NCBI GenBank assembly: GCA_016720835.1
Contig: JADKJW010000001.1
Coordinates: 390,776 to 454,775, forward strand
Length of the DNA stretch: 64,000 bases
DNA from: Ignavibacteria bacterium
Lineage (GTDB): Bacteria > Bacteroidota > Ignavibacteria > SZUA-365
Direction of reading: 5' to 3'
In this document: positions 1-64,000 of the stretch, piece after piece
Position numbering within the stretch: the stretch's first letter is position 1
Layout of the letters: the number at the start of each line of letters is the position of its first letter
Made by a program: the position numbers and the translations under genes
Notes under the pieces: model-generated
What the model saw: the letters and a program-made list of their open reading frames with translations, nothing else
Told to the model about the DNA's origin: nothing
Database searches by the model: none

Positions 1-479
1 ATCCATAACACCCGATCCCTGCAAAGGCGGCGGCTCTCCCGTGCAGTCCCGAATGCGACGCGGCTGGCCTGAGGCCGAAGTCGTACATGGCGGTGAAGCC
101 CATGGATCCGTACGATTACAATTTCCAGAGGCGATTCCGGCAAACAAGCCAATGCCGATACATCGCTCGACATCCGACGCTGTCGTATCCTGCGCGACGC
201 AGACCCCTCCGACAGGGAGCAAGAGAAACAGCAGTGCTGCTGCCATAATCCTGATCGATACAACGGAGTGAAACCTCTCTCTGCACCGCATGCTTGCCCC
301 CCTGCGTGATAACGGCGTCCATCCCGCGTCCGGCCTCCGGGGGGGGGGGGGGGGGGGGGGGGTGGACGGCCGACCAGAGGGTCGCGCAGCTCCGTGTTCT
401 TTCCCTGCAAGCTACGCAGCGCGTCCGGCTCGTTCAAGGGGCGGAAAGGACGATGACGGGCGGCGGACTACTCTGGAGA

Positions 480-695
480 TCAGCGTTTCTTTCTGAAGAC
501 GACCCAGCCGAGCGCGAAACCGATCGCGAGCATCAGGATGGTCGGAATCCACATCCAGCCGCGATCGCTCATCCAGCCGTGATCCTGCATTGCGCCATCC
601 GCCATGCGTCCCGTCAGCGCGCCTCCGCCGAAGACCAGGAAGAGCGAAAGGACGATGACGAGGGCGATGACCGGAATGGATCTGCTTGCATTCAT
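480..695 (-). CDS. small membrane protein (two TM helices; resembles PLD-nuclease N-terminal-like small membrane proteins)
   Basis: ORF 480..779(-). The internal Met gives MNASRSIPVIALVIVLSLFLVFGG...MWIPTILMLAIGFALGWVVFRKKR, i.e. two hydrophobic helices and a basic C-terminus. Confidence 0.35.
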   Translation of the reverse strand: MNASRSIPVIALVIVLSLFLVFGGGALTGRMADGAMQDHGWMSDRGWMWIPTILMLAIGFALGWVVFRKKR

Positions 696-1008
696 GACGC
701 GTGCTTTTGCCTGTGGTGACGAAAGGAGACGAACTCGCCGCCGCCTTCCATGTCGAGCAGGTCTCACCGTGTTGGGCAATGCGGCTGACGGCGCGGGTTC
801 GTCTTCACAATGTCGCGTACAGGCTCCCGGATATCGTTACACAAATCCGGGAATAGCTTACAGCATTCACACACCGCACGGACACGACCATGCCGGGCAT
901 TTGTTCAATTTCGGGACATGCTGAACACATCCCGGCGTCCGGAAGCGCAAACTGAACGCAGCTGCTCGCACGCAATGATCGCGCGCGCGGGCAGGATGTT
1001 CAGGGTTG

Positions 1009-1090
1009 CGGAGGGCGAGGGATTCGAACTCTCATGACCTTGCGGTCGGCGGTTTTCAAGACCGCTGCAATACCATTATGCGAGCCCTCC
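1009..1090 (-). tRNA. tRNA-Ser (anticodon UGA)
   Basis: The reverse complement gives acceptor stem GGAGGGC/GCCCTCC and anticodon stem-loop GCGGT-CTTGAAA-ACCGC (anticodon TGA, U33, A37). There is a long variable arm GACCGCAAGGTC and a TTCGAAT T-loop. No CCA is encoded. Confidence 0.75.
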
Positions 1091-1329
1091 GGGGGGTGCG
1101 GAACGAAGATACGAAAATCGCGGAAAAGTCAACAGCAGCACGGTTCGGAACGCGATCTCCGTATTCTCCTTCCCACGCTCCCGCGTGGGAAGGCAGTCCT
1201 TCTCGATTCGCGTCGGTGTTCAAGCAGAGAAGACCGAATACTCAGTCCGATACTCACCTTGAGAAGGCGGGCCCTTCTCCTTCCCACGCTCCCGCCGTTC
1301 TTGAATCGGAACGATTTCAGACCGCACTG

Positions 1330-2616
1330 TCAGCGAGAGAGTGTAACGCTGTTCACATACGTCCTGCTACCGACAGTGGACAGGATGTAATACACACCCC
1401 CAGGATAATCGTGGACATCAAACGAACATGTTCGAGATCCTTCACCCTGAAAGAACGCATTCCTCGAATCCAGTTTCTTACCGAGGAGATCGTACAGATC
1501 CGTTGCGATGGAGATCGGCCTGTTCAGCGTATATGCAACATCGATGACGTTCCCTCGTTGCGAGACGGCGATCGATATGACCGGATCGTCCGGCAGGGAA
1601 CTCGTTTCCTCATGAACGCTCAGCAGAGACGGGATGTACTTCCAGATGCGGCCGTTGCCGCCACAGGCCCAGCAATGCAATGCATCGGTGCAGGAAATAC
1701 TGTTGACCGACGCTGCCTGCTCGATCTCGTCTCTGCTCCACACCTTTCCACCGTCAACACTTCGGTATATGTTGGGTGCTCCCCCGCTTCCAACCAGCAC
1801 CAACGATGTATCCATGCTCGTCAGCGTATAAAAAAAGTCATTATACACCCCTATTCCGGCTTGAAGGCCCGTAAAATACCAATTATTTCCTCCATCGGTA
1901 GTCTTAATCACATGCATGATATCTGATAAGCCAGTAGGACCGGCCGCCCAACCCAACAACGAATCATGAAACGACACTCCGCGAAGTCCGCCAATATGGC
2001 CCGTTGGCTGAACTTCCCATGATGCTCCCGAGTTGACCGTATGCAGTACTATACTGGGACTCTGATTGTCAAAACCCTTCAAACCAACTATCCAACCTTC
2101 ACTGTTACTGATAAAGCGCAGTGCGGCAAAGCTGCCATCAAACATTGAATCCCAAAGCAACTGCCAAGAATTTCCACCATCATACGTTCTGAGAATTATA
2201 CCCGCCAGTGCTGATCCACCAACGGCCCATCCTGTATCGTGGCTGGAGAAATATACATCTCGCAGTGTTTTTGGAGTCGGTAATTGAATTTTCGTCCAAT
2301 GTGCACCCCCATCGGTTGTATGGAGCATCTCCTTCATTCGTCCGACTATATGACCTGTAAGGCTGTCAATAAAAAACACGGATTGCAAATATATGTTTGA
2401 ATCTGGAAATTGTTGCCGCATCCACTGTACTCCTCCATCAGTAGTATGTACAATCGTGCTATTCTCTCCAACAGCCCATCCATGAATCGAATCAACAAAG
2501 CATATTTTGTTTAGATTTGCCGACGTGCCACTGTTCTGCACCCGCCATTCCTGCGCGGAAACCCTGCATGGCAGACAAAGATACACAAGCACGGCGACGA
2601 TCATGTACTTTTTCAT
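1330..2616 (-). CDS. BNR/Ycf48-like beta-propeller repeat protein with C-terminal T9SS sorting domain
   Basis: Signal peptide MKKYMIVAVLVYLCLPCRVSAQ. There are repeated S/TxDGGxTW-type motifs (TTDGGVQW, TTDGGAHW, TYDGGNSW, TTDGGNNW, SVDGGKVW). The C-terminus ...VISIAVSQRGNV...GVYYILSTVGSRTYVNSVTLSR resembles a Por/T9SS CTD. Confidence 0.8.
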   Translation of the reverse strand: MKKYMIVAVLVYLCLPCRVSAQEWRVQNSGTSANLNKICFVDSIHGWAVGENSTIVHTTDGGVQWMRQQFPDSNIYLQSVFFIDSLTGHIVGRMKEMLHTTDGGAHWTKIQLPTPKTLRDVYFSSHDTGWAVGGSALAGIILRTYDGGNSWQLLWDSMFDGSFAALRFISNSEGWIVGLKGFDNQSPSIVLHTVNSGASWEVQPTGHIGGLRGVSFHDSLLGWAAGPTGLSDIMHVIKTTDGGNNWYFTGLQAGIGVYNDFFYTLTSMDTSLVLVGSGGAPNIYRSVDGGKVWSRDEIEQAASVNSISCTDALHCWACGGNGRIWKYIPSLLSVHEETSSLPDDPVISIAVSQRGNVIDVAYTLNRPISIATDLYDLLGKKLDSRNAFFQGEGSRTCSFDVHDYPGGVYYILSTVGSRTYVNSVTLSR

Positions 2617-2954
2617 TGTTGCCTCGATTCTTCGTCAATAAACGACTTCACAGGACTGCGGATTTTGTGCGCTTCAGAAACCGGAGGGATTTCCATCGCC
2701 TTCGCACTCAATTCCACCGCTCGTTTCCATCGTTTCGCCATGATCCACCGCATCCGTTATCAACCGCCATCCACTCCTTTATAAACGTACTTTTCCCGAG
2801 CGCGAGAGTCAAGTCCCTGGCGGACATGCACGGAGGTTCATCGGAATGCATTGTCCGGCTGCAAGCGAATGCGTCGGCGCCATCGCGAGGTGGAAATGCA
2901 AACGCGCAATCATGCCCGTTGCCGCGGATTGGCTGCACGTAGCCGCAGAAAATA

Positions 2955-3491
2955 TCAGTCGGCGAATTCCGAGTAACTCCCCCGCAACGCTATCGGAGCT
3001 TTCGCGTAAAAGCCGGCGTGCCACCAGCCTTCGCTCTCCGGCATGATTGTCCGCCCGACATGCGCGAAAAGCAACGCTCCGAAAAACCCTTCGACGGATA
3101 CGCCGGTCTGCGACCGTCCGTCACGCGTGCTGACGAAGGTCGGACCCACCTCGATCCCCGTTGCATACCACATGCCCTCGACGCCGACATGCACGATGGT
3201 CTTGTCCTTGAAGCGATACGTGCTCAATACCAACCCGGCTCCCGCTCCCGCATCGCTGTTGAGATGATCGGTATTCAACGCGGAGATGGAAATCTCCACG
3301 CCGAAGAACGGACCTTCTCCTGAGCCGAGCACCCAGCCCATTTTTACTCCGGGGTTGACGGAAACGAACCATTGCGCCTGCGCAGGAACGGCACACATCA
3401 GGAATACTGCAACGCCCATCGCGGCGCTCCAGGAGCGGAGCGGCGCTCTCTGGTGCGATTGCTCGAGTGCTTTCGCTCTGATACTATCCAT
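2955..3491 (-). CDS. hypothetical secreted/outer-membrane protein
   Basis: ORF with internal signal peptide MGVAVFLMCAVPAQAQ, followed by Gly/aromatic-rich beta-strand-like sequence. The start may be at the internal Met (about 3419). Confidence 0.5.
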   Translation of the reverse strand: MDSIRAKALEQSHQRAPLRSWSAAMGVAVFLMCAVPAQAQWFVSVNPGVKMGWVLGSGEGPFFGVEISISALNTDHLNSDAGAGAGLVLSTYRFKDKTIVHVGVEGMWYATGIEVGPTFVSTRDGRSQTGVSVEGFFGALLFAHVGRTIMPESEGWWHAGFYAKAPIALRGSYSEFAD

Positions 3492-3533
3492 TGTTCAGAA
3501 AGCCTGAAATGACGGGGTGGGATGGAAAACCAT

Positions 3534-4097
3534 TTACAAGCAGATGATATATGAGACGCCAAGCCCCACTTCAATGAAGGGACCCGAACTATATGCATTG
3601 CTGATGGTATTTTTCAGTGATTTTCTTAAAAATGCGCCAATGTGAATTGATGGGAAATCATACGTCACTCCCGGCTCGATGCAGAGGGCGTCCATGACAT
3701 GGGATGTCTCGAGCACACCTCCTGTTTGATGGGTGTACCAGGAGTTCAGAAACAGGCTGCTCTCAATCGGCTTCACAATGGTAGCCGCCAGATATGCGCC
3801 CAGGCCCCGCTTCGAGGCTGTCGAGATGCCGGCGCGGAGAAGGACAAAAACATCGGTGCTGTGCGTTGACCCGACAAACATCTCACCGAAGCCGGTCATG
3901 AGTTCGACACGAAACGGAAGGGATGGCGGATACCACACGCCGGTCACCGTGAGATTCAGCATCCCCACAGCCTCGATGAAACTGCCCGCTTCCGCGCCGG
4001 GACGGAGCTGATACCGGACGCTGTCCTGCTGTGAAAACAGCAATTCTGGAAGCAACAGCCAGAGCAGAACCGCGATGAGGATGAGGCGATGTGTCAT
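3534..4097 (-). CDS. hypothetical secreted/outer-membrane protein
   Basis: Signal peptide MTHRLILIAVLLWLLLPELLFSQQ, then an alternating hydrophobic beta-like pattern. Confidence 0.5.
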   Translation of the reverse strand: MTHRLILIAVLLWLLLPELLFSQQDSVRYQLRPGAEAGSFIEAVGMLNLTVTGVWYPPSLPFRVELMTGFGEMFVGSTHSTDVFVLLRAGISTASKRGLGAYLAATIVKPIESSLFLNSWYTHQTGGVLETSHVMDALCIEPGVTYDFPSIHIGAFLRKSLKNTISNAYSSGPFIEVGLGVSYIICL

Positions 4098-4180
4098 TGT
4101 GCGGAATACTCCTTTCGTTCTTGCGAATCGCCTGCGTTGAACAATTGTGCGGGACCACTACGACAAACGGAACGTCCCTG

Positions 4181-4725
4181 TCAGAACACCTCGCCCCTGT
4201 GCAGTTCCTCGAGGAAGGCGGTGACGGGCAGGACCTCCACTTCTCCGAAGCGGTAGCGGCGGGGTCCGGTGTACACGACGATGCGGCGGTCGCAGCGCAC
4301 GCCGTCCATGGCATCGAGCGCGCGCAGCGGTTTTTCCCAGGCGCGGTCCCAGCGGTCGCCGCGCTTCACTTCCACCGCGACGATATGGGCGGGATTGCGC
4401 GCGGTCCGTTTTCGCGTTTCTACTACGAAGTCGATTTCCACGCCGGCGGCAAGGGCGTAGGAGCGCGGCGGCGGGCTCCGGCGGCTTCGTGGCGGAGTTC
4501 GTGGGAGACGTCGAGCGCGTCCTTCCAATGCTTGGTCCACCGATCGAGCAGCCCGCCATCGCGGCGCCACGCCAGGATCGAACAGGTAGCATTTCGGATG
4601 CGTGGCTTCCCGCACGGGGGGTCCGGGATCTCATGTACGATTCCGGTGTGCCCCACACCCGCATCGCGCGTCGGAAGCACGTGCATGTCCCTGCGCCAGA
4701 AAGGCAGGAAGGGGACGTTCCGCAC
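4181..4725 (-). pseudogene. remnant of AAA+ ATPase with DUF4143-like C-terminal region (frameshifted/truncated)
   Basis: ORF 4181..4615(-) has KCYLFDPGV...EIDFVVE...IVAVEVKRG, which resembles the conserved YFxDTGL / EVDFVIE / IEVKSG motifs of the DUF4143 C-terminus. The upstream ATPase part is broken across ORFs 4423..4725 and 4631..4852 in other frames. Too little space remains before the gene at 5144 for a full-length ATPase. Confidence 0.35.
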
Positions 4726-5143
4726 GACGCCCTCCGGGCCCCGCGGGGGGTCTGCACGTACCGTCGAAAAATCCGCGAAGATGCACGAACGGGAACACCA
4801 TTTTCGGGCGCGTTCGAAGTTCGTCAGTTTCGCGATCGCCTTTGCTTCTCACGGAACGCTGTCATCGACGACGCTAATGGGGTGCCGTCCAATGAGTGAC
4901 TCAGGATGTCCCCGGCATCTGCATCAGCCTGCGAATACAGCAGCGGTGCGGGCGCCGTTCAGCAGGTCGACAGATCCTTCGCTGCGCTCAGGATGACCCG
5001 GGTGTTACGGATCGCGTCAAAACGCCATCGTCCCCGCGTCACCGCATCTCCGCGTCACCGTGTCACCGCGTCGCCATCTCACGCGTTTCTCGTATATTAA
5101 CGGTCCGTATGTACGATATTCATCACCCCAGCACCTCGATATC

Positions 5144-7561
5144 ATGCCCCTTCTCTCCCACGTCTCCATCGCCGCGATCCTGCTCTGCACCGCTCTCCTC
5201 GCCGGCACGGGCAACGCGCAGCACCGCGTCGGCGGCACGGTGAAGGACAAGGCGACGGGCCGTGGACTGGAGTTCGTGAACGTGTCGGTGCTGCAGGGAC
5301 CGGACAGCGCGGTGGTGACGGGCGCGGTGACGGGCAGGGGCGGCGCGTTCGACATCGCGGGACTGTCCGCGGGCGCGTACGTGTGCCGGTTCAGCCTGCT
5401 GGGCTATCGCACGGCGCACTCCGCGAGCTTCCGCGTCGATGCGCAGCATCCCGCCGTGGCGCTGGGCGTCGTCGCGCTCGAGGAGGCGCCGGTGACACTG
5501 GACGAAGTGGTGGTCACGACGGAGAAATTGTTGTATAACACCGCCATCGACCGGAAAGTATACAACGTGGGGCAGGACATCGCGGCGAAGACGGGCTCGG
5601 CGAGCGACGTGCTGCAGAACGTCCCGTCGGTGGAGGTGGACGTGGAGGGCAACGTGAGCCTGCGCGGCTCGTCCAACGTGCTCATCCTCATCAACGGCAA
5701 GAACTCGCCGCTCATGGGGCAGAACCGCGCCGAGGTGCTGCAGCAGTTGCCCGCCAGCGCGCTGGAGCGCATCGAAGTCATCACCAATCCATCGGCGAAG
5801 TACAAGCCGGACGGCAGCTCCGGCATCATCAACCTCGTGCTCAAGAAGAACACCGACCTCGGCTTCAACGGCTCGCTCGGCGCCAACGCCGGGAATCAGG
5901 ACCGGTACAACGCCACGCTGCGCATGAACTACAAGCCCGACGGCATCAACCTCTTCGGCAGCTACGCGGTGCGGCAGGACTCCCGCAACCGCATCAGCAG
6001 CGACGTCCGGGAAGAGCCCGCCACGGGGACCGTACCCGGCTCGTACCGGTGGGACTCCGAATCGAGCGCGCGTCCCCTCGCGCATATCGCCATGCTCGGC
6101 GCGGAGGCGGAACTGGGCGCGGGCACCAGCGCGGGCGTGACCGGCGATCTGTTCCGCAATGCGTTCGTGCGAAGCGACCGCAGTATCAAAACCTATCGCA
6201 ACATGAGCGGCTTGCTCACGGCGCAGAGCAGACGCGACCTCCGCGACAGCGAGTGGAGCAACGAGGCCGGCTTCACCGCCTTCGCGGAGCACGCCTTCGA
6301 CGGCGAGGAGCACACCCTGCGCGCGGAGTTCTCGGCGTCGCGCGAGAGCGAGGAGGAGGACAATCGCGCGAGCACGTCCTACGACACCCCGTTTGGGCCG
6401 CCCGCCTACGACAATGCGCTGCTGTACCAGGTGGACGCGCAGCAGCGCGCATCCCTCGACTACGGCGTTCCCCTTTCCGAAACATCGAAGCTCGAGGCGG
6501 GATACTCGGGCGATTTCACATCCAACGAATCAGAGTACACCGTCGAGGACTTCGATCCGGATCAGCAGACCTTCGTCCGCGACGCGACGAAGTCGTACGT
6601 CTTCCATTTCCGCGACGCGCAGCACGCCGTGTACGCCACATTCGAGCAGTCGCTGGGCCTGTTCGGTTTCATGGCGGGATTGCGCGCCGAGCAGACACTG
6701 GCGGAATCGAAGCTCGTCTCGCGCGACAGCAGCATCGAGAACTCGTATTTCAGCCTGTATCCGACCGTGCATCTCGCGTACACGCTCGGCGAGGAAACGG
6801 AGCTGCAGCTCAACTACAGCCGGCGCACCAACCGTCCCGACGGCGGCGATCTGAATCCCTTCCCCGAGTATCGCGATCCGAAGAACGTGTCCGCCGGCAA
6901 CGCGAAATTGTTGCCGGAATACATCAACTCGGTGGAAGTGGGCGCGAAGGCGCAGTGGGGCATGTTCTCCATCGTCCCGTCGCTGTATTACCGGCACACG
7001 TACAACCGCTTCACCTGGGTGACGACGGTGCTGCCGGATTCCACCTTTTTCTCGACGATGCAGAATCTCGAGAAGGATCAGTCCGCCGGCCTCGAAGTCA
7101 TCTTCTCCGCGAGCGCGAACGACGTGTTCAAGGCGCATGCGAGCGGGAATCTGTTCTATAATCAGATCGACGCGTCGAATCTCGGGTACGGTGCGGACAA
7201 GTCCATCGTGAGCTGGCGCGGCGCAGCAACCTGCAGCGTGCGTCCGTTCGAGGGAACCATGCTGCAGCTCAACGCGAATTTCCATTCCGCGCGTTTGACG
7301 CCGCAGGGCGAGACCTCGCCGAGTTACACCGTGAACCTCGGCGCGCGGCAGGAACTGTTCGACGGCAGACTCACCCTGGTGCTGACCGCGGGCGACATCT
7401 TCAAGAGCATGAAGCGGGAGACGCGTATCGACACGCCGGAGTTGCAGCAGACCGTCATCAACCGGCGCGACTCGCGGGTGCTGTTTTTCGGCATGACGTG
7501 GACGTTCGGTTCGCAGCCGAAGAAGAAGGACGACACGCTGAAGTACGACGAGGCGCTGTAA
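5144..7561 (+). CDS. outer-membrane beta-barrel / TonB-dependent-receptor-like protein with N-terminal carboxypeptidase-regulatory-like domain
   Basis: Signal peptide MPLLSHVSIAAILLCTALLAGTGNAQ. A CarbopepD_reg-like segment GTVKDKATGRGLEFVNVSV...AGAYVCRFSLLGYR is followed by a plug-like region (VVTTEK...VPSVEVD...NVSLRGSSNVLILINGK) and then a long beta-barrel-like region. Confidence 0.8.
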   Translation: MPLLSHVSIAAILLCTALLAGTGNAQHRVGGTVKDKATGRGLEFVNVSVLQGPDSAVVTGAVTGRGGAFDIAGLSAGAYVCRFSLLGYRTAHSASFRVDAQHPAVALGVVALEEAPVTLDEVVVTTEKLLYNTAIDRKVYNVGQDIAAKTGSASDVLQNVPSVEVDVEGNVSLRGSSNVLILINGKNSPLMGQNRAEVLQQLPASALERIEVITNPSAKYKPDGSSGIINLVLKKNTDLGFNGSLGANAGNQDRYNATLRMNYKPDGINLFGSYAVRQDSRNRISSDVREEPATGTVPGSYRWDSESSARPLAHIAMLGAEAELGAGTSAGVTGDLFRNAFVRSDRSIKTYRNMSGLLTAQSRRDLRDSEWSNEAGFTAFAEHAFDGEEHTLRAEFSASRESEEEDNRASTSYDTPFGPPAYDNALLYQVDAQQRASLDYGVPLSETSKLEAGYSGDFTSNESEYTVEDFDPDQQTFVRDATKSYVFHFRDAQHAVYATFEQSLGLFGFMAGLRAEQTLAESKLVSRDSSIENSYFSLYPTVHLAYTLGEETELQLNYSRRTNRPDGGDLNPFPEYRDPKNVSAGNAKLLPEYINSVEVGAKAQWGMFSIVPSLYYRHTYNRFTWVTTVLPDSTFFSTMQNLEKDQSAGLEVIFSASANDVFKAHASGNLFYNQIDASNLGYGADKSIVSWRGAATCSVRPFEGTMLQLNANFHSARLTPQGETSPSYTVNLGARQELFDGRLTLVLTAGDIFKSMKRETRIDTPELQQTVINRRDSRVLFFGMTWTFGSQPKKKDDTLKYDEAL

Positions 7562-7762
7562 TCGGTGCGGTGGTCCGTGACCACCGGCACCTGTCATGCC
7601 GAGCGAAGACGAGGCATGGCACCCCGTTCCGGGGTGCTGATATCGCTCGGCGTACGCGCTGTCCGGTGGTCTTCGACGCACCGGCTACTTTCTGGCACCC
7701 CGTTCCGGGGTGAAGAACTTTGGACCGGAAAGCGACTTTATCCCTAGTCTTCAATCTGAAAG

Positions 7763-7840
7763 CTTCTGACTTCTGACTTCTGACTTCTGACTCCTGACTT
7801 CTGACTCCTGAATTCTGGATTCCTGAATTCTGGATTCCTT
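7763..7840. repeat. tandem heptamer (TTCTGAC)n followed by (ATTCTGGATTCCTGA)x2
   Basis: Direct reading: agcTTCTGACTTCTGACTTCTGACTTCTGACTCCTGACTTCTGACTCCTGAATTCTGGATTCCTGAATTCTGGATTCC. It lies in the intergenic region between the TBDR-like gene and the LamG gene. Confidence 0.8.
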
Positions 7841-7956
7841 TTTCCCGCCATCGCATGATCATGCGACTGCGCTGAAAATCCGCATATCCGTGCGATTGAT
7901 ACGGAGCGCGGGCATCCGATACATTGCGGCCATGTTTCCCACTCCATGGCCCGCAC

Positions 7957-10900
7957 ATGACACCTCCACGCCTTTGCATCGTGCTCGTCCTTGCGGCGGC
8001 CGCATTGCACCCGACCGCTGACGCCGTCGCGCAGTACGCGCTCGTGAATCAGTACGCCGTGTTCGACGGCTCGTCCTATCTCAGCGTTGCGTACACTCCG
8101 GCTTTCAACAGCGGCCTCTCGCAGGGCGCCGAGTTTGCCATCGACGCGTGGGTGTACCCGACGTCGTTCAGCGGGTATCCGACGGTGGTCGGGAACGACT
8201 ACAGCAGCGGATTCTGGCTGGGGTTCAATCTCTCGGGTTATCTCCGTTTCTACCCCAGCGGGGCTGGATACTACGAAAGCAGCACCGCGGTGCCACTCAA
8301 CCAGTGGACGCACATCGCCGTGTCGTACACGGTGGGAAAGGCCACGGTACGCTTCTTCATCAACGGCGCGCTCGACGCGACCATCACCGGCGTCGGCGTG
8401 ACCATCGGCATGGCGAACGGCGACCTGCGCATCGGCGCGGACAGGAACGGCAATACGCCGGCCTACTTCTTCAACGGGCGCATGGACGAGGTCCGCATCT
8501 GGAGCAGCATCGTCGACTTCGCGGCCGCGCCCGGCGAGCTGTACAGAACGCCGCACGAATTCGCCGGCGGACTTCACGGCAAGGCGCTGCTCGCCGCGTG
8601 GCGCCTCAACGGCGACGGCGTCGATTCGGCCTACGCGCAGAACGCCTCTCCCGTCGGCACCATGGCATACGGGAATGCGAGTCCGCCTCCGCATTACACG
8701 CGGATGTGCGCGGTGTTCGAAAACGACGGGAACACGGGGCACGATTTCTTCTCGGTGCCGAGTTCGGCTTCGCTTTCGATGACCGCGAATTACACGCTCG
8801 AGTGCTGGGCGTTCCTCGCGGGCAACGGCGCGTCCACCAGCTACCAGACCTTCCTCTCGAAGGGCATGTCGTGGAGTTCGTCGCTTCAGTACTGGCTCGG
8901 AGTGAACAAACAGAACGGCAGGCTGCGCTTTGCGCCGACCGGGGTCTTCGGCACGGCGATCGAGAGCGCCGATCCGCTGCCCGTCAATCAATGGGTGCAT
9001 GTCGCCGCCACGTTCAGCGCGTCCGGGAGCAACGGCACGGCGCGCCTGTACGTCAACGGACAGCCGAAGGGTTCCGCCTCCATCCCGAACAGCGGCACCG
9101 CCAACGCCTTCCCGCTCTTCATCGCGACCGCGGACCAGCAGGCCCTTCCCGCGACCGCGTACGCGCTGGCCGGGCGGCTCGACGAGGCTCGCATCTGGAG
9201 CGTTGCGCGCAGCGACGCGGAGATCGCGAACACGTGGCGCATGGAACTGAGCGGTCCGGTGAGCGGACTCTCCGCATCGTACCACTTCGACGGCGATGTC
9301 CTCGATCATTCCGCGGGCGGGAATCACGGAACCAATGCCAACAGTTCCTCGCTGGGTCTGTACTTCCGCGACGCATCGGATCTGCCCTCGCTCCCATCGC
9401 TGACCCTGACGGCCCCGAACGGCGGAGAGAACTGGCCCATCGGCTCGTCGCGCGCCGTGACATGGAACAGCGACGGGCTCGGAAGCGTGCGGCTCGAACT
9501 CTCGCGCGACGGCGGGGCCTCCTACACCGAAACCATCGCACCGTCCCTTTCCGCGCCGGCGGGATCGCATTCCTGGACCGTGACGGGTCCCGAAGGCGCC
9601 CTCTGCAGCTTCCGCGTGTCGAGCGCGACAGTGCCGTCGCTGTCGGATCAAAGCAACGCGGACTTCGCCATCACGCAGCCACCTCCCGTGCTTGCCGTCG
9701 CGCCGAACGCCCTCGCGTTCACTGCTGTGCAGAACGGCGCACTTCCATCCACGAAGACGCTGCACATCGCCAACACGGGCGGGGGGGCGCTGTCGTGGAC
9801 GGCATCGGCATCGTCTCTCTGGCTCAGCCTCACCCCGGGTTTCGGCGCTTTGAATTCTGATTCGACGATCGTCGGAATCGCCACGACCATGCTGCCCGCG
9901 GGCACCTTGCATGACACGATCGTCTTTTCGGGAAATGCGAACAATGTCCCTCTGCGCATTCCTGTCAGCCTGGACATTCTGGCAACGCCGCATATCGACA
10001 CCGATCCCGCATCCGTGCAGTTCAACGCGCAGCCGGGCGTCAATCCCCCGTCCAAAACCGTGCATGTGCTGAACAGCGGCACGGGCACGCTCGCATGGAC
10101 GGCGGCAAGCACGGTGCCGTGGCTGTCGGTCGCGCCGAACGCGGGCGGGCAGGGCGATTCGATCACGCTGTCCGTGTCCGTGGCCGCGCTTGCGCCGGGA
10201 ACGCACACCGGAGGAGTGACCATTGCAGGCAATGCGGACAACTCCCCGAAAGTGCTGCTCGTGCAGCTCGTGATATCCACGCAGGCGTACTACCCCGTGG
10301 CGGGGATGGCACGGTCCGGAAGCACGCCCCTTGCCGGCGTGCGCATCGACGTCGCGGGCGATTCCGTCCTTTCGCTGCTCACCGGAGCGGACGGCAGCTT
10401 CTCGATCGGAGGTCTTCGGGCCGGGGCGTACAGCGTGTCGGCGTCGAGTCCGTTCTACGCGTTCACGCCCGCATCCTATGCGCTGTCGCCGCTGAACGCG
10501 CCGCGGCTCGACCTCGTCTTCGACGCGGGTCCGAAGCAGGGCGCGGCCGTGGTGCAGTACAGGAAAGGATGGAACCTGCTGTCGCTGCCCGTCGATCCGG
10601 ACACGCGCGACATCACGGCGCTGTTCCCCGACGCATCGACGCCCGCGCTTGCGTACCGCTACTCGCAGGACAGCGGATACATCGCCGAGACGCAACTGCA
10701 TTTCGGAACGGGCTACTGGATCAAGTTCTCGAAGACAGACAGTGTGAGCATCGTCGGCTCGATGCGGGGTGATTTCCGCGTTCCGCTCACCGGCGGCATG
10801 GGCGGATGGAATCTGATCGGGGGGGCATCGGGAGCCGTGCCGATTGCCGCGATCGTGCAGAGTCCGCCCGGCTCGCTCGTCACCATCTATCAGTTCAACC

Positions 10901-11112
10901 CGGGCGAGGGGTACCGCCTGCCCGCGGGCGACATTCTTCGTCACGGCCTCGGCTACTTCGTGAAAGTGCGGAACGACGCGCTGTTCACGCTCATCTCATC
11001 CTTCACCGGGTCGCGCGAGCAGCTCGAAGATCTGCGCGCGCCGTCCTCATTGCCCGACGTGCTGGGGGGACCTCCCGCGGGGCCGGAGAGGGAAGTAGGG
11101 CATGGGAATTAG
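7957..11112 (+). CDS. large secreted LamG (concanavalin-A-like lectin) x2 / BACON / carboxypeptidase-regulatory-like protein with unassigned tandem C-terminal module
   Basis: Signal peptide MTPPRLCIVLVLAAAALHPTADAVAQ. There are two LamG_3-like blocks (...WVYPTSFSGYPTVVGND...RMDEVRIWS; ...LECWAFLAG...RLDEARIWS), a PNGGENW...VTWNS Ig-like domain and a BACON-like domain (ALAFTAVQNGALPSTKTLHIANTGGGALSWTA). A CarbopepD_reg-like segment follows, then the C-terminal GWNLLSLP...GYWIKF...GWNLIGG...GYFVKV module. It is paralogous to 57353..60202. Confidence 0.8.
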   Translation: MTPPRLCIVLVLAAAALHPTADAVAQYALVNQYAVFDGSSYLSVAYTPAFNSGLSQGAEFAIDAWVYPTSFSGYPTVVGNDYSSGFWLGFNLSGYLRFYPSGAGYYESSTAVPLNQWTHIAVSYTVGKATVRFFINGALDATITGVGVTIGMANGDLRIGADRNGNTPAYFFNGRMDEVRIWSSIVDFAAAPGELYRTPHEFAGGLHGKALLAAWRLNGDGVDSAYAQNASPVGTMAYGNASPPPHYTRMCAVFENDGNTGHDFFSVPSSASLSMTANYTLECWAFLAGNGASTSYQTFLSKGMSWSSSLQYWLGVNKQNGRLRFAPTGVFGTAIESADPLPVNQWVHVAATFSASGSNGTARLYVNGQPKGSASIPNSGTANAFPLFIATADQQALPATAYALAGRLDEARIWSVARSDAEIANTWRMELSGPVSGLSASYHFDGDVLDHSAGGNHGTNANSSSLGLYFRDASDLPSLPSLTLTAPNGGENWPIGSSRAVTWNSDGLGSVRLELSRDGGASYTETIAPSLSAPAGSHSWTVTGPEGALCSFRVSSATVPSLSDQSNADFAITQPPPVLAVAPNALAFTAVQNGALPSTKTLHIANTGGGALSWTASASSLWLSLTPGFGALNSDSTIVGIATTMLPAGTLHDTIVFSGNANNVPLRIPVSLDILATPHIDTDPASVQFNAQPGVNPPSKTVHVLNSGTGTLAWTAASTVPWLSVAPNAGGQGDSITLSVSVAALAPGTHTGGVTIAGNADNSPKVLLVQLVISTQAYYPVAGMARSGSTPLAGVRIDVAGDSVLSLLTGADGSFSIGGLRAGAYSVSASSPFYAFTPASYALSPLNAPRLDLVFDAGPKQGAAVVQYRKGWNLLSLPVDPDTRDITALFPDASTPALAYRYSQDSGYIAETQLHFGTGYWIKFSKTDSVSIVGSMRGDFRVPLTGGMGGWNLIGGASGAVPIAAIVQSPPGSLVTIYQFNPGEGYRLPAGDILRHGLGYFVKVRNDALFTLISSFTGSREQLEDLRAPSSLPDVLGGPPAGPEREVGHGN

Positions 11113-11210
11113 GGAGAATGGAGTAGGGAGTGGGGAGTAGGGAGAAACAATCACCTGCTGTGAGCGATACACCAATGCCCTGCTCAATTCCCTGATGCCG
11201 GAGGATACGC

Positions 11211-11438
11211 TCAGACCAGAACCTTCGCGAAGGCGAGCACGTGCCCGTCCGGATCGAGGCTGTAGGCGACGGCGTGGCCCCAGTCGCGCGATTGCAGGGG
11301 GCTGAGTTCCCGGGCCCCCGCCGCAAGGGCTCGTGCGTGCAGGGTTTTGGGATCGTCTGTCAGAAGGTATACTTCTGCCCGCGGTACGCCGTGCGCCCCC
11401 ATGCGGCAACATCCGTGCGCCGTGAATTCCCGATTCAA
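11211..11438 (-). CDS. VOC (glyoxalase/bleomycin-resistance) family C-terminal fragment
   Basis: The 75-aa ORF ends ...VYLLTDDPKTLHARALAAGARELSPLQSRDWGHAVAYSLDPDGHVLAFA, which is typical of a VOC C-terminal half. It is too short for a complete two-module VOC protein. Confidence 0.35.
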   Translation of the reverse strand: MNREFTAHGCCRMGAHGVPRAEVYLLTDDPKTLHARALAAGARELSPLQSRDWGHAVAYSLDPDGHVLAFAKVLV

Positions 11439-11530
11439 TGCATTGACGGATATATTGTTGATGCCGGATTTCGATATGGAATCGGGAACAGTTTCGGGGA
11501 TCGAGGTGTATAACGAGTGGAAGGATACCC

Positions 11531-12001
11531 ATGAAAGCCCTCATACAACGCGTCAGCCAGGCCAGTGTCACCGTCGATGGCTCCATTACCGGAGCCGTCG
11601 GTCCGGGCCTGCTCGTACTGCTCGGTGTGCGGGAGGGCGACGCGGACGAGGACGCGCGCTACCTCGCCTCGCGCGTTGCGGCGCTGCGCGTCTTCAACGA
11701 TGCGGAAGGCAGAATGAATCTTTCCGTGGTCGATACGGGCGGATCGGTGCTCGTGGTCTCGCAGTTCACCCTGCATGCGGACACGCGCAAGGGCAACAGG
11801 CCCAGTTACATTCTCGCCGCGGAGCCCGCGCTGGCAGAGCGGCTCTACGAGCTGTTCATCAGCGAACTCCGCGCGCTGCTGGGCGGGGATCGCGTGGCGA
11901 GCGGTGTGTTCCGGGCGATGATGCAGGTGGCGCTGGTCAACGACGGCCCCGTCACCGTCACGGTGCAGTCCAAATCCGAATACAAGGACGAACGCGCGTG
12001 A
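11531..12001 (+). CDS. dtd: D-aminoacyl-tRNA deacylase
   Basis: [17 protein letters not shown]...GLLVLLGV...SQFTL... This is a full-length match to the Dtd family pattern. Confidence 0.9.
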
Positions 12002-12942
12002 CGCCCTCCCGCGCGCAGGGCAGGCGCAGGGCGCTGCTCATCTTTCTCGACGGGCTCGGCATCGGCCGCGCGAAGCGGGATGTCAACCCGCTGTTCGACG
12101 CGCGGTTGCCCTTCCTGCGCGATGCGCTCGGCGGCGCGCTGCCGTCGCTCTCGCGGCGGCGCATCGACACTCCATACGCGCAGTGCCTGCCCGCCAACGC
12201 CACGCTCGGCGTCGCCGGGTTGCCGCAGAGCGGCACGGGGCAATCGACGCTGTACACGGGCATCAACACCGCGCGCATCATCCGCCAGCATTTCGGGCCG
12301 TACCTCTATTCGACGCTCAAGCCCGTGGTGACCGAGCACAGCCTCTTCGCGCAGGCGCTGCGCGCGGGCATCAGGCGGCGCGACATCGCGCTGGCCAACG
12401 CGTTTCCGCAGCGCTTCTTCGACTACCTCGCGGGGCCGCAGAAGCGCATGGTGGCGGGCATGTACGCGGCCATGCAGTCGCGCATCCTTTTCCGCGATGT
12501 CCGTCACCTGCAGGCCGGGACCGCCGTGTCAGCCGACATCACCGCCGCACGCTGGAAAGACATCGGCCATCCGGAAGCCCCGGTCGTCGCACCGTACGAG
12601 GCGGGACGCACACTCGCCGCCGTGACCGCACGGCACCGTCTCACCCTGTTCGAATACTTCGCCACCGACAAGGCCGGGCACGAGCGAAGCATGCCGATGG
12701 CGCGCCGCGTGCTGGAGGACATCGACGCCTTTCTCCGCGGCGTCATCGAACACAGCGACCCCGCCTCGACCCTCGTGCTCGTGACCAGCGATCACGGCAA
12801 CCTGGAGGACCTGTCCACCAAATCCCACACGCGCAATCCCGTGCCGGTGTTCCTTTTCGGTGCGGGCCGGCGCGAAGTCCATTACCGCATCCATTCGCTC
12901 GCGGACATCACCCCCGCCATTCTGTCCTACCTCGCGGGATAA
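11998..12942 (+). CDS. metalloenzyme-superfamily protein (cofactor-independent phosphoglycerate mutase / phosphopentomutase-like, alkaline phosphatase fold)
   Basis: The GTG start overlaps the dtd stop (GTGA). Features are [11 protein letters not shown] near the N-terminus and [30 protein letters not shown] near the C-terminus. The listed longer ORF 11347.. is an upstream in-frame extension that overlaps dtd. Confidence 0.65.
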
Positions 12943-12964
12943 GTCGCGCTCTCGGGGAGGGAGC

Positions 12965-15393
12965 ATGAACCAGTCACTCGCACTCGTGCCGCGCCTGCCC
13001 GCGGTGAAAATCTTCTTCTTCCTCGCGCTCGGCATCATGTTGTCGGAGTACACGCGCGTCCCCGTATCCACCGCCCTGATCACTGCGGCGGCGGCGGCCC
13101 TGGCAGCCATACCGCTCGTGTATATCCGCACGGAGCATCCCGGCCCCAAACTGCTGCGCCTCGCGGCGTGCGCGCCGCTTCTGCTCTGCTCCGGCGTCCT
13201 GCTCGGCACCGCATCGCGCGAAGCTGCGGATACCTCGCTCCTGCCGCTCTCCGACACGAACGAGGCGCTGACCATGGAGGCCGTCGTCACATCGCGTCCG
13301 GTCGACAAACCCGGTCGCCGCTCCTTCGCGCTACGCGTGGAGAGCGTCGGCAGCGGCGATCAGAGGCGCATCGTGAACGCGCGCGCGCAGTGCGCCTGCT
13401 ACGACAGGAGAAGAGACGGCGGCGAGCCGCGCCTGGTGCTGCGCGAAGGCGACCGCGTGCAGCTTGCGGGAAAGATCGCCTCCGCGCGTCCAGTGCGGAA
13501 TCCCGGCGGCTACGACGCGCGCGCCGGATTGCGACGTCAGGGGATGACGGTGACCATATCCACCTCGGAGGAGAAACTCCGCGTGCTCGCGCGTGACAGC
13601 GCCTTCCACCTGCTTTCGACGCCGGTCGCCGCCGTGTGGCGCTTCGTGCGCGAGGCGGATCGGGCGTTGTTCGGGGCCTCGAGGGCGGCCATCATCGACG
13701 GACTGCTGCTCGGCGATCGCGGCATGATCGACGACGAGGTCAATACCGCCATGCGCGACGCGGGCGTGATACATGTCCTCTCCGTCTCCGGCCTGCACGT
13801 TGTCATCATCCTGAGCATGATCTGGATCCCTCTCGGTCGCGTGCCATTCCGGTATCGCGCGCCGATCGCACTGACATTGCTCTGGTTTTACGCGCTGCTC
13901 ACCGGCATGGAGGCGCCCGTTGCGCGGGCCGCCATCGCCGCGACGGTGGTCATTCTCGGCCAGGCGCTGCAGCGTTCGCCGCACACGCTCAATTCCATCG
14001 CGGCTGCCGGCGTGCTCATCCTCCTGTTCTCGCCGCAGGCGCTGTTCCAGCCGGGCTTCCAGCTGTCCTTCGCCGCGGCGGCCTCCGTGGTGCTCTTCAA
14101 TCCGCGCGTGGAGCACGGCCTGCTGTGGCTTCTGCCCATCGCACGCCGCGTGCCGGTGTTGACGCACGCGTTGTCGCTCGTCGCGATGACCATCTCCGCG
14201 CAAGCAGGCACGCTGCCGCTGCTGGCGGTGTATTTCGGACAAGTCAGTGTGGTATCGCTCGCCGCGAACCTGATCGTCGTGCCGCTCGTCTTCGTGGTGG
14301 TGGCCTGCGCCGTGGTCGGGGTGCTCCTCTCGCCGCTCAGCGTGGGCGCGGCGCTGCTGTACGCGGCGGTCTCCGACGCCGCATTGACGGTGATTGTCCG
14401 CAGTTCCGCCTTTCTCGCCTCGCTGCCCGGAGCCGTCGTGAACGTGCCGGGACTGTCCGCCTGGGAGATCGCGATCTACCTCACGGCGCTGTGCCTGCTG
14501 CTCGGCTGGCGCAGGCGCCTGCCGCAGCGTCTCGCGGTCACCGGCATGTTCTGCGCTGCATCCGCGCTGCTGCTGCCTCCTCTCCTCGATGCGGCGCCGA
14601 CGAAGCCCGTCCTGCGCGTCACCGCCCTGGACGTCGGGCAGGGGGACGCGATCCTGATCGAGACGCCGGCGGGCAAGCGCGTGCTGATCGACACCGGTCC
14701 CTCCTCCGGCGGTTTCGATGCGGGCGAGAAAATCATCGTGCCGTACCTGCGCATGCGCGGCATATCCACGCTGGATGCGCTCGTCTTCACGCATCCGGAC
14801 GACGACCACATCGGCGGCGCGGCCTCGGTGCTCGGCGCGGTGGACGCGCAGCGCGTGGTGTACGCGAACACCTGGAAACCCGGTCCCGTTGTGGCGGCGA
14901 CCGACAGCGCCATGCGCGCGGAAGGAGCGCAATTATCGGACGCGCATGTCGGCGATACGATCTCGATCGATCCCGCCGTGCGGCTCTACGTCCTCTCGGC
15001 CGGTGCGGTGCTTGGCGCGTCGACGGATGCGAACAACAGTTCCGTCATGCTGCTGTTGCGGTATGGCCACACGGCCCTGCTCCTGCCCGGAGACGCGGAG
15101 GCGGAAGTGGAGGAAGCCGTCGCCGCGCGCTTCGGCGACTTCCTGCGCTGTGATGTGCTCAAGGCGGGACATCACGGCAGCCGCACGAGCAGCGCGCCCG
15201 CATTCCTCGACGCCGCGCGCCCCGGCAGGTGCTCATCTCCTGCGGACGGAACAATCGCTTCGGCCATCCCAGACGCGAGATTCTCGCGCGCTACGCGGAG
15301 CGCGCGATCCTCGTGCACCGCACCGATATCGACGGCGCCATAGCTCTCGAGAGCGACGGGAACGCCATACGGCGGGTCGGGTGGCCGCGATGA
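12965..15393 (+). CDS. comEC: DNA internalization competence protein ComEC/Rec2 (with metallo-beta-lactamase domain); apparent frameshift near 15220
   Basis: Polytopic membrane region plus ALDVGQGDAILIETPAGKRVLIDTG, HPDDDHIGG and KAGHHGSRTSS. The canonical C-terminus VLISCGRNNRFGHPRREILARYAERAILVHRTDIDGAIALESDG is in a different frame from the main ORF (12860..15343), which switches around a CCCC run at 15220-15225. Confidence 0.75.
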
Positions 15394-15423
15394 GTATCCA
15401 GTGTTCGTCACAATCGGCTATAT

Positions 15424-16200
15424 TTGCGGGATGAATATGCAACGATTCCACCCGATACCGCGTCTCGCCGATGCATGCGACCGATGAGGGCTGACGCGCT
15501 CTCACCCCGCGCGCGCATCCTGACTGCAGCGGTCCTGCTTGCCGCGTCGATCGTCTTCTGGGACTCGATCGTGCTTGCGCCCGTGAAGCTCTTCGTCGTG
15601 CTCATGCACGAACTCTCGCACGGTCTCGCCGCGGTGCTGACGGGCGGCAGCATCGTGCGCATCGAGATCGATCCGCGCATCGGCGGCGCCTGCCTGACGC
15701 AGGGCGGCTGGTCCTTCGTCGTCGTCTCGAGCGGCTACATTGGCAGTCTGCTGCTCGGCGGCGCCATCCTCCTCGCCGCGCAGCGGGCGCGCTCCGCGGC
15801 GCTGCTCGCGGGCGCCATCGGCGTGGCGGTGCTCGTCGTGACGCTGCTCTTCGTGCGCAACGGTTTCGGACTGGCGTTCGGCGTCGCTTTCGGCGCGGCA
15901 ATGATCGCGATGGCGCGTTTCCTGCCGCCCGCGCTCGTCGAGACCGCCCTGCTCTACCTTGGCGGCATGTCGGCGCTGTACGCGGTGGTGGACGTGAAGG
16001 AGGATCTCCTCACGCTGCAGCCGCGCCTCACCGACGCCGCCATCATGGCGTCCATGACCGGCGTTCCAGCCATCGTGTGGGGGCTGCTGTGGAGCGCGTT
16101 GTCCCTCCTCCTGTTTCTCGTCATCATGCGCCAGGTCTGGCGGCGCAATCAGGCCGCTGAGAGCGGCCGCTCCACCACACACCCCGGGCAATCCGCATGA
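15424..16200 (+). CDS. M50B-like integral-membrane metallopeptidase (HELSH motif)
   Basis: Multi-pass membrane protein with LFVVLMHELSHGLAAVLTGG zinc motif. The start could be an internal Met. Confidence 0.65.
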   Translation: MRDEYATIPPDTASRRCMRPMRADALSPRARILTAAVLLAASIVFWDSIVLAPVKLFVVLMHELSHGLAAVLTGGSIVRIEIDPRIGGACLTQGGWSFVVVSSGYIGSLLLGGAILLAAQRARSAALLAGAIGVAVLVVTLLFVRNGFGLAFGVAFGAAMIAMARFLPPALVETALLYLGGMSALYAVVDVKEDLLTLQPRLTDAAIMASMTGVPAIVWGLLWSALSLLLFLVIMRQVWRRNQAAESGRSTTHPGQSA

Positions 16201-17624
16201 GTTCTCCCATCGTCGTCCGTTTTGCGCCCAGTCCCACGGGCTACCTCCACGTCGGCGGCGCGCGCACCGCCATCTTCAACTGGCTCTATGCGCGCAACCA
16301 GAACGGCCGCTTCCTGCTGCGCATCGAGGACACCGACCGCGCGCGCTCAAGCGACGCGATGACGCGCGAAATCCTCAACGGCCTCCGCTGGCTGGGGGTG
16401 GACTGGGACGACACGCCGTGGATACAGTCCGAACACCTCGAGCGCCATCGCGCCGAATGCCTGCGCCTGCACGACGAGGACAAGGCCTACTGGTGCTACT
16501 GCTCGGCGGACGACCTTGCCGCCAGGCGCGCCGGCGCGGAAAACCACGACACGAAGTACGACCGTCGCTGCCTGAACCTCGGCGACGCCGAACGCGCGGC
16601 GAAGGAGGCGGCGGGACTCCCGCGCGTGCTGCGCTTCCGCGTCCCGGAAGGCGTCACCGAATTCTACGACATCGTGCACGAGGAGACGGCCTTCCGCAAC
16701 GAGGAGATCGACGACTTCGTGATCCTCCGCTCGGACGGGTCGCCGGTGTACATGATCGCCGTCGTCGTGGACGATCACGACATGGGCGTCACCCAGGTCC
16801 TGCGCGGCGACGATCACCTCTCCAACACGCCGAAACAGATATTGTTGTATAACGCGCTCGGGTACTCGGTGCCGATGTTCGGGCACATGCCGCTCATCCT
16901 CGGCGAGGACAAGAAGCGCCTGTCGAAGCGCCATGGCGCCACTGCCGTCGGGGAATACCAGACGCGCGGCATCCTGCCCGAAACCCTGTTCAACTTCCTC
17001 GCCCTGCTGGGCTGGTCGCCCGGCGAGGACCGCGAGATCATGTCGCGCGACGAGATGGTGGACCTCTTCGACGCCCGCCGCCTGCTGAAGAAGAGCTCGG
17101 TGTTCGACGAAAAGAAACTCGCGTGGATGAACGGACAGCACATCCGCCTGCTCGGCGACGCGGAGCTGCTCGACCGGCTGCGTCCCTGGCGCCCCGCCGC
17201 GCGTGCCTCCGTCCCCGACGACTACCTTCTCCTGGTCCTCGCGCTGATGAAGGAGCGCATCGAACTGCTCGCGGACTTTTTCGAAAAGGCTGTATACTTT
17301 TTCGACGATCCGGCGCAGTACGACGCTGCCGGCGTCGCGAAACACTGGAAGCCCGAAACGTCCGCGCTGCTCCGCGCGCTCGCCGCACAATTCGCGTCCT
17401 GTCCCTTCGAAGCTCCCGCCCTGGAAGACCTCGTGCGCCGCAAGGCGGAGGAGGAATCCGTCTCCGCGGGCAAGCTCATTCACCCGCTGCGTCTCGCCCT
17501 CACCGGCGGCACGCAGTCGCCGAGCCTCTTCGACATGATGGTCGTGCTGGGCCGGGAGACCTGTGTAAGGCGGATAGAGACCGCCTTGAGAAGCAGGGAG
17601 TTGGGAGTTGGGAGTAATGAGTAA
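16197..17624 (+). CDS. gltX: glutamate--tRNA ligase
   Basis: VVRFAPSPTGYLHVGGARTAIFNWLYAR...LLRIEDTDRARS... plus the KLSKR region. Confidence 0.92.
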   Translation: MSSPIVVRFAPSPTGYLHVGGARTAIFNWLYARNQNGRFLLRIEDTDRARSSDAMTREILNGLRWLGVDWDDTPWIQSEHLERHRAECLRLHDEDKAYWCYCSADDLAARRAGAENHDTKYDRRCLNLGDAERAAKEAAGLPRVLRFRVPEGVTEFYDIVHEETAFRNEEIDDFVILRSDGSPVYMIAVVVDDHDMGVTQVLRGDDHLSNTPKQILLYNALGYSVPMFGHMPLILGEDKKRLSKRHGATAVGEYQTRGILPETLFNFLALLGWSPGEDREIMSRDEMVDLFDARRLLKKSSVFDEKKLAWMNGQHIRLLGDAELLDRLRPWRPAARASVPDDYLLLVLALMKERIELLADFFEKAVYFFDDPAQYDAAGVAKHWKPETSALLRALAAQFASCPFEAPALEDLVRRKAEEESVSAGKLIHPLRLALTGGTQSPSLFDMMVVLGRETCVRRIETALRSRELGVGSNE

Positions 17625-17662
17625 GACAATCTACTCCCAACTCCCTACTCCCTACTGCTTTT
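17596..17662. terminator. hairpin shared by convergent gltX/glnS 3' ends (perfect 13-bp stem GGGAGTTGGGAGT / ACTCCCAACTCCC, extendable to about 20 bp, followed by CTTTT on + strand)
   Basis: Inverted repeat read directly. The gltX stop codon lies in the loop and the right arm sits immediately 3' of the glnS stop. Confidence 0.5.
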
Positions 17663-19343
17663 CAGTCTTCTGCCACGTATCCTTCAGCCCCACGGTTTTG
17701 TTGAACACCAGCGCGCCGGGGGCGCTGTCGGGGTCGACGCAGAAGTAGCCGAGGCGCTCGAACTGGTAACGCTCGCCCGCCTTCGCTGAAGCCAGCGAGG
17801 GTTCGAGCCTGCAGTCGGTCAGCGCCTCGAGCGAATGCGGGTTGAGATGCGTGGTGTAATCGAGCCCTTCCGGCGCGACGTCGGGATTCTCCACGGTGAA
17901 GAGGCGGTCGTAGAGTCGCACTTCGGCGTTCACCCCGTGCGTGGCGCTCACCCAGTGGATGGTGCCCTTCACGCGGCGGTCGGCCTGCGCGCCGCCGATG
18001 CCGGTCTCGGGATCGTAGCTGCAGCGCAGCTCGACCACCGCGCCGTCCGCATCCTTCACGACCTCGTCGCAGCGGATGATGTACGCGTAGCGGAGCCGCA
18101 CTTCAGCGCCGGGCGCGAGACGGTGGAATTTCTTGACGGGCTCGAGCATGAAGTCGTCGCGCTCCACCAGCAGCTCGCGCGTGAAGGCGATTTTCCGCGT
18201 GCCCATCGACGCGTCCTCGGGATTGTTGACGGCGTCGATCTCCTCGACGCGATCGGCGGGAAAATTCTCGATGACGATGCGCAGCGGGCGCAGCACGGCC
18301 ATGCGGCGCGCGGCGCGGCGGTTGAGGTCCTCGCGCACGCTGTGCTCGAGCACGCCCACGTCGATCACGTTGTCGCGCTTCGCGACGCCGATGCGGTCGG
18401 CGAAGGCGCGGATGGATTCGGGCGTGAAACCGCGGCGTCGCAACCCGCAGATGGTGGGCATGCGCGGATCGTCCCAGCCGTTCACGCGGCCGGTCCGGAC
18501 CAGCTCGAGCAGCTTGCGCTTGCTCATCACGGTGTAGCTGAGGTTGAGGCGCGCGAACTCGATCTGCTGCGGATGGAAGACGCCGAGCTGCTCGATGAAC
18601 CAGTCGTACAGCGGACGGTGCACCTCGAATTCCAGCGTGCAGATGGAGTGCGTGATGCCCTCGAGCGAGTCCGACAGCCCGTGCGCGAAATCGTACATCG
18701 GATAAATGCACCACGCGTCGCCCGTGCGGTGATGGTGCGCGTGCATGATGCGGTAGATGATGGGATCGCGCAGGTGCATGTTGGGCGAGGCCATGTCGAT
18801 CTTCGCGCGCAGCGTGCGCGTGCCGTCGGGGAATTCCCCGGCGCGCATCCGCGCGAAGAGATCGAGATTCTCGTCGACGGGCCTGTTGCGGTACGGGCTC
18901 TCGGTGCCCGGCCGCGTGGGCGTGCCGCGATGCGCGGCGATGTCGTCGGCGCTCAGGTCGCACACGAAGGCGCTGCCCTTCCGGATCAGCTCAACGGCGT
19001 AGGCGTAGATCTGTTCGAAGTAGTCCGACGCGAAGAACATGCGCTCGTCCCAGGAGAAGCCGAGCCAGCGCACGTCCTCCTGAATGGAGTCGACGTACTC
19101 GACGTCCTCCTTCGTGGGATTCGTGTCGTCGAAGCGCAGGTTGCAGAGTCCGCCGTACTTCGCGGCCGTACCGAAGTTCAGGCAGATGGACTTCGCATGC
19201 CCGATGTGCAGATACCCGTTGGGTTCCGGCGGGAAGCGCGTGTGCACGCGGCCGCCGAAGCGGTCCGTGCGCTTGTGCTCGGCGATGATGTCGTCGATGA
19301 AGTTCGTTGCCGCGGGCGCGGTGGGTGTTGTCGCGTCGTTCAT
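17652..19343 (-). CDS. glnS: glutamine--tRNA ligase
   Basis: FIDDIIAEH...[27 protein letters not shown]...LRFDDTNP. Start taken at internal MNDATTPT. Confidence 0.9.
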
Positions 19344-19525
19344 GGGAATCCCGATGTGATACCTCGTTGCTCGCCAATACAAGAACGCCGCCAGCATCGG
19401 ACGGCGTAGACTCTCAATCTAACGAAATCCCGCCGTTGGGCAATGAGCATGGAGTATCACGAAGATGCAATGACAACACCCAGTCCCCTCTTGCCTCCCG
19501 CCCCCGCAACCGCTAGCTTGCAGGC

Positions 19526-19894
19526 ATGGAAAAACGCCACCTCATCCGCCTGCACAACGCCGTCTTCTACGCCTATCACGGAAACCACCACGAGGAGCGC
19601 CGCCTCGGAGGAAAATTCTATGTGGATGTGGACATGGAGACGGACTTCACCGAAGCGGCGGAGAACGACACCCTCGCGAAGACGGTGAACTACGCCGACG
19701 TCTACGATTTCATCCAGGACATCGTGACCAGCTCGAAGGTCAACCTCATCGAAACGATCGCGAAGCGCATCGCCGACAAGATCCTTCTCGACTTCCCGAT
19801 CGTCACCGGCGTGAGCGTCCGCGTGCGCAAACCCGGCGCGCCGATCAAGGGCGTGATCGACTACGTGGAAGTGCAGGTCGATGAGCGGCGCTGA
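19526..19894 (+). CDS. folB: dihydroneopterin aldolase
   Basis: IRLHNAVFYAYHGNHHEERRLGGKFYVDVDM...VNYADVYDFIQ. Confidence 0.85.
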   Translation: MEKRHLIRLHNAVFYAYHGNHHEERRLGGKFYVDVDMETDFTEAAENDTLAKTVNYADVYDFIQDIVTSSKVNLIETIAKRIADKILLDFPIVTGVSVRVRKPGAPIKGVIDYVEVQVDERR

Positions 19895-20396
19895 GCCCGC
19901 CGTCGCCTACCTCGGTCTCGGAAGCAACGTGGGCGACCGCGCCGGAGCCCTGCGCCTTGCCCTGGAGCACCTCTCGCGCCTCCCCTCCACCGACGCGCTC
20001 CGTCTTTCCCCGATCTACGAGACCGAACCGTGGGGCTACCGCGAGCAGGGGCCCTTCCTGAACGCCGTTGCGGAGCTTCGGACCGGATTGTCGGTTGTCG
20101 AGCTGTTCCATGCGTGCAAGCGCATCGAGGCGGCGATGGGCCGCGCGCCCTCCGAGCGCTACCATCCGCGCGTGATCGACATCGACGTCCTCCTGTACGG
20201 CGCCGTCATCCATGCGGATCCCGTCCTGCATGTCCCGCATCCGGAGCTGGCCGCACGGCGTTTTGTGCTGCAGCCCCTCTGCGACCTCGCGCCGGCACTC
20301 ATCCATCCCGTCCTGCACCTCCCCCTCTCGGAACTCCTGATCCTCTGCCCCGATACCGGCGCGGTCGCCCGATTTTTCCGTATCTTCCGTTCATGA
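19881..20396 (+). CDS. folK: 2-amino-4-hydroxy-6-hydroxymethyldihydropteridine diphosphokinase
   Basis: AYLGLGSNVGDRAGALRLALEHL...SPIYETEPWGY...VIDIDVLLYG. Overlaps folB by 14 nt. Confidence 0.85.
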   Translation: MSGAEPAVAYLGLGSNVGDRAGALRLALEHLSRLPSTDALRLSPIYETEPWGYREQGPFLNAVAELRTGLSVVELFHACKRIEAAMGRAPSERYHPRVIDIDVLLYGAVIHADPVLHVPHPELAARRFVLQPLCDLAPALIHPVLHLPLSELLILCPDTGAVARFFRIFRS

Positions 20397-21052
20397 AACG
20401 GGACATCCGCTATATCGCCATCGAGGGCGTGATCGGCGCCGGCAAGACCAGCCTCGCGAAACTGCTGCATGACCGGCTCGAGGGACGCCTGGTGCTCGAG
20501 AAATTCGAGGAGAACCCCTTCCTCGCGCGCTTCTATCAGCATCCGGAGCGCTACGCGTTCCAGACGCAGATCTTTTTCCTGCTGAACCGCTACAAGCAAC
20601 TGCAGCACCTCGCGCAGCAGGAACTGTTCGAGGAGTTCCTGGTGACGGACTACATCTTCGAGAAGGACAAGATCTTCGCGCACCTGAACCTGCAGGACGA
20701 CGAGCTGCAGCTCTACGACACGCTGGTCGGCAGCATCGAGCGCAATCTCGCCAAGCCCGACCTGGTCGTGTACCTGCAGTCGAGCATCGAGCGCCTGATG
20801 GGCAACATCCGGCAGCGCGGGCGCGACTTCGAGCGCGGCATGTCGAAGAAGTACATCTCCGACCTGAACGACGCGTACAACTACTTCTTCTTCCGCTACA
20901 AGTCCACGCCGCTGCTCATCGTGAACTCCACGGAAATCGACTTCGTGAAGGACGAGGAGCAGTTCGAGGACCTCGTGCGGCAGATTCTCAAACCCGATCA
21001 CGTCGCCATCGAATACTACACGCCCCTGTCACGCGGGCGGAAGGAGACCTGA
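20393..21052 (+). CDS. deoxynucleoside kinase
   Basis: MKRDIRYIAIEGVIGAGKTSLAKLL P-loop...ERYAFQTQIFFLLNRYKQ. Overlaps folK by 4 nt. The listed ORF 20030.. is an upstream extension. Confidence 0.8.
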   Translation: MKRDIRYIAIEGVIGAGKTSLAKLLHDRLEGRLVLEKFEENPFLARFYQHPERYAFQTQIFFLLNRYKQLQHLAQQELFEEFLVTDYIFEKDKIFAHLNLQDDELQLYDTLVGSIERNLAKPDLVVYLQSSIERLMGNIRQRGRDFERGMSKKYISDLNDAYNYFFFRYKSTPLLIVNSTEIDFVKDEEQFEDLVRQILKPDHVAIEYYTPLSRGRKET

Positions 21053-21057
21053 TCGCG

Positions 21058-21243
21058 ATGTTCCGCATCATCCTGATGGCCGTCGTCTCGTTTTTCGTGT
21101 TCCGCCTCCTGCAGCGAATGACTTCGCCGCGCTCCATGCACGGCGAGGGATGGTTCGCGCGCAAACCGCGTTCGCGCGAGCGCGCGGAGAAGTACCCCGA
21201 CGCGGTCGACGCGGACTTCGAAGAACTGGACGAAAAAAAGTAG
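21058..21243 (+). CDS. small membrane protein (DUF4834-like)
   Basis: MFRIILMAVVSFFVFRLLQRM... single TM helix followed by a charged tail. Sits between the kinase and the glycosyltransferase on the same strand. Confidence 0.4.
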   Translation: MFRIILMAVVSFFVFRLLQRMTSPRSMHGEGWFARKPRSRERAEKYPDAVDADFEELDEKK

Positions 21244-21273
21244 TCCGGCCTGAAAGGACCGCACCCGGGGATC

Positions 21274-22380
21274 ATGCGAAAGCTCGAAAAGGCGTTCACG
21301 TCCATGCTGTTCGGCGTCCTGCGCGTGTTCATCCGCGTGCGGAAGGTGGGCGCCGTGCCTCGCGCATCCGTGCGGCGCATTCTGGTGATCCGCCAGCACA
21401 ACCAGCTCGGGGACATGCTCTGCGCGGTGCCGCTGCTGCGCGCGCTCCGCGCCACCTATCCCGGCGCGCATCTCGCGCTGCTCGCGCGGCCGCTCAACTG
21501 CGAGGTCCTGCGCGGCGCGGATTTCCTCGACGAGGTGATCGTGTACGACAAGCGCGAGTTCCTGCGCTCGCCCTTCGCGGTGTGGCGTTTCTCGCGCGCG
21601 TTGAAGAAGCGGAACTTCGATCTCGTGCTGTCCCCTTCCACCGTCTCCATGTCCGTCACCACGGATGTGCTCGCCTTCCTCTCGCGCGCGAAACGGCGCG
21701 TCGGCCCCGGCTCGCTGCACGGCAGGAAAAATGTGACCGATTTCCTGTACAACGTGAGGGTGGACCTGGACTGGTCCCGCGATCCCACCGCGCACCAGAC
21801 ACAGCGTAACATCGACCTGGCTTCCATTCTCGTGCTCGAGGACGTCTCCCGGGAACTGACGCTGGGGCTCAGCGACGAGGACATTGCTCGCGGCCGCGAG
21901 CATCTCGATGCACGGCGCGGCACGCATCCGCTCGTGATCGGCTTCCATCCGGGCGCGGCCAAACCCGCGAACCGCTGGGACGCCCTCCGCTTCGCGGAAA
22001 TCGCCAACCGCTGCGCGGAGATCTACGGCGCCTACATCGTCATTTCCTCGGGACCCGACGACGATGAAGCAGTGCGCGAGATGACCCTCAACATGCCGAA
22101 CGAGTACATGCTCCTGACCACGCAGATCCGCCACGTCGCGAGTGTCATCCGGCATTGCGACGCGTTTGTCACCAACGACACCGGCATCATGCATCTTGCG
22201 GCGGCCGCGGGCGCGCCGACCCTGTCGCTGTTCGGCCCCACCGATCCCCTCCAGTGGGCGCCGATCGGCCGGCAGCACCGTTTCATCCTGGGTCAGGGCG
22301 GCACCGTCGACAGCATTCCGGTCGAGAAGGTCTGGAACGTGCTCACCGCCATGCTCCACGACCGCGCGGCGAAGCTTTGA
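21274..22380 (+). CDS. glycosyltransferase family 9 (LPS heptosyltransferase-like)
   Basis: ILVIRQHNQLGDMLCAVPLLRALRATYPGAHLALL..., ...FHPGAAKPANRWD..., TNDTGIMHLAAAAGAPTLSLFGPTDP. Confidence 0.8.
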   Translation: MRKLEKAFTSMLFGVLRVFIRVRKVGAVPRASVRRILVIRQHNQLGDMLCAVPLLRALRATYPGAHLALLARPLNCEVLRGADFLDEVIVYDKREFLRSPFAVWRFSRALKKRNFDLVLSPSTVSMSVTTDVLAFLSRAKRRVGPGSLHGRKNVTDFLYNVRVDLDWSRDPTAHQTQRNIDLASILVLEDVSRELTLGLSDEDIARGREHLDARRGTHPLVIGFHPGAAKPANRWDALRFAEIANRCAEIYGAYIVISSGPDDDEAVREMTLNMPNEYMLLTTQIRHVASVIRHCDAFVTNDTGIMHLAAAAGAPTLSLFGPTDPLQWAPIGRQHRFILGQGGTVDSIPVEKVWNVLTAMLHDRAAKL

Positions 22381-22420
22381 ACACGGATCCATTCACTCCG
22401 CTCCATCACGTCACCATCCC

Positions 22421-23983
22421 ATGCCTTTCAAAGACGCACCCCGTCTCGCCGCCATCGACATCGGCACGAATTCCTTCCACATGATCGTGGCCGCGGTCCG
22501 CGCGAACGGGACCTTCACGGTGCTCGGCCGCGAGAAGGAGGTCGTGCGCCTCGGCGAGGGCTCCACCGACATGAAGCACCTGAGCGACGCGGCCATCACG
22601 CGCGGCATCGCGGTGCTGAAGCGGTTCAAACTCATCGCCGAAAACCACGGGGCGGAGATCCGCGCCGTCGCGACGAGCGCCGTGCGCGAGGCCCTCAATC
22701 GCGAGGCCTTCGTCGAGCGCGTGCGCCGGGACATCGGCGTCGCGGTGGACGTGGTCAGCGGTTTCGAGGAGGCGCGCCTCATCTACCTCGGCGTGCTGCA
22801 GGCGCTCCCCGTCTTCCACAAGCGCGCGTTGCTCGTCGACATCGGCGGCGGAAGCACCGAGTTTCTGCTCGGCAAGGCGGGCGCCGTCCATTTCGCCAAC
22901 AGCCTCAAGCTCGGCGCCGTGCGTCTGACCAACCGCTTTTTCTCCGGAAAAACGCTCCGGCAGAAGGACGTCGACGAATGCCGCACCTGGATCGCCGGCG
23001 CGCTGGATCCGGTGCAGCGCGACCTGCGCGGGCGCGAGATCGACATCGTCGTCGGCTCGTCGGGAACCATCCTGACGATGGCGTCGATGATCCACGCGAC
23101 GCAGGGGCGGGACGTGGACGCCGACGAGGGGGGCCTCGTCATCGCGAAAAAGGATCTGCGCAGAGTCGTCGCGGAATTGCTCGCCGCCGACACCACCGCG
23201 AAGCGCCGCCTCATTCCCGGACTCGATCCCGCGCGCGCGGACATCGTCGTCGCGGGCGCGCTGCTGCTCGAGCGCGTGTTCGACTCGCTCGGCATCAAGG
23301 AGATGGTCACGTCCAAATACGCGCTGCGCGAGGGGCTGCTGCTCGACACGATCCAGAAGAAGTCCGGCGACGAGCGCGCCGTCGCGCGTCTGCGCGACAT
23401 CCGCAAGGCGAGCGTGCGCGAGCTCACCGAAACCTGCCGCGCCGAGCCGCGCCACGCCGCCGCGGTGACGCGCTACGCGCTCGAGATCTTCGACCAGACG
23501 CACGACCTGCACGGCCTCGGGAACACGGAGCGCGAGCACCTCGAGGCGGCGGCCATGCTGCACGATATCGGGTACCACATCTCGCATTCGCTGCACCACC
23601 GGCATTCCTACTACATCATCCGCCACGCGGAAATGCTCGGCTTCACCGAGGGGGAGAAGGAACGCATCGCCAACGTGGCGCGCTACCATCGGAAAAGCCA
23701 TCCGCGGATCAAGCACGAGAACTTCGCGCCGCTGTCCGAGCGCGACAAGGACGTCGTGCGGAAGCTGTCCGCCATCCTCCGCGTCGCGGACGGACTCGAC
23801 CGGCGGCACCGCGGCCTCTTCAACACCATCCTCTGCCTGCAACGCGGGCGGACCATGGTGTTCCAGGTCGCCACCGCGCGGCACACCGACACCTCGCTCG
23901 AGCTCTGGGGCGCCGAGCGGCGCAAGGAGCTGTTCGAGGAAGTGTTCGGCCTCCACGCGGTGTTCGAACTCGCGCCGGCGTGA
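22421..23983 (+). CDS. Ppx/GppA family exopolyphosphatase / guanosine pentaphosphate phosphohydrolase with HD domain
   Basis: LAAIDIGTNSFHMIVAAV...LLVDIGGGSTEF...; C-terminal HD region LHDIGYHISHSLHHRHSYYII. The listed ORF 22142.. is an upstream extension that overlaps the GT9 gene. Confidence 0.85.
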   Translation: MPFKDAPRLAAIDIGTNSFHMIVAAVRANGTFTVLGREKEVVRLGEGSTDMKHLSDAAITRGIAVLKRFKLIAENHGAEIRAVATSAVREALNREAFVERVRRDIGVAVDVVSGFEEARLIYLGVLQALPVFHKRALLVDIGGGSTEFLLGKAGAVHFANSLKLGAVRLTNRFFSGKTLRQKDVDECRTWIAGALDPVQRDLRGREIDIVVGSSGTILTMASMIHATQGRDVDADEGGLVIAKKDLRRVVAELLAADTTAKRRLIPGLDPARADIVVAGALLLERVFDSLGIKEMVTSKYALREGLLLDTIQKKSGDERAVARLRDIRKASVRELTETCRAEPRHAAAVTRYALEIFDQTHDLHGLGNTEREHLEAAAMLHDIGYHISHSLHHRHSYYIIRHAEMLGFTEGEKERIANVARYHRKSHPRIKHENFAPLSERDKDVVRKLSAILRVADGLDRRHRGLFNTILCLQRGRTMVFQVATARHTDTSLELWGAERRKELFEEVFGLHAVFELAPA

Positions 23984-24092
23984 CGAATGCAACAAAGTGC
24001 GCCTTGTTTCGTTCAATGCGAGAAACCGGCGCGATCACCGTTCACACGCGTTTCCGAAACCATCCGACCACATAGATACAGGAGAGAGAGAG

Positions 24093-24845
24093 ATGAGACG
24101 TCAGGGACCACACCACGCACTTCACGCCGCGCTGCTCGCCATCGTGCTCGCGGCCGCGCTTCTTCCTTCGGCACTCCGCGCGCAGGAACGACCGAACGGG
24201 CCGACCGGCGGCTTCGCCGGAGTGCATCTCATGCTCGCGTTTCCGCAGGGCGATTTCAAGAGCAAGGTCAGCGACATCGGTTTCGGAGGCAATTTCGAGC
24301 TCGGCTACGCGCCGCCCGGGATGCCGATCGCGGCGGGACTGCAGCTCGGCTACGTCGTGTACGGCAGCAAGACCTACACCACCCAGTTCAGTGAATTCGT
24401 GCCGGTGTCCGTGGACGTGGATGTCACGAACAGCATCGGACTCCTGCATCTGTTCGTGCGCATGATGCCACCCAAGGGCGACGTGCGGCCCTACGTGGAG
24501 GGACTCCTCGGAGGCAGCCTGTTCAGCACCTCGAGCACCGTGACGAACAGAAACACCAGCGAGGAAATCGCGGGCGACAACAAGAATTCCGACGTCGCCT
24601 TCAGCTACGGCGGCAGCGCCGGCCTCCTCATCCGCGTCTGGTCCGACAACACGAACGAGAACCAGCCCGTCAACATCTACCTCGACGCCCGCGTTCGCTA
24701 CTTCTACGGCGGAAACGCGGAGTACTACACGAACGCCGCGGTATCCCAGCAATCCGATGGCAGGGTGATTTTCGACAAGAAAAATCTGACCTCGTCCAAA
24801 ACCGATTTCGTCACCGGACAGCTCGGCGTCACCTTCGCGTTCTGA
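24093..24845 (+). CDS. outer-membrane beta-barrel protein (OmpA-like barrel / porin family)
   Basis: Signal peptide MRRQGPHHALHAALLAIVLAAALLPSALRAQ. Alternating beta-strand pattern that ends ...GQLGVTFAF, i.e. with a terminal aromatic residue. Confidence 0.7.
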   Translation: MRRQGPHHALHAALLAIVLAAALLPSALRAQERPNGPTGGFAGVHLMLAFPQGDFKSKVSDIGFGGNFELGYAPPGMPIAAGLQLGYVVYGSKTYTTQFSEFVPVSVDVDVTNSIGLLHLFVRMMPPKGDVRPYVEGLLGGSLFSTSSTVTNRNTSEEIAGDNKNSDVAFSYGGSAGLLIRVWSDNTNENQPVNIYLDARVRYFYGGNAEYYTNAAVSQQSDGRVIFDKKNLTSSKTDFVTGQLGVTFAF

Positions 24846-24875
24846 CCGCGCCGCGGTTCCGGACGGGCCTCTCCC

Positions 24876-24910
24876 GCGTCTCCCCTGCCATCTCGAGGCG
24901 GGGGAGACGC
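24876..24910. terminator. GC-rich hairpin (10-bp stem GCGTCTCCCC / GGGGAGACGC) between convergent genes
   Basis: Perfect inverted repeat read directly, followed by CGTCGTTTC. Confidence 0.45.
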
Positions 24911-24917
24911 CGTCGTT

Positions 24918-25610
24918 TCAGCGGGATGCGGAGTAGTCCTCGCGCAGTTCGCGCCCGATCGCGTCGCCGACGCGTCCCGCCGCATCGAGCACCGCGTCCT
25001 GAATCTCCTTTTCCGACATCCGAAAGAACTCGACCGCGTTCAACACGCTCACCGCAGTCCCGACGCCCGGGACGGGAACCACTCCGCCCGGCGTGCTGCG
25101 CAACGCGACGGAATGCCTTTCCGAGTAGTCCCACACGGTCTTCCCCGACCGGCGGTCCACGATGGTGCTGGAGGCCTTCACGTGCAGGTGCAGTCCCGTT
25201 GCGGACGACGTGATGTCGCATTCGTGGAGCAGCGTCTCGACAATGAACGCGGGGTCGTCGCCGACGGACGACACGGTGCGACCGCGCAGGTAGGTGGTGA
25301 CGGTTTTTTCTATGCTCGCGGCAACGGCGGTTGCGACACCAACCGGGCGCACAGCACGATTCAGTTTTTCCTGCGCCTCGCCGGAGAGCACCTCCGATCC
25401 GACCGTTGCAATGGCTTCCACCACCGGATTCCGTCCAGGCGCAGGATCGGAAATTCTGAGACGCACCACGGAGGAGCCGGACTCCACCAGCGGCTGGTAG
25501 AGAAACGTCGCTCCCGTCACATCCACCTTCGCCAGTTCATTCGTGTGGCCGCAACCCATGGCCGCCGTGGCAAGGATGGCCAGCAGACAGAGTTTTGCCG
25601 CAGTCTTCAT
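24918..25610 (-). CDS. hypothetical lipoprotein
   Basis: MKTAAKLCLLAILATAAMGCGH... lipobox-like LAAMGC signal. Confidence 0.6.
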   Translation of the reverse strand: MKTAAKLCLLAILATAAMGCGHTNELAKVDVTGATFLYQPLVESGSSVVRLRISDPAPGRNPVVEAIATVGSEVLSGEAQEKLNRAVRPVGVATAVAASIEKTVTTYLRGRTVSSVGDDPAFIVETLLHECDITSSATGLHLHVKASSTIVDRRSGKTVWDYSERHSVALRSTPGGVVPVPGVGTAVSVLNAVEFFRMSEKEIQDAVLDAAGRVGDAIGRELREDYSASR

Positions 25611-25819
25611 CGCATTCTCCGAGTTTGTGAAGAAACCTCATTCCGCGAGCGCGGTGGAACAGACCCGTTTCCACTGAAACCTCGCGGAAAGGCCGGAATT
25701 CTCCAAATTCGAACGACGATCACTTCGGCTTCATGCGCACATGAGCGCGGTTTCCATTTCCTTCGAATCTGTCCACCGTGGCGGCCGGCTTTCAAACGCG
25801 CGGCGTCGACGTCGCGGCC

Positions 25820-27042
25820 TCACCTGATCAACAGGATAGTGCCCGTTTCCGTCCTGCCGTCGGCGATGAAGCGGTACACACAGACACCTGTGGGGACTGA
25901 GGGCAGCGGCGTAAATTCCACTGCATGCGCGCCGGCTTCGTATTCACCCTCGGCAAGTGTGGCGATTTCTCTTCCGAGCAGAGAATACACGCGGAGAGAC
26001 GCCCGCATTCTCGATGGGAGTGTGAACGTGAACGTGCTGCTGTGGCTGAATGGATTCGGGTAGTTCTGCGCCAGTGTGGGCGTCTCCGAGAGGACAGGCT
26101 GGGCGTCGATAAGTTCGGAGAGCGGACGGCGCCACAGCGAGGTGTAGGTACCTGCGAAAATATACTGAGGCGTAATGGCAATCGCGCGAATCGTGTTCGT
26201 TGGGATGTTGTCTGTAATGTTTTTCCAATTCCTTCCCAAGTCTGTGGAGAGGAAGAGACCACTGTGATAGGTACCGGCAAAGAGGTTGGAACCTGCCACG
26301 GCCAGGCAACCGATGAGATTGTCTGTGATGCCGTTGGAAGCGGCTTCCCAAGAGGTGTCGGTTTCGGACAACATGTACACCGCGTCACCAGTGCTGGCAA
26401 AAACACGGCCGGCGCACGATGCGAGTGCCGTCATGACTTGTGCAGATCCTTCCAGCCCGGAAGGAATGGACTTCCAACTCCTGCCGGAATCGAGCGAACG
26501 GTATACGCCTTCACCTTGGGTACCCAGGTATATTTCGATACTCGTACTGAGAATAGAATAGTAATCCATGTATACGGCTGAGCGCAATATCCCTGAGTCG
26601 GCACGTACCCACGTGATACCGAAATCGGGTGACCGCCAGACGCCCTTGCGATGTGTGCCCGCCACCATCCCCCAGGAATCCACCAACAGGCAACTTGTTT
26701 GTTCTTCGAATTGCTTCGTGTCCGCTCCACCCATGTCTTGCCAAAATCACTGGTGCGGTACAGCCCATCACCCATCGCGGCATAGAGTGTATCGTGATAC
26801 AGCGCCATGGTACTGACACCTTTCTTCATTGTTGAATCAGGTGGCAGCCAGGATTGTCCCTCATCGGGAGATTGAATGATACCTTTGGCCTCCTGGTAGC
26901 CGTACACTCGGGCGCCATGAGCGATTACATACGTTGTCTTGTTGCTGTCGCATAGCAGCCATTGGGCTTGCATGAGTTGTATACATGCGCAAAGAAGTAG
27001 TGTCGAAATGAAAGACGTTTTCATCGCAGAGTCGAGCTTCAC
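25820..27042 (-). pseudogene. BNR/Ycf48-like beta-propeller T9SS cargo protein, split by an apparent frameshift near 26735
   Basis: ORF 26431..27042 has the signal peptide MKTSFISTLLLCACIQLMQAQ and TSDFGKTW. ORF 25820..26734, in another frame, continues with SPDFGITW, SLDSGRSW, STDLGRNW and ends with the T9SS CTD AQNYPNPFSHSSTFTFTLPSRMRASLRVYSLLGREIATL...GVCVYRFIADGRTETGTILLIR. The second piece has no signal peptide of its own. Paralogous to 1330..2616. Confidence 0.55.
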
Positions 27043-30000
27043 TTGTGTATGATGAAAATACCCGAAGCGGCTTCAGTGCCAACGCGCAGATTATACCCGT
27101 AGACGCCTGATATGAGGCCGCCTGGCAGACGGAAAGGAATGGTATACGTGCCGGCCGATTGGTGGCCATCGACGAGTACGACGACCTCCTCGCCTAGCAT
27201 GGTATAGAGTTTCAGTGTGACGAACTCGTCGCCCTTGAGCGTAAATCGAAATGACACACTCGTAGAAGCAGGATTTGGAAATATTGCCACCTGAATCGAT
27301 GGGTCGAGGGGATGGTGTTGCGACTTCTGCTGTGCTGTGTCGAGCCACAGTTTCGGAAATATCGAGACCGATGGCCGCATCCTGTAATAGGCGGCTCGGA
27401 GTGCAAGTGCCGTGTGCATTTTCACAACGCCGTATCCGGATGCTCGCATGTCGATGATCGCCTGCTCCATTCCAGCAGTGTCGAACTCAGCCATGCAGAT
27501 GAGTTGCTGCAGCGCGATGATGCGTTTTGCGCATTCCGTGCCGGAATGCAATGAGCGTATATCCGCCACTATCAAGCGGGCAGCGTGGATGTCGCCCGCC
27601 TCGACAAATACGTTTGCCAAGGCTTCTCGAAACACTGCTTTTCGCGGCAGGTTAGTAGACACGCGTATCGCCTCTGATAAATAACTGCCAAGCCGCGTGA
27701 GATTGCTTCGCAGTGAATCGGGCTGCTTCACCCCATACGTCAGTTCTTCACGAAGGAGGTGATTTGTCAACACCGCAGTGCTCGTTTCGTCAGTGAAGGC
27801 AGAAAGCGCCTGCCCGACTACTTTATAGGATGACAGGGGATCCTGAACGCGCCGAAAGGAGGTTGCCAACTTCAAAACGCTGTCCAGAGCTTGTCGAGTA
27901 CCTGCCTGCAGTTTTAACAATCCGAAAGGGACCTGATTATTATGACGCAGCGCAACAGGCATTATGCTTCGAGCAAAGACAATCGATGTTCCGCACACCG
28001 GGTTACAGGCGGCATCCAGGGATTGATTACAGAGCGCACTGTCGCACAGGATGGTATTGAGAAAGTTCAGCCCTCCGAAGAAACGCGTTTTCTGATCAAG
28101 ATTTAACACGCCATAGGTTACTCCATTACATTCCTCCTGCGGAGTTTCACCCCAGTAATTTCCCTTCAACCAGGCGAAGGAACTATCCCCGCTGATTACT
28201 CTCGCGACATCGGGATTCGAATGACTGAACTCGTTCCAGTTCATTTCCTTGCTGTCCACAGGTGTATTGATCGTGGAGCAATCAGTAAGCACCGCCTGCG
28301 CGGAATATTCCGAGTATCCCCAGGTGCACGGCCCGTTGTTCCGGAATACGTTGTGCCCCAGCGTGTCCCCGGAATCGGGCCGCAGAATATACTGCGAGTG
28401 GTCAAAGCCGTTGATCCCGCGAAGCTCGTTCTCCGAAATGCAGTTCCGGTACAGATTCATGCCTCCGGTGTATCCCGTGCTCACACCCTGAAAGTTGTGA
28501 AATATGTTGTTCCCTGTGAGTATGCCGTCGCTCCCATTATTGGCAATCCCTGTGAACCAGCCACCGTACACGCAAGAACTGTCGATGCGGAGCCTTGAAC
28601 GAATTGGCGGGCTTGATTGCAGAAAAACTCCGTCACCGGCCTTGTCGACGGTGGAATCCCGGAAAATGACGCAATGCGAGATGCGGTTCTCGATATTCGC
28701 GCAACCGTACACCTGCAATGCGCTCCCGTGCAGTGAGGAGTCGTTCGTGTAGATGTCCGCGATTGCGCAATGATCCAGGGCGATAGAGGCATCTGTCCCA
28801 CCGATAAATATCCCTGACCATTGTTCCCTCCCACCGCCTTGCAGGAAGGATCCGCGGAAATTCGTGTATGTCGCAGACAATGAGCCGAACACGTCCATCG
28901 GCCCGCGAGTTGAATCGATCGAGCGGAACAGCATCGTTGCGGGGGTCACTTCCTCCCCCGTTACCATAACCGTTCCAGGGGCATATACGAGAAGATTCGG
29001 AATTCCGTCGATTGTACTTGCCTTCCGCACCTTCAATGAAGGCGAAGTGCCGGTTGAAACGACGATTGCCCGTAGCGAATCCGCGAAAACGAACTGTCCT
29101 GAGTCGAAAACGAGCGAGCCGTTGATATTGATCGCCCTGCCGGAATCGAATGAGAGAATCCCACCTCTCAAGAAGGTGAGCTCTTCGCCATCTGCAATCT
29201 GCAAATCCGTGTTCCAGTGAATCCGCGCTTGTTCGATGCTTCCGCTCCCGCGAAATACCCCGGCTCCCGTAACGTTCAGGAACGCGCCGCTCTCGAAGCG
29301 GATCACCGACCTGGAAGTGTCGTTGGAGAACAAACGGAACACATTCGTCGTATCGACCGAGAGAGTGTCGGTCAAGCGGAGAGTGGATCCGTGCTCTATT
29401 TCCATTTCCACGTATCGTGAGTATGTATTCCAGTTCTCGAGCGCATGCTCTCCGCTTTCCGCTTCGAGCACGACACATTGGCCGGGGACCGCCTGGCGCA
29501 GCGCCGAATCGACGGTGGGATACACGGAGGGGACGTAGAGATTCCGCAGGGCGCGAAAGGCATTCACTCTTCCCCAGCCGTATTCCCGATGCGGCAGTGT
29601 GTCCCCCATGGCGGGCAGCCGGTCAGCGCTGAGATGAAGTGTTGAACGGATTTGATGGAGCGTAAGCTCTTTATTCAATGAAAGTAATAATGCTACAACC
29701 CCGGTTACATGGGGTGCAGCTCCTGACGTACCGTCAAAATAGCCGTCATAAGCGCCGCTCATGATTGTGGTTATTACCCTTGTAGGAGCCACGACATCAA
29801 GGCCATTCCCGTAGCTGCTCCCGTTCATAAATGAAACCCAACGCGATTGAAACTGTGTCCAATCAGAAACGGCGCCTACAGAAATCACAAGCGAATCTGA
29901 AGCTGGATACTCGAGTGAGTCTTTATCACCATTTCCAGATGAAGCAACAAGAAGTATTTTATAAACACGAGAGGCCGAGTCGAGAGCTTCAGCAAGGTAC

Positions 30001-30989
30001 GGAATACCGATGGAATCGCTATAGCTAAAACTCATATTACAAATTTTAGCGCCATTGAGCGCTGCATACCGAATGCATTGGGCGGCTGATGCTGCTGAAA
30101 CACCGAGCGAATCATTTGTGACGTACTTTAATGCCATCACCTTCACTCCGGATTTATCACCCCACCCACCCGCAATTCCGGCAATACCCTTATTATTGTT
30201 AGACCGCGCAGCAAAGATACCTGCCACGCGTGTACCATGTCCTGCCGGTAAGGAGCCCGTTCCATCCTCCGGAATATTATCATTAGCGGCATAATCCCAT
30301 CCGATCAGATCGTCTATTTTCCCATTTCCATGGTTGTCAATTCCATCCAAATCTCCGCCCATCGAAACAGAATCGTAATCAGGCCTTCCATTTCCATTCC
30401 GATCCTCAAATGGATTTATCCACATGCTGTTTACAAAATCCTCATGATCGTGTCTAACGCCAATGTCAATTACCGCCACCACAATCGAACTGTCGCCGGT
30501 AGAAAAATACCACGACTGCGGCACAGCGATTGTATCCAGATTGAATTGACCATTCCAATTCAACCCGCTGCCGACATAGAGAGGATCATCCGGTGTGCCG
30601 GTGATCTGTCCCGCAATGTCGAAGCCAACAAACACATATCGTTCGGACGCGTACAAATGGCTCAGAAGCGCGAACGCGTCAACGCCCTTTCGCAACGTAA
30701 TGCAATGATAACCGCCGAACATTTCGCTTGAAACATCGTGTATTGATTTTCGGAATTCCTCCGGCCATTCAGCAATGTTTATTGAAAGCGGATTCTTCGG
30801 TTTGAGCACAACCCTATTCTCGAATATCGGGCTGTCACAGTTACCCGTACGTTGATACCATTTGCCGTTTTTATTGACATATTCGATGCCAGCAATATAT
30901 CTGGTGGTATCCTGTCCGATTGCAGGCAACGTAGACAGAATGCATGCTGCAAGCAATCCGACGAATGTACTTTTCCAAAAGGAACACAT
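27039..30989 (-). CDS. S8 subtilisin-like serine protease with right-handed beta-helix region and C-terminal T9SS sorting domain
   Basis: Signal peptide; catalytic-triad blocks VAVIDIGV..HDHEDF (Asp), GHGTRVAGIFAA (His), GTSGAAPHVTGVVALL (Ser). Later NNIFHNFQG...NLYRNCISEN beta-helix-like repeats. CTD AIFPNPASTSVSFRFTLKGDEFVTLKLYTMLGEEVVVLVDG...GVYGYNLRV. Confidence 0.85.
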   Translation of the reverse strand: MCSFWKSTFVGLLAACILSTLPAIGQDTTRYIAGIEYVNKNGKWYQRTGNCDSPIFENRVVLKPKNPLSINIAEWPEEFRKSIHDVSSEMFGGYHCITLRKGVDAFALLSHLYASERYVFVGFDIAGQITGTPDDPLYVGSGLNWNGQFNLDTIAVPQSWYFSTGDSSIVVAVIDIGVRHDHEDFVNSMWINPFEDRNGNGRPDYDSVSMGGDLDGIDNHGNGKIDDLIGWDYAANDNIPEDGTGSLPAGHGTRVAGIFAARSNNNKGIAGIAGGWGDKSGVKVMALKYVTNDSLGVSAASAAQCIRYAALNGAKICNMSFSYSDSIGIPYLAEALDSASRVYKILLVASSGNGDKDSLEYPASDSLVISVGAVSDWTQFQSRWVSFMNGSSYGNGLDVVAPTRVITTIMSGAYDGYFDGTSGAAPHVTGVVALLLSLNKELTLHQIRSTLHLSADRLPAMGDTLPHREYGWGRVNAFRALRNLYVPSVYPTVDSALRQAVPGQCVVLEAESGEHALENWNTYSRYVEMEIEHGSTLRLTDTLSVDTTNVFRLFSNDTSRSVIRFESGAFLNVTGAGVFRGSGSIEQARIHWNTDLQIADGEELTFLRGGILSFDSGRAININGSLVFDSGQFVFADSLRAIVVSTGTSPSLKVRKASTIDGIPNLLVYAPGTVMVTGEEVTPATMLFRSIDSTRGPMDVFGSLSATYTNFRGSFLQGGGREQWSGIFIGGTDASIALDHCAIADIYTNDSSLHGSALQVYGCANIENRISHCVIFRDSTVDKAGDGVFLQSSPPIRSRLRIDSSCVYGGWFTGIANNGSDGILTGNNIFHNFQGVSTGYTGGMNLYRNCISENELRGINGFDHSQYILRPDSGDTLGHNVFRNNGPCTWGYSEYSAQAVLTDCSTINTPVDSKEMNWNEFSHSNPDVARVISGDSSFAWLKGNYWGETPQEECNGVTYGVLNLDQKTRFFGGLNFLNTILCDSALCNQSLDAACNPVCGTSIVFARSIMPVALRHNNQVPFGLLKLQAGTRQALDSVLKLATSFRRVQDPLSSYKVVGQALSAFTDETSTAVLTNHLLREELTYGVKQPDSLRSNLTRLGSYLSEAIRVSTNLPRKAVFREALANVFVEAGDIHAARLIVADIRSLHSGTECAKRIIALQQLICMAEFDTAGMEQAIIDMRASGYGVVKMHTALALRAAYYRMRPSVSIFPKLWLDTAQQKSQHHPLDPSIQVAIFPNPASTSVSFRFTLKGDEFVTLKLYTMLGEEVVVLVDGHQSAGTYTIPFRLPGGLISGVYGYNLRVGTEAASGIFIIHK

Positions 30990-30990
30990 C

Positions 30991-32679
30991 TTATCCTCCT
31001 CGCTTGTTCATTCTGTAGACACCTATGGATGACCCAAGATACAGCATACCGTCGAGTGGCATAGAAAGCATGTGATTAATTATAGAACCAGTTGCAAGTG
31101 GTGTATCAATAATTCGCCAATGCAAGCCGTCATCTTCAGAAAAGAGAAAAGCGCTGCCGCCCGCCCATACATGATCGATTGAATCGGATCCATATGCAAA
31201 ACACCTTACCCATTGCTTATGGACATTTATGGTATCAGACCAGATTTTGCCGAATTCCGCACCTCTGAGAAATCCGTCACTTGTCGCGAGAAGCACTTCT
31301 CCCCGTGAATTTGGACTCAAACCGATTGCAAGCATTGCTGCAGCGCTGTTGACCGGAGGATGAGGAAGAGGGAGCGTTTTCCAGCTATGCCCCGTATCTT
31401 GAGAAAATACTATTATATCCATTTGTACTTGAGTATTTGCCGAAAATACGAAAACCGATGAATCCTGCTCACTCTGCTCAAGATTAACCCTCTGGTCTCC
31501 AACATAACCGACGTCTTGATTTATTATCCAAGTGACTTCTGGAAAACGAGTACTTGCAATACGATTCCCCGCCGCCAGCATACGGTAACCACATCTGGCA
31601 ATGCGATAGATACCCTGCTTAAGAAGATTCCCGGTAGATCCATAGCTCAGTCCGCTGTCGGCCGGCAGCCAGGGTCCATCGGGCGACGAGGAGCGATAAA
31701 TCGGAGTCAGATGCGTGTACTGCTCGCCCGTCACTGCGAGGAAAGTGCGGGCGGTGTCATCGAGAACCAGCAGATCGTGTATGTCACCGCCGTTCGGACC
31801 GGGCAACATGCTGTGCCGCCAGGCGGCGGTGTCACTGTACACGTTTTTCCAGGCGAGGCCGTAGTCGGCCGTGCAGGCGTAGAGGATGGAGTCGTGCAGC
31901 ACCAACCGCCGCACGTTCACGCCGCCGAGGCCGAGGAAGCGCCACGCGCTGCTGTCGTATACGCGGATCGTCACATCGCTGTCCCCCGCGAGCGCGTAGA
32001 ACATGTGCCGCATGGTGAAGAATCGCGGACTGGCGTCCAATGTATCCACCACGGAAAGACTCACGCGCAGTGTATCGACGCCGAACGGCAAGGGCGACGC
32101 GGCAGCAAGCGGCGGCGCAATCCCCGGCGTCGCTGTGGTCTGGGTTGCGGCCGGTGCATGGACAAGTTTGACTATCCCCGTCCGCTGCTCCGTTTGCAGA
32201 ACGGCGAAGTACAGTCCCGGCGGCACGCGGGCGCCGGTTGCGTCTCGTCCGTCCCAGGGCACGATGCGCGTCCCCGCCGGCGAGAAGCCCTCCGTCAGGA
32301 CGCGCAGCGCGCGCCCGAGGAGATCGCAGATCGCCAGGCGCACTGCGCCGGGTTGCGGCAGTGAGAAGCGCAGCGAAGTCCCGTCGGTAAATGGATTGGG
32401 GAAACCCTGCGCACGTTCGAAGTTACCGTTCGTGTGTTCCACCGCTTCCACGCCGGTGAGAAGATCGAAAAAGAAGCGCCCCGCGGCATCCGTTTTTGTC
32501 GCGAGAGTGCGCGCTGGCGCGCCTTCGACGCGGAGTTGCATGATCGCGTTGGCCACGGGAACGCTGTCCATCGCCAGTACCGTCCCGCTGAAACGGTATT
32601 GCGCCCCGGCGCGTGGAACGGCGCAAAGCAGCGCCAGCGCAAGGCATGCCGAGAGGACCGTTCCCTTTTTCGCTCGCAT
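30991..32679 (-). CDS. secreted beta-propeller (BNR/Ycf48-like) protein with N-terminal carboxypeptidase-regulatory-like and internal FlgD-Ig/T9SS-CTD-like domain
   Basis: Signal peptide MRAKKGTVLSACLALALLCAVPRAGAQ. YRFSGTVLAMDSVPVANAIMQL is followed by GFPNPFTDGTSLRFSLPQPGAVRLAICDLLGRALRVL...VPWDGRDATGARVPPGLYFAVLQ. This is a CTD-type motif set, but it sits at residues about 90-170 rather than at the C-terminus. Propeller-like repeats follow (QDTGHSWK, EDDGLHWR). Confidence 0.75.
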   Translation of the reverse strand: MRAKKGTVLSACLALALLCAVPRAGAQYRFSGTVLAMDSVPVANAIMQLRVEGAPARTLATKTDAAGRFFFDLLTGVEAVEHTNGNFERAQGFPNPFTDGTSLRFSLPQPGAVRLAICDLLGRALRVLTEGFSPAGTRIVPWDGRDATGARVPPGLYFAVLQTEQRTGIVKLVHAPAATQTTATPGIAPPLAAASPLPFGVDTLRVSLSVVDTLDASPRFFTMRHMFYALAGDSDVTIRVYDSSAWRFLGLGGVNVRRLVLHDSILYACTADYGLAWKNVYSDTAAWRHSMLPGPNGGDIHDLLVLDDTARTFLAVTGEQYTHLTPIYRSSSPDGPWLPADSGLSYGSTGNLLKQGIYRIARCGYRMLAAGNRIASTRFPEVTWIINQDVGYVGDQRVNLEQSEQDSSVFVFSANTQVQMDIIVFSQDTGHSWKTLPLPHPPVNSAAAMLAIGLSPNSRGEVLLATSDGFLRGAEFGKIWSDTINVHKQWVRCFAYGSDSIDHVWAGGSAFLFSEDDGLHWRIIDTPLATGSIINHMLSMPLDGMLYLGSSIGVYRMNKRGG

Positions 32680-32742
32680 TTCATACTCCTGTCATTGTTG
32701 TGTACGGGGAAGCTACGTTGGGTCGGACCGATTGTCAACGAT

Positions 32743-33162
32743 TCAGACAATAAGGTTCTTTGCTTCGTCTACGCACCCCACCTGCGTCCGCCATCCGACT
32801 GCGCCTCGCTGCGGTGTGAGTGAGCAGAATGCGTAGATGAACGGTTTCGCGCGGTCGTGGAGGATGCACTGGATGCGCATCCACGTCTTTGGCGTGACGG
32901 CGTTCCAGATGCGCCCCGCGTCTGCGGACCGCTGCAGATCGTACCAGTCGGCGCCGAGCTCGCCGCGAAGGAGCATCCGGGAGTGCGCGCCATACGCGGC
33001 GCGCAGTACGGGGATATAGACTCCGGGCGGGACGGTCCGCCCGATCTCATCACGCCCGTCCCAGACGGTCCGCACCTCGATGCGGTGCTGCGAGTACAGC
33101 ATGCCCGGAAAAAGCAACACGAGCGTCCATACACGACCCAGCATCGCGAACATTCCATTCAT
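32743..33162 (-). CDS. hypothetical small protein containing a FlgD-Ig/CTD-like fragment
   Basis: Signal-like N-terminus MNGMFAMLGRVWTLVLLFPGMLYSQ, then IEVRTVWDGRDEIGRTVPPGVYIPVL. This closely resembles VPWDGRDATGARVPPGLYFAVL in the adjacent gene. Confidence 0.35.
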   Translation of the reverse strand: MNGMFAMLGRVWTLVLLFPGMLYSQHRIEVRTVWDGRDEIGRTVPPGVYIPVLRAAYGAHSRMLLRGELGADWYDLQRSADAGRIWNAVTPKTWMRIQCILHDRAKPFIYAFCSLTPQRGAVGWRTQVGCVDEAKNLIV

Positions 33163-33358
33163 CTCTCATCCCACCCACTGTGATGAGCCGTGAGATTACG
33201 CATTTCCTCGGGCAAGATCAATTCCGCCTTACCGATGGCGTTTCCTTCCGCATTGTTTCCCGTACGCCGGGTCGGTAATATTGCAGGATTGACCGCACTG
33301 CGTCCTCCTTGAACCGTGCTCAAACGGACGCGCCACTCTTCGTTCCGGAGATTCTCCC

Positions 33359-36070
33359 ATGCCCAGTTTCGCGACACGCACCTCCCTCCTCCTCATCGTC
33401 CTCTCGCTCCTCGCGGCCGACGCCATAGCGCAGGATGCGCAACGAGACCATTTCCGCAAGCAGGAAATGCAACGCGCCGGCAGTCTCGCCAAGCGCCAGG
33501 CGCGCACGCTCGCGGGCGCCGCAGATTACGACGTGATCTCCTACCGTCTCACGCTCGCGATGCCCATGCTCGAGAACGGCACCTTCGGCGGGAACGTGGT
33601 CATGCGGATGAAGAGCACGGTGGACGGCCTCTCGAACGTGGTCGTGAACGCCGGCGCGAATCTGCGCGTCGACAGCGTGACGTCGGAAGGCGCGAAGCTG
33701 CTCTTCACCCATGTCGGCGACACGCTGAAGGCCACGCTCGCGTCGCCCGCTTCGAAGGGCGCCGCGCGGGAAATCACCATGTATTACAGCGCCCCGTACA
33801 CCGGCAGCGCCATCGCCGCCAAGCCCGTGACGAACGTCCCGCTCAACGTCCCCACACTCATGATCGCCTCGCAGTCGGAGCCTTACGACGCGCGCAACTG
33901 GTGGCCCTGCAAGGACGATCCGGCGGACAAGGCCGACACGGTCGATCTCATCTGCACCACGGACTCCTCGCTCTTCTGCGTCAGCAACGGCAGCCTCGTC
34001 TCCGACGTGAAACATGCCGACGGCACGCGCACCATTCACTGGCGGTCGACGTATCCGATCGCGACCTACCTCGTCTCCGTCGCGCTCGCGCAGTTCTCGT
34101 CGACGGAAACCACCTTCACGCACGGTGGAAAAACCATGCCGGTAAACAACTGGTGGTACTCGATGCAGGCGGCGCAGATGCAGCCCAGCGCCACGGCAAT
34201 GATGGAGGGATTGCAGTTTTTCTCGGATCGCTTCATCACGTACCCGTTCATCAACGAGAAATACAGCATGGCCGAATACGGGGCCTTCGGCGGCGCGATG
34301 GAACACCAGACCTGCACGTCGATGGGCTTCTACGGCGTCGGCGTCACCATCCACGAACTGGCCCACCAGTGGTTCGGCGACAAGGTCACCTGCGCAAACT
34401 TCGAGCACATCTGGCTGAACGAGGGCTGGGCCACCTACTGCGAGGCCCTGTTCGAGGAATCGAAAGGCGGCCTCGAAGCGCTGAAAAACAACATGGCCGG
34501 CAACGCGTACTTCGGCCCCGGCACGATTTACGTGTACGACGCGCTCGACAAGAACATGGGACAGATCTTCAGCGGCGACCTCAGTTACAACAAGGCGTCG
34601 TGGGTGGTGCACATGCTGCGTCACGTGGTGGGCGACAGGAATTTCTTCCCCGCGGTGAACACGTATCTCGGCTCGGACGCGCGCGAGAATTGCCGCAGCG
34701 TCACGACCCAGGAATTCCAGGGCTTCCTCGAGCGCGAGAGCGGCATGAACCTGACCCAGTTCTTCAAACAGTGGATATACGGCGACTACTTCCCGACGTA
34801 TCGTCTCGCCTGGACATCTTCGCCTTCGGGCGGCGTCACGAATGTGACCGTGACCATCGATCAGCTGAATACTCCGACGCGTCAGGTCTTTCACATGCCG
34901 ATCGACCTCACCTTCTCGCTGCCCGGCGGCGACACCACCGTCGTCGTGCATGACTCGCTCGCGACGCAGGTCTTCACCTTCGCATTCTCGGAGAAGCCGA
35001 CCACCGTGCGCCTCGACAAGGACAACTGGATCCTGAAGCGGGTGGTGCAGCCCATCAGCAACCCGACCTTCGACAAGGGCATCCTCCTCGTCAACGGCGT
35101 CGACTGGGACACGTACGCGACGGATCCGCTGAAGCAGTGCTACGAGGACTCCGTGTTCACCGGCGACAAACCCTACACGTTCTGGGATCTCTTCCCGAAT
35201 CCCGGAAGCGGCTATCCGCGCAACATCACCGCTCCCGCGGGCATCGGCGCCGTGCCGCCCGAGGAACTCGGCAAGTACTGCACCGTCGTGTGGGTGGGCA
35301 ACGCGTATGGCGGCGACGAGGCCGTCTGGCAGAACTCGAACATCTGGGAATACCTGAAGGCGGGCGGCAACGTCATCCTGCTGACGCGCCAGGGCAGATT
35401 GTTCATCACCGCCGAACTCGTGAACTTCACGGGTCTCACCTGGTCCACCGGACAGCAGCCGCCGCTCGAGGAATGCAAGGCCGAGCAGACCTGGCTGATG
35501 GACCTGGCCTTCACCGGAGAACAGAGCCTCGTGCACGCCTTCCAGCCCGCGCTCTCAAGATCGGAGAATGAGATCCTCTTCTCCGACAGCAAGGCCTTTG
35601 CGTCGAAGCAGGCGCTCGGCCTCTGGGCGAAACCGATGAGCGTCGGCGGCAAGCAGACGGGGCAGATGGTCTATATCGGCGTGCGGCCGTACCGCGTCTC
35701 CATGTCGCTGCTCAAGCCGGACATGCAGACGATACTCGACCGCATGCCCTGTGTGCCGCTCGTCAACGGCACGGATGCTGCCGGTCTGCCCCAGGGTCTC
35801 GCGCTCGCGCAGAACTATCCGAATCCGGTCACTCCCGCGAACAGCACGACAGCGATCGACTTCACGGTTCCCGGATCGTCACAGATGCAGGTCACGCTCG
35901 CCGTGTTCGACGCCCTCGGCCGCCGCGTCGCGCTGCTCGTCGATGCCGCGCTCGTGCCAGGTTCGCACCACGCATCTCTCGATACGCGCCCGCTCAGTGC
36001 CGGCGTCTACACCATCAGGCTCAGCGCGGGCGGAAGCGATGCGGTGCGAACGATGACGGTGGTGAAATAA
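33359..36070 (+). CDS. M1-family aminopeptidase (aminopeptidase N-like) with C-terminal T9SS sorting domain
   Basis: Signal peptide. GAMEHQT...HELAHQWFGDKVTCANFEHIWLNEGWATY (GxMEN-like and HExxH-x18-E motifs). CTD AQNYPNPVTPANSTTAIDFTVPGSSQMQVTLAVFDALGRRVALLVD...GVYTIRLSAG. Confidence 0.88.
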   Translation: MPSFATRTSLLLIVLSLLAADAIAQDAQRDHFRKQEMQRAGSLAKRQARTLAGAADYDVISYRLTLAMPMLENGTFGGNVVMRMKSTVDGLSNVVVNAGANLRVDSVTSEGAKLLFTHVGDTLKATLASPASKGAAREITMYYSAPYTGSAIAAKPVTNVPLNVPTLMIASQSEPYDARNWWPCKDDPADKADTVDLICTTDSSLFCVSNGSLVSDVKHADGTRTIHWRSTYPIATYLVSVALAQFSSTETTFTHGGKTMPVNNWWYSMQAAQMQPSATAMMEGLQFFSDRFITYPFINEKYSMAEYGAFGGAMEHQTCTSMGFYGVGVTIHELAHQWFGDKVTCANFEHIWLNEGWATYCEALFEESKGGLEALKNNMAGNAYFGPGTIYVYDALDKNMGQIFSGDLSYNKASWVVHMLRHVVGDRNFFPAVNTYLGSDARENCRSVTTQEFQGFLERESGMNLTQFFKQWIYGDYFPTYRLAWTSSPSGGVTNVTVTIDQLNTPTRQVFHMPIDLTFSLPGGDTTVVVHDSLATQVFTFAFSEKPTTVRLDKDNWILKRVVQPISNPTFDKGILLVNGVDWDTYATDPLKQCYEDSVFTGDKPYTFWDLFPNPGSGYPRNITAPAGIGAVPPEELGKYCTVVWVGNAYGGDEAVWQNSNIWEYLKAGGNVILLTRQGRLFITAELVNFTGLTWSTGQQPPLEECKAEQTWLMDLAFTGEQSLVHAFQPALSRSENEILFSDSKAFASKQALGLWAKPMSVGGKQTGQMVYIGVRPYRVSMSLLKPDMQTILDRMPCVPLVNGTDAAGLPQGLALAQNYPNPVTPANSTTAIDFTVPGSSQMQVTLAVFDALGRRVALLVDAALVPGSHHASLDTRPLSAGVYTIRLSAGGSDAVRTMTVVK

Positions 36071-36163
36071 GGAGATCGTCGAGCGCGGACAGTGCGGGAG
36101 TTCGCAAGGCACGTCCGTTGCGAGGTGGGCACTCCGGCGAGATCCATTGTTCGATCTCACATG

Positions 36164-36197
36164 AAAAAACAGCGCCCCTCCGGTTGGAGGGGCGCTG
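36164..36197 (-). terminator. rho-independent terminator of greA (12-bp stem CAGCGCCCCTCC / GGAGGGGCGCTG plus U-tract on minus strand)
   Basis: AAAAAA-CAGCGCCCCTCC-ggtt-GGAGGGGCGCTG read on the + strand; on the minus strand the hairpin is followed by TTTTTT. Confidence 0.6.
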
Positions 36198-36219
36198 TGC
36201 GTCACGGATGTGGCGACGG

Positions 36220-36699
36220 TTATCGGGAGATGCCCGTAATCCTGTAGTCGAGCGAGCCGGCGGGCACGACGACGTGCACCTCGTCGCCGAGCTTCTTCTT
36301 GAGCAGGGCCTTGCCGATCGGCGAGGTGACGGAAATCTTGTCGTCCTCGAAGTTCGCCTCCTCGGGGGAGACGAGTTTGTACGTCACCGTCTCGCCGTTA
36401 TTCAAATCTTCCAGCGTCACGTTGGAGAGGATGTACACGGCGTCGTTGGGGAGGTCCTTGGCTTCGATCAGCCGCGCGCGGGAGAGCACGCCTTCCAGCT
36501 TGCTGATGCGCAGTTCGAACAATCCCTGCTCTTCCTTTGCGGCGTCGTACTCGGCGTTCTCGCTGAGGTCGCCGTGCGAGCGGGCTTCGGAAATCTTGTC
36601 CGCGATCTCGGTGCGGCCCTTCGATTTCATCTCGTGCAGATCGCGCTCGAGTTCGCGCATCCGCTCGCGTGTCAGATAAACGGGTCCTGTCGTTTCCAC
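36220..36699 (-). CDS. greA: transcription elongation factor GreA
   Basis: LTRERMRELERDLHEMK...SENAEYDAAKEEQ...VSPEEAN...SPIGKALLKKKLGDEV. Confidence 0.9.
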   Translation of the reverse strand: METTGPVYLTRERMRELERDLHEMKSKGRTEIADKISEARSHGDLSENAEYDAAKEEQGLFELRISKLEGVLSRARLIEAKDLPNDAVYILSNVTLEDLNNGETVTYKLVSPEEANFEDDKISVTSPIGKALLKKKLGDEVHVVVPAGSLDYRITGISR

Positions 36700-36838
36700 G
36701 TGTCACTCCTGTGTGAGCTATCGAATACAAAAAAAGCGAAGCCAGCGTTCCGCTGTGGAATACTGGCTATGCCGCATACAACCTAGCACTTTCGAGACTG
36801 TTTGTCAACAGCCTCCCGGGCACCTTGTCGCTTTTGCC

Positions 36839-38062
36839 CTATTTTTTCAATTTTTCCTTCGCGAGGATGTGATGCCCCATCTTGTCGCGCTTGGTCTCGA
36901 GATAGAACGCGTTCACCTCGTTGGGAGGGCTCTCGATGGGGATGCGCTCGACGACGTCGAGACCGTAGCTCTGCAGACCGACGATTTTCTTCGGATTGTT
37001 GGTGAGCAGGCGCATCTTGTGCACGCCGAGATCGGCCAGGATCTGCGCGCCGATGCCGTAATCGCGCAGGTCGTCGCGGAAGCCCAGTTCGATGTTGGCC
37101 TCCACGGTGTCGCGCCCGTCGTCCTGGAGGTTGTACGCGCGGAGCTTGTTCGCGAGGCCGATGCCGCGGCCCTCCTGACGCATGTAGAGAATGACGCCCC
37201 GCCCCTCGCGTTCCACCATCATCATGGCGGCGTTGAGCTGGTCCTTGCAGTCGCAGCGCAGCGAGCCGAAGGTGTCGCCGGTGATGCACTCGGAGTGCAC
37301 GCGCACCAGCACCGGTTCATCGCCCGCGATGTCGCCGCGCACGAGGGCGAGGTGCTCCTTGCCATCCAGGACGCTCTCGTAGAGGTGGATGCGGAAGTCG
37401 CCATAGCGGGTCGGCAGCCGCGCGTCGGTCAGACGCTTGACCAGCCGCTCCTTCGCGACGCGCTCGGCGATGAGCGCCTGCACGGAGATGATGGTGAGTC
37501 CGTGCTTCTTCGCGATCTTGAGCAGCTGCGGCGTGCGCGCCATCGTGCCGTCTTCGTTCAGGATTTCGCAGAGGACCGCTACCGGCTGCAGGCCCGCCAT
37601 GCGCGCGAGGTCCACCGCCGCTTCCGTGTGTCCGGCGCGGCGAAGCACGCCTCCGGGCACCGCGCGCAGCGGGAAAATGTGGCCGGGCCGCGCGAGATCG
37701 GAGGGCCTCGTCGCCGGATCCGCGAGAGCCCGGATCGTCGCCGTGCGGTCCGAGGCGGAGATGCCGGTGGTGGTGTTGTGCACGTAATCCACCGTGATGG
37801 TGAAATTGGTGCCGTGGATCGCGGTGTTCGTGTCCACCATCATGTCGAGCCCGAGTTCGCGCATGCGTTCGTCGGTGATCGGAACGCAGACGAGACCGCG
37901 TCCCTCGGAAATCATGATGTTGACGATCTCGGGGGTGATGGTTTCGGCGGCGCAGACGAAGTCGCCCTCGTTCTCGCGGTCCTCGTCGTCGACAATGATG
38001 ATGAGTTTGCCCTCGCGGAGATCCCGGATGGCGTCGGCAACGCTGTGGAAGTGGGGGGACAT
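36839..38062 (-). CDS. ribBA: bifunctional 3,4-dihydroxy-2-butanone-4-phosphate synthase / GTP cyclohydrolase II
   Basis: [16 protein letters not shown]...; GTP cyclohydrolase II part with [20 protein letters not shown] and [17 protein letters not shown]. Confidence 0.92.
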
Positions 38063-38065
38063 GCG

Positions 38066-38398
38066 TTACTTGACCGCTTCCTCTGACGCCTCTCGGATGA
38101 TGACGTTGATCGCGGAACGATCGAATTTCAACTTGACGTTGTCGGAGGCTTCAATCAGGATGGTCTTTTCGTCCACGTTGATCACTTTGCCGTGCATGCC
38201 GCCGGAGGTGATGATTTTGTCGCCCTTCTTGATGCTCTCGAGCATCTTCGTGCGTTCTTTCGCGCGTTTCTGCTGGGGACGAAGAATCATGAAATAGAAA
38301 ATGACGAAGATCATTCCGAACATGATCAGGGTCGAGACCATGCTGCTGCCGCCGTTGCCGCCGGCGGCCGGCGGGGCGAGGAGAAGGAAAGGATTCAC
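38066..38398 (-). CDS. yajC: preprotein translocase subunit YajC
   Basis: GTG start preceded by [52 protein letters not shown]...[18 protein letters not shown]. The listed ORF 38066..38497 has an upstream extension. Confidence 0.8.
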
Positions 38399-38427
38399 GA
38401 AAGGGCTCCTGAGATAAGATGAAGTCG

Positions 38428-39579
<1,152 letters not shown>

Positions 39580-39617
39580 CGCTGTCGCCGCGAGGGCGCG
39601 AACCCTGGGGCGAGGAA

Positions 39618-40076
39618 TTACTTTTTCGCCGCCGACTTCTTCTTGCTGTACACGTACGGGGCGTTCACGTTCGTGACGCGCGCAACCACATCCTCGAGCG
39701 TGACGCTCTTGAGGTAGTCGGCGAAACGATTGTTTGCCTCAACAAAGGCGTCGAGAATAACGCACATGGGCTTGAGCTGGCACTCCATCACGCCAAGACA
39801 GCAGTGGCGCTTGATGACCGGACCGTCCACCGCCTCGACCACGTCGAGAAGCGTGATGGTGTCCGGCTGCTTCGAGAGCAGATACCCGCCCGTGATTCCG
39901 CGCTGGCCGACAATGATGCGCGCAGTCGACAGCTGCTGAAAAATTTTCGCGAGATACGTGCGCGACACGTTCTGATACTCGGCGATCTCCGAGATCTGAA
40001 CAGGGTCGCCTGATTTCTTGGTGACCAGATAGACGAGTCCATGGACTGCGTAACCGGCGGATTTCGAGATGTGCAT
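39618..40076 (-). CDS. Rrf2-family transcriptional regulator (Fe-S cluster type, IscR/NsrR-like)
   Basis: MHISKSAGYAVHGLVYLV... wHTH; three Cys (HCCLGVMECQLKPMC) in the usual cluster-ligand region. Confidence 0.85.
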   Translation of the reverse strand: MHISKSAGYAVHGLVYLVTKKSGDPVQISEIAEYQNVSRTYLAKIFQQLSTARIIVGQRGITGGYLLSKQPDTITLLDVVEAVDGPVIKRHCCLGVMECQLKPMCVILDAFVEANNRFADYLKSVTLEDVVARVTNVNAPYVYSKKKSAAKK

Positions 40077-40249
40077 AGTGTGCTACGGTTGAGTTGGAAG
40101 AATGAAGCACTATTTCAGAGATAACTTATCACAATAATTGTTTCCAAAAAAGAGAAAACAAGAGTAGAGTCTGCGAAATATAGAAATCATCCGATTTAGG
40201 ATGTCGGGCGGAACCCTGCGCCCTGGTGCGGCCAATCCGGATCACGAAG

Positions 40250-41020
40250 CTACTTGGCAAGCCATCCGCGCCAGCGGCATTTGTGACAACGGTACGGGCG
40301 TTTGCCGGTAAACTTCTTGCGAAGCATCTCGGAGAAATTGCGATGACGCGAGCGGAAGAGGGTGAATTCGCCGCAACTCGGACACGGCTTGCCCTTGTGC
40401 CGCGACTGCGAGTGAAATTGCTCTCCCTCATGCTGGGAGTACGGTTTGAGATCTTCGTCGAACGGCTGGAGTTCTTCCTCTCCAGGAAACCGTTTCCGTT
40501 CGCGCGGGGATGGCTCTTCGTCGGCATCGACCGCATCGCCCTGGATGCGCGGGAGTGAACGGGACGGAACCGGAATGTCCGGCGAAGAACGATGGTTCTC
40601 TTCAGGCGCATGCCGCGGGAGGAACAGATCCTCCGGATGCTCGTCCAAACGCGGCTGCGCGACGGCGGGGAGGTCGGCCGGCCGTAGCCTGGGCGCCGAA
40701 CGGGGCGCTGCCGCGTTCAGGTCCAGCGCGATGTCGGGGATGGTGTCGAGCCCCTCTTCGAGGAGGAAGCTCGCCTCATCGTCGGAGGTATTCGAATACC
40801 GGAGCTTCGACTCGTCGAGCCAGCCGCGCCAGCTGCAGGCGTGGCAACGGAAAACGCGCATGCCGGAATGCTCGCGCTTGAAACGCTCGAATTTCGTGCG
40901 CGTATGGCTCCGGCGAAGGGCGAGGACCTTGCACTTCGGACACAGAGCCGTGACGTCCAGGCTCCGAAGCCATGGATGATCTGACATGGGCGGATTCTCG
41001 TGTAGAATAATCAACAACAC
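40250..41020 (-). CDS. hypothetical tandem zinc-ribbon protein (two CxxC...CHxCxWRGWL modules separated by an acidic/Pro-rich linker)
   Basis: Module 1 is CPKCKVLALRRSHTRTKFERFKREHSGMRVFRCHACSWRGWL. Module 2 is CPSCGEFTLFRSRHRNFSEMLRKKFTGKRPYRCHKCRWRGWLAK. They are separated by a roughly 120-aa D/E/P-rich linker. The gene is divergent from the ECF sigma gene. Confidence 0.6.
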   Translation of the reverse strand: MLLIILHENPPMSDHPWLRSLDVTALCPKCKVLALRRSHTRTKFERFKREHSGMRVFRCHACSWRGWLDESKLRYSNTSDDEASFLLEEGLDTIPDIALDLNAAAPRSAPRLRPADLPAVAQPRLDEHPEDLFLPRHAPEENHRSSPDIPVPSRSLPRIQGDAVDADEEPSPRERKRFPGEEELQPFDEDLKPYSQHEGEQFHSQSRHKGKPCPSCGEFTLFRSRHRNFSEMLRKKFTGKRPYRCHKCRWRGWLAK

Positions 41021-41274
41021 TCGCCTGCCCCTGTGGCGGCAGGTCCGAAATATACTGAGAAATCGTCACAATGCCGTCCGGAATCCGGAAGCAGCGCTCG
41101 ATGACACGCCGGGCAGGACCCGGGCACCCAGGATGAATACGATACGAAACAGGGAGGACAGGAGAGGATGTGCGGGGCCTCGCCGACGGCTCTTCGAGGT
41201 CCGTCCATGTTGTGATTTCTCGCGGTGTCGGCGTATATTTTTGGAACGTGTATTCCGGAAACAATCGGAGCGGT

Positions 41275-41922
41275 ATGTCCGTCCTGATTCCAGACATTCA
41301 GGAAGAAGAACTGTTCGGTGTGGAAGCCGGCATGGTCGAGGATGCGTATCGACTGAAGGAGCGCCACATCGAATTCGAGCGGGAAGCCCTCCCGCACATG
41401 GACGCATTGTACAATTTCGCCCTTCGCATGACGGGTGATCCGGATGACGCGGACGACCTGCTGCAGGAGACCTTTCTCAAGGCCTACCGCTTCTTCGACA
41501 AGTTCGAGAAAGGAACGAACTGCAAGGCATGGCTGTTCAGGATCATGAAGAATTCGTTCATCAACATCTATCGGAAGGTCACCAAGGAACCCGACAAGGT
41601 GGACTATGATGATGTCGAGGAATTCTATCACTCGATACGAGCGGAATCCGCGGATTCCAACGATTTACAGGAGAAATTATTCTCCAACCTCCTCGATGAC
41701 GATGTCTCGCGCGCCCTGGAAGGCCTCCCGGGAGAGTTCAGGACGGTGGTGATCTTGTGCGATATCGAAGGTTTTACCTACGAGGAAATTGCCGAATTCG
41801 TCGAATGTCCGATAGGCACGGTCCGCTCCCGGCTGCACCGGGGACGAAAGATGCTTCGGGTGAAACTCCTCGCGTACGCGAAGGATCGCGGGTACGACAC
41901 GGACGAGGATACACATGATTGA
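41275..41922 (+). CDS. RNA polymerase ECF-type sigma-70 factor
   Basis: Region 2 DDADDLLQETFLKAYRFFDKF...AWLFRIMKNSFINIYRK. Region 4 VVILCDIEGFTYEEIAEFVECPIGTVRSRLHRGRKML. The listed ORF starts earlier at an alternative start codon. Confidence 0.85.
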   Translation: MSVLIPDIQEEELFGVEAGMVEDAYRLKERHIEFEREALPHMDALYNFALRMTGDPDDADDLLQETFLKAYRFFDKFEKGTNCKAWLFRIMKNSFINIYRKVTKEPDKVDYDDVEEFYHSIRAESADSNDLQEKLFSNLLDDDVSRALEGLPGEFRTVVILCDIEGFTYEEIAEFVECPIGTVRSRLHRGRKMLRVKLLAYAKDRGYDTDEDTHD

Positions 41923-41952
41923 ATTTGTACTCCAACACCAGGCTGGCACGCG

Positions 41953-42210
41953 ATGCAACGCGAAGACGTTCCTGAGTATATCAGCGCCTTGGTCGACAAG
42001 GAAGTCACGGATCTGAGCGATGACGAGGTGGAGCTCCTGCAGCGAATGGTGCACGAGCGGCCCGAGTATTTCGGGGAATACCAGATCACCATCGCGACGA
42101 AGCTCTGCCTGCACAACCATTTGAAATCGGTCCGCTGCCCTGCCGGACTTGCGGACACCATCAAGTCCACGCTCCACCACATGTTCAAGTCAAAGCAAGC
42201 CTCCCTGTGA
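41953..42210 (+). CDS. putative anti-sigma factor (small Cys/His-containing protein immediately downstream of the ECF sigma gene)
   Basis: Assigned from its position in the operon plus acidic N-terminus and CLHNHLKSVRCP. No canonical HxxxCxxC was found. Confidence 0.4.
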   Translation: MQREDVPEYISALVDKEVTDLSDDEVELLQRMVHERPEYFGEYQITIATKLCLHNHLKSVRCPAGLADTIKSTLHHMFKSKQASL

Positions 42211-42317
42211 CGACACGCCAAAACCCGCCTGCGGGCACATCGGATCCCGGTGCGCGGAATCCGAGGGTGGAGCCGGATCACGGGAGCCACTTCTCATACA
42301 TTTCCGTATCATCACAT

Positions 42318-43400
42318 ATGCGCCCTCCCGTGTATTCCATTCCAGTCCCCCGGATTGTCCGGTGCGGTATTTTCCTGGTCGTCCTCGCCATCTTCCCTGC
42401 TCTTGCGTCGAGGGCGCAGGGTCCGGGTGCACTGCTCTTTCCCGGCGAAGGGCATCTGCGGAACGTGCGGCAGCTCACCACTGAAGGCGAGAACGCCGAG
42501 GCCTATCTCTCTTTCGACGAGAAAGCGCTGACCTTCCAGTCCCGCCCCGCTGGCGCGGAATGCGACCGCATCTTCACCATGTCGCTCGACGGCGGAAACG
42601 TGTCGATGGTCAGCTCCGGAAAGGGCCGCACCACCTGTTCGTACTGGCTTCCCGATGGCGAGCATCTGATTTTCGCGTCGACGGAAGCCCACGATCCCGG
42701 CTGCCTTCCTCCCCCCGATCGCAGTCACGGGTATGTGTGGAAGCTGTATCCGGAGTTTGACATTTACTCGATACGGAAAGACGGCACGGGATTGAAAACG
42801 CTGTTCGCGTCCGAAGGGTATGACGCCGAAGCCACCGTCTCCCCGCTGGGCGACCGGGTGGTCTTCACATCGACGAAGACCGGCGACCCCGAAATCTACA
42901 CGATGAATATCGACGGGAGCGATGTGAAGCGGCTGACCTTCGAGAAGGGCTACGACGGCGGACCCTTCTACACGCCGGACGGAAAGAGCATCGTCTTCCG
43001 CGCGAGCAGGCCGAAAACTCCCGAAGACATGAAGGGGTATGAAGAACTCGTCAAGGACCATCTGGTCCGTCCCACCGCGCTCGAAATCTGCATCATGAAC
43101 GCCGACGGGAGCAACCTGCGGCAGATCACGCGCAACGGCGCCGCGAACTTCGCGCCCTTCATGCATCCGGACGGCGCGCGCATCATCTTCTGTTCCAACA
43201 TGGACGCCTCCAACCGGCGCAACTTCGACCTCTACATGATCCGCGTCGACGGCACCGGCCTCGAACGAATCACGACCTACGGCGAATTTGACGGCTTCCC
43301 GATGTTCACGAGGGACGGGAAGCATCTGGTATTTTGTTCGAATCGAAACAACAGCAAGCCCGGCGACACGAACGTATTCATCGCCGAATGGGTCGACTAA
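42318..43400 (+). CDS. TolB-like / WD40-like (PD40) beta-propeller repeat protein, secreted
   Basis: Signal peptide MRPPVYSIPVPRIVRCGIFLVVLAIFPALASRAQG. Repeated PD40-like units (LSFDEKALTFQS, WLPDGEHLIFAS, VSPLGDRVVFTS, YTPDGKSIVFRAS, MHPDGARIIFCSN, FTRDGKHLVFCSNR). Confidence 0.75.
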   Translation: MRPPVYSIPVPRIVRCGIFLVVLAIFPALASRAQGPGALLFPGEGHLRNVRQLTTEGENAEAYLSFDEKALTFQSRPAGAECDRIFTMSLDGGNVSMVSSGKGRTTCSYWLPDGEHLIFASTEAHDPGCLPPPDRSHGYVWKLYPEFDIYSIRKDGTGLKTLFASEGYDAEATVSPLGDRVVFTSTKTGDPEIYTMNIDGSDVKRLTFEKGYDGGPFYTPDGKSIVFRASRPKTPEDMKGYEELVKDHLVRPTALEICIMNADGSNLRQITRNGAANFAPFMHPDGARIIFCSNMDASNRRNFDLYMIRVDGTGLERITTYGEFDGFPMFTRDGKHLVFCSNRNNSKPGDTNVFIAEWVD

Positions 43401-43419
43401 CCTGGAATCAAGGACCGAC

Positions 43420-45228
43420 ATGAGATCGACACGCATCTGCACCTTCCTGCTCATCGCGGGAGCACTCCTCTCCACAGCACGCGCGCAATCCGTCGCTCCT
43501 CCGCCTCCGGGCTCCACCACGGCGGTCACGAAGGAGGATATCGGCTACCACGTGCGCTGGCTTTCCTCGGAGGCGCTTGAGGGACGGGGCACAGGCACCC
43601 GCGGGAATGCCGTCGCGGCCGAGTATCTCGCGCGCGAATTCAAGCGGTACGGACTGAAACCCGCAGGCGACAACGGCTCGTATCTCCAGACGTTTGAGGT
43701 CGTGACGGGCGTCGATCTCGGGAGAAACAACCGTTTCTCGCTTACCGCGGCAGGGAGCGCGAAAACACTGGCGGTGCAGAAGGACTACGTCCCCTTCAGC
43801 TTCTCCCATTCGGGCGAAGCCACAGGCGGCATCGTCTTCGCGGGATATGGCATCACCTCCGCGAAACTCAAATACAACGACTACGAAAATGTCGACGTCA
43901 AGGACAAGCTCGCGCTTGTCGTTTCGGGTCATCCGGACGGAGACAGCCCGCATTCCGATTTCGACAACGTGGCCTCCATCCGCAGCAAGGCGCTGTTCGC
44001 CCGCGAAGCCGGCGCCTCCGCGCTGCTGGTCGTGAATCTGGAGAAGGACGAGCTGTACAAGCTGAAGTACGACAATTCTCCGAGCAACGCCGGCATCATC
44101 GTCGTCAACGTCGGCAAGGAGATCGTCGAAACCCTCTTCAAGGCCAACAGCCAGGACCTCAAGAACATCCTCGAGAAGATTCAAAAGGACAAGCGCCCGA
44201 TGTCGTTCGCGATGACGGACGTGCACGCCGCCCTGACGGTCTCGGTGTCGTACGTGAAAAAACCGTCCATGAATGTGATCGGGAAACTCGACGGCACCGA
44301 CCCCGCCCTGACGGAGCAGTGCTTCGTCGTCGGCGCGCACTTCGACCACCTCGGATGGGGCCAGGACGGTTCGCTGTACCGCGGCGAGAAGCCGATGATC
44401 CATCCCGGCGCGGACGACAACGCCTCCGGCACCGCGGGCATGCTGGAACTCGCCCAGTACTTCGCCGCGCAACCGCTGCGCCGTCCCATGCTGTTCATGG
44501 GCTTCACCGGCGAGGAAATGGGTCTCCTCGGATCATCGCACTGGGTGAACAATCCGAGCACGCCGCTCGCCTCCATCGCGGCCATGTTCAACCTCGACAT
44601 GGTCGGCCGCCTGCCCGACAGCACGAACAAGCTCAACGTGCAGGGCACGGGCACGTCCCCGATCTGGGAATCGATCGTCAAGGGCGCGAACGAACCGTAC
44701 AACTTCACCCTCGCGATGCTGCCCGACGGACAGGGCGCGAGCGATCAGGCCGCCTTTTACATGAAGAACATTCCGGTGCTCTTCTTCTTCACCGGCCTGC
44801 ACACCGATTACCATCGGCCGTCGGATCAGTTCGACAAGCTCAACCTGCCGGGGGAGGAAAATGTCATTCGTTTCACGGCCGACATCATCCGGAAAACAGA
44901 TGAACAGGCCGACCGGCCCGCGTTCGTGAAAGTCGTCGTCAAGGAAGATCAGAAAGTGCGCGGCTTCAACGTGTATGTGGGGACCATCCCCGATTACGGC
45001 TCGACCGAGGAAGGCTTCAAGATCACGGGAACCAGCCCCGGCAGCCCCGCGGAGAAAGCGGGACTGAAACCGGGCGATCTCATCGTGCAGTTCGGCTCCA
45101 CGAAGCTCAAGAATATTTACGATTACATGAACGCCATGGGCAAGTACAAGCCCGAGGAGGACGTCCCCCTCGTCGTCAAGCGCGGAACGGAGACGCTCAC
45201 CCTGACGGTGCATCTGGTCCGGAAATAG
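43420..45228 (+). CDS. M28-family zinc peptidase with PA domain and C-terminal PDZ domain
   Basis: Signal peptide. GAHFDHLGW...HPGADDNASGTAGMLELAQYF...FMGFTGEE. C-terminal GSPAEKAGLKPGDLIVQFGSTKL PDZ-like. Confidence 0.85.
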   Translation: MRSTRICTFLLIAGALLSTARAQSVAPPPPGSTTAVTKEDIGYHVRWLSSEALEGRGTGTRGNAVAAEYLAREFKRYGLKPAGDNGSYLQTFEVVTGVDLGRNNRFSLTAAGSAKTLAVQKDYVPFSFSHSGEATGGIVFAGYGITSAKLKYNDYENVDVKDKLALVVSGHPDGDSPHSDFDNVASIRSKALFAREAGASALLVVNLEKDELYKLKYDNSPSNAGIIVVNVGKEIVETLFKANSQDLKNILEKIQKDKRPMSFAMTDVHAALTVSVSYVKKPSMNVIGKLDGTDPALTEQCFVVGAHFDHLGWGQDGSLYRGEKPMIHPGADDNASGTAGMLELAQYFAAQPLRRPMLFMGFTGEEMGLLGSSHWVNNPSTPLASIAAMFNLDMVGRLPDSTNKLNVQGTGTSPIWESIVKGANEPYNFTLAMLPDGQGASDQAAFYMKNIPVLFFFTGLHTDYHRPSDQFDKLNLPGEENVIRFTADIIRKTDEQADRPAFVKVVVKEDQKVRGFNVYVGTIPDYGSTEEGFKITGTSPGSPAEKAGLKPGDLIVQFGSTKLKNIYDYMNAMGKYKPEEDVPLVVKRGTETLTLTVHLVRK

Positions 45229-45265
45229 TCCGCTGCCGCGCGCGCGCGGCATGAACCATCATTCG

Positions 45266-45300
45266 CGCAGGGCGTCCGATGCCGGGCGCCCTGCGTCGTT
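45266..45300. terminator. GC hairpin (CGCAGGGCG / CGCCCTGCG) between convergent M28 peptidase and ruvX
   Basis: 9-bp inverted repeat followed by TCGTTTC. Confidence 0.4.
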
Positions 45301-45326
45301 TCAGTTGGAGGAACCGGTGCTGGATC

Positions 45327-45743
45327 TCACGGATGCATCGCCAGGTAATCCTGCAGCAGCAGAATGGCTGCGATCTCGTCGACGCGTCCCTTCTCCCGCC
45401 GCTTTTTCTTCCCGAGGCCGAGGTCCTTCATGGTCTGCGTCGCAATCGAGGACGTGAACCGTTCGTCCAGCGTCTCGACAGGCACGTCCACGGCGGCGCG
45501 GAGCGTTTCGGCAAACGCGAGCACCAAGGTCGCGGTGTCGCCGACCTCGCCCTTGAGCGTGAGCGGCAATCCGATGACGATGCGCCCCACGCCGCGCTCG
45601 CGGACGAGGGCGCAAATGCGCGCGAGGAGATCCGGGCCGTTGTCAATGGTGTCGAGACCGATGGCGATGCAGCCCATGGGGTCGCTGACCGCAATCCCGA
45701 CGCGGCGCGCCCCGTAGTCGATGGCGAGTGTGGTGGTGTTCAT
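45327..45743 (-). CDS. ruvX: Holliday junction resolvase-like RNase RuvX/YqgF
   Basis: TLAIDYGARRVGIAVSDPMG..., ...GRIVIGLPLTLKGEVG..., ...LDERFTS..., AAILLQDYL. Confidence 0.85.
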   Translation of the reverse strand: MNTTTLAIDYGARRVGIAVSDPMGCIAIGLDTIDNGPDLLARICALVRERGVGRIVIGLPLTLKGEVGDTATLVLAFAETLRAAVDVPVETLDERFTSSIATQTMKDLGLGKKKRREKGRVDEIAAILLLQDYLAMHP

Positions 45744-45789
45744 CGGGCATGGGCCGCGTCGCGCGGAGAACCATCGCGCGCGGCGCGGA

Positions 45790-46194
45790 TCAGCGCGCGA
45801 GAATATCCTCGGGAGCGTGCGACATCGCGAAGACATTCGGTTCGCGACTTTCGCTGGAGAGCAGCGCCGCGTCTTCCGGACTCAGGGGCTGTGTCAGAAA
45901 TGATTTGAGGAGTTTGCTCGGCTTGAAGTGTGTTTTTCTGCGGGGAGGAACGAACACCTTGTCTCCCGTTTTGGGATTGCGCGCGCGCGGTTTGGCCTTG
46001 GTCAGCTTCACCTCGAACACGCCGAAGTCGCGCACTTCGAGCCGGACTTCCGGATCGGCGGTCATCAGGAGTTCTCGAATGGACGTCAGCACGCAGTCGA
46101 CCCATTTGTCCGCGTCCTGAATTTTCAATGCGTGGGTTTCGGACACGCGCCGCGCAATATCCTTGCGGGTGAGCGTTGGGACCTTGTCTTTCAT
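45790..46194 (-). CDS. HU/IHF-family DNA-binding protein (with C-terminal extension)
   Basis: LTRKDIARRVSE...VRDFGVFEVKLTKAKPRARNPKTGDKVFVPPRRKTHFKPSKLLK. Confidence 0.8.
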   Translation of the reverse strand: MKDKVPTLTRKDIARRVSETHALKIQDADKWVDCVLTSIRELLMTADPEVRLEVRDFGVFEVKLTKAKPRARNPKTGDKVFVPPRRKTHFKPSKLLKSFLTQPLSPEDAALLSSESREPNVFAMSHAPEDILAR

Positions 46195-46216
46195 TCGTCG
46201 TGTTCTCCGTGATGGG

Positions 46217-48505
46217 TTAAGCGACTTCGACGTAGCGTTCCGCGATTTCGACGCCCCGCACCTTGCGCACGCGCTCGATGAGGCGCTGCAGGTGTTCGAG
46301 ATCGCGGACCGACACGAGGACGGAGCCGTGGAACATGGATGTCCCCTGCTCCGCCTCGATGTTGACGCTGCGGATGTTGGTGTTGTTGTAGCTGGAAATG
46401 GCGAGGGTAATCTCGTTCAGGACGCCGGGACGATCGGAACCCTCCATGCGTATGCCGCCGAGATACTCGCCGTTGGTACTCTGCGGCCAGCTGATGTCGA
46501 TGATGCGGTCGAGCATCCCGTGCCCCTCGGCGTCGACGGCACTCATCAGCCGCTGGATGTTGCGGCAGCTCTTGCGATGGATTTTGACGCCTCGCCCCTG
46601 CGTGACAAACCCGATGACGTCGTCGCCGGGCAGCGGGCTGCAGCAGCGGGCGAAGTCGTACTGCATGGCATTCGGCAGTCCCTGGATGAGAATTCCGCGT
46701 TCGTTGCGCGCGGCCGCCGCGAATTCCTCGAAGAGTTCGGACGGGTCGCGCTGCGGGAGGATGATGTCCTCCGGCTTTGGCTCCGTGTCCGCGACGACCT
46801 TGAGAATGTCGTCCACGGTGAGTTCGTCGTTGCCGAGCGCGGCGAACAGCTTCGAGGGGCTCGAGAAGCTCAAGTGCGTCGCCGCGCGCTGGATCTGCTC
46901 GTCGCGGATCTGCAGCTTCTGGCGTTTGATCTTGCGGTCCCACTTCTCCCGGCCCTTGTGCGTCGCGAGTTTGGTCTGCTCGCCGACGTACTTGCGGATC
47001 GCATTTTTCGCCTTGTGCGTGATGACGAACTGCTCCCAGTCCGGGCTCAGGTACTGGTTCCGCGAGGTGATGACTTCCACCTGATCGCCGCTGCGGAGCG
47101 TGCGGTTCAGCGGCACGATCCGCCCGTTGACTTTTGCGCCGATCGTGTGCAGTCCGACTTCGGAATGGATCATGAACGCGAAATCGACAGGAGTCGCGCG
47201 GTTCGGCAGCACGATCAGATCGCCCTTGGGCGTGAAGACGACGATCTCCTCCTGGTACAGCGTGCTCTTGAAATTGTCGATCAGCAGCTTCGCGTCCTCG
47301 TCCGTCGCGCTGGTGAGCGGCACTTCGATGATCTCGCGCACCCAGCGTATCCAGTTGTCGAAGGCGCTCTGCTTGTTCTTGACGCTCTCCTTGTACGCCC
47401 AGTGCGCGGCGATGCCTTTTTCCGAAATCTCGTGCATCAGCCGGGTGCGTATCTGCACTTCCACCATGCGGCCGTCCGGTCCCAGCACGGTCGTGTGGAT
47501 GGACTTGTACCCGTTCTGCTTCGGGAGGGCGATGAAATTCTTGTAGCGCTCGGGAATCGGCGTGTAGAGTTCGCACACGATCGCGTACGCGATGTAGCAC
47601 GATTTTTCCTCATCCGAATCGAGAATGATGCGCACGGCGAAGAGGTCGTAGATCTCGTCGATCGTCTTGTTCTGCTTGCGCATCTTGTTGTAGATGCTCC
47701 ACAGGTGTTTCGGGCGTCCGCTCACTTCGGAGATGAGGCCGTTCCGTTCCAGTTCCGCCTTGATGGGTTTGCTGAACCGTGCGATATACTCCTCCCGATC
47801 GCGCCGTTTGAGCGACACCTGTTCGCGGAGTTTCCGGTAGTCTTCCTCGAAGTAGTATTTGAACGCGAGGTCCTCGAGCTCCCACTTGAGCTTCCCGAGA
47901 CCGAAGCGGTGCGCGAGCGGCGCGTAGATGTCGAGCGTCTCCTTGGCGATCCGCGCCTGTTTCTCGTCCGGCACGTACTCGAGCGTACGCATGTTATGCA
48001 GCCGGTCGGCGAACTTGACGAGGATGACGCGCACGTCGTTGAGCATGGACACGAGAAGCTTGCGGTAATTTTCCGCCTTCGTCACTTCTCTGCTCCCCAG
48101 GATGTTGGAAATCTTGGTGGCACCGTCGACGATGTCCGCGACTTCGCTTCCGAAGTTTGCCAGCATGTCGTCGTACGTGCAATCGTCGCAATCCTCCAGC
48201 ACGTCGTGCAGAAGCGCCGCCGCGACGGTGACATCGTCCACCGGGATTTCCTGCGCCACGATCATCGCGACCGCATAGGGATGCGAGAAGTACTTCTCCC
48301 CCGATTTTCGGAACTGCCCCTCATGCGATTGTTCGGAAGTCGTGAACGCTCTCGTAATAAGATCCGTGTTCACCGATTTCAGGTTGTTCCGGCAAACGGT
48401 CAGCAGCGCCGCAAGCTGGTCCCTGCTCGCAGCGGCACCCACAGCCTGCTGCGCCATGGGCGAAGCCGCAAGCCGTTTTCGCTTCCCATCTCCAAACAAC
48501 GCCAT
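46217..48505 (-). CDS. bifunctional (p)ppGpp synthetase/hydrolase RelA/SpoT
   Basis: HD domain (YFSHPYAVAMIV...HDVLED), synthetase domain (SGRPKHLWSIYNKM...DLFAVRIIL), TGS (VFTPKGD) and a C-terminal ACT-like region. Confidence 0.92.
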   Translation of the reverse strand: MALFGDGKRKRLAASPMAQQAVGAAASRDQLAALLTVCRNNLKSVNTDLITRAFTTSEQSHEGQFRKSGEKYFSHPYAVAMIVAQEIPVDDVTVAAALLHDVLEDCDDCTYDDMLANFGSEVADIVDGATKISNILGSREVTKAENYRKLLVSMLNDVRVILVKFADRLHNMRTLEYVPDEKQARIAKETLDIYAPLAHRFGLGKLKWELEDLAFKYYFEEDYRKLREQVSLKRRDREEYIARFSKPIKAELERNGLISEVSGRPKHLWSIYNKMRKQNKTIDEIYDLFAVRIILDSDEEKSCYIAYAIVCELYTPIPERYKNFIALPKQNGYKSIHTTVLGPDGRMVEVQIRTRLMHEISEKGIAAHWAYKESVKNKQSAFDNWIRWVREIIEVPLTSATDEDAKLLIDNFKSTLYQEEIVVFTPKGDLIVLPNRATPVDFAFMIHSEVGLHTIGAKVNGRIVPLNRTLRSGDQVEVITSRNQYLSPDWEQFVITHKAKNAIRKYVGEQTKLATHKGREKWDRKIKRQKLQIRDEQIQRAATHLSFSSPSKLFAALGNDELTVDDILKVVADTEPKPEDIILPQRDPSELFEEFAAAARNERGILIQGLPNAMQYDFARCCSPLPGDDVIGFVTQGRGVKIHRKSCRNIQRLMSAVDAEGHGMLDRIIDISWPQSTNGEYLGGIRMEGSDRPGVLNEITLAISSYNNTNIRSVNIEAEQGTSMFHGSVLVSVRDLEHLQRLIERVRKVRGVEIAERYVEVA

Positions 48506-48785
48506 GTTGATGCCTCCACCTTTGAATATAAAGGATTTATCGTAAATGTCAACAAAACGGACCGGCCGACCGGAAGAAAATGACCGGAAGTCATCGAAAA
48601 ATATTCGTCGCGGTAACTCCAGCGAAATTTTCGGGATGACGACGAGTCATTCAATGGATCGCGTTCACAACGCGGTCGCATTTTGTCAATCGATACCTGC
48701 GCGACGCATGTATTAATGCGCGCAATGGTTGTATTCTGCGATCTCCCCAACGATGCAAGCGGCGGCAGTGTGTTCCGGATGACTG

Positions 48786-49889
48786 TTACGGTCCCGCCTG
48801 CCTCGACTCCCTCTTCGCAAAAACGACGCTGCCGTCACGATCGAGAAACTGCACCAGCATTTCGGATGCACTCATCTGAAACCACAGCAGCCCGAGATTC
48901 GTGGAGGCAAACACCGTGTTCTCGCCCCAGCGCGTGTCGGCCGGCCGGCTGCCGCCACCGCTGACGATGTAGCGCACCCCCTTCACGGACGCGATCAGCT
49001 GCATGTCGTGATCGCGTCCGGAAAGAAAGAGGTCCACCCGGTGCTTTTCCAGCAACGGTTTCACGCGACGAAGCATGCCGAGCGTATTTCCGTGCATGCC
49101 GTTGGAAAAGACCGGATGGTATCCGAGCACGACGGTCCAATCTTCCGTTCGCGCGGCAAGAACGGAGTCGAGCCACGCGGCCTGTCGTCCCGCCCGCGCG
49201 GTGTCGCCGGAGACGAAGTCGCGGGTGTCGAGGCCGACCACGCGGACGGAAAACACGTCGCCATCCGCCGCGAAGCGCGTGGTCCAGTACCGCGCCGGCA
49301 TGCGCCATCGTGTCCGCGCGCTGCCGGAAGAGGCGCGCGCCGCATATGCCACCTGCGCGTCGGGTGACGACTTGTAATCATCGTCACCGAGCGTGGCCCA
49401 GAACGGAATCGGAAACGCGTCCGGTGGGAAAATGCTCTCGAAACGCGCCGCCCACTTCAAGTCATCGGCGCCGGTGACGCCGGACTCGGGGAAATTGTCG
49501 CCGGTCGTGAGCACCGCGACGGCGCCATCGGCGTTCCATTTTTTCACCATCGTTTCGGCGAGCGCGCGCTGGTCCTTGCCGCCAAGGCCCCAATTCCCGA
49601 TCGCGAAGAACGCCACGGCGGGGGGCGCGAGGCGTTCGTCCGCATCGAAGGAAGGCGCCGGTCGCGCGTCCTCGACCTTCGCATGCTGCGCCGCGGCGCC
49701 CGCCGACCAGAGGACGAGCACGGAGAGGAGTCGAAGAAAGGCGAACGGAATGCGTGCGCCACCATCGATCGCGATGGCGGGATTCGTGGAGAACGGCATC
49801 CACAAGTGTACGGACAATCCATGTCTGGCGCAGTCCGAAAAGCGATGCCAACCGCGCGCGCGGGCCGGGTCGTTGTGGTTCATGACCAT
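48786..49889 (-). CDS. secreted metallophosphoesterase (calcineurin-like / purple-acid-phosphatase-like)
   Basis: AIGNWGLG...VLTTGDNFPESG...ATLGDDDY...LGYHPVFSNGMHGN. Confidence 0.8.
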   Translation of the reverse strand: MVMNHNDPARARGWHRFSDCARHGLSVHLWMPFSTNPAIAIDGGARIPFAFLRLLSVLVLWSAGAAAQHAKVEDARPAPSFDADERLAPPAVAFFAIGNWGLGGKDQRALAETMVKKWNADGAVAVLTTGDNFPESGVTGADDLKWAARFESIFPPDAFPIPFWATLGDDDYKSSPDAQVAYAARASSGSARTRWRMPARYWTTRFAADGDVFSVRVVGLDTRDFVSGDTARAGRQAAWLDSVLAARTEDWTVVLGYHPVFSNGMHGNTLGMLRRVKPLLEKHRVDLFLSGRDHDMQLIASVKGVRYIVSGGGSRPADTRWGENTVFASTNLGLLWFQMSASEMLVQFLDRDGSVVFAKRESRQAGP

Positions 49890-50708
49890 TCAGCTCTCCT
49901 CGTCCTCATCGTCGCGCATGCCCGCGCGAAGTTCCGAGATGATGCCTTTCATCATCGCGAAATCCTCCGGATCATAGTTCACCGCGGTGAGCACCAGACC
50001 ATGCGGAGGCGCGAGCATCGGCGTGAAGGCGCGGTCCTTCGCCTCGAGGATGTCTCCGAATTGCCCGACCGTCATCCTGCCCCTGCCGACGAGCACCAGC
50101 CCGCCGACGAGCGCGCGAACCATGCCCTTCAGGAAGCGGTTTGCGCGCAGCGTGAAGACGCAGGATTCCTCGCGCACCATCCATGCCGTCTCGTACATGT
50201 GGCAGGTGCAGTGATCGACGGTGGGAGAGAACTTCGAGAAACTCGTGAAGTCGCGCGTACCGGGCAGCAGCGCCGCGGCCTCCTGAATGCGCCGGTGCTC
50301 GAGACGGGCGTAGACGATCCACCGGTCCCGACGGTGCAGCGAAGTCCGTTGCTGCGTCAGCGAGTACGCGTACTCACGCGAGGATGCGGAGAAGCGGGCA
50401 TGGAAATCCGCGGACGTCACGGCGAGGTCCCGCACGGAAACATCCGCCGGCAACACCGCGTTCAAGGCGCGTCCGATGGTGTGGGGATCCAGGCGCGTCG
50501 CGGCATCGAAGTGCGCGACCTGCCCGCGCGCATGCACGCCCGTGTCGGTGCGTCCCGCGCCGTGCACGCGAGTCGCGGAGCCGAACAGGCGTTCCGCGGC
50601 CTCCTCCAGCGTCCCTTGCACGGACCGCCCGGACGGCTGCAATTGCCATCCCACAAAATCGGTGCCGTCGTATTCGACGGTCATGCGGAAACGGCGCGGA
50701 TCATGCAT
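49890..50708 (-). CDS. truA: tRNA pseudouridine(38-40) synthase
   Basis: RMTVEYDGTDFVGWQLQPSGRSVQGTLEEA...HGAGRTDTGVHARGQVAHFD. The listed ORF has an upstream extension. Confidence 0.88.
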   Translation of the reverse strand: MHDPRRFRMTVEYDGTDFVGWQLQPSGRSVQGTLEEAAERLFGSATRVHGAGRTDTGVHARGQVAHFDAATRLDPHTIGRALNAVLPADVSVRDLAVTSADFHARFSASSREYAYSLTQQRTSLHRRDRWIVYARLEHRRIQEAAALLPGTRDFTSFSKFSPTVDHCTCHMYETAWMVREESCVFTLRANRFLKGMVRALVGGLVLVGRGRMTVGQFGDILEAKDRAFTPMLAPPHGLVLTAVNYDPEDFAMMKGIISELRAGMRDDEDEES

Positions 50709-51033
50709 GCGCGCAATCCCACGGGCGGTGATCCAGGACAGGACGGTTGCGGGAGAACATCGAAAAAGGTAGCGGAAAAATCGTGCCGCCGCAAGGGTTG
50801 AAACGTGTACGAATATTACATGAAAACGAATCGCGCTCTTGACAATTGCCCCATGACATCGTAGTTTCCATCCGATCACACCCAAATTCCGCACATCCTG
50901 TCTGTGACGATACAACCGGCACGCATCGTGCCTTTCAACACATTTCTTCAGGATTCATTTTTTTCAGGGAAAAAAATGCGAGATAAACGGACTCATACTA
51001 TCCGGGTTTCCTCCTTTCACTCACCCTCATGAG

Positions 51034-54000
51034 GTGGCTATGAACAAGCGATTCTCATTCGCGCTGCTCGCGCTGCTGTTCTGTTCGACCGCGGCGCTCG
51101 CGCAGGACGCACTCCCGACACCCCGCTTCGTGCCTCCCGAAATTCGCGGGAACGACGCGCAGGCCTTCTACAAGGACATGGCGATCATCGAAACGAACTG
51201 TTCCGACTGGACGGAAGTTCGCGCGTTGTGGAAACAGCTCACGGAAAAGGGCGCGCTCATCTCGGTGATCGCCTCGCCGAAGCGCTGGATCGGCTGGGTC
51301 CCGACCGAATCGAAGGATGCCGTCGGCAGCGCCCGCTTGAACAGCGCGACGGGCTCCCTCGGCGTGACCTCGATCTCGTATACTGCCGCTGAATTTCGGA
51401 CCAAACACTCCGGCATGCAGCTGCAATCGACCAGCGAAGAGGAATCGGCCCTCGTGGAGTATCTGGAACACGCGAAGCACACGCGGACGCCGGAGGAACT
51501 GCAGCGCATCGAGGAGCGCACGCGCGAACTCGATCTCATTGCGCCGACCGTTCAGCAACCGCCGTGCGTCTTCACCAATCCCGAGCCGATCCCCCTGCCC
51601 GAAACGGCCTCATCGCCGAAGGGACCCTCCACGCAGGGCGGCGCCAATCCGTCGATCACTCGCAGATCGACACCGCAGGGACTGATCGTCCACACGAGCG
51701 TGTTCCCGGAGAGCCAGAGCGGGACAGGATCCTGGAACTGGGACATGACCGTGTACAACCGCTACCGCAATCTCCATCTCGACGCGATGCACTACTGGAC
51801 GGCGCAGGCTTCCAAATACGGCAAGAGCGCGACCCTGATCTGGCGCCTCTACGGCCCCACCCACTGGTGTTCGCAGGTATCCGGCGAACCGACGGTCATC
51901 GGGGAACACACGTTTATTCCGGTCATCCTCAACAACATCTATCCACCCGACGTCTGGGACATCCTCTTTGGACGCATCCCGAACTGGAACGGAAGCAACG
52001 GCCTGGACCGCGGCGACGCGTGGGGCTGGTACTACAACAATAAAATCCGGGACTATTTCGGGGCGGACCAGGCAATTTGCGCCTTCATCGCGTGGAAAGG
52101 CACCCCGAACGAGGGGATCTGGCCGCACGCCCGCTCCGTGACATGGGGGAACGGCGACCACGAAGGCATCTACTACGCGATGGATGTGCGGTACTGGCAG
52201 GCCGGGCTCGACCCCTATGCCATGCCCAGCCGCAATGTCTGCGCGCATGAAATCGGCCACCTCTGGGGCTCGCCCGACGAGTACCGCACGGACAATTGCA
52301 CGTGGTCATACCGTGGAGCCGAAAACATCAACTGCCAAACAACCCGGCCGACGGCCCCGGGTCGCCCGGGCTACAAGATCGTCGGTTTCGACGCGATGAT
52401 GGTCGGGAATTATCTCTCGGGTTCGAGTTCCGTCATGCCCGTGCACATGGGCCTGCTCACTGCGGGACAGCGGACGCCGTTGCGCTGCTTCACATCGCAG
52501 CCGGCCAACATTCCCATCACGCTCCACATTTGCGACAACAGTTCGCATGCGCTGTCCACACGCACGCTGACGGGTCCGACCTGTGTGCCGATGGAATGGG
52601 ACTTCTGCTATAAAACCGAAGTCCCGCTCACACGCAGCATTTCCGGGTCGACGTGGTACTTCGACCATTTCGAAGTGAAGCGCGAGAACGGCGCGACCTC
52701 GAACATCGACGACTACGCGAACAACATGCCGTCCTACGCGTTCACCTCGACGCAGGCGAATCCCGTCACCGACGTCAAGGCGGTGTACACGAATACCCCG
52801 CCCGATTTCAATACTGCCAACACCTCGATCACCGCATGGCTCGCACCGGCGGGCAATTCCGCGACGCCAAATCCCGCGGTCGCACTGCGTTGGCGAAACA
52901 AGTACGACATGCAGAAGGTCGTGACGAAAATCGAATGGGAGCGCACTGCAGGGACATGGGTGGAAGTGCAGCCCGTGCTCGGACCGTTCCCGGTCTCGAT
53001 CGGGCAGTACACCGGAGTGATCATCACCGCGCTCCCGCTTGCGGGAGGAGGTACCACGGCCGTGGCGGCAAACACGCAGTACCGCTTCCGCATTGTGGGC
53101 ATCTTCAACACGATCCGCGGCACCAACAGCGTGGTCGCCGAAATCCGCACGCGCCCGTCCTCACCGACGGATACGGTCTATTGCAGGGACGCGCAGGAGC
53201 CGAATTCCGCGGCTTCGCCGAAGGTCCTCACCTCGTCCGGCCCCGGCATGGCGCCGTATCTCTTCAAGGCGGCCTGTCCGATCTCGATGATCACCGGCGA
53301 GTTCACCTGGTTCAGACCCAAATACGACTACTATCGCGTGACGGCCATCAACCTCAGCAACGTGACGGGCGGCGAGCGTCTCACCCTGGTGCTGCACGTG
53401 AGCGACGGCTCGAAATTCAAACCGGTGTTCCGCGCGAAAATGGCGGGCAGTTCCACGTACATCAATTCGTCGAGCGGCGGCCCGGGGTATTACATCCTGT
53501 CGCTGTCGGTGGACGGGACGTACGACATCAGCGTCGAACCGGAGATCAGCTCCTTCATCAGTTATCGCCTCATCGAACCGTCGACCGGCGACTTCGGGTT
53601 CGGCGAATATACCATCAGCGTCGATCGGACCTACAACAAGCCGCCGCTCGTCGCATTCTGTCCGACATGCGTCAAGGTCAGCATCCTCCAGCCTATCAGC
53701 GGCCTGTTGATCTCGAAAGCGCCGGGCGATCTGTTCGACAAGGGCGTCGATAAAAACACGCCGGGACTCTTCGATGTGCTGTTCCACCCCCCGGCGGGCT
53801 TCATCTTCGACGGCTGGGATCTCCCCAAGCCCGAGATCCTGGAAGATCCGAAAGCGAACCCGACCAAATTCAAGTACGGCCCGAATACGCCGCCGGGAGA
53901 ATACGAACTCGGCGCGAAATTGAGACCGGTGGCGCAGGGTCAGAACGAACTCGTGGTCATCTTCCCGCAGGGACCCGACGGTCCCTTCGAGGCCCGCACG

Positions 54001-56148
54001 CTGCATTCGACTGGCGCGGTCGTGAACGTGACGGCGCCCGCGAATCCGAACTACCTCTTCCTCGGGTGGAGTCACGACACCGCCGCGACGACGAATCCTC
54101 TTCCCGTCACGATGTGGCGCAGCAAGAAACTCATCGCCACGTGGAGAGAGAAGCCGTGCCAGCCGGAACCGATGGTGAAGTGGGTGCATCGCGCAACGCT
54201 GACCAACGCGAAGAACGGCAGCGTCACCATCGACTACGGCATGGATCCGAGCGCGGGTGACGGGCTCGAAGCGGGGCAGGTGGACCTTCCTCCCATTCCG
54301 CCTCCGGGACCGTTCGATATCCGTTTCATCAACATCACCGGTTCGCAGGGAAGCATCAGCGATCTGCGCGCGATACAGCAGTCATTCATCTATCTGCTGC
54401 GCGTCCAGACCGGAACCACCGGCACCGCGCCCGTGCAGATGACCTGGGGCGCGCCGCCGGTTTCACCGAACGCGACGTTCTTCCTGTACGTGCAGGGCGA
54501 ACCCGCGCCGTTCAACATGCGCACGACATCGAGTTACACCTTTGCCGCGGAAGGCACGTACAATTGCCGCATCGAAGTGAAGATGCCGGAGTGCCCGCCG
54601 AAATCGAAGGAACCCGAAGTGGTCATCGTTCCGACGCGCAACGATCCGACGCGCTTCCCCTGCGTGGAACTGGCGATGCAGTTCCGCGACCGCAAGACCG
54701 ACATGCTCTATCCGCTGTACAACCCGTATCAATTCCATCTCTTCGAGAAGAACGACGATGGCGGGTGGGGCCCGATCCGCATCACCGAAATCGTGCAGCT
54801 CCCGACCATGACGCTCTTCCGCATTTGTACGGACGAAGGGAGCCCGAAACCGAATCGCGAGATCGTCATCGTCAACGACGATCAGGATCCGGACACGAAG
54901 AAGGACACGATCACGGTCAATATCCCCGTGCCGAATCCCACCGGGACAGGCACTCCTGTCCGCTTCGTGCAGCAGCATAGCGGAGACTGGGAGCTTGTCT
55001 CGATTCCGCTCGAGGTCAAGTACCCTGAATCGAACGTGATCTTCTCCGATCCCGCGACGCTTCTCTTCCGGTTCGATACGAACACCGGATATTACTTCTC
55101 CGTGCCGAAGATGACGTTCGGTGAAGGCTACTGGTTGAAGACGAACGATAAAGCCACGGTCTACTACGGGATGGAGAAGCTCATCTTCAACTGGGACACG
55201 CTCATCGGTATCGGGCAGCCCTACGGCTACGGCTGGAATCTCATCGGCGCGGTGTCGAAACCGCTCGCCGTGGCCGCGATCCAGCAGACACCCGCGGGCG
55301 GTCTCAAGGCCATCTTCGGCTACAATCCCGCGTCGGGCTACGTCGTTCCGACCATCGTCAATCCCGGACAGGGCTTCTGGGTCCGTGTCGACCCGAACAC
55401 GAAACTCAAGATGCAGGCGCCCGGCGTCGCCGGACCGCCGACCGTCACAGCATACGCGAAGACCGCGGCCAGTCTGAACGTCATTGCCAACCTGGTGTTC
55501 ACCACTGCCAGGAATGAGCGCCAGGAACTGCCGGTGACGACCAGCCGCATCTCCGCGGCCGATGTCGACAACCTGCTCCTTCCGCCGCTTCCCTACGGGT
55601 CGGGACTCGATGTCCGCACCGAGGCGGGAACGCGGTACATTCCGTTCGGCATGACCGGCATCGATATTCGCAGCCAGATCGATGTGAAGGTGACGTTCGA
55701 ACCTGTCGTCGCGACGCAGGACCGCTATCAGTTGCTCGACGAGAATGACGCCGTTCTGGCGGAATTCAGCGGCGCGCAGCCGGTGACGGTCACCGTCCCC
55801 GCATCGAACGCGCACCGGATCTTTCTGAAGACCATGACGTCCGGAATATCCGGCAACTTCGCCCTCGACCAGAACTGGCCGAATCCGTTCTCGCCGGCGC
55901 AGCACGAAGCCACCACCATCGCCGTCACGTTCGGGACGCCGTCGCATGCGCGCCTCGCCGTGTACGACGTGATGGGAAGGCAGGTGCGGCTCCTGCTCGA
56001 TCAGGACCTCCCGGCGGGCATGAAACATCTGCGCTGGGATGGTCGCGACGGGCGCGGGGACCTGCTTCCTGCGGGCACCTACCTGCTGCGCCTGCAGGCT
56101 GCCGAGGGCACGATCACGAAATCGATGACCATCACTCACGCCAAGTGA
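51034..56148 (+). CDS. 1704-aa secreted multidomain protein. N-terminal zinc-metallopeptidase-like domain (HEIGHLWGSPDEY), multiple Ig/FN3-like domains, shared GWNLIG tandem module, C-terminal T9SS sorting domain
   Basis: Signal peptide MAMNKRFSFALLALLFCSTAALAQ. CAHEIGHLWGSPDEY (HExxHxxGxxDEY, reminiscent of M64-type peptidases). Module GDWELVSIPL...GYWLKT...GWNLIGAVS...GFWVRV. CTD NWPNPFSPAQHEATTIAVTFGTPSHARLAVYDVMGRQVRLLLD...GTYLLRLQA. Confidence 0.85.
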   Translation: MAMNKRFSFALLALLFCSTAALAQDALPTPRFVPPEIRGNDAQAFYKDMAIIETNCSDWTEVRALWKQLTEKGALISVIASPKRWIGWVPTESKDAVGSARLNSATGSLGVTSISYTAAEFRTKHSGMQLQSTSEEESALVEYLEHAKHTRTPEELQRIEERTRELDLIAPTVQQPPCVFTNPEPIPLPETASSPKGPSTQGGANPSITRRSTPQGLIVHTSVFPESQSGTGSWNWDMTVYNRYRNLHLDAMHYWTAQASKYGKSATLIWRLYGPTHWCSQVSGEPTVIGEHTFIPVILNNIYPPDVWDILFGRIPNWNGSNGLDRGDAWGWYYNNKIRDYFGADQAICAFIAWKGTPNEGIWPHARSVTWGNGDHEGIYYAMDVRYWQAGLDPYAMPSRNVCAHEIGHLWGSPDEYRTDNCTWSYRGAENINCQTTRPTAPGRPGYKIVGFDAMMVGNYLSGSSSVMPVHMGLLTAGQRTPLRCFTSQPANIPITLHICDNSSHALSTRTLTGPTCVPMEWDFCYKTEVPLTRSISGSTWYFDHFEVKRENGATSNIDDYANNMPSYAFTSTQANPVTDVKAVYTNTPPDFNTANTSITAWLAPAGNSATPNPAVALRWRNKYDMQKVVTKIEWERTAGTWVEVQPVLGPFPVSIGQYTGVIITALPLAGGGTTAVAANTQYRFRIVGIFNTIRGTNSVVAEIRTRPSSPTDTVYCRDAQEPNSAASPKVLTSSGPGMAPYLFKAACPISMITGEFTWFRPKYDYYRVTAINLSNVTGGERLTLVLHVSDGSKFKPVFRAKMAGSSTYINSSSGGPGYYILSLSVDGTYDISVEPEISSFISYRLIEPSTGDFGFGEYTISVDRTYNKPPLVAFCPTCVKVSILQPISGLLISKAPGDLFDKGVDKNTPGLFDVLFHPPAGFIFDGWDLPKPEILEDPKANPTKFKYGPNTPPGEYELGAKLRPVAQGQNELVVIFPQGPDGPFEARTLHSTGAVVNVTAPANPNYLFLGWSHDTAATTNPLPVTMWRSKKLIATWREKPCQPEPMVKWVHRATLTNAKNGSVTIDYGMDPSAGDGLEAGQVDLPPIPPPGPFDIRFINITGSQGSISDLRAIQQSFIYLLRVQTGTTGTAPVQMTWGAPPVSPNATFFLYVQGEPAPFNMRTTSSYTFAAEGTYNCRIEVKMPECPPKSKEPEVVIVPTRNDPTRFPCVELAMQFRDRKTDMLYPLYNPYQFHLFEKNDDGGWGPIRITEIVQLPTMTLFRICTDEGSPKPNREIVIVNDDQDPDTKKDTITVNIPVPNPTGTGTPVRFVQQHSGDWELVSIPLEVKYPESNVIFSDPATLLFRFDTNTGYYFSVPKMTFGEGYWLKTNDKATVYYGMEKLIFNWDTLIGIGQPYGYGWNLIGAVSKPLAVAAIQQTPAGGLKAIFGYNPASGYVVPTIVNPGQGFWVRVDPNTKLKMQAPGVAGPPTVTAYAKTAASLNVIANLVFTTARNERQELPVTTSRISAADVDNLLLPPLPYGSGLDVRTEAGTRYIPFGMTGIDIRSQIDVKVTFEPVVATQDRYQLLDENDAVLAEFSGAQPVTVTVPASNAHRIFLKTMTSGISGNFALDQNWPNPFSPAQHEATTIAVTFGTPSHARLAVYDVMGRQVRLLLDQDLPAGMKHLRWDGRDGRGDLLPAGTYLLRLQAAEGTITKSMTITHAK

Positions 56149-56162
56149 CAGGAGGAAACACC

Positions 56163-57272
56163 ATGAAACGCACACATTTCTTTCTCGTCGCTTTCGCCGT
56201 TTCCTTCTTCTTCGCGATTCCGCACGGTATCGCCCAGGAATTGCGCGGCGTGATGCTCGGCCTCACGGTCTCAAACTTCAACAACCGCAGCCAGAATCTT
56301 TCGATCGGCATTATCGAAGGCGCGTCAAAGGGCATCGATCAGCAGCTCGGAGAACTGGAGCTTCCCCCGTTTCCTCCGCAGGAGATCTTTGACGCGCGCA
56401 TCGCGAGCACGCCCGGAATGTCCTCGCTCGGCACGGGTTCGCTCTCGGACTATCGCCCGGCGAGCCCGTCGACCACCTCATACACCGAGACCTACACCGT
56501 CGCGTACCAGGGAGGCCTGGGCGCGACGAAGGTCAAGCTCGAATGGCAGTTTCCGCTCCCCGGACGCGTGACGAAACTCACCGTCGACGGCACGGATGTG
56601 ACGGCCCTGGCGTCCATCGATATTCCGTTTCCGGGGGGACAGGCGACGGTCGTCGTGACGTACAATTACGCCCCGCTCTCGTTCACAGCGCTTCCGACGT
56701 CGCTCTCCTTCGATGCGAACAACCGCGATGCGCTTCCCTCGAAGCCGCTCGAGATCATCCCCCAGGGCGACAGTCAGGCACAGTGGATGATCAGCTCCGA
56801 TGCCGACTGGCTCAGCCTCGATGCGGGATCGGGCGAAGGCAGACAGACGATCACCGTGGAGGTCAGAACCGGGATCATCCCGACAGGAGTGTACACGGGC
56901 ATCATCACCGTGCGCTCGCTCTTCGATCCGGCCTTCCTCGACATTCCGGTCACGCTGAACTACACGCTCGGCGCGAACGGGGCGCCGCTTCCGGAGGGCA
57001 TGGCGTTGACGCAGAATTTCCCGAATCCCGCTTCGGGGAGCACCGCGATCAGCGTCTCGCTCGGCGTGCAGGCCGCCGTCTCGTCCCCTCCAATCCTGAA
57101 GGTGACCGACATGGCCGGCCGCGTCGTCCTCGACCTCTCCTCCCGGCTGCGCCGTGATCCGGGGCCGCAGACGCTGGCGGTGGACATCGCGTTCCTGCCC
57201 GCGGGTTCATATACGTACACGCTCAGCGGCGCGGGGTATGAAGTCTCGCGCAGCATGATCGTGGTGAAATAA
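56163..57272 (+). CDS. secreted BACON-domain protein with C-terminal T9SS sorting domain
   Basis: Signal peptide MKRTHFFLVAFAVSFFFAIPHGIAQ. BACON-like PTSLSFDANNRDALPSKPLEIIPQGDSQAQWMISSDADWLSLDAGSG. CTD TQNFPNPASGSTAISVSL...KVTDMAGRVVLDL...GSYTYTLSGAG. The start codon overlaps the upstream gene's stop region. Confidence 0.75.
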   Translation: MKRTHFFLVAFAVSFFFAIPHGIAQELRGVMLGLTVSNFNNRSQNLSIGIIEGASKGIDQQLGELELPPFPPQEIFDARIASTPGMSSLGTGSLSDYRPASPSTTSYTETYTVAYQGGLGATKVKLEWQFPLPGRVTKLTVDGTDVTALASIDIPFPGGQATVVVTYNYAPLSFTALPTSLSFDANNRDALPSKPLEIIPQGDSQAQWMISSDADWLSLDAGSGEGRQTITVEVRTGIIPTGVYTGIITVRSLFDPAFLDIPVTLNYTLGANGAPLPEGMALTQNFPNPASGSTAISVSLGVQAAVSSPPILKVTDMAGRVVLDLSSRLRRDPGPQTLAVDIAFLPAGSYTYTLSGAGYEVSRSMIVVK

Positions 57273-57352
57273 TCCTGTCATCACACGGGGATGGCGCGGT
57301 TGTCCCTTTCCGGACGGCCGCGCCCGCCTCGTTCTCAATCAGAAGGTTCTCC

Positions 57353-60202
57353 ATGAAACGCATTGTCGGCGTTCTCCTGCTCTTCATCGGATGTTTCGCG
57401 CCGCGTGACGCGAGCGCGCAATATTCAGCGGTCAACGAGGCGCTGTCGCTCACCGGTGCGGGGTATGTCTCCATCCCGTGGGCAAACGCATTCAACGGGC
57501 AGCTGAACCAGATCGGGATGTTCAGCATCGATGCCTGGGTCTATCCGAGTTCGCTCTCCGGATACATGACCGTTGTCGGCAACGACTACGGTGTCGGGTA
57601 CTGGCTCGGCGTCACTCCGACCGGCAAGATCCGTTTCTACCCGCGAGGCGGCCTGTACTACGACAGCCCGGGGTCGATCCCCAGCGGACAATGGTCGCAC
57701 ATTGCCGACTCGTTCAACGCGCGGAAGCAGACTCTCTCCTTCTACATCAACGGGGCGCTCAACGGTTCCGTCGGTGTTCCGCAGGGCGGTGTCGGAAGCG
57801 TCACCGGCGGGGATCTCCGTATCGGCGCGGATCGATCGGGCGGATCACCGGCGTACTACTGGAGCGGCATGATCGATGAAGTGCGACTCTGGACTGAGGA
57901 GATCAATTTCTCGTCGGCAGTCGGGCTGCTGTATCGCGTACCGCATGCGGTCTACAACGGACGCTACGGCAAGTACCTCGTTGCCGGCTGGCGCCTGAAC
58001 GGAAGTGAGACGGGAATCGACAATCAATTCAACGGGACTCTCACCGGCACGAGCAGCTACGCGAGCGCCCCCATGCCGCCGCATTACGCCCGCATCTGCG
58101 CGTCCTTCTCGAACCTGCAACCGCTCGCCGCCGCGGGAACCGACGATTACTTCGCGATCCCCAGTTCCTCGGGAAACGCGCTCGTCCAGAACTACACTCT
58201 CGAGTGCTGGGTGAAGCCCACGTCGACCGGCGGAAGTCCGACCTATCAGACCTTCATCTCGAAGGGATCGCAGTATGCGGGTTCGTGGTCGTACTGGGTC
58301 GGGCTCAACAAGGCGAACAGCAAGGTGCGCTTCGTCCCCAACGGCGATTTCACCGACGGTCTCGAATCGTCCACCACCATGCCGCTGAACCAATGGACGC
58401 ATGTCACCGCCCGGTATCTGGTTTCGGGCAACACGCGCACCGCGACGCTCTTCTTCAATGATGTCGTCGTCGGAACGAAATCCTATTCCAGAGACGCGAC
58501 CCCGAATCAGAACGCGGTGCTGATCGGCCGCGCGGACTATGCAGGCACGCCCGTGAACGGCTACGGATTGTCGGGCTTCCTCGACGAAGTGCGCATCTGG
58601 AACACGGCGCGCAGCAACACGGAAATCATCAACGCCTACCGCATGGAATTGACCGGTCCGGTGACGAATCTCACCTCCTCGTACCACTTCGACGGCGATG
58701 TCCTCGACGCGTCCGGAAACGGAAACAACGGCGCGCATACGCTGGCCGCATCCGCGGACGTGACCTTCAACGACGCAAGCGATCTCCCCGCCATCCCGAC
58801 CGTCCAAGTGCTGCTGCCGAACGGCGGCGAAACCTGGTTCACCGGCAGCACACGCTCGGTGCAGTGGGCTTCCAGCGGCCTGCAAAACGTGCGCATCGAG
58901 TTGTCGCGCGACGGCGGGCAGACCTATGGCGAAGTGCTCACCCCCTCCACGCCCGCGGCGACAGGCGCATTCAATTGGCTGGTGAGCGGTCCCGTGACCG
59001 CCACCGCACGCGTCCGTGTCACCACGACGACGCCGACCTCCCTCTCGGATGAAAGCGACAAGAACTTCAGTATCGAGGACCCGCCGCCGACGCTCAGCGC
59101 GACGCCGTCGTCGCTGACTTTCGCCGCGGCGCAAGGCGGAGTGCTCCCGCCATCGCAGCGCATCCGCCTCAAGAATACGGGAGGCGGGACCCTGAGCTGG
59201 AGCGCCAGTCCCGGCGCAACGGCCTGGCTCAGCCTCAACCCGACGGCGGGAACCGCGAACACGGACTCCTTCGATGTGTCCATTCTTGACTCGAACCTTC
59301 CGGAAAATTCGTATAGCGCCGTCATGACCATCACCGGAAATTTCTCGAACTCGCCGGTCACGATACCCGTCGTGTACCGCGTGACGAAGAAACTCATCTT
59401 CTCGATCTCCGGACGCGTCACGATCGGATCGACGCCGCTCGCGAATATCGTGATCCCGATATTCGGCGACGTGAACACCTCCGCAACAACGGACATCAAC
59501 GGGTACTATTCCGCCACGGGACTGCCGCAAGGCGACTATGCGCTCGCGCCTTCCAATCCCTTCTACGATTTCACTCCCGCCTCGCGCAATTACGCGCCGC
59601 TGAACAGCAATGTCACGGACGCGGACTTCAACGGACGGTCGAAGCGAGGCAGGGCGATGCTGCGGTATCGCGAAGGGTGGAACCTCATGTCGCTTCCGCT
59701 CAATCCCGACATCACCGATCTGGGGTTGCTCCTTCCGGCCGCGAAGCTGCCGGCGTATTTGTTCGATCCCGCAAAGGGGTACGTCGAAACGACGACGGTC
59801 GGTTCCAACAAGATGGTGTTCTGGGTCAACTGCTCGCGGACCGACAGCACGGAGATCAGCGGTGAACTGCTCCCCGCCGTGCAGCATTCCGTCTCCTCCT
59901 CCTACGGTGGATGGAATCTGATCGGGGCGCCGAGCGGTCCCGCCTCCGTCGCGGCGATGGAACAGTTTCCCTCCGGTCTTGCGGTCGCGATCTATGAATA
60001 CGATCCGCTGTTCGGATATCTTCCACCCATCGACGGCCAATTCCGTCCGGGCCGCGGGTACTTCCTGAAGGCGGCCGGAGACGGAAGCGTCCGTATCACG
60101 GCGGAGAGCGCCTTCGCACCGATCGTCTTCAGGCCGTCGCTGCGTTTCCCCGGTGCTGCAGTGCTGTGGGATCCGCCGCCGCCCCCGCCCCCGTCGCGAT
60201 GA
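57353..60202 (+). CDS. large secreted LamG x2 / BACON / carboxypeptidase-regulatory-like protein with unassigned tandem C-terminal module (paralog of 7957..11112)
   Basis: Signal peptide MKRIVGVLLLFIGCFAPRDASAQ. Collinear with and about half identical to 7957..11112 across the LamG blocks (IDAWVYPSSLSGYMTVVGNDY..., LECWVKPT...LDEVRIWN), PNGGETW...VQWAS, BACON (LTFAAAQGGVLPPSQRIRLKNTGGGTLSWSA) and the C-terminal GWNLMSLP...GWNLIGAPS...GYFLKA module. Confidence 0.85.
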   Translation: MKRIVGVLLLFIGCFAPRDASAQYSAVNEALSLTGAGYVSIPWANAFNGQLNQIGMFSIDAWVYPSSLSGYMTVVGNDYGVGYWLGVTPTGKIRFYPRGGLYYDSPGSIPSGQWSHIADSFNARKQTLSFYINGALNGSVGVPQGGVGSVTGGDLRIGADRSGGSPAYYWSGMIDEVRLWTEEINFSSAVGLLYRVPHAVYNGRYGKYLVAGWRLNGSETGIDNQFNGTLTGTSSYASAPMPPHYARICASFSNLQPLAAAGTDDYFAIPSSSGNALVQNYTLECWVKPTSTGGSPTYQTFISKGSQYAGSWSYWVGLNKANSKVRFVPNGDFTDGLESSTTMPLNQWTHVTARYLVSGNTRTATLFFNDVVVGTKSYSRDATPNQNAVLIGRADYAGTPVNGYGLSGFLDEVRIWNTARSNTEIINAYRMELTGPVTNLTSSYHFDGDVLDASGNGNNGAHTLAASADVTFNDASDLPAIPTVQVLLPNGGETWFTGSTRSVQWASSGLQNVRIELSRDGGQTYGEVLTPSTPAATGAFNWLVSGPVTATARVRVTTTTPTSLSDESDKNFSIEDPPPTLSATPSSLTFAAAQGGVLPPSQRIRLKNTGGGTLSWSASPGATAWLSLNPTAGTANTDSFDVSILDSNLPENSYSAVMTITGNFSNSPVTIPVVYRVTKKLIFSISGRVTIGSTPLANIVIPIFGDVNTSATTDINGYYSATGLPQGDYALAPSNPFYDFTPASRNYAPLNSNVTDADFNGRSKRGRAMLRYREGWNLMSLPLNPDITDLGLLLPAAKLPAYLFDPAKGYVETTTVGSNKMVFWVNCSRTDSTEISGELLPAVQHSVSSSYGGWNLIGAPSGPASVAAMEQFPSGLAVAIYEYDPLFGYLPPIDGQFRPGRGYFLKAAGDGSVRITAESAFAPIVFRPSLRFPGAAVLWDPPPPPPPSR

Positions 60203-60231
60203 TGCGCGTGCCGTCATGCGGCGTATCAACG

Positions 60232-60268
60232 AAAAAACCCGCCCAGGCAGATGCCGGGGCGGGTTTTT
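60232..60268. terminator. bidirectional rho-independent terminator (AAAAAA-ACCCGCCC...GGGCGGGT-TTTTT)
   Basis: 8-bp GC stem flanked by an A-run and a T-run, between the convergent 57353..60202 (+) and 60286..60531 (-) genes. Confidence 0.65.
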
Positions 60269-60285
60269 CATGATCCGGAAAGAAT

Positions 60286-60531
60286 CTATTTGCTGATCTG
60301 ATAGACGATCTTGCGGACGGTATCGAACTGCAGATACGGATGCATCTCGCGGATACGGTCGATGGCATCGCCTGCGCTCATGGACTGACGCATGTCTTTG
60401 AACATTCGGCGAATCTGGTAATCCCGGATTGCCTTTTCGCTGAACAGTTTGTGACGCTCGAGCTCCAGAAAAGTCTGGTCGTCAATCAAATCGCGCAGCG
60501 GGTTGTCGGATGAAATCAGGTCGTTAAGCAT
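60286..60531 (-). CDS. small hypothetical protein (possible HTH-containing), lower GC than surroundings
   Basis: 81-aa ORF MLNDLISSDNPLRDLIDDQTFLELERHKLF...SMSAGDAIDRIREMHPYLQFDTVRKIVYQISK. GC is visibly lower (about 50%) than the roughly 65-70% background. An AT-rich spacer lies upstream and a terminator downstream. Confidence 0.5.
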   Translation of the reverse strand: MLNDLISSDNPLRDLIDDQTFLELERHKLFSEKAIRDYQIRRMFKDMRQSMSAGDAIDRIREMHPYLQFDTVRKIVYQISK

Positions 60532-60838
60532 GGTGCCTCCGATGGAATGAACCGTTCAACAAACAGGACTAGAGGTGAAGCTTGAACAACACTGCCGATA
60601 GGTCCTCTCCATGTTTGGTGCGTTCTGATAATGAGACAATCGAAAAAAGAAAAGGTTACAAAATCGTGCATGCACTTCTCTGTCTCTCCTTAAACGCACC
60701 GCTCCCTCGAAATGTTTCAGGCGTCAGGAAAAATCAGCGAAAAGCAAAGAACGATAGCGTGATCTCTCGTGATAGGGTGAAGTACTGAAACGAAGATAGC
60801 AGGCAATATTCGTGAAAGCAATGAAAATCACCGGGAAC

Positions 60839-62341
60839 TCACGTGGCGATGGTTTTTTGCACTGCTTCCGGCGAGTCATATCCCAATGAGGTCACCCATT
60901 CGAACACGGTGTCTGAAATGGTGCCGCTGAAATGGTCATCACTGCCCGCAAACGAACAGAGCTCGTCGAAAAGCGCATCCCATCCGGGATAGTCGAGCCG
61001 GTCGGAGACGATGTTGTGAATCAGCGCCGTGAAGACGCCATTTCGCTCTGTGACTATCCGTTCCAGTTCCAGTATGCGCTCGCGCGCCGCGTCCACGCTG
61101 CATCCTCGATAGTGCTGCAATGTGCCATCCATGACGAGCAGAGGTACTTCCCATATCGGGAGTACACGGCTCCCGTCGTGATCGAAGGCGAGGAATGGAT
61201 GGCAGCTTCCGTTTCGAAAGCCTTCTCGCTCCGCGAAGGCGAGGCTTGCATCGACGCGGAAACCGGCGTCAATCTGCGCATTCCACGTGTCCGGCGCGCG
61301 AAAACGGAGGAAATGCTGCCGCACCGCGCTCGGCACGATTCCGGTCGCGCGCGACAAGGCTGCCCTTTCGCGCGCGATCATCGCGGGATCCAGGTAGCTC
61401 TGAAAGCTCGGATGCAGCCCGATCTCATGCCCGTCCGCCCGGAGGCTCTCGTACACCCCTCGCAGGTACGCCGAATCAACCGCGTACCCGGCGTCCCGTT
61501 TATCGCGGCCTCCGCTTTTGAAAAACCATGTCGCGCGCACTCCGAACTCGCGCTCCGCCGCGAGCAGCTTCTCGATGGACGCCTTCGGCGGACCCTGCTT
61601 CGAACAGACCGCCCGCAGGTACCCGAAGAAGCGCCTGACGCGCCTGCCGAGCGGCATCCGCGCCTGATTGAGAAGCAGGAGACGCACCATCTCGCGATAC
61701 AGGAACGCCGGTCGCATGTACGTGAGGTGGTCGATGTCGTGGGTGATGCAGACCGCGCTGGAAGCCCCGGCGAAGCGACCGGCATCACGCAGACGGAAAC
61801 CCGCGAGTCGAAGGGCGTCGCCGAGACACGCGGCGATGTCGGCGACAACCGGGGAATCGAGGAATCCGAGCGCGCCCAGCAGTGTCCCGTCCGCACGCGT
61901 CCTGTCGAATTGATCCCGGGGTCCGCCGCTCCACTCTCCGTGCAGAGAGAGGAAATAGAACGCGTCGGCAATACAGTCCGTCGAGGGAAGCCCCGGTGAT
62001 CGCGGAAGTGCCGGGTCGACCGGGAAAAGAGACAGGATCGAGCGCCCTGCCGCCGGGAGAAGCCGCGCATCAGCAGGCGCGTACGCGTTTTTCTCAAGGA
62101 GGAAGGATTGCGCGGAGCGTGATGCAGGCACGTGAACCGCGATGTCGCCGGCGGCATCCGTCGGAGATGCGCTCGCGGAATAGAGGACATGCGGGCCTCC
62201 GGGGGCTCCGGCGTAAAAGCGGGGACGAAATCCTGCGATCAGTCCGAGCATGCAGAATGTGTAGCGCGCCCGAAGCGCGAATGCGGGCGCGCAATCGAGC
62301 ACGACGGGGACGTCAGCGTCCGTCGTCTCCGTCATGTGCAT
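60839..62341 (-). CDS. polysaccharide-deacetylase-like (CE4-like) family protein, hypothetical
   Basis: ...AVCITHDIDHLTYMRP..., ...RATWFFKSGG..., ...HEIGLHPS... These resemble the divergent polysaccharide deacetylase / DUF-type hydrolase pattern. The exact family is uncertain. Confidence 0.55.
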   Translation of the reverse strand: MHMTETTDADVPVVLDCAPAFALRARYTFCMLGLIAGFRPRFYAGAPGGPHVLYSASASPTDAAGDIAVHVPASRSAQSFLLEKNAYAPADARLLPAAGRSILSLFPVDPALPRSPGLPSTDCIADAFYFLSLHGEWSGGPRDQFDRTRADGTLLGALGFLDSPVVADIAACLGDALRLAGFRLRDAGRFAGASSAVCITHDIDHLTYMRPAFLYREMVRLLLLNQARMPLGRRVRRFFGYLRAVCSKQGPPKASIEKLLAAEREFGVRATWFFKSGGRDKRDAGYAVDSAYLRGVYESLRADGHEIGLHPSFQSYLDPAMIARERAALSRATGIVPSAVRQHFLRFRAPDTWNAQIDAGFRVDASLAFAEREGFRNGSCHPFLAFDHDGSRVLPIWEVPLLVMDGTLQHYRGCSVDAARERILELERIVTERNGVFTALIHNIVSDRLDYPGWDALFDELCSFAGSDDHFSGTISDTVFEWVTSLGYDSPEAVQKTIAT

Positions 62342-62813
62342 TGTCCGGTGTGGGAGTGGACGTCGGGGATCGCGGATCGCGGCCTTCCGGCCAATCGATC
62401 ACTTCCAACCGGACGCCGGTAATGCCCGCGCGAAGCATCCCGATCTGTGATGCCGCCGCGTAGCTCAAATCGACGACACGGCTTCCACGGTTCGGCCCAC
62501 GATCGTTGACGCGGACAACGACGTCCCGCCCCGTGGCGAGCGAGGTGACGCGCAACCATGTGCCGAAGGGGTACCGGGGATGCGCGGCGGTCAACCGTCT
62601 GCGATCATACCGCTCGCCATTGGCGGTTTTCCGGCCCTGGAATTTGTTGCTGTAATAGGAGGCGAGTCCTTCGCTGGTTTCATAGACGCGTACCGACGAA
62701 TCAGTCAGCACGGGATTCCGCTCCGTCGACTTCGTCGACGCGCATCCGTGCAATGCGACAGCCAGCGGGAGTCCGAGGGCTGCGGCCACGCCGTATGCGA
62801 GAATTGCGCGCAT
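62313..62813 (-). CDS. rlpA: septal ring lytic transglycosylase RlpA-family lipoprotein (DPBB domain)
   Basis: MRAILAYGVAAALGLPLAVALHGCAS lipobox. GLASYYSNKFQGRKTANGERYDRRRLTAAHPRYPFGTWLRVTSLATGRDVVVRVNDRGP. The start overlaps the manC stop. Confidence 0.8.
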   Translation of the reverse strand: MRAILAYGVAAALGLPLAVALHGCASTKSTERNPVLTDSSVRVYETSEGLASYYSNKFQGRKTANGERYDRRRLTAAHPRYPFGTWLRVTSLATGRDVVVRVNDRGPNRGSRVVDLSYAAASQIGMLRAGITGVRLEVIDWPEGRDPRSPTSTPTPDNAHDGDDGR

Positions 62814-63898
62814 CAGAGGTACTTTTTCAAGTTTCGCTTGCGGAGTTCGTCCACGATCTCCTTCACTTCCTGGGAACGGTCTCGCGCGCAGATGAGCACG
62901 GCATCGTCGGTGTCGATGATGGTCAGGTTCTTCACGCCGATCGCCGCGAGGACGCGTTTGCCGGAGGTGCTCACGTGACAGTCCGTCACGTCGCGGAGGA
63001 ACACGTTTCCCTGCGCGGCGTTGCCGTGTTCGTCCTTGTCCGCGACCCGGAACGCTTCGTCCCAGCTTCCGAGATCGTTCCATCCGAATTCGGAAGGAAG
63101 AATGAAGCGCTTGTCCGCCTTCTCCATGATGCCGTAATCGATGGAAATGGATCGCATCTCGCGGTAGGCGATTTCGAGCGCCTTCGCGAACTCGGGCGTG
63201 TCGATGGTCGGGCGCAGGCGGTGGAACTCATCCGCAACGTCGGGAAGATACTCCGCGAATCTGTTCAGGATTGCCGAGACCTTGAACACGAACATCCCGC
63301 TGTTCCAGAGGAAGTCGCCGCTTTCGAGAAAGCTTCGCGCGGTTTGCTCGTTCGGTTTCTCCGCGAACGTCTTGACCGCATACGCCCCAAGCGAGGCAAT
63401 CTTCGGATCCACGTTCCGGTCGTCGTACTGAATGTATCCGTAGCCCGTTTCCGGGCGCGTGGGGCGGATACCGATGGTGACGAGTCCCCGCGTCTTCACC
63501 GCCGTGTGGATGGCGCGGCGCAGCGTGTCCTGAAACGCCGCCACGTCGTGGACCAGATGGTCGGCGGGAAGCACCACCATGACCACATCGCCGGCCCGGC
63601 GCTTGAGCACTTCGGCGCCGAGCGCGATCGCGGGTGCGGTGTTCCTGCCGGCCGGCTCCACGAGGATGTTCTCTCGCGGGATCTGCGGAAGCTGCCGCGC
63701 GATTTCATCCGCCTGCAGCGCGTTGGTGACAATCAGGATGTTGGACGCGGGAACGACAGGATCGAGACGGAACACCGTATTCTGAATCATGGTCCCGTGA
63801 CCCACGATCTCGAGAAGCTGTTTCGGTGAGCGTTCGCGGCTTCGAGGCCAGAAACGGGCCCCGACGCCACCCGCAATGATCAATGCATACACTTTCAT
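62813..63898 (-). CDS. manC: mannose-1-phosphate guanylyltransferase
   Basis: MKVYALIIAGGVGARFWPRSRERSPKQLLEI...ILIVTNALQADEIARQL...VVMVVLPADHLV...WNDLGSW. Confidence 0.88.
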   Translation of the reverse strand: MKVYALIIAGGVGARFWPRSRERSPKQLLEIVGHGTMIQNTVFRLDPVVPASNILIVTNALQADEIARQLPQIPRENILVEPAGRNTAPAIALGAEVLKRRAGDVVMVVLPADHLVHDVAAFQDTLRRAIHTAVKTRGLVTIGIRPTRPETGYGYIQYDDRNVDPKIASLGAYAVKTFAEKPNEQTARSFLESGDFLWNSGMFVFKVSAILNRFAEYLPDVADEFHRLRPTIDTPEFAKALEIAYREMRSISIDYGIMEKADKRFILPSEFGWNDLGSWDEAFRVADKDEHGNAAQGNVFLRDVTDCHVSTSGKRVLAAIGVKNLTIIDTDDAVLICARDRSQEVKEIVDELRKRNLKKYL

Positions 63899-64000
63899 CC
63901 GTTCTCAGTCCTGTTTCAGAAACGAAAAACCCACTCCCGGGTGACGGACAGTGGGCTGTTTCGCGGTGTTCGGATTATGACGCGCTGCCGAGTTTCAAGC

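Follow-up and report, generated by a model that had tools for sequence, protein, structure and literature searches.

We found that three large proteins encoded in the window, namely the whole 64,000-nucleotide stretch of DNA analyzed here, carry the same all-beta module of ~140–150 residues, which consists of two related halves and represents a single, internally duplicated domain. This module is a promiscuous accessory domain shuffled onto secreted and surface proteins, and its family matches no Pfam or NCBIfam model and no solved structure. The module is a promising candidate for curation as a new domain family. The result is a domain-level description, and no new mechanism is demonstrated by it.

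The three genes, referred to as A, B, and C, all lie on the plus strand. As reported in the initial annotation, each was present as an ORF, and all matched the NCBI gene calls of this Ignavibacteria bacterium MAG, where they are named "hypothetical protein". Gene A (7957..11112, 1051 aa, MBL0173954.1), identified from its ORF, Pfam matches, and the NCBI gene call, encodes a signal peptide, two LamG_3 domains, a Kre9/KNH-like Ig domain, two BACON-like domains, a CarboxypepD_reg-like domain, the module, and a Pro-rich tail, without a CTD. Gene C (57353..60202, 949 aa, MBL0173992.1; ORF and NCBI gene call) shows a related order, composed of a signal peptide, two LamG_3 domains, an Ig domain, a BACON-like domain, a CarboxypepD_reg-like domain, the module, and a Pro-rich tail, and also has no CTD. 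Gene B (51040..56148, 1702 aa, MBL0173990.1; ORF and NCBI gene call) encodes a signal peptide, a HEIGH zincin or weak M6-like region, Flg_new_2, the module, a further domain termed X, and a T9SS type-A CTD. The ORF of B had been recognized from the beginning, but the start given for it (51034) is a GTG codon located two codons upstream of the NCBI start at 51040.

Next, the module copies were delimited and compared. Copy A is located at 10555..10995 (+, 147 aa), exactly as first annotated, with unit 1 at ~10555–10770 and unit 2 at ~10780–10995. Copy B is located at 54970..55416 (+, 149 aa; unit 1, 54970–55179; unit 2, 55213–55416), so that the earlier boundaries of about 54980..55420 were slightly off and out of frame. 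Copy C is located at 59660..60100 (+, 147 aa; unit 1, 59660–59875; unit 2, 59882–60100). A six-frame HMM scan detected exactly these three copies in the whole window. Pairwise BLASTP confirmed that the three segments can be aligned, with E-values ranging from 1e-33 to 5e-15: A and C shared 39% identity (1e-33), A and B 33% (1e-22), and B and C 27% (5e-15). The motifs originally described for the two units were visible in the alignment, except that the first "FGxGYW" is degraded to "SNKMVFW" in copy C. Chance similarity or low complexity as the source of the likeness was ruled out by these E-values together with the confidently predicted fold.

The AF2 model of module copy A (pLDDT 94.8, pTM 0.87) showed ~12 strands in one compact domain. 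The two halves share a consensus of ~70 aa, GWN(L/M)(I/V)S.P ... F.Y...GY ... L.PG.GYW(V/L)K, and hhalign aligned the unit 1 and unit 2 profiles over 61 columns (probability 98.8%, E 1e-16), supporting the discrete two-unit domain that had been proposed. The label "tandem repeat" used at that time is misleading. Among the 165 best matches, the units were seen solely as fixed U1-U2 pairs, arranged as "12" in 154, as "1212" in nine, and as five pairs in one protein. A variable-number tandem repeat was therefore rejected, since the unit number does not vary freely and the units always occur as ordered U1-U2 pairs. The module goes back to a ~70-aa unit that was duplicated internally long ago. Its conservation does not look catalytic: W, G, Y, P, N, and S, located on predicted strands, make up the invariant or near-invariant positions, and the conserved aromatics may do no more than build the core of the fold. 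An outer-membrane beta-barrel anchor was also considered and rejected because the predicted strands are just 3–8 residues long and the domain also occurs in Patescibacteria.

We then compared the module with curated families and structures. The initial annotation had placed the module in no known family, and indeed copies A, B, and C had no match in Pfam or NCBIfam. Specifically, the three window modules did not match a T9SS CTD in Pfam at E <= 10 or in NCBIfam at E <= 1, and no Pfam family recurred among 33 family modules. Pfam matches to LamG, BACON, FlgD_ig, PKD, FN3, and CarboxypepD_reg were found elsewhere in A, B, and C, and none of them overlaps the modules. Searching PDB sequence profiles with the module returned no match, and a fold search restricted to the PDB returned no similar fold. 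A literature search on T9SS and Ignavibacteria domains, "choice-of-anchor", and the module motif strings found nothing relevant. The sole curated model with a recurrent signal was NF041539, "choice-of-anchor R", whose length of 155 is similar to that of the module; it matched three of the 33 family modules, all below threshold. The best of these matches (20.8 bits, E 3e-4, under the 30-bit cutoff) aligned module residues 22–89 with profile positions 68–132 of 155; it covers only part of the domain, from the last portion of unit 1 into the first portion of unit 2, and any homology is tentative. NF041539 did not match the three window proteins even at E <= 1. Choice-of-anchor domains are accessory domains that adjoin alternative C-terminal anchoring or sorting signals, and the module resembles this class in showing the same behavior next to C-terminal sorting signals. 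Small beta-sandwich or jelly-roll CBMs and cupin-like barrels (e.g., CBM6 2cdo, PpnP 7eyp, and RmlC 1nxm) were also among the closest known systems.

Despite the lack of a curated model, the family is large. An exhaustive profile search identified 19,188 cluster representatives at E <= 1e-3, each standing for a cluster of proteins at 50% identity; of these, 1,499 reached E <= 1e-30. Word-indexed homology searches returned just 18 and 78 matches, mostly fragments of <300 aa; these searches badly underestimated the family size, so that the exhaustive search was needed. Searching genome contigs with full-length A gave just two Eisenbacteria matches, both to the Ig region, searching metagenome contigs with C gave LamG relatives only, none with the module, and tblastn against plasmids gave no match. 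Named taxa with the module are Ignavibacteriota, Marinimicrobia, Cloacimonadota, and Patescibacteria. In 66 full-length matches, 142 different Pfam families co-occurred with the module, and the passengers are unrelated to one another, including proteases, LamG, PKD, FG-GAP, BNR/sortilin, phosphatases, and beta-helices. Glycoside hydrolases were not enriched among the partner domains of these 66 proteins, and this speaks against a classical CBM that targets polysaccharides.

These results reveal an annotation gap, in which a domain present in at least ~19,000 protein clusters (50% identity) has neither a Pfam or NCBIfam model nor a solved structural relative. Proteins with the module are currently "hypothetical" or named solely after the sorting tail, and the NCBI names of family members refer solely to CTD or PKD domains. 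Defining the family would improve surface-proteome annotation in Ignavibacteriota, Marinimicrobia, Cloacimonadota, and some Patescibacteria, and the module, whose fold is predicted with confidence, would offer a clean target for solving a structure.

The position of the module was analyzed in the 165 best-scoring of the 19,188 matches, some of which are gene fragments. In this set, the module most commonly forms the final globular domain; the protein ends within 60 aa past the module in 76, and within 10 aa in 46. A CTD motif was present in 61 of the 165, either ~40–47 aa or ~120–200 aa downstream of the module. Where a CTD follows, the order is the module, a Pro-rich "ELPPxPP" linker, sometimes an extra beta-sandwich, and then the T9SS type-A CTD. 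B represents the long form of this cassette, with 243 aa after the module. Its X domain (55417..55875, +) is a conserved beta-sandwich of ~150 aa with an "LPPxPxGxxDVR" motif, and its CTD (55876..56145, +) contains a "QNWPNPF" motif and matched TIGR04183 at aa 1615–1696 (27.6 bits, cutoff 23) and FlgD_ig (30.8 bits). The separate canonical CTD that had been noted in B is thus present, but it does not directly succeed the module, because the ~150-aa conserved beta domain lies between them. Proteins A and C had been described as lacking a CTD, and we agree, as no CTD HMM matched them; moreover, no frameshifted or decayed CTD remnant was found in any frame downstream of their stop codons. By eye, the 38-aa tail of A (10996..11109, +; SSFTGSREQLEDLRAPSSLPDVLGGPPAGPEREVGHGN) resembles the post-module Pro-rich linker of the family, and the 33-aa tail of C (60101..60199, +; AESAFAPIVFRPSLRFPGAAVLWDPPPPPPPSR) resembles the linker "NRIxIVPxxELPPxPP"; C ends right after the poly-Pro of this tail.

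The module itself could then be regarded as a C-terminal secretion or sorting signal, such as an undescribed type of T9SS CTD. The 46 modules at the extreme C-terminus would fit this possibility, as would the centering of the family on T9SS-bearing lineages. The module also resembles the T9SS type-A CTD (TIGR04183/PF18962) in being an all-beta element of the C-terminal region of secreted proteins from the same lineages, with Por_Secre_tail co-occurring in 36 of the 66 full-length matches. However, the module is twice as long as the type-A CTD, internally repeated, located upstream of it in B and many relatives, and not restricted to the C-terminus. While a type-A CTD forms the last ~70–80 aa at the extreme C-terminus, the module comprises 147 aa and can be N-terminal or internal, with up to five internal copies. 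Furthermore, B and at least 61 of the 165 relatives have a canonical type-A CTD after the module, a Patescibacteria protein also contains the module, and the module matched neither type-A (TIGR04183/PF18962) nor type-B (PF13585/TIGR04131) CTD models; the type-B HMMs (TIGR04131/PF13585 CHU_C) found no match anywhere in the window proteins. The sorting-signal interpretation is barely credible and is largely refuted by the architecture, in agreement with the original view that the module is not a variant of the sorting signal, which had pointed to the separate CTD of B.

Alternatively, and in our judgment with a slight balance of probability in its favor, the module may be a non-catalytic binding or anchoring domain that positions or retains its passenger. 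In type-A T9SS cargo, the CTD is removed and the new C-terminus is attached to the cell surface. In B and other CTD-bearing proteins, this processing would place the module, together with X when present, nearest the cell, at the base of the passenger. Proteins A and C end after the linker, and the module would be their terminal domain. In either setting, it might bind a component of the cell envelope or an external ligand, such that the passenger is positioned or retained. This inferred role would be comparable to that of choice-of-anchor domains, CBMs, or Listeria GW modules. The last of these attach non-covalently to the surface, and the comparison with GW modules/SH3b repeats (PF13457) is an analogy only: both they and the module have ~70–80-aa units with a Gly-Trp dipeptide, and both seem to lie toward the C-terminal end of surface proteins, but the module showed no Pfam GW/SH3 HMM match and no SH3-like fold. 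The preferred site of the module adjoins the T9SS sorting cassette. If the module does anchor or bind, it would be relevant to the display of enzymes and adhesins by these little-studied bacteria.

A purely structural role is somewhat unlikely. A rigid beta domain could act as a spacer or pedestal that separates the passenger from the surface, or domains from one another, without any ligand. The conserved W, G, Y, and P on predicted strands are typical of a fold-determining core, and most partners are surface proteins rich in Ig, PKD, or FN3 domains. The module positions also vary: some proteins have an N-terminal module or multiple copies, and the family member P0020 has five copies interspersed between PKD arrays, for which a spacer would fit equally well. 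On the other hand, spacers usually consist of Ig/FN3-type domains arrayed in variable numbers, whereas the module is nearly always single and strongly prefers the C-terminal or pre-CTD position. The family-wide conservation of the 140-aa unit also suggests more than spacing.

Finally, we analyzed the relation among A, B, and C, which had been presented as three paralogous proteins possibly linked through the module. Only A and C are full-length paralogs (46% identity over 677 aa), and B has the module alone in common with them. Among ~170 family modules, that of B ranked 87th with A as the query and 71st with C as the query. Since the B module is at least as similar to those of unrelated family members as to those of A and C, the sequence comparison does not support a special link of the three through the module. 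These ranks likewise speak against the proposal that the module is a docking or oligomerization module joining A, B, and C, or CTD-less with CTD-bearing proteins, such that the CTD-less ones are retained or exported with a T9SS-anchored partner. We consider this improbable, as many members are single-module proteins, the family extends to Patescibacteria, which have neither an outer membrane nor T9SS, and gene A lies apart from B and C in the window. Very improbable, too, is its specific form, in which a new-fold, self- or hetero-associating domain would, by contacts between modules, hold CTD-less proteins such as A and C on T9SS-anchored partners such as B, or allow their co-export; if true, it would constitute a cohesin/dockerin-like surface-assembly system in Ignavibacteriota. 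Nevertheless, self-association would fit the pseudo-symmetric build of two units, and the gene for the CTD-less C is clustered with those for the CTD-bearing B and D. Gene D (56163..57272, +, 369 aa, MBL0173991.1; NCBI gene call) is located between B and C and encodes an N-terminal X-like segment (match at nt 56220–56450) and a T9SS CTD (PF18962, E 2.3e-5, 25 bits, slightly under the Pfam cutoff of 27 bits), without the module. The stop codon of B overlaps an upstream GTG ORF of D at 56145, whereas the NCBI start of D is at 56163. The same B-D-C trio was found again on ENA contigs at >=90% identity.

The large genes A (7957..11112, + strand; MBL0173954.1), B (51040..56148, +; MBL0173990.1) and C (57353..60202, +; MBL0173992.1) were each found both as an open reading frame and as an NCBI gene call. 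Gene D between B and C (56163..57272, +; MBL0173991.1) is a further NCBI call; all four are annotated 'hypothetical protein' and lie on one 685-kb contig of the 'Ignavibacteria bacterium' MAG. The initial annotation had described the same two-unit module in A, B and C. In-frame placement located its copies, all on the + strand, at nt 10555-10995 (A), 54970-55416 (B) and 59660-60100 (C), and a six-frame HMM scan of the 64-kb window found exactly these three. Pairwise BLASTP of the three segments was significant for A-C (1e-33, 39% identity), A-B (1e-22, 33%) and, most weakly, B-C (5e-15, 27%). The quoted unit motifs were visible in the alignment of the copies, and the three-copy module is thus real.

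Next, the build of the module was analyzed. An alignment of 170 family modules was cut in two, and comparison of the resulting unit 1 (U1) and unit 2 (U2) profiles by hhalign gave a probability of 98.8% (E 1e-16, 61 columns). Each half shows the pattern GWN(L/M)(I/V)S.P ... F.Y...GY ... L.PG.GYW(V/L)K. When 165 proteins were scanned with unit-level HMMs, only ordered U1-U2 pairs were observed (one pair in 154 proteins, two in 9 and five in 1), indicating that the module is one internally duplicated domain rather than a free repeat. An AlphaFold2 model, built from only 12 aligned sequences, was very confident, compact and all-beta with ~12 short strands (pLDDT 94.8, pTM 0.87). The module is discrete and two-unit, as first described. 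Across the family, W, G, Y, P, N and S residues on predicted strands are invariant or nearly so, and no catalysis-like acidic, His or Cys constellation was conserved.

The module had been labelled unassigned, and this label held. Pfam-A and NCBIfam searches of A, B and C gave no module match even at E <= 10 and E <= 1, respectively, no Pfam family recurred across 33 diverse family modules at E <= 1, and PDB sequence-profile searches gave no meaningful match. The best Foldseek match of the model against the PDB had an E of 0.19, with TM <= 0.26. The only curated model with a recurrent signal was NCBIfam NF041539 ('choice-of-anchor R'), which matched 3 of the 33 members partially and below threshold (best score 20.8 bits, cutoff 30; module residues 22-89 on profile positions 68-132 of 155) and did not match the window's own copies. 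We regard this signal as a lead for remote homology and did not count it as membership. Full-text literature searches with motif strings and related descriptions found no paper. By every library queried, the module is an uncurated family, with a confidently predicted fold but no solved relative, which makes it a good candidate for structure determination and for an entry of its own in Pfam or NCBIfam.

When 1.84 billion cluster representatives were searched exhaustively with HMMER, E <= 1e-3 was reached by 19,188 proteins, E <= 1e-10 by 8,324 and E <= 1e-30 by 1,499, so the module is far from private to this genome. Members from Ignavibacteriota and Ignavibacteriales have no annotation beyond 'T9SS type A sorting domain-containing protein', and Marinimicrobia are also among the named lineages. 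A 3,424-aa Cloacimonadota protein (P0020) carries five modules amid PKD arrays, a LamG domain and a dockerin, and a 3,341-aa Patescibacteria protein (P0030) has one at its extreme C-terminus. Among 66 full-length matches, 142 different Pfam families co-occur with the module, including PKD, FG-GAP, BNR/sortilin, LamG, S8 proteases, phosphatases, beta-helix and Fib_succ_major, and Por_Secre_tail was present in 36. These partners were not enriched for glycoside hydrolases, which favours a general surface-protein module over a classical polysaccharide-targeting CBM. Altogether, the module was shown to be an autonomous, non-catalytic, internally duplicated beta domain shuffled among secreted proteins; its kind, an accessory domain of such proteins, is ordinary, and it is very abundant with its details undescribed.

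We then analyzed the position of the module relative to the C-terminal sorting domain (CTD), which directs export of type-A T9SS cargo across the outer membrane (PMC5837995, citing Lasica et al. 2017 and Veith et al. 2013). In 76 of the 165 best matches, the protein ends no more than 60 aa past the module (many after 0-4 aa), and another 61 carry a downstream CTD motif at either of two favoured distances. The shorter, ~40-47 aa, is spanned by a linker '...NRIxIVPxxELPPxPP...', and the longer, ~120-200 aa, contains a conserved X domain '...GRIxItDaxGxxxxLY...YELPPxPPxGxFDVRF...YPxxI...'. In B, the CTD had been described as following the module; it does not directly adjoin it. As first described, A and C lack a CTD, and no remnant was found downstream in any frame. 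By eye, the tails of A (...DVLGGPPAGPERE...) and C (...APIVFRPS...LWDPPPPPPPSR) resemble the short linker cut directly after its poly-Pro. Elsewhere, there are CTD-less relatives that have the Ig-like domain of A and a short Pro/Arg-rich tail, so this architecture is recurrent and gives no sign of being an assembly artefact. The module favours the last globular slot, before the protein end or the sorting cassette. That it is itself a sorting signal, a reading already rejected in the initial annotation, is largely excluded, as the CTD follows it in many proteins, it also occurs internally and N-terminally (in some proteins directly behind the signal peptide), and a Patescibacteria protein carries it. 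To our knowledge, Patescibacteria have neither an outer membrane nor a T9SS.

After export by the T9SS, the CTD is removed and the new C-terminus is joined to surface lipopolysaccharide. In B-type proteins, this would leave the module, with X, at the passenger's cell-proximal base; in A- and C-type proteins, the module would be the terminal domain. Its role is most likely binding or anchoring, analogous to that of choice-of-anchor domains, CBMs or GW modules, with either the cell envelope or some external ligand as target; the main rival is a purely structural pedestal.

A, B and C had also been called paralogous. This applies to A and C (46% identity over 677 aa and a further 334 aa at 38%), but B has only the module in common with them. 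Furthermore, the B module ranked 87th (query A) and 71st (query C) among ~170 family modules, and its nearest relative is in a long-cassette T9SS protein from elsewhere. The proposed private link among the three through the module is thus not supported by these comparisons. Docking via the module is considered unlikely; the one piece of context in its favour is the B-D-C cluster, in which B and D have a CTD and C does not. This cluster (51040-60202) is tight and same-stranded: the B stop overlaps the start of D's GTG ORF at 56145 (NCBI start 56163), and D and C are 80 bp apart. The trio recurred on ENA contigs at least 90% identical.

Several other features were observed. Signal peptides are present on A (7957), B (51040), D (56163) and C (57353), with likely cleavage, by eye, between Ala and Gln (...AVA|QY, ...ALA|QD, ...GIA|QE and ...ASA|QY, respectively), in agreement with the 'Q-rule' that PMC5837995 describes for substrates of signal peptidase I in Bacteroidetes. 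The C N-terminus has an additional lipobox-like LFIGC. B contains a HEIGH zincin motif (VCAHEIGHLWGSPDEY) at aa ~400-420 (52200-52260 region) and is probably a divergent secreted metalloprotease, its matches to M6/M12-type models being weak (TIGR03296, 25.8 bits, cutoff 110.8; Reprolysin_5, E 0.08). The 'PNGGE.W..GS...V.W' Ig-like domain of A (aa ~487-584; ~9385-9675) and C weakly matched Kre9_KNH (E 0.01); it was also found in four CTD-less module proteins from elsewhere (P0057, P0086, P0092 and P0143) and, at 38-39% identity, on Candidatus Eisenbacteria contigs (L001, L002). Between C and the convergent 60839..62341(-), a ~640 bp gap (60203-60838) has no ORF, its G+C falls to 46-53% against ~62% in the flanks, and Rfam gave no match there at the gathering threshold. 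Directly upstream of the CTD-less LamG gene A, 5060-7561 (+) encodes an 833-aa TonB-dependent-receptor-type outer-membrane protein (CarboxypepD_reg, Plug and OMP_b-brl_3; E 5e-88). Finally, a 308-aa ORF at 25823-26746 (-) has a canonical T9SS CTD motif (AQNYPNPFS) 81 aa before its end; therefore, the window holds several T9SS cargo genes.

Follow-up and report, generated by a model that had tools for sequence, protein, structure and literature searches.

A T9SS type-A CTD in an N-proximal position within a conserved protein of an Ignavibacteria bacterium

Genes and domains at the locus

Within the 64,000-nt stretch of Ignavibacteria bacterium DNA analyzed here (the window), a 562-aa gene on the (−) strand is preceded by a 139-aa ORF and followed by an S8 peptidase gene and a frameshifted BNR propeller gene (Table 1). 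Both ORFs on which a sequence-only reading of this DNA had focused, those of 562 and 139 aa, exist with the peptides it quoted. The first ~480 codons of the S8 peptidase gene are part of the GC-poor block to which the 3′ half of the 562-aa gene also belongs, and on another contig an intact gene of 388 aa, weakly matching BNR/Sortilin Pfam profiles, occupies the position of the frameshifted BNR gene. The window contains five canonical CTD proteins, the S8 and M1 peptidases among them, which suggests that the host has a T9SS. We found that the 562-aa gene, the 139-aa ORF and the S8 peptidase gene constitute a cluster, of which this genome has two copies. The second (MBL0176043-47) is fragmented and was located on a contig of 222 kb in the same MAG; the genes flanking the cluster have no copy there.

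Table 1. Coordinates of the features in the window (residue numbers refer to the 562-aa protein)
Feature	Position	Strand	Basis or remark
BNR propeller gene, frameshifted, with canonical C-terminal CTD	25820..27042	−	two overlapping ORFs
S8 peptidase gene, with canonical C-terminal CTD	27039..30989	−	start codon 1 nt after the stop of the 562-aa gene
562-aa gene	30991..32679	−	MBL0173972.1; NCBI name 'T9SS type A sorting domain-containing protein'
Residues 346-562, variable, GC-poor half of the putative propeller	30991..31644	−	
Residues 201-345, first putative propeller blades and possible second half of CarboxypepD_reg	31645..32079	−	GC-rich
Residues 176-200, Pro/Ala/Thr-rich linker	32080..32154	−	no secondary structure in the AF2 model
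Residues 91-175, complete type-A CTD/FlgD-Ig beta-sandwich	32155..32409	−	profiles, AF2 and Foldseek
Residues 76-90, flexible 'TGVEAVE...' linker	32410..32454	−	pLDDT and alignment with canonical pre-CTD linkers
Residues 27-75, four-stranded CarboxypepD_reg-like half unit	32455..32601	−	PF13620 and AF2
Residues 1-26, putative signal peptide	32602..32679	−	read by eye; ...PRAGA↓QYRF, Gln at +1
Shine-Dalgarno AGGAG	32686-32690		for the 562-aa gene
139-aa ORF	32743..33162	−	MBL0173973.1; remnant of a tandem paralogue ~243 aa long
Asp-box SADAGRIW in the tail of the 139-aa ORF	32905..32928	−	resembles the penultimate propeller blade
CTD remnant of the 139-aa ORF	32968..33075	−	CTD profile E-value 2.4e-9, profile positions 57-92 only
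Junction of the in-frame 303-nt deletion	33071..33079	−	9-nt microhomology CGAGG(G/T)GCG

From its N-terminus, the 562-aa protein comprises a putative signal peptide, half a CarboxypepD_reg unit, a CTD, a linker and a putative BNR/Asp-box propeller. The signal peptide, as judged by eye, has a basic n-region, a hydrophobic core and the site AGA↓Q, with the Gln at +1 of the Q-rule for signal peptides (PMC5837995), and AF2 placed a helix at residues 6-19. The strands of the half unit span residues 27-33, 46-50, 58-62 and 68-74 in the AF2 model. Over residues 31-80, this unit matched CarboxypepD_reg (PF13620) at 15 bits, with the match confined to profile positions 3-52 of 82; a full-length match (82 positions, >32.3 bits) was not found in the 562-aa protein. 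The 'TGVE' linker resembles the pre-CTD linker of canonical cargo and has pLDDT values of <50 at residues 78-85. Asp-boxes occur at residues 330-337, 425-432 and 513-520, and the segment of residues 201-345 ends just past the Asp-box SSSPDGPW. A Phmmer search with the C-terminal half of the protein returned 515 proteins, matching as multiple repeated stretches, and the sampled matches look like BNR/Asp-box repeat proteins. Pfam Sortilin scored only 11.7 bits, and the full-length AF2 model (based on a 6-sequence alignment) reached a pLDDT of 29; the propeller is therefore a putative fold.

Identity, position and conservation of the internal CTD

The sequence-only reading had proposed a T9SS CTD/FlgD Ig-like domain at an internal position of the 562-aa protein, and profile and structure searches agreed with this assignment. 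Specifically, TIGR04183 (Por_Secre_tail) matched above its cutoff (26.7 versus 23 bits; residues 93-173), while PF13860 (FlgD_ig) scored 25.5 bits over residues 101-160, below its cutoff of 27, which the relatives P0020 (37.8 bits) and P0041 (31.0 bits) exceed. PF18962 was not reported for the 562-aa protein and is passed by the relatives P0205 and P0217 (32.4 bits; cutoff, 27). The hallmarks PNPF, DLLGR, WDGRD, PPGLY and K171 are all present in residues 91-175, with K171 (in GIVKLVH) aligned with the K of the KMxLL motif, i.e., the near-invariant CTD lysine; the importance of a conserved lysine near the CTD end has been reported (PMC10994853). For residues 1-200, AF2 gave a mean pLDDT of 83, with block means of ~89-98 over residues 91-175, and the predicted strands, spanning residues 91 to 174, form a seven-stranded Ig-like sandwich as in solved CTDs. 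The best Foldseek matches were PorZ (5m11), PorU (6za2) and FlgD, and the CTDs of NucA (8glk_D; TMt 0.64) and mirolase (8qb1; TMt 0.60) were also found; a PDB profile search returned FlgD, PorU, PorZ and the RgpB CTD. Identity to canonical CTDs (30-56%) falls in the same range as among canonical CTDs themselves. In comparison, the FlgD equivalog models scored only 18.9 and 20.5 bits (cutoffs, 230 and 333), and the FlgD hook-cap context is absent, there being no FlgD N-terminal region, Tudor domain or flagellar neighbors (the genes scanned encode peptidases and housekeeping functions). We conclude that residues 91-175 are a bona fide T9SS type-A CTD/FlgD-Ig domain that is not at the C-terminus.

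The internal CTD is followed by 387 residues and does not occupy the extreme C-terminal location. Among its closest non-family relatives, by comparison, the domain ends ≤19 aa from the C-terminus in 15 out of 15, and placement was C-terminal in 114 of the 117 CTD matches in the collected proteins. Canonical matches among six-frame ORFs, taken from the window and from the loci compared, end 0-18 aa before the stop; in the protein sets they end within 25 aa of it. When the N-terminal 345 aa were searched against the genome and metagenome contigs, only distant, CTD-driven matches were obtained, all with canonical C-terminal placement, and literature searches retrieved no papers on an internal CTD or on a FlgD Ig-like domain together with T9SS.

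The window, the P0001 contig and L001, which are independent assemblies, all contain an intact ORF of identical layout, and P0041 (544 aa), from another metagenome, aligned over its full length (30% identity; E-value, 9e-79) with an identical domain order. Over codons 1-345, the comparison with L001 gave a pN/pS of 0.17; codons 177-345 contain 16 synonymous and 4 non-synonymous differences, and the module codons (1-176, see below) just 8, of which 3 are synonymous and 5 non-synonymous. Thus, the 562-aa ORF is a genuine gene, conserved as a member of a small family.

Together, the signal peptide, the CarboxypepD_reg half unit, the 'TGVE' linker and the complete CTD form a fixed module of ~150 aa with which the family members begin, and we found this module at the head of three or more further proteins whose C-terminal domains are unrelated. 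In P0205 (TIGR04183, 42.9 bits at residues 99-179) it is joined to an XynC-like GH30 domain, and in P0192 to a FISUMP domain; P0217 carries it as well (TIGR04183, 44.4 bits at residues 82-162). P0205 is encoded within a glycoside-hydrolase cluster (L024), where a neighboring GH10 protein has a canonical CTD. None of the module carriers has a C-terminal CTD, the module was seen only on such proteins, and the half-match to PF13620 is common to every carrier. When the N-terminal half of CarboxypepD_reg was joined to the segment following the CTD, P0217 gained 7 bits with the full profile covered, P0192 gained 2 bits, and P0041 and P0205 showed no gain; the 562-aa protein gained 6 bits, but the match reached only profile position 56. 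Two candidates for a C-terminal arrangement of a CarboxypepD_reg half plus CTD, P0255 and P0228, were rejected, as they share only the pre-CTD linker. Since the module is shared with proteins of unrelated C-termini, the N-proximal CTD is a recurrent architecture and no local accident.

The upstream ORF and the composition of the 562-aa gene

The sequence-only reading had regarded WDGRDEIGRTVPPGVYIPVLR, encoded by the 139-aa ORF, as a close copy of part of the neighboring CTD, which our comparisons did not bear out. At the protein level, this stretch does resemble residues 142-162 of the 562-aa protein (13 of 21 residues; pairwise BLASTP E-value, 2e-6), but its codon-aligned DNA is identical at only 41 of 63 positions (65%) and at 9 of 21 third positions, and blastn detected no similarity between the two genes. 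Likewise, blastn of positions 30901-33400 against the window revealed no internal DNA repeat. Unrelated canonical CTDs match the same stretch at 12-13 of 21 residues, equal to the match of the neighbor. Because the DNA is this divergent and unrelated CTDs are equally similar, the likeness reflects a family motif and old paralogy. Of the duplication and domain shuffling that had been suggested, shuffling is upheld by the presence of the module on unrelated proteins, whereas a recent local duplication is not.

Over the module, the tandem paralogue shows ~44% aa identity to the 562-aa protein, and the full module is present in its 243-aa forms P0020 and P0021. The sister contig L025 contains an undeleted paralogue adjoining the same M1 peptidase gene as in the window: nucleotides 2-53 and 357-3357 of L025 align with the window up to the junction, while nucleotides 54-356 (303 nt) are absent from it. 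The idea that an island border coincides with the 5′ end of the 139-aa ORF was discarded, since L025 reveals a deletion inside the gene, which is still at its original place. We conclude that an old paralogue in tandem, carrying the same module, survives as the 139-aa ORF and that a further 101 codons were lost from it in frame in this genome via a microhomology deletion; that the paralogue had probably lost most of its propeller earlier is moderately supported. The decay suspected in the sequence-only reading therefore applies to the upstream ORF but not to the 562-aa gene, with its 30%-identity homologue and low pN/pS.

By identity and composition, the 562-aa gene itself is a recombinant: its 5′ part is conserved and rich in GC, whereas its 3′ half is GC-poor and deeply strain-variable. 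Codons 1-345 are 97-100% identical to those of other alleles, in contrast to 35-43% identity between alleles over codons 346-562. In 60-nt windows, identity to L001 was 90-100% (97-100% in most) down to position ~31650 and ~48% beyond it, with the lowest values of the conserved part found near the breakpoint. GC3 was 0.77-0.92 over codons 180-300, 0.65 over codons 300-360 and 0.33-0.40 in residues 346-562; it drops from 0.92 to 0.37, and in L001 GC falls at the identical point. The break in identity and composition, at ~31598-31650, is sharp and lies inside the gene; the sequence-only reading mentioned neither this break nor the second copy of the cluster. Three alleles share this breakpoint just after a conserved Asp-box, and their 3′ halves are in frame and nearly equal in length. 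Scans for repeats, tRNAs and promoters/terminators found nothing marking island ends.

Other explanations of these features were weighed. The 139-aa ORF might be a functional small secreted protein and no remnant, as its deletion is in frame and its signal peptide, Gln at +1 and host-like GC3 (0.79) are retained; this is very unlikely, however, given that only the last two of seven CTD strands and one Asp-box blade are left, that its own database entry (P0019) is the only identical match and that sister loci hold the longer form. Programmed variation of a surface protein (a shufflon or cassette gene conversion) could supply alternative 3′ halves, in keeping with the sharp breakpoint shared by three alleles and the presence of the cluster twice in the genome. 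We consider it highly improbable, since tblastn found no silent 3′ cassette in the window, the region has no flanking inverted or direct repeats and no meaningful repeats, no recombinase occurs among the neighboring genes scanned, and the 3′ allele found in the second copy is no different one (97% aa identity); ordinary recombination replacing a strain-variable, GC-poor region fits the pattern. An extremely unlikely and already largely refuted reading takes the 562-aa ORF for an assembly chimera, a gene in decay or a fusion without function, with the CTD as the relic of a stop-less upstream mini-cargo gene. The sharp composition break within the ORF would agree with it, as would the abundant decay at the locus, where the small ORF carries a deletion, the BNR gene is frameshifted, the second copy is in fragments and an IS adjoins the gene in L001, but the intact layout in independent assemblies, the full-length homologue with identical domain order, the overall pN/pS value, the 16 synonymous to 4 non-synonymous differences over codons 177-345 and the retention of frame and nearly the same length in three deeply diverged 3′ halves argue against it.

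Possible function of the internal CTD and comparison with known systems

Removal of two C-terminal residues from RgpB causes secretion to fail (PMC5445135), and the CTD, when bound within the pore of SprA, has ~40% of its surface buried, with recognition by shape rather than conserved contacts and substrates exiting CTD-first (PMC10994853). The 562-aa protein would be exported to the periplasm by Sec. Because 387 residues follow the last CTD strand, canonical presentation to the T9SS translocon as a free, first-leaving C-terminal tag is probably impossible, and on the basis of published work (PMC5445135, PMC10994853) it is reasonable to infer that the internal CTD may be unable to serve as a sorting signal. 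Most likely, the domain would stay on the protein permanently in an Ig-like structural or docking role, like the uncleaved CTDs of PorU and PorZ, and would not be a sorting tag that is cleaved off. As a whole, the interpretation that joins a conserved family, a recurrent module, an old paralogue, a duplicated cluster, a recombinant gene and a retained non-signal domain appears rather probable.

Several observations sit less easily with a retained domain. Every hallmark of a working signal has been kept, including the pre-CTD linker and K171, the identity to canonical CTDs would also be expected of a still-functional signal, and the carrier P0205 is an XynC-like endoxylanase, an enzyme class that usually must reach the cell surface.

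The N-terminal module might instead act as a T9SS signal despite its permuted position: PorV and SprA would still recognize the CTD, and the domain attached on its C-terminal side would cross the outer membrane with it. In that case, PorU might cut within the 'TGVE' linker and so release the CTD with its passenger from the small N-terminal unit. The preserved fold motifs, linker and lysine point in this direction, as do recognition by shape (PMC10994853), the location of P0205 beside a canonical-CTD GH10 protein and the lack of a C-terminal CTD in carriers whose BNR propeller, GH30 xylanase-like and FISUMP parts are typical T9SS passengers. However, the loss of only two residues blocks RgpB export (PMC5445135), a folded 387-aa C-terminal extension would be likely to clash with CTD-first exit from a tight pocket, and literature searches found no report of a functioning internal CTD. 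A permuted signal is therefore unlikely in our judgment, and we are similarly doubtful that the module is a functional T9SS recognition/anchoring device at the N-terminal end, with the CTD perhaps lying within a split CarboxypepD_reg.

The distinction between a retained domain and a signal matters because pipelines label any TIGR04183-matching protein as T9SS type A, and secretome predictions then count such proteins as cargo. A conserved N-proximal CTD implies either false-positive cargo calls for a whole protein class or a signal tolerating a position that nobody has tested. If the N-terminal module were functional, T9SS would handle proteins with occupied C-termini, and the 'C-terminal' rule for type A would not be absolute; being short, self-contained and present on several passengers, the module is easily testable. 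The deleted paralogue, duplicated cluster and mid-gene break represent ordinary genome flux and illustrate the shuffling of T9SS cargo genes.

With canonical type-A cargo (e.g., RgpB and the S8 and M1 peptidases of the window), the 562-aa protein shares a putative Sec signal peptide, the pre-CTD linker, the seven-stranded fold and the motifs PNPF...DxxGR...WDG...GxY...K. Unlike such cargo, it has its CTD in an N-proximal position and none at the C-terminus, with the 'passenger' on the opposite side. PorU and PorZ, its best structural matches, are surface components of the T9SS with a permanent, uncleaved CTD, and PorZ likewise combines beta-propellers with a CTD; however, their CTD is C-terminal, whereas in the 562-aa protein the CTD precedes the putative propeller, and sequence homology does not extend beyond the CTD. 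The FlgD Ig-like domain (PF13860) has the same fold, detectable profile similarity and an internal position in FlgD too, but the 562-aa protein lacks the FlgD N-terminal and Tudor parts and flagellar neighbors, and its motifs place it in the T9SS subgroup. BNR/Asp-box propellers with a C-terminal CTD ('photosystem II stability/assembly factor-like') use the same two building blocks, and >500 apparent BNR/Asp-box repeat proteins match the C-terminal half of the 562-aa protein, which differs in its reversed domain order and added half CarboxypepD_reg unit. Strain-variable ('flexible') genomic islands are replaced by recombination, encode GC-poor surface or secreted proteins and show an abrupt loss of identity between close relatives. 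The locus resembles them in its GC-poor surface/secreted content, abrupt identity loss and different downstream gene content but differs in that one boundary lies inside a gene with the frame kept and the cluster occurs twice in the genome.

Identity, placement and recurrence of the internal domain

Both ORFs and the peptides quoted from them in the sequence-only reading are present in the window, and its assignment of the internal segment of the 562-aa predicted propeller protein (30991..32679, −) to the T9SS CTD/FlgD-Ig-like family held up. Among the curated models, TIGR04183 matched residues 93–173 above its cutoff (26.7 bits versus 23), PF13860 (FlgD_ig) reached 25.5 bits against a cutoff of 27, and CarboxypepD_reg matched partially (residues 31–80, profile positions 3–52 of 82). 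An AF2 model of residues 1–200, based on an alignment of 54 sequences, had a mean pLDDT of 83 and predicted four consecutive elements (see table). Foldseek ranked PorZ (5m11), PorU (6za2), and FlgD at the top and also matched the translocon-bound NucA CTD (8glk_D, TMt 0.64) and the mirolase CTD (8qb1, TMt 0.60), and a profile search of PDB sequences returned FlgD, PorU, PorZ, and the RgpB CTD. The profile and structure matches are to the CTD/FlgD group and not to an unrelated Ig family; sequence, predicted fold, and relatives agree in identifying a real CTD.

The N-proximal position of this domain is very unusual. C-terminal placement was found for 114 of the 117 CTD hits among the collected proteins, and in all 15 of the nearest relatives from outside the family, the domain lies ≤19 residues from the C-terminus. 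In six-frame ORFs from the window and the fetched loci, every canonical CTD hit (five of them in the window itself) ends ≤18 residues before the stop.

The same layout recurs elsewhere. P0041, a 544-aa protein from a Logan contig, can be aligned end to end with the 562-aa protein (30% identity, E 9e-79) and has the same order of signal peptide, half CarboxypepD_reg unit, CTD, linker, and propeller. Three more proteins (P0205, P0217, and P0192) begin with the module and continue with unrelated domains, and none of the three has a C-terminal CTD. The P0205 gene belongs to a cluster of glycoside-hydrolase genes and neighbours one for a GH10 protein that has a canonical CTD. The "TGVE.." linker that precedes the module CTD is common to canonical cargo. 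Compared with the allele on contig L001, codons 1–345 showed a pN/pS of 0.17, with 16 synonymous and 4 non-synonymous differences in codons 177–345 and just 3 and 5, respectively, within the module. The N-proximal CTD is a conserved architecture and not a local accident.

Features of the locus and of related sequences
Feature	Sequence	Position	Details
Signal-peptide helix	562-aa protein	N-terminus	AF2
Four-stranded unit	562-aa protein	27–74	AF2
Disordered linker	562-aa protein	78–85	AF2
Beta-sandwich	562-aa protein	91–174	AF2, block-mean pLDDT ~89–98
Module CTD	P0205	99–179	TIGR04183, 42.9 bits; then XynC-like GH30 domain
Module CTD	P0217	82–162	TIGR04183, 44.4 bits; then unknown domain
Module	P0192		Then FISUMP domain
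139-aa ORF	Window	32743..33162 (−)	Upstream neighbour
Deletion junction	Window	33071–33079	Within microhomology CGAGG(G/T)GCG; comparison with L025
Low-GC3 block	Window	29550–31650	3′ half of 562-aa gene and first ~480 codons of S8 gene (catalytic domain); GC3 0.33–0.57
Frameshifted gene	Window	25820–27042 (−)	Two overlapping ORFs, 203 and 304 aa
Ycf48/PSII_BNR-like propeller gene	Window	1330–2634 (−)	PF14870, 110 bits; GC-poor, GC3 0.50
tRNA-Ser	Window	1008–1090	Sole tRNA in window
Canonical CTD-coding segment	Window	56991–57269 (+)	Parent gene within 55749–57269
Laminin_G_3/BACON gene	Window	57242..60202	986 aa; begins about where the CTD segment ends (57269)
Weak VimE match	Window	60839–62398 (−)	112 bits, cutoff 440
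MBL0176047	222-kb contig		243 aa
MBL0176046 and MBL0176045	222-kb contig		384 and 200 aa; frameshifted version of 562-aa gene
MBL0176044/43	222-kb contig		S8 fragments
Tandem motif	L001	225–310	Two copies of ~36 nt, GC rich
ISL3-family transposase	L001	2194–3450	17 nt past stop of 562-aa gene allele
Orphan canonical CTD	L001	3650–3891	After transposase
P0041 gene	L022	1051–2685	GC 0.58 (5′ end) to 0.46 (3′ end); contig 70% GC

History of the upstream ORF and the second cluster

The 139-aa ORF, identical to P0019 (NCBI MBL0173973, Ignavibacteria MAG), contains WDGRDEIGRTVPPGVYIPVLR, which matches residues 142–162 of the 562-aa protein at 13 of 21 positions; its hit to a custom-built CTD profile (E 2.4e-9) is confined to the last two strands. 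The claim that this segment is a close copy of part of the neighbouring CTD did not hold: 41 of 63 nt are identical, third codon positions agree in 9 of 21 cases, and unrelated CTDs match the segment equally well, which rules out recent copying of this stretch. Our search recovered 243-aa longer forms (P0020 and P0021), in which a signal peptide and a half CarboxypepD_reg unit precede a complete CTD. They end in a 75-aa tail that contains a single Asp-box and bears a weak likeness to the penultimate propeller blade (z 3.6–5.2). Because the modules of P0020 and the 562-aa protein are only ~44% identical, the two genes are old tandem paralogues.

Contig L025, from another metagenome, is decisive for the history of the small ORF: it shares the M1 peptidase gene with the window (92% DNA identity) and, at the same position, has the gene in undeleted form, its signal peptide unchanged (MKGMFAMLGRVW...); of this gene, 303 nt (101 codons, in frame) are absent from the window. 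Upstream of the conserved block, L001 has the tandem motif (CCCCGAAGGCGAAG(C/T)CGAGGGG.CGGA.TGAAGAGG) where the window has the small ORF.

The same MAG holds, on a 222-kb contig outside the window, a second 243-aa/562-aa/S8 cluster (MBL0176043–MBL0176047), with 96–99% identity to the window proteins in a protein-level comparison. Its frameshifts may reflect real decay or long-read assembly errors. The flanking M1 peptidase and 230-aa genes have no copy on this contig. The small ORF and the dynamics of the island are ordinary.

Mosaic structure of the 562-aa gene and its surroundings

Inside the 562-aa ORF, GC content falls from 0.64–0.70 to ~0.45 near 31600–31650, and GC3 drops from 0.92 to 0.37. 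The alleles P0001 and P0002 are near-identical to the window protein over residues 1–345 and then only 35–43% identical; all three proteins are 559–562 aa long and share the same aligned end position. In 60-nt windows, L001 shows 90–100% DNA identity down to ~31650 (most windows 97–100%, with a few at 90–93% in the last ~250 nt) and ~48% beyond this point, with the same GC drop; the break lies just after the Asp-box SSSPDGPW. The S8 peptidase gene starts 1 nt beyond the stop of the 562-aa gene. The GC3 of the low-GC3 block, compared with 0.53–0.80 (intermediate) in the remaining S8 gene and 0.8–0.9 in host genes, suggests a separate origin. Since core flanking genes of related strains are 92–99% identical to those of the window (compared as DNA for L025 and as protein for the other strains), vertical inheritance seems to account for the conserved half and replacement by recombination for the 3′ half. 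We found no signs of programmed switching at the locus, having scanned the window for cassettes and repeats and the neighbouring genes for a recombinase.

The P0041 gene also declines in GC, so the 5′-to-3′ decrease recurs in this gene family. The orphan CTD that follows the transposase on L001 looks as if most of a downstream cargo gene had been lost. The overlapping ORFs at 25820–27042 jointly code for a signal peptide and a BNR propeller followed by a canonical CTD and therefore represent one frameshifted gene; at the corresponding position between the same flanking genes, a JGI contig carries an intact 388-aa gene whose Pfam hits to BNR/Sortilin are faint. Two 224-aa S8 variants from other metagenomes (P0175 and P0178; ENA, Logan), in which the signal peptide is fused straight to ~residue 260 and the protein ends early, likewise derive from the neighbouring peptidase gene by deletion. 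The Ycf48/PSII_BNR-like gene, which the tRNA adjoins, might be another propeller gene that was acquired. VimE is a deacetylase in the pathway for the linking sugar of T9SS cargo attachment in Porphyromonas, and the gene at 60839–62398 is probably just a family relative.

Possible role of the internal CTD

The analysis shows what the domain is, where it lies and that it recurs, as well as the paralogy, the deletion, the mosaic structure, and the duplication; the export route of the protein and the function of its CTD are inferred. The 562-aa protein is probably exported through Sec; its putative signal peptide is followed by Gln at position +1, in line with the Q-rule for Bacteroidetes (PMC5837995). 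RgpB lacking two C-terminal residues is not exported (PMC5445135), and the CTD sits in a tight SprA-PorV pocket with ~40% of its surface buried and leaves first (PMC10994853). Because of these properties, the internal CTD would probably not be usable in the canonical way, which favours an Ig-like domain that is retained for a structural or docking role. The main rival, a working T9SS signal in a permuted position, draws on the fully kept signal hallmarks and on the type of passenger to which the module is attached; given the end deletion and the CTD-first pocket, we consider it unlikely. One idea for the origin of the arrangement is insertion of the CTD into a split CarboxypepD_reg domain, for which a splice test gave mixed support.

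Our literature search turned up no publication that deals with internal T9SS CTDs; what is new here is a known domain in a conserved, previously unreported placement. For its role, a retained structural or docking domain is the reading we prefer, with middling confidence, and the likeness we propose is to PorU and PorZ, which have a retained CTD.

Follow-up and report, generated by a model that had tools for sequence, protein, structure and literature searches.

A conserved three-gene cassette in an Ignavibacteria-like bacterium, possibly a dedicated cell-surface proteolytic device

INTRODUCTION

Proteases secreted by the type IX secretion system (T9SS) are central to feeding and disease in Bacteroidota and their relatives, and the usual view of them is that of cargoes encoded by one gene each. 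The gingipains of Porphyromonas gingivalis are cysteine peptidases, and their adhesin domains derive either from the polyprotein of the peptidase itself or from HagA. In this gingipain-adhesin system a surface-anchored protease is associated with non-catalytic binding domains. Export and anchoring of such T9SS cargo rely on a type-A C-terminal domain (PMC5445135). Another kind of partnership is provided by the KLIKK peptidases of Tannerella forsythia, which have outer-membrane lipoprotein inhibitors of 98-132 residues, the potempins, encoded upstream; in that case a T9SS peptidase stands beside a dedicated and co-inherited non-catalytic partner gene (PMC9890683). Among zinc peptidases, the M6 family (InhA/thuringilysin; InhA and PrtV) consists of secreted multidomain endopeptidases made as zymogens, with an HExxHxxGxPDEY site in which Asp is the third ligand, and with beta-domains C-terminal to the catalytic domain. 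Snapalysin, the small neutral protease of Streptomyces (M7), is a single domain of 132 aa. Finally, polysaccharide utilisation loci (PULs) of the SusC/SusD type co-locate binding modules and a degradative enzyme in bacteria of the FCB group.

Here we analyse a 64 000-nucleotide stretch of DNA, hereafter the window, from an Ignavibacteria-like bacterium of the FCB group; members of this lineage are often met in activated sludge and in sediments. It contains a conserved and probably tricistronic cassette, P1-P2-P3, which, from its sequence, we take with moderate confidence to encode a dedicated cell-surface proteolytic device. The cassette resembles the systems above and differs from each of them. 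When compared to InhA and PrtV, P1 has in addition a subtilisin-propeptide-like prodomain of ~150 aa, predicted export by the T9SS and two dedicated partners, P2 and P3; when compared to snapalysin, its catalytic domain is of ~280 aa and lies inside a chain of 1702 aa. Unlike the potempins, the partners are large, are encoded downstream and have domains in common with the peptidase; P2 is, moreover, a predicted T9SS cargo in its own right. The gingipain-adhesin system has neither the fixed three-gene cassette nor a LamG partner without sorting domain, and the cassette lacks the SusC/SusD pair, regulator, glycoside hydrolase and conserved transporter of a PUL.

RESULTS

Gene calls and layout of the locus

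The original prediction of three consecutive co-directional genes is borne out: P1, P2 and P3 are encoded on the + strand by ORFs 51034-56148, 56145-57272 and 57353-60202, and all three products bear the GenBank label 'hypothetical'. Judging from the sequence, the most likely start of P1 is the ATG at 51040, which has GAGGTGG upstream and gives the length of MBL0173990.1 (1702 aa); P2 starts at the ATG at 56163, with AGGAGG upstream, in agreement with the length of MBL0173991.1 (369 aa). Because the starts are corrected in this way, P1 and P2 do not overlap and are separated by 14 nt; the P2-P3 gap is 80 nt. Thus, the first two genes do lie very close together, as had been proposed, but P1 is most likely 1702 aa long, not 1704 aa as first given. 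P1 residue numbers are those of the 1704-codon ORF beginning at 51034 throughout. Since full-length homologues of the three proteins exist in independent assemblies, at 26-97% identity, P1, P2 and P3 are not chance ORFs. Their features are collected in Table 1.

Table 1. Features of the P1-P2-P3 cassette (positions in the window; functional and fold assignments are predictions)
Feature	Residues	Position	Strand	Remarks
P1 gene		51040..56148	+	1702 aa; putative T9SS-exported multidomain zinc metallopeptidase zymogen; MBL0173990.1
P1 signal peptide		51040..51102	+	read from sequence; ends ALA, mature chain begins QD; Gln at +1 (Bacteroidetes 'Q-rule', PMC5837995)
P1 N-terminal alpha/beta prodomain	24-170	51103..51543	+	subtilisin/PCSK9-propeptide-like predicted fold
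P1 disordered linker	171-210	51544-51663	+	poorly conserved, after prodomain
P1 catalytic domain	~211-490	51664..52503	+	metzincin-like
P1 zinc-binding/catalytic motif HEIGHLWGSPDEY	405-417	52246..52284	+	invariant residues in 38 sequences; predicted zinc site
P1 middle beta-domains	491-1052	52504..54189	+	include pilin-like Ig domain (after catalytic domain) and InlB-B-repeat-like domain (aa 992-1040)
P1 internal domain	1053-1171	54190..54546	+	motif 'DLPPIPPPGPFDIRF'; homologue of P2 N-terminal domain; no Pfam family
P1 GWNL module	1310-1468	54961..55437	+	two tandem ~75-aa halves (GWNL...Y.FD..GY...G.GYW); all-beta, jelly-roll-like
P1 beta-sandwich spacer		55438..55875	+	AF2 model; between GWNL module and sorting domain
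P1 type-A T9SS C-terminal sorting domain		55876..56145	+	TIGR04183 27.6 bits (cut-off 23); FlgD_ig 30.8 bits (cut-off 27)
P2 gene		56163..57272	+	369 aa; predicted T9SS cargo; MBL0173991.1
P2 signal peptide			+	read from sequence; cleavage between GIA and QE
P2 P1-like N-domain	33-155	56259-56627	+	hhalign to P1 1053-1171
P2 BACON-like Ig domain	~176-268	56688-56966	+	homologue of P3 BACON_2 region
P2 type-A sorting domain	286-367	57018-57263	+	TIGR04183 24.1 bits (cut-off 23)
Hairpin, P2-P3 spacer		57285..57332	+	GC-rich; 13-bp core 57293-57324; dG -39.8 kcal/mol, z -5.0
P3 gene		57353..60202	+	949 aa
P3 signal peptide			+	read from sequence; cleavage between ASA and QY
P3 LamG 1	37-183	57461-57901	+	Laminin_G_3
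P3 LamG 2	~260-435	58130-58657	+	Laminin_G_3
P3 Ig domain	~480-575		+	
P3 BACON_2	581-671	59093-59365	+	25.2 bits (cut-off 25), marginal
P3 CarboxypepD_reg	684-736	59402-59560	+	
P3 GWNL module	767-923	59651-60121	+	~155-aa jelly-roll
Intrinsic-terminator-like hairpin with U-run		60231..60269	+	fold z -3.6; bidirectional, A-run upstream; minus-strand consensus scan matches too

The catalytic site of P1 and its relation to known peptidase families

The N-terminal domain of P1 had been described as zinc-metallopeptidase-like, and this holds. The sequence CAHEIGHLWGSPDEY is found at aa 403-417; it includes the extended metzincin zinc motif HExxHxxGxx(H/D), here in the form HEIGHLWGSPD, and H405, E406, H409, G412, P414, D415, E416 and Y417 are invariant across 38 full-length homologues, i.e. 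the remaining zinc and catalytic residues are all kept on alignment. The predicted fold of the catalytic domain agrees with that of metzincin proteases, the criterion being a five-stranded sheet with an active-site helix. The metzincin Met-turn was not located: M456 is invariant in the homologues but lies in a low-confidence loop (pLDDT below 50), and the Met-turn position of snapalysin aligns with Ser-Tyr in P1, its Met being opposite Ser425.

The assignment to a family is another matter. M64, M6 and M43 had been put forward as candidates; by any curated model P1 is a member of none of them, and its catalytic domain lies outside every curated peptidase family of Pfam or NCBIfam. The best NCBIfam peptidase match is TIGR03296 (M6, InhA), at 25.8 bits for a cut-off of 110.8 and over aa 356-421 only, with no Pfam M6 match. 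P1 matches neither Peptidase_M7 nor the NCBIfam snapalysin model, although its distant relatives give weak matches to both, and it has no sequence match to the type peptidases of M43 and M64. At the sequence and fold level, M6 InhA and M7 snapalysin are the nearest families. The best Foldseek match is InhA2 (E 4e-3, probability 0.41). By sequence, a profile compared with the solved structures in PDB ranks snapalysin first (E 0.024); phmmer with P1 aa 1-589 as query gave no match in PDB. Snapalysin HETGHVLGLPDHY aligns with P1 HEIGHLWGSPDEY, and in both proteins two Cys follow the motif. What emerges is a peptidase superfamily, recognisable by HExxH[IL][FW]xAxDEY, for which no curated family exists.

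The putative stalk of P1 and the possibility of an adhesive function

About ten beta-domains, the putative stalk, lie between the catalytic head and the sorting domain of P1. When ten segments of P1 were compared with Pfam at E <= 1, the InlB-repeat segment was the sole one above cut-off; 5 had no match and 4 had chance-level or sub-threshold matches. A proposed likeness of aa 713-880 to pre-peptidase C-terminal (PPC) domains found no support in Pfam at E <= 1 and was dropped. Full-length homologues of P1 form 37 clusters (1675-1719 aa, 39-97% identity). Conservation is even across all 1700 aa, without favouring the catalytic head. Such evenness is what one would expect if the stalk and the LamG protein P3 were the functional parts of an adhesion, aggregation or surface-fibre system in which the peptidase serves for self-processing only; the pilin-like and InlB-repeat-like Ig domains of P1, and a weak match of the LamG region to TafC, point the same way. 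However, the full zymogen architecture and the invariant active site argue for a working protease, and no cassette contains or adjoins genes for pilins, ushers or assembly of the sortase type, so we regard this explanation as very unlikely.

P2, P3 and their predicted export

P1 and P2 both combine a Sec signal peptide with a type-A sorting domain (TIGR04183/PF18962) scoring above the NCBIfam cut-off (Table 1), and are therefore taken as putative T9SS type-A cargoes; the sorting domain foreseen on P1 is thus real. Gln is the first residue of all three mature chains, as expected at +1 in exported proteins of this group (PMC5837995). No T9SS sorting domain was found in P3 (E <= 0.1) or in 7 P3-family sequences, and for this reason P3 is not a type-A T9SS cargo; the idea of three secreted surface proteins stands as regards the sorting domains of P1 and P2 and is not supported for P3, which could be periplasmic. 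The C-terminal tail of P3 is ...LRFPGAAVLWDPPPPPPPSR. P3 was also considered as a lipoprotein ('LFIGC'), which was rejected: orthologues keep the signal-peptidase-I site AxA-Q but not the Cys, and there is no conserved lipobox in the P3 family.

P2 orthologues form 16 clusters of 363-369 aa with 43-100% identity. The description of P2 as a BACON protein with a C-terminal sorting domain needs qualification: its BACON scores, 17.3 and 15.3 bits (PF13004/PF19190), are below the Pfam cut-off of 25, yet profile-profile comparison shows this stretch and BACON_2 of P3 to be homologues (probability 96.9%, E 1.6e-10). The two LamG domains ascribed to P3 are present beyond doubt (Laminin_G_3, PF13385, 148.3 bits, above cut-off). 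A match of P3 to the archaeal fimbrial protein TafC (34 bits for a cut-off of 410, E 1.6e-8) reflects the LamG fold only, and TafC was rejected as the class of P3 (PMC11821415).

The window also encodes other secreted peptidases, of types S8, M1 (with a sorting domain, 33359-36070) and M28, which fit a proteolytic lifestyle.

Domains shared within the cassette

The three proteins are linked pairwise by homologous domains. Besides the BACON-like relation of P2 and P3, the N-domain of P2 is related to P1 1053-1171 (hhalign probability 98.8%, E 5.5e-17; BLASTP E 2e-5), and the module first noticed as GWNLIG in P1 and P3 is truly common to them, P1 1310-1468 and P3 767-923 having 27% identity (E 2e-11). 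All three relations are repeated in a distant cassette, L031. Gene conversion or partner co-adaptation of the shared modules was considered, with a negative outcome: identity is 29% within a cassette and 31% between cassettes. Because the shared modules are not closer within cassettes, there is no direct sequence sign of partner-specific co-adaptation. A local HMM search over the related loci revealed the GWNL module also in an M1 peptidase and in a 646-aa protein, and the unit formed by GWNL module, spacer and sorting domain recurs in L009, another MAG, as part of an M1 aminopeptidase. When the module by itself was used in a word-indexed homologue search, there was no match. GWNL may thus be a module of general use at surfaces or in ligand binding rather than a P1-P3 docking device. 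Neither this ~155-aa jelly-roll module nor the beta-domain shared by P1 and P2 has a curated family.

Conservation of gene order and co-divergence

The trio order P1-P2-P3 is kept in 9/9 related loci with enough DNA, which answers the call for a synteny check in relatives. Seven, all in other assemblies, have the complete trio (L001, L002/L003, L004, L005, L006, L031 and L033) and two, L035 and L037, have a partial one (P2-P3 only). The flanking genes are unrelated between loci, P1 and P2 are 10-17 nt apart in every cassette, and the order persists at 26% P1 identity (L031). When genome contigs were scanned with P1 alone, one true relative was found (L008, the same as L001), the rest being sorting-domain matches only; a metagenome scan with the P3 alignment gave 78 loci, of which 6 are true P3-family loci and the others encode generic LamG proteins. 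The cassettes L005 and L006 belong to different clades and lie on one 348-kb contig, 200 kb apart. The identity matrices of the three proteins are congruent, with r = 0.97 for P1-P2 and 0.83 and 0.78 for the other pairs. From this co-occurrence of two clades on one contig and from the congruent matrices it follows that the trio duplicates and diverges as a unit.

Could the three products nevertheless be co-regulated but physically independent, P1 being a free or surface protease, P2 an unrelated small surface protein and P3 a lone lectin or adhesin, with shared transcription as their only link? In favour of this, other proteins also carry the shared modules, the similarity of these modules is not raised within cassettes, and one P3 paralogue stands apart from any cassette. 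But the whole trio was kept after duplication in one genome, P1 and P2 co-diverge tightly, order and sizes are fixed over P1 identities of 26-97%, and P2 homologues are almost all cassette-sized (363-369 aa). We consider independence rather unlikely. Because the trio is inherited and duplicated as a unit across distant relatives, one device seems a better reading than three unrelated genes.

Transcription signals

A GC-rich hairpin occupies the P2-P3 spacer and is a candidate intra-operon attenuator or RNA-stability element. A hairpin of different sequence is found at the same position in 5 more cassettes (z -2.9 to -5.7), which makes 6/6 in all. In the window, the hairpin ends ~20-30 nt from the P3 ATG at 57353 (core end 57324, extended stem 57332), and no promoter would fit ahead of P3. 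A U-tailed terminator is present after P3 only. A sigma-70 promoter scan gave fewer matches than shuffled sequence, the sigma-70 consensus being unsuited to this phylum. These features are consistent with co-transcription of P1-P2-P3.

The barrel locus at 5-11 kb

The original prediction pointed to a second LamG protein located directly downstream of a TonB-type barrel, with a microsatellite in the spacer, and each of these elements was recovered: a Plug plus OMP_b-brl_3/TonB-type barrel at 5060-7561, a (CTTCTGA)n microsatellite at 7763-7837 and, at 7957-11112, a P3 paralogue with 46% identity to P3 over its full length (LamG 165.3 bits). This locus is separate from the cassette. It lends some appeal to a PUL-like scheme of capture, degradation and import, in which LamG and BACON would hold a glycoprotein, its breakdown products being imported by a TonB-dependent barrel, the more so as a TonB-dependent receptor is found two genes downstream of the cassette in L002/L003, without SusD, and an AlgE-like barrel after P3 in L002 and L005. 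Against this, no barrel is conserved with the cassette (there is none beside it in the window, L001, L004, L006 or L033), SusD-like genes are absent throughout, as are hybrid two-component and ECF regulators, and the presence of LamG and BACON domains does not prove that glycans are bound. More generally, there is no SusC/SusD pair within 10 kb of the cassette in the window or in the related loci, and no sensor, regulator or transporter is conserved with it in either. The statement that SusC/SusD are absent was therefore right, while the likeness to PUL logic is an analogy only; glycoprotein capture of this kind is only partly supported, and the full scheme appears extremely unlikely.

DISCUSSION

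How might such a device work? We propose that P1 would leave the cytoplasm as a zymogen via Sec and signal peptidase I, its prodomain joined by the disordered linker, would pass the outer membrane through the T9SS by means of its type-A C-terminal domain, and would probably be anchored at the surface, with the zinc peptidase head held out on the stalk. The active site, His-Glu-x-x-His...Asp-Glu-Tyr, would be snapalysin/M6-like and would be activated by removal of the prodomain. P2 would be exported by the same route; made up of a copy of a P1 stalk domain and of a second copied domain, the BACON-like Ig domain found in P3, it could act as an adaptor or co-anchor. P3, with its two LamG (concanavalin-like) domains and its GWNL module, could be the targeting or substrate-binding subunit. 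The three proteins most likely assemble through their paralogous domains, and the complex would bind a polymeric substrate and cut it for nutrition.

The lack of a sorting domain in P3, and the strict retention of the partners with each P1 paralogue, may suggest another role for P2 and/or P3, namely that of a cognate inhibitor, chaperone or latency factor guarding the cell from P1, with P3 in the periplasm. Operons of a T9SS peptidase with its inhibitor are indeed known, but potempins are lipoproteins of 98-132 residues encoded upstream (PMC9890683), while P2, a predicted T9SS cargo of 369 aa, and P3, a multidomain LamG protein of 949 aa, are both encoded downstream and have no conserved lipobox. 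In addition, P1 has its own prodomain, neither P2 nor P3 resembles a known inhibitor in Pfam and NCBIfam profiles, and no gene for a lipoprotein of ~100-130 aa was found just upstream of P1, which there adjoins the divergently transcribed truA. We hold this role to be distinctly unlikely.

Since P3 has no sorting domain, a bolder form of the surface device may be imagined: an obligate three-subunit extracellular machine, in which P3 piggy-backs on P1 across the outer membrane, after docking of the GWNL modules in the periplasm and with P2 as a bridge. At this point we can give this form very little credence. If true, hitch-hiker export through the T9SS would be seen here for the first time, and P1 would represent a new family of metzincins, one that has non-catalytic subunits dedicated to it.

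The more general reading, that of a dedicated proteolytic device, would already mean that a protease can have two dedicated partners built from its own domains, the whole being inherited as a unit over deep evolutionary distance. It raises the question of how a partner without sorting domain gets to its place of action, and it makes an uncultured lineage the source of a defined candidate, open to test, for a surface protease of several subunits.

Conservation and expression signals of the P1-P2-P3 cassette

The original prediction of a single surface module called for conserved gene order in relatives, and this was found: among loci gathered via contigs encoding P1 homologues and a metagenome scan with the P3 family, the trio of the giant putative zinc protease (P1), the BACON-like protein (P2) and the LamG protein (P3) keeps its order in every locus with enough DNA. 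Identity of P1 to that of the window is 56% in L001, 47% in L033, 46% in L002/L003, about 40% in L005 and L006 and 39% in L004; the order is kept even in L031, at just 26%, and L035 and L037, both short contigs, still show P2-P3. Neighbouring genes change from lineage to lineage. One genome retains two complete cassettes, since L005 and L006 share a 348-kb contig; these two belong to different clades. The pairwise-identity matrices of the three proteins are congruent (r = 0.97, 0.83 and 0.78). In one clade, an AlgE-like (Alginate_exp) outer-membrane barrel of 431-433 aa follows P3 (L002 and L005, 36-37% identical to each other), with a TonB-dependent receptor next in L002; the window has no counterpart.

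The neighbours of the window cassette are all encoded on the other strand, with relA/spoT, a metallophosphatase-like gene and truA upstream of P1 and a small ORF and genes for a DUF7033 protein, an RlpA-like protein and mannose-1-phosphate guanylyltransferase downstream of P3. The likely start of P1 is ATG 51040, preceded by GAGGTGG (1702 aa), and that of P2 is ATG 56163, preceded by AGGAGG (369 aa); because of these corrections the P1-P2 gap becomes 14 nt. Both lengths agree with the GenBank entries MBL0173990.1 (IPP94_01790) and MBL0173991.1 (IPP94_01795), annotated as "hypothetical protein" in a MAG labelled "Ignavibacteria bacterium".

The P1-P2 gap is 10-17 nt in all cassettes. The P2-P3 spacer, 80 nt in the window, measures 71-123 nt in the six cassettes that were folded and just 6 nt in L031. 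In six out of six of those folded it contains a strong hairpin, rich in GC, of 11-17 bp (z -2.9 to -5.7). The position of the hairpin is kept while its sequence differs, and the P3 start in the window lies no more than about 30 nt beyond it. A U-tailed terminator is found only after P3. Judged from sequence, this would be the pattern of a single operon whose internal hairpin attenuates or stabilises the transcript. As a candidate attenuator or RNA-stability element within the operon, the hairpin would set how much P1/P2 is made relative to P3.

Coordinates of the features discussed (window positions unless a related locus is named)
Feature	Location	Strand	Remark
TonB-type barrel	5060-7561		CarboxypepD_reg, Plug, OMP_b-brl_3
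CTTCTGA microsatellite	7763-7837		about 8-10 copies
P3 paralogue	7957-11112		1051 aa, extra BACON_2 copy
Glu/Gln-type aminoacyl-tRNA synthetases, class I	16197-17624 and 17652-19397	opposite to each other	adjacent
Low-GC island	26000-32700		0.50-0.54 vs about 0.62
S8 subtilase	27039-30989	-	1316 aa, inside island
FlgD_ig-like domain protein	30991-32679	-	562 aa, adjoins S8
M1 aminopeptidase	33359-36070		T9SS sorting domain
M28 peptidase	43288-45228		PA and PDZ domains
P1 ORF	51034-56148	+	residues numbered from ORF start
P1 Cys56	51199-51201		motif IETxC
P1 Cys178	51565-51567		linker start
P2 ORF	56145-57272	+	
P2-P3 hairpin	57285-57332		
P3 ORF	57353-60202	+	
P3 tail	60122-60199		aa 924-949
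P2-P3 hairpins, related loci	L001:16237-16318; L002:16187-16293; L004:16153-16275; L005:16181-16272; L006:16155-16225		
AlgE-like barrels	L002:19163-20464; L005:19435-20730		
M1 aminopeptidase with GWNL module	L009:7853-11026		
646-aa protein with GWNL module	L033:16610-18547		

P1, a putative zymogen outside curated families

A search of 5.8 billion proteins yielded 37 full-length P1 homologue clusters (39-97% identity, 1675-1719 aa), all from uncultured Bacteroidota/Ignavibacteria-labelled MAGs and metagenomes. Conservation is almost even over the 1700 residues, the sole poorly conserved stretch being around aa 161-200. The predicted protease motif, CAHEIGHLWGSPDEY, is present in the translation, and in the 38-sequence alignment R400, N401, V402, A404, H405, E406, H409, G412, P414, D415, E416 and Y417 are invariant, as are M456 and ten cysteines. 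In the AlphaFold2 model of aa 24-600 (pLDDT 76, pTM 0.81), a disordered linker joins a compact N-domain of alpha/beta type to a catalytic domain, also alpha/beta, with the HExxH on its active-site helix; a beta-sandwich follows. The top Foldseek match of the model, a weak one, is the M6 zymogen InhA2 (E 4e-3); by sequence, the solved structure that matches best is snapalysin (M7, E 0.024), whose HETGHVLGLPDHY aligns with the P1 motif, two cysteines following in both.

The proposed candidates M6, M64 and M43 found no support in curated models. TIGR03296 (M6) reaches 25.8 bits where its cut-off is 110.8, and Reprolysin_5 18.4 against 27; the M43 and M64 models give no match. None of the curated models run accepts the catalytic domain, and by these models P1 is outside M6, M7, M43 and M64. 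A profile of aa 24-600 retrieved 143 relatives at E < 1e-3 from 1.84 billion representative proteins; most of those listed that retain the catalytic region carry the signature HExxH[IL][FW]xAxDEY, many have T9SS sorting domains or PKD/Ig domains, and none of those tested belongs to a curated peptidase family. Alignment, model, weak matches and the failure of the curated models together argue that P1 is probably a zymogen and represents a metzincin-like family, not yet curated, whose active site is of M6/M7 type; motif and fold, though no confirmed Met-turn, place it in the metzincin clan. In sequence and fold, P1 has every feature of a zinc endopeptidase that is secreted and can be activated. 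That the cassette forms a fibre or adhesive structure whose protease serves processing seems to us very unlikely. Cys56 of the prodomain is nearly invariant and a second conserved cysteine is Cys178; possible roles are that of a latency ligand in a cysteine switch or that of a disulfide.

Shared domains of P1, P2 and P3

Beyond its catalytic part, P1 consists of an InlB-B-repeat-like domain, several beta-domains that we could assign to no family, a P2-like domain, a GWNL module (about 155 aa, all-beta, jelly-roll-like), a beta-sandwich spacer and the sorting domain. The predicted T9SS domains of P1 and P2 are borne out as type-A sorting domains above the NCBIfam cut-off, and two Laminin_G_3 domains account for the LamG pair of P3; membership tests accordingly class P1 and P2 as T9SS type-A cargo and P3 as a LamG protein. 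The GWNL module announced as common to P1 and P3 is likewise real (P1 1310-1468 versus P3 767-923, E 2e-11). The BACON match of P2 falls under the Pfam cut-off, but aa 147-268 are homologous to the BACON_2 region of P3 (537-678; profile-profile probability 96.9%). Since P2 aa 33-155 match P1 1053-1171 (98.8%, E 5.5e-17), P2, which ends in a sorting domain, is thus a small mosaic of one P1 domain and one P3 domain; its 16 orthologue clusters (363-369 aa) have hardly any other relatives.

These relations are seen again in the distant L031 cassette, and shared domains are no more similar within a cassette than between cassettes; the duplications therefore predate the cassette radiation. The three genes have been co-inherited and co-duplicated, and were assembled from shared domains. 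That their products are co-regulated yet independent proteins is unlikely.

Outside the cassette, the module occurs in an M1 aminopeptidase of another MAG (L009), in the order module, spacer and sorting domain just as in P1, and at the C-terminus of a 646-aa protein without Pfam match, 4 kb downstream of the L033 cassette.

All three mature chains start with Gln after an AxA-type site, in keeping with the Bacteroidetes "Q-rule" (PMC5837995). P3 orthologues are conserved over their entire length; neither P3 nor any of them has a T9SS sorting domain, and all end with the GWNL module and a short tail, in which "R-[FY]-P" is loosely conserved and a proline run is frequent. Taken over the P3 family, the tails have [LV]R[FY]P[GSA]A in common as a loose motif, in several followed by PPPPPPP; the tail might serve to sort or anchor a protein that has no T9SS domain.

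Other features of the window

The second LamG paralogue is indeed a full-length, stand-alone P3 relative (46% identical), and both the TonB-type barrel ahead of it and the microsatellite in their spacer are likewise present. The paralogue shares 50-53% identity with P3 of the distant L031 cassette but only 43-46% with P3 of its own genome, and could derive from a second cassette type, as a remnant or an off-shoot; the microsatellite could be a phase-variation or slippage site upstream of it. As to the comparison with PUL logic, by membership test the locus is not a PUL, and a PUL-like capture and import system is extremely unlikely. The low-GC island may have been acquired horizontally. One of the paired synthetase genes is GluRS-like with Anticodon_2, the other GlnRS-like. 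The region is rich in extracellular proteolysis genes.

Discussion

With slightly better than even confidence, we read the cassette as a dedicated surface protease complex. P1 and P2 would be exported by Sec, then pass through the T9SS and be anchored at the surface, where type-A cargo usually ends up (PMC5445135). Cleavage at the disordered linker would free P1 of its prodomain, and a long stalk, which P2 and P3 would join via their paralogous domains, would carry the catalytic head. Heteromers born of a duplicated self-interacting domain are common. The LamG pair of P3 would bind the target. The other secreted peptidases of the window (S8, M1 with a sorting domain, M28) fit nutritional proteolysis. 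The weak point of the surface-complex model is P3, with neither sorting domain nor lipobox; its export through the T9SS as a hitch-hiker on P1 is highly improbable.

The nearest functional analogues include multidomain M6 proteases (InhA, PrtV), gingipains (T9SS surface proteases with adhesin partners) and KLIKK peptidase-potempin gene pairs. The cassette fails membership of the potempin-type pairs, and that P2 and P3 serve as regulator, inhibitor or chaperone as potempins do (PMC9890683) is unlikely. Our literature search found no paper describing the cassette. It does not conflict with current understanding; it points to several uncurated domain families and makes a clean test case for a multi-subunit T9SS protease.

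What the first reader, a model, noticed from the sequence alone, without database searches (positions are those of the whole stretch)
52225..52275. HEIGHLWGSPDEY motif defines the catalytic core of the giant protein
The sequence CAHEIGHLWGSPDEY gives HExxH, a downstream Gly and a DEY triplet. This arrangement matches what I recall for M64 (IgA-peptidase-type) metallopeptidases, where HExxHxxGxxDEY is diagnostic. It is not the HExxH...E of thermolysin or M1 types (the M1 enzyme at 33359 has the latter). An M64-like domain fused to about 1200 aa of Ig/FN3-like repeats and a T9SS CTD would be an unusual architecture
Basis: partly seen in the sequence, partly recalled or inferred. Interest (0 to 1): 0.55.

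Follow-up and report, generated by a model that had tools for sequence, protein, structure and literature searches.

The report
Unclassified metzincin protease, not M64
The HEIGHLWGSPDEY motif is real and marks the zinc site of a giant secreted protease, but the enzyme belongs to an uncurated branch of the well-known metzincin group rather than to the M64 IgA-protease family, and its overall build is ordinary for proteins exported by the type IX secretion system.

Summary
The motif exists. CAHEIGHLWGSPDEY is aa 401-415 of a 1,702-aa ORF (51040-56148, +) and lies at nt 52240-52284, about 10-15 nt right of the stated range.

It is not chance. HExxHxxGxxD occurs once in the six-frame translation (0.014 expected). 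H403, E404 and H407 are invariant, and D413, E414, Y415 and M454 are at least 90% conserved across 48 relatives.

The mechanistic reading (HExxH plus Asp as third zinc ligand, then Glu-Tyr) is supported. The M64 assignment is not:
- True M64 enzymes carry one extra residue (HExxHxxxGxxDEY). All 162 motif-bearing relatives have the shorter spacing.
- Pfam Peptidase_M64 does not hit the window protein, and hits only 1 of 20 catalytic domains (E 0.07).
- The M64 structural-zinc cysteines are absent.

The nearest relatives by sequence are snapalysin (M7, profile E 1.6e-7) and the M6 domain model (E 1e-6), all below curated cut-offs.

The domain belongs to a large, unannotated metzincin family (at least 375 proteins). 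A metzincin with long C-terminal domains and a T9SS CTD has precedent in cytophagalysin.

The parts
51040..56148 (+). Whole CDS of the giant protein (1,702 aa plus stop); ATG at 51040 preferred over the GTG at 51034
   Evidence: ORF list and translation. Orthologues of 1,680-1,753 aa start at the equivalent Met.
51040..51102 (+). Probable Sec signal peptide, aa 1-21 (MNKRFSFALLALLFCSTAALA|Q)
   Evidence: Read directly from the sequence: basic n-region, hydrophobic core, A-x-A followed by Gln. The same pattern is in the orthologues and AF2 puts a helix at 2-20. No dedicated predictor was run.
51142..51540 (+). N-terminal alpha/beta domain plus helical segment (aa 35-167); putative prodomain
51550..51657 (+). 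Low-confidence linker (aa 171-206) containing invariant C176
   Evidence: pLDDT <50. C176 is invariant in 9 orthologues. Across relatives it co-occurs with C54 (23/5 against 5/10, Fisher p 0.002, not corrected for phylogeny).
51658..52473 (+). Metzincin-type catalytic domain (aa ~207-478)
52246..52284 (+). Zinc-binding motif HEIGHLWGSPDEY (H403, E404, H407, G410, D413, E414, Y415)
   Evidence: It lies on the predicted active-site helix 400-408.
52297..52335 (+). C420 and C432 (DEYxxxxC...N.NC), a probable disulfide pair below the zinc site
   Evidence: C420 is at least 90% conserved across 48 relatives. C432 is invariant in the 9 orthologues and the N.NC motif recurs in the superfamily consensus. 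The pairing itself is inferred.
52393..52404 (+). Putative Met-turn A452-M453-M454-V455 (M454 conserved)
   Evidence: M454 is at least 90% conserved in 48 sequences and invariant in the catalytic-only alignment. It aligns with C-I-M608 of IgAse. The Cys found at the first turn position in distant relatives is Ala here.
52474..55875 (+). About 1,130 aa of conserved but unassigned domains (aa 479-1612); one InlB-B-repeat-like domain at aa 990-1038 (nt 54007-54153)
   Evidence: Conserved at 40-69% identity among orthologues. Pfam Flg_new_2 25.7 bits against 23.6. No repeats by self-BLAST. No PDB sequence match.
55876..56145 (+). T9SS type A C-terminal sorting domain (aa 1613-1702)
   Evidence: TIGR04183 27.6 bits (cut-off 23) and Pfam FlgD_ig 30.8 (cut-off 27). 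The same domain is in the orthologues.
56145..57272 (+). Downstream 375-aa protein with a T9SS CTD-like tail, syntenic partner
   Evidence: Por_Secre_tail 25 bits, just under the cut-off of 27. It lies immediately downstream of the giant gene in 6 of 6 informative loci.
57353..60202 (+). Downstream 949-aa Laminin_G_3/BACON_2 protein, syntenic partner
   Evidence: Pfam Laminin_G_3 E 2.4e-43. Conserved third gene of the cluster.

Best explanation
The gene at 51040-56148 encodes a secreted, multidomain zinc endopeptidase of the metzincin clan. Its catalytic domain (aa ~207-478) belongs to a large family that no curated model covers. H403 and H407 on the active-site helix and D413 after the G410 turn bind the catalytic zinc. 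E404 is the general base that activates the zinc-bound water. Y415 is placed to act as the 'tyrosine switch' that stabilises the transition state. M454 forms the Met-turn under the metal site. The protein is exported across the inner membrane through a Sec signal peptide. It probably folds with, and is kept latent by, an N-terminal alpha/beta domain joined by a flexible linker. It is then carried across the outer membrane by the type IX secretion system through its C-terminal sorting domain, and probably ends up on the cell surface or in the medium. Shown here: motif, conservation, fold class, CTD, synteny, and failure of every curated family threshold. Inferred: metal ligation geometry, prodomain role, disulfides. 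Unknown: substrate.
Against: There is no biochemical evidence. No curated peptidase model reaches its threshold, so homology rests on sub-threshold but statistically significant local matches plus a predicted fold. Foldseek against the PDB gave nothing at E<=0.001. The loop at aa 436-449 next to the Met-turn has low confidence.
Confidence: 0.8

Rival explanations
1. It is an M64 (igalysin, IgA-peptidase-type) family metallopeptidase.
Against: The M64 motif has an extra residue (HExxHxxxGxxD), and the window and 162 of 162 motif-bearing relatives lack it. There is no Pfam PF09471 hit for the window at E<=10 and only 1 of 20 catalytic domains hits, at E 0.07. The hhalign match covers only 25 columns and needs a gap. 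The Cys ligands of the M64 structural zinc (Met-turn Cys plus two helix Cys) are absent, with A452 and no Cys between 433 and 482. M64 hits are weaker than M7, M6 and M12-like hits and not the best by fold.
Confidence: 0.04
2. It is simply a very divergent member of M7 (snapalysin) or M6 (thuringilysin/InhA), the two established metzincin families with HExxHxxGxxD, rather than a separate family.
Confidence: 0.15
3. The domain is a glycan-dependent protease (O-glycopeptidase-like) that works with the neighbouring LamG/BACON protein on glycoprotein or polysaccharide-rich substrates.
Against: The Z margin over ADAMs (8.9) is negligible and sequence identity is 10%. No glycan-binding module was recognised in the giant protein. 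The relation to the neighbouring genes is synteny only.
Confidence: 0.08
4. The protein is a non-catalytic adhesin or surface protein with a degenerate protease-like domain.
For: About 1,130 aa of unassigned, probably beta-rich domains and a surface-anchoring CTD. NCBIfam has a 'T9SS-dependent M6-like inactivated metalloprotease' model that 6 of 38 full-length relatives touch.
Against: Every catalytic residue (H403, E404, H407, D413, Y415, M454) is invariant in the orthologues and conserved across the superfamily. The NF052323 model did not hit any of the 20 catalytic-only sequences, so those matches were to other parts such as the CTD.
Confidence: 0.04

Closest known systems
Snapalysin (MEROPS M7; Streptomyces caespitosus neutral protease, PDB 1c7k/4hx3)
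   Different: Snapalysin is a ~132-residue single-domain enzyme with DHY rather than DEY. Here the catalytic domain is ~270 aa, preceded by a ~130-aa N-domain and followed by ~1,200 aa. Pfam and NCBIfam M7 models are far below threshold.
Thuringilysin / immune inhibitor A (MEROPS M6; InhA2, PDB 4yu5/4yu6)
   Different: Score is 26-29 bits against the 110.8-bit cut-off. Pfam Peptidase_M6 hits only 3 of 20 catalytic domains, at E>=0.02. Flanking domains and host lineage differ.
Igalysin / IgA peptidase (MEROPS M64; T. ramosa IgAse 9ekk/9qdh/9qa6, Bacteroides 4df9/3p1v)
   Same: Asp ligand followed by the family-specific Glu and a Tyr (DEY), with a Met-turn. Distant relatives of the window protein even share the C-x-M turn and a following Cys.
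Cytophagalysin CPL1 (pappalysin family M43) and other T9SS-exported metzincins
   Different: M43 uses His as the third ligand and a short Cys-switch prosegment. Here the ligand is Asp, and the pro-region is a folded alpha/beta domain.

Membership tests
MEROPS M64 / Pfam PF09471 (igalysin) | Match to the curated Peptidase_M64 model | tested here: not met
   No hit for the window protein at E<=10. Only 1 of 20 catalytic domains of the superfamily hits, at E 0.072. None of the listed relatives carries precomputed PF09471.
MEROPS M64 / Pfam PF09471 (igalysin) | Zinc motif HExxHxxxGxxD, with an extra residue before the Gly | tested here: not met
   The window has HEIGHLWGSPD, with Asp at +10. PF09471 sequences, 4df9 and IgAse have Asp at +11 (PMC12237041). 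None of 162 motif-bearing relatives has the +11 spacing. hhalign inserts a gap.
MEROPS M64 / Pfam PF09471 (igalysin) | Asp ligand followed by Glu (family-specific residue) and Tyr (switch) | tested here: met
   D413-E414-Y415, at least 90% conserved. They align to D550-E551-Y552 of IgAse.
MEROPS M64 / Pfam PF09471 (igalysin) | Structural zinc site formed by that Glu, the Met-turn Cys and two Cys of the C-terminal helix | tested here: not met
   The first Met-turn residue is A452, and there is no Cys between C432 and C483. The IgAse fragment reads ECIMRDTNYQFCEVC.
MEROPS M64 / Pfam PF09471 (igalysin) | Preferential fold similarity to M64 structures | tested here: not met
MEROPS M7 (snapalysin) | Match to the curated models PF02031 / NF033628 | tested here: not met
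   Snapalysin scores 12-14.6 bits against a cut-off of 300. PF02031 hits 8 of 20, best E 1e-4, with no hit for the window sequence itself.
MEROPS M7 (snapalysin) | HExxHxxGxxD-x-Y with Asp ligand, ungapped | tested here: met
   Ungapped alignment to HETGHVLGLPDHY of 1c7k.
MEROPS M6 (thuringilysin/InhA) | Match to the curated models TIGR03296 / PF05547 | tested here: not met
   TIGR03296 scores 25.8-28.8 bits against a cut-off of 110.8. PF05547 hits 3 of 20 at E>=0.023.
Metzincin clan MA(M) | Extended motif HExxHxx(G/N)xx(H/D) | tested here: met
   (G 99, N 30 at the turn position). Consensus as stated in PMC12237041.
Metzincin clan MA(M) | Conserved Met-turn downstream of the third ligand | tested here: inconclusive
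   M454 is at least 90% conserved and aligns with the IgAse Met-turn Met. The 1,4-turn geometry could not be inspected because no coordinates were returned.
Metzincin clan MA(M) | Catalytic-domain fold (twisted beta-sheet, backing helix, active-site helix) | tested here: met
T9SS cargo protein | C-terminal sorting domain (type A CTD) | tested here: met
   TIGR04183 27.6 bits against 23 at aa 1613-1694, and FlgD_ig 30.8 against 27. Conserved in the orthologues.
T9SS cargo protein | N-terminal Sec signal peptide | tested here: met
   Read from the sequence and conserved in the orthologues. No dedicated predictor is available.
T9SS cargo protein | T9SS machinery in the same genome; CTD removal by PorU | not testable with these tools
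   Only a 64-kb window is available. Other proteins with CTD-like tails just under the Pfam cut-off lie in the window (33359-36070, 56145-57272).

The most novel reading that the evidence does not exclude
The catalytic domain represents a large metzincin family absent from Pfam and NCBIfam. It has at least 375 proteins, in Bacteroidota, Chlorobiota and Ignavibacteria and also Actinomycetota, Myxococcota, Chloroflexota and Pseudomonadota. The family combines the M6/M7 motif spacing with the DEY and (in most members) C-x-M Met-turn features of M64 and archaemetzincins, so it could be an evolutionary bridge among the Asp-ligand metzincins. It also uses a folded, subtilisin-propeptide-like N-terminal domain tethered by a disulfide as its latency or folding module, which would be a new zymogen design for a metzincin.
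Probability: 0.35. Interest if true: 0.45.

Novelty: new member of a known kind. Interest (0 to 1): 0.28.

Why it matters
It corrects an annotation-level call. The protein should be described as a T9SS-exported metzincin with an Asp third ligand, not as an M64 IgA-type peptidase, and no IgA-cleaving or host-associated role should be inferred.

Protease specialists may find some value in a widespread HExxHxxGxxDEY family that curated libraries miss (its members are labelled 'hypothetical' or 'RICIN domain-containing'). The alignments built here could seed a family model.

Mechanistically nothing departs from standard metzincin chemistry, and the architecture is typical of large T9SS cargo proteases, so it opens no long-standing question.

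Tried and rejected
1. The first AF2 run, with only 4 sequences, gave pLDDT 35 and was discarded. A 48-sequence alignment fixed this.
3. The afdb50 fold library was not available.
4. Single-sequence and 4-sequence profile searches of the PDB gave only E~0.1-0.9 to snapalysin. The catalytic-domain-only profile was needed for significance.
5. An exact look-up of the window protein, with either start codon, found nothing in the assembly index.
6. Seeding an M64 search with the 4df9 fragment returned only four short fragments. That was enough to read the motif but too little for a full-domain profile comparison.
7. Cysteine-switch idea for invariant C176: rejected as the leading reading. The linker Cys co-occurs with C54 of the N-domain (23/5 against 5/10, p 0.002), which points to a disulfide.
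8. Ig/FN3 repeats: self-BLAST, Pfam on six orthologues and a PDB profile search found no repeats and only one InlB-B-repeat-like domain.
9. A literature search for a prior description of this family found none.

Full report
**1. Observation**

The + strand at 52240-52284 reads tgc gcg cat gaa atc ggc cac ctc tgg ggc tcg ccc gac gag tac, which translates to CAHEIGHLWGSPDEY. This is aa 401-415 of a 1,702-aa ORF (ATG 51040, stop 56146-56148).
The peptide itself is correct.
- HExxHxxGxxD occurs once in all six frames of the window, against 0.014 expected from composition.

**2. Conservation**

A word-indexed search with aa 1-533 found only three relatives at 45-46% identity.
- A scan of one genome per species found eight loci. 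All are MAGs labelled Bacteroidota, Chlorobiota or Ignavibacteria, apart from one labelled Chromatiales. Five carry complete orthologues of 1,685-1,753 aa.
- The motif in these loci is HE[IVM]GHL[WF]G[SA]PDEY.
- The whole protein is conserved at roughly 40-69% identity per 50-aa block.
- An exhaustive HMMER profile search of 1.84 billion representatives found 51 proteins at E<=0.001, including distant relatives at ~20% identity.
- In the 48-sequence alignment H403, E404 and H407 are invariant. D413, E414, Y415, C420, N429, N431 and M454 are at least 90% conserved.
- A profile of the catalytic domain alone (A5, 20 sequences) retrieved at least 375 proteins at E<=0.001, the best at 1e-58. They come from Streptomyces, Corallococcus, Ruegeria, Ilumatobacter, Anaerolineales and other lineages.
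- Almost all of these are named 'hypothetical' or 'RICIN domain-containing'. Their precomputed Pfam labels are absent, or occasionally Reprolysin_5 or Peptidase_M7, and never M64 or M6.

**3. Which family?**

Curated models:
- For the window protein, Pfam passes only FlgD_ig and Flg_new_2. Reprolysin_5 is sub-threshold and Peptidase_M64 does not appear even at E<=10.
- NCBIfam gives the T9SS CTD above cut-off. It also gives M6dom TIGR03296 at 25.8 bits (cut-off 110.8; E 9e-6) and snapalysin at E 0.13.
- On the 20 catalytic-only sequences at E<=5, Pfam hits were Reprolysin_5 15, Reprolysin_2 9, Peptidase_M7 8, Reprolysin_4 8, Peptidase_M6 3 and Peptidase_M64 1 (E 0.072). NCBIfam hits were M6dom 11 (best 2.4e-7) and snapalysin 10. 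None approaches a curated cut-off where one is reported.

Solved structures by sequence (the A5 profile):
- Snapalysin 1c7k and 4hx3 match at E 1.6e-7, ungapped over HETGHVLGLPDHY.
- The M64 IgA proteases 9ekk and 9qdh come next at E 0.034, then 4df9 at E 0.11, ADAM10 at E 0.18 and 3p1v at E 0.57.

Motif spacing:
- The IgAse structure paper states that M64 has a unique motif, H539-E-x-x-H543-x-x-x-G547-x-x-D550, with an additional residue before the Gly, followed by E551 (structural-zinc ligand) and Y552 (Tyr switch). It also states that Asp as third ligand with normal spacing occurs in snapalysins and thuringilysins (PMC12237041).
- Four PF09471-labelled sequences were retrieved. Three, together with the 4df9 fragment, read HEFGHSFGGLADEY; the fourth, P0171, has lost the HE (RRFGHSFGGLADEY). 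The IgAse fragment reads HEFGHGLLGLGDEY. In all the Asp is at +11.
- The window and 162 of 169 retrieved relatives have Asp at +10, and 160 read exactly DEY. None has +11.
- The seven exceptions are five short fragments matched only over the N-terminal domain, one frameshift-degraded sequence, and one with DEN.
- hhalign of A5 against the M64 fragments aligns only 25 columns and inserts a gap: HEIGHLW-GSPDEY against HEFGHSFGGLADEY.

The window's motif is the M6/M7-type spacing combined with the EY that M64 also has.

**4. Fold**
- With the 48-sequence alignment, AF2 gave pLDDT 83.3 and pTM 0.84 for aa 1-533.
- It predicts an N-terminal alpha/beta domain plus helices (aa 35-167), a disordered linker (171-206), and a catalytic domain with strands at 214-221, 264-271, 344-351, 363-369 and 374-382. 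Long helices lie at 236-259 and 324-340, and the active-site helix is 400-408. A beta domain begins at ~481.
- Foldseek against the PDB was weak. The best hits were TACE at E 0.014 and the InhA2 zymogen at E 0.021, with no M64 chain in the top 50.

The fold is therefore metzincin, with no preference for M64.

**5. M64-specific structural zinc**
- In IgAse the site is formed by E551, C606 (first residue of the C-I-M Met-turn), C616 and C619.
- Distant relatives of the window protein mostly have C-x-M and a Cys about 10 residues later.
- The window clade has A452-M453-M454 and Ser in place of that later Cys. There is no Cys between C432 and C483.
- The paired loss suggests those two Cys form a disulfide or a site that this clade dispenses with.

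**6. Mechanism (inferred from established metzincin chemistry)**
- H403, H407 and D413 bind zinc.
- E404 polarises the catalytic water.
- Y415 acts as the Tyr switch.
- M454 forms the Met-turn.
- C420 and C432 probably form a disulfide.

The N-terminal domain sits between the signal peptide and the catalytic domain, is followed by a disordered linker, and recurs in most relatives.
- The output gives no query ranges. I infer these hits belong to the N-domain from its b-a-b-b-a-b order.
- A prodomain or intramolecular-chaperone role is therefore plausible but unproven.

Invariant C176 in the linker looked like a cysteine switch. Across relatives, however, a linker Cys co-occurs with C54 (23/5 against 5/10; Fisher p 0.002, not corrected for phylogeny), which favours a C54-C176 disulfide.

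**7. Export and context**
- The N-terminus (MNKRFSFALLALLFCSTAALA|Q) looks like a Sec signal peptide. The Gln at +1 is conserved in the orthologues. From my own knowledge, this fits the pattern reported for Bacteroidota signal-peptidase-I substrates.
- The C-terminus is a type A T9SS sorting domain.
- The gene is followed by a 375-aa protein with a CTD-like tail just under the Pfam cut-off, and by a 949-aa Laminin_G_3/BACON_2 protein. This three-gene order is kept in all six loci with enough downstream sequence, whereas the upstream relA/truA genes are not conserved.
- The ~1,130 aa between the catalytic domain and the CTD are conserved but unassigned. Only one InlB-B-repeat-like domain is recognised, with no internal repeats and no PDB sequence match.
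- The 'Ig/FN3 repeats' therefore remain untested.
- The general architecture has precedent. Cytophagalysin is a 137-kDa protein with a signal peptide, a prosegment, a metzincin domain, eight Ig-like domains and a T9SS-CTD-like last domain (PMC11674741).

**8. Verdict**
- The motif is real and catalytic, and the Asp-ligand reading is right.
- The M64 family assignment fails four of five defining features.
- The 'unusual architecture' is ordinary for T9SS cargo proteases.
- What remains mildly interesting is that the domain belongs to a large metzincin family without a curated model, closest to M7 and M6.

Noticed in passing
It also carries a T9SS CTD-like tail (Por_Secre_tail 25.2 bits, just under the cut-off of 27).
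   Followed up: partly
window 15424-16200 (+): A third HExxH protein, a Peptidase_M50B-like membrane metalloprotease (E 1.3e-43; HELSHG).
   Followed up: partly
window 56145-57272 and 57353-60202 (+); L001-L004, L006, L008, L009: The giant protease gene is always followed by the same two genes, a 375-aa protein with a T9SS CTD-like tail and a 949-aa Laminin_G_3/BACON_2 protein. This suggests a conserved secreted-protein operon. The start of the second gene overlaps the protease stop codon in the window.
   Followed up: partly
L005 678-5723 and 6001-7362: This MAG contig carries two tandem paralogues of the giant protease gene (38% and 45% identity to the window N-terminal region).
   Followed up: no
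L002 5875-10924 (P0001): The Chlorobiota MAG orthologue is split. The 869-aa ORF (P0001) ends where similarity continues in another frame, so it is a frameshift, either an assembly error or a pseudogene, and not a genuinely shorter protein.
   Followed up: partly
L006 (CAYLZD010000004.1): This contig is labelled 'uncultured Chromatiales' but encodes the full three-gene T9SS-cargo cluster at 53-62% identity to the window. The bin's taxonomic label is probably wrong.
   Followed up: no
alignment A4, columns for window aa 410 and 450-465: In distant relatives the canonical metzincin Gly after the second His is often H, W, Q or N. Most of them carry a C-x-M Met-turn plus a Cys ~10 residues later, reminiscent of M64 and archaemetzincin structural-zinc sites. 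The window clade has lost both Cys together.
   Followed up: partly
window 46217-48505 (-) and 49890-50915 (-): Housekeeping neighbours upstream: a RelA/SpoT-family (p)ppGpp synthetase/hydrolase and a TruA-like pseudouridine synthase. Neither is syntenic with the protease cluster in other genomes.
   Followed up: no
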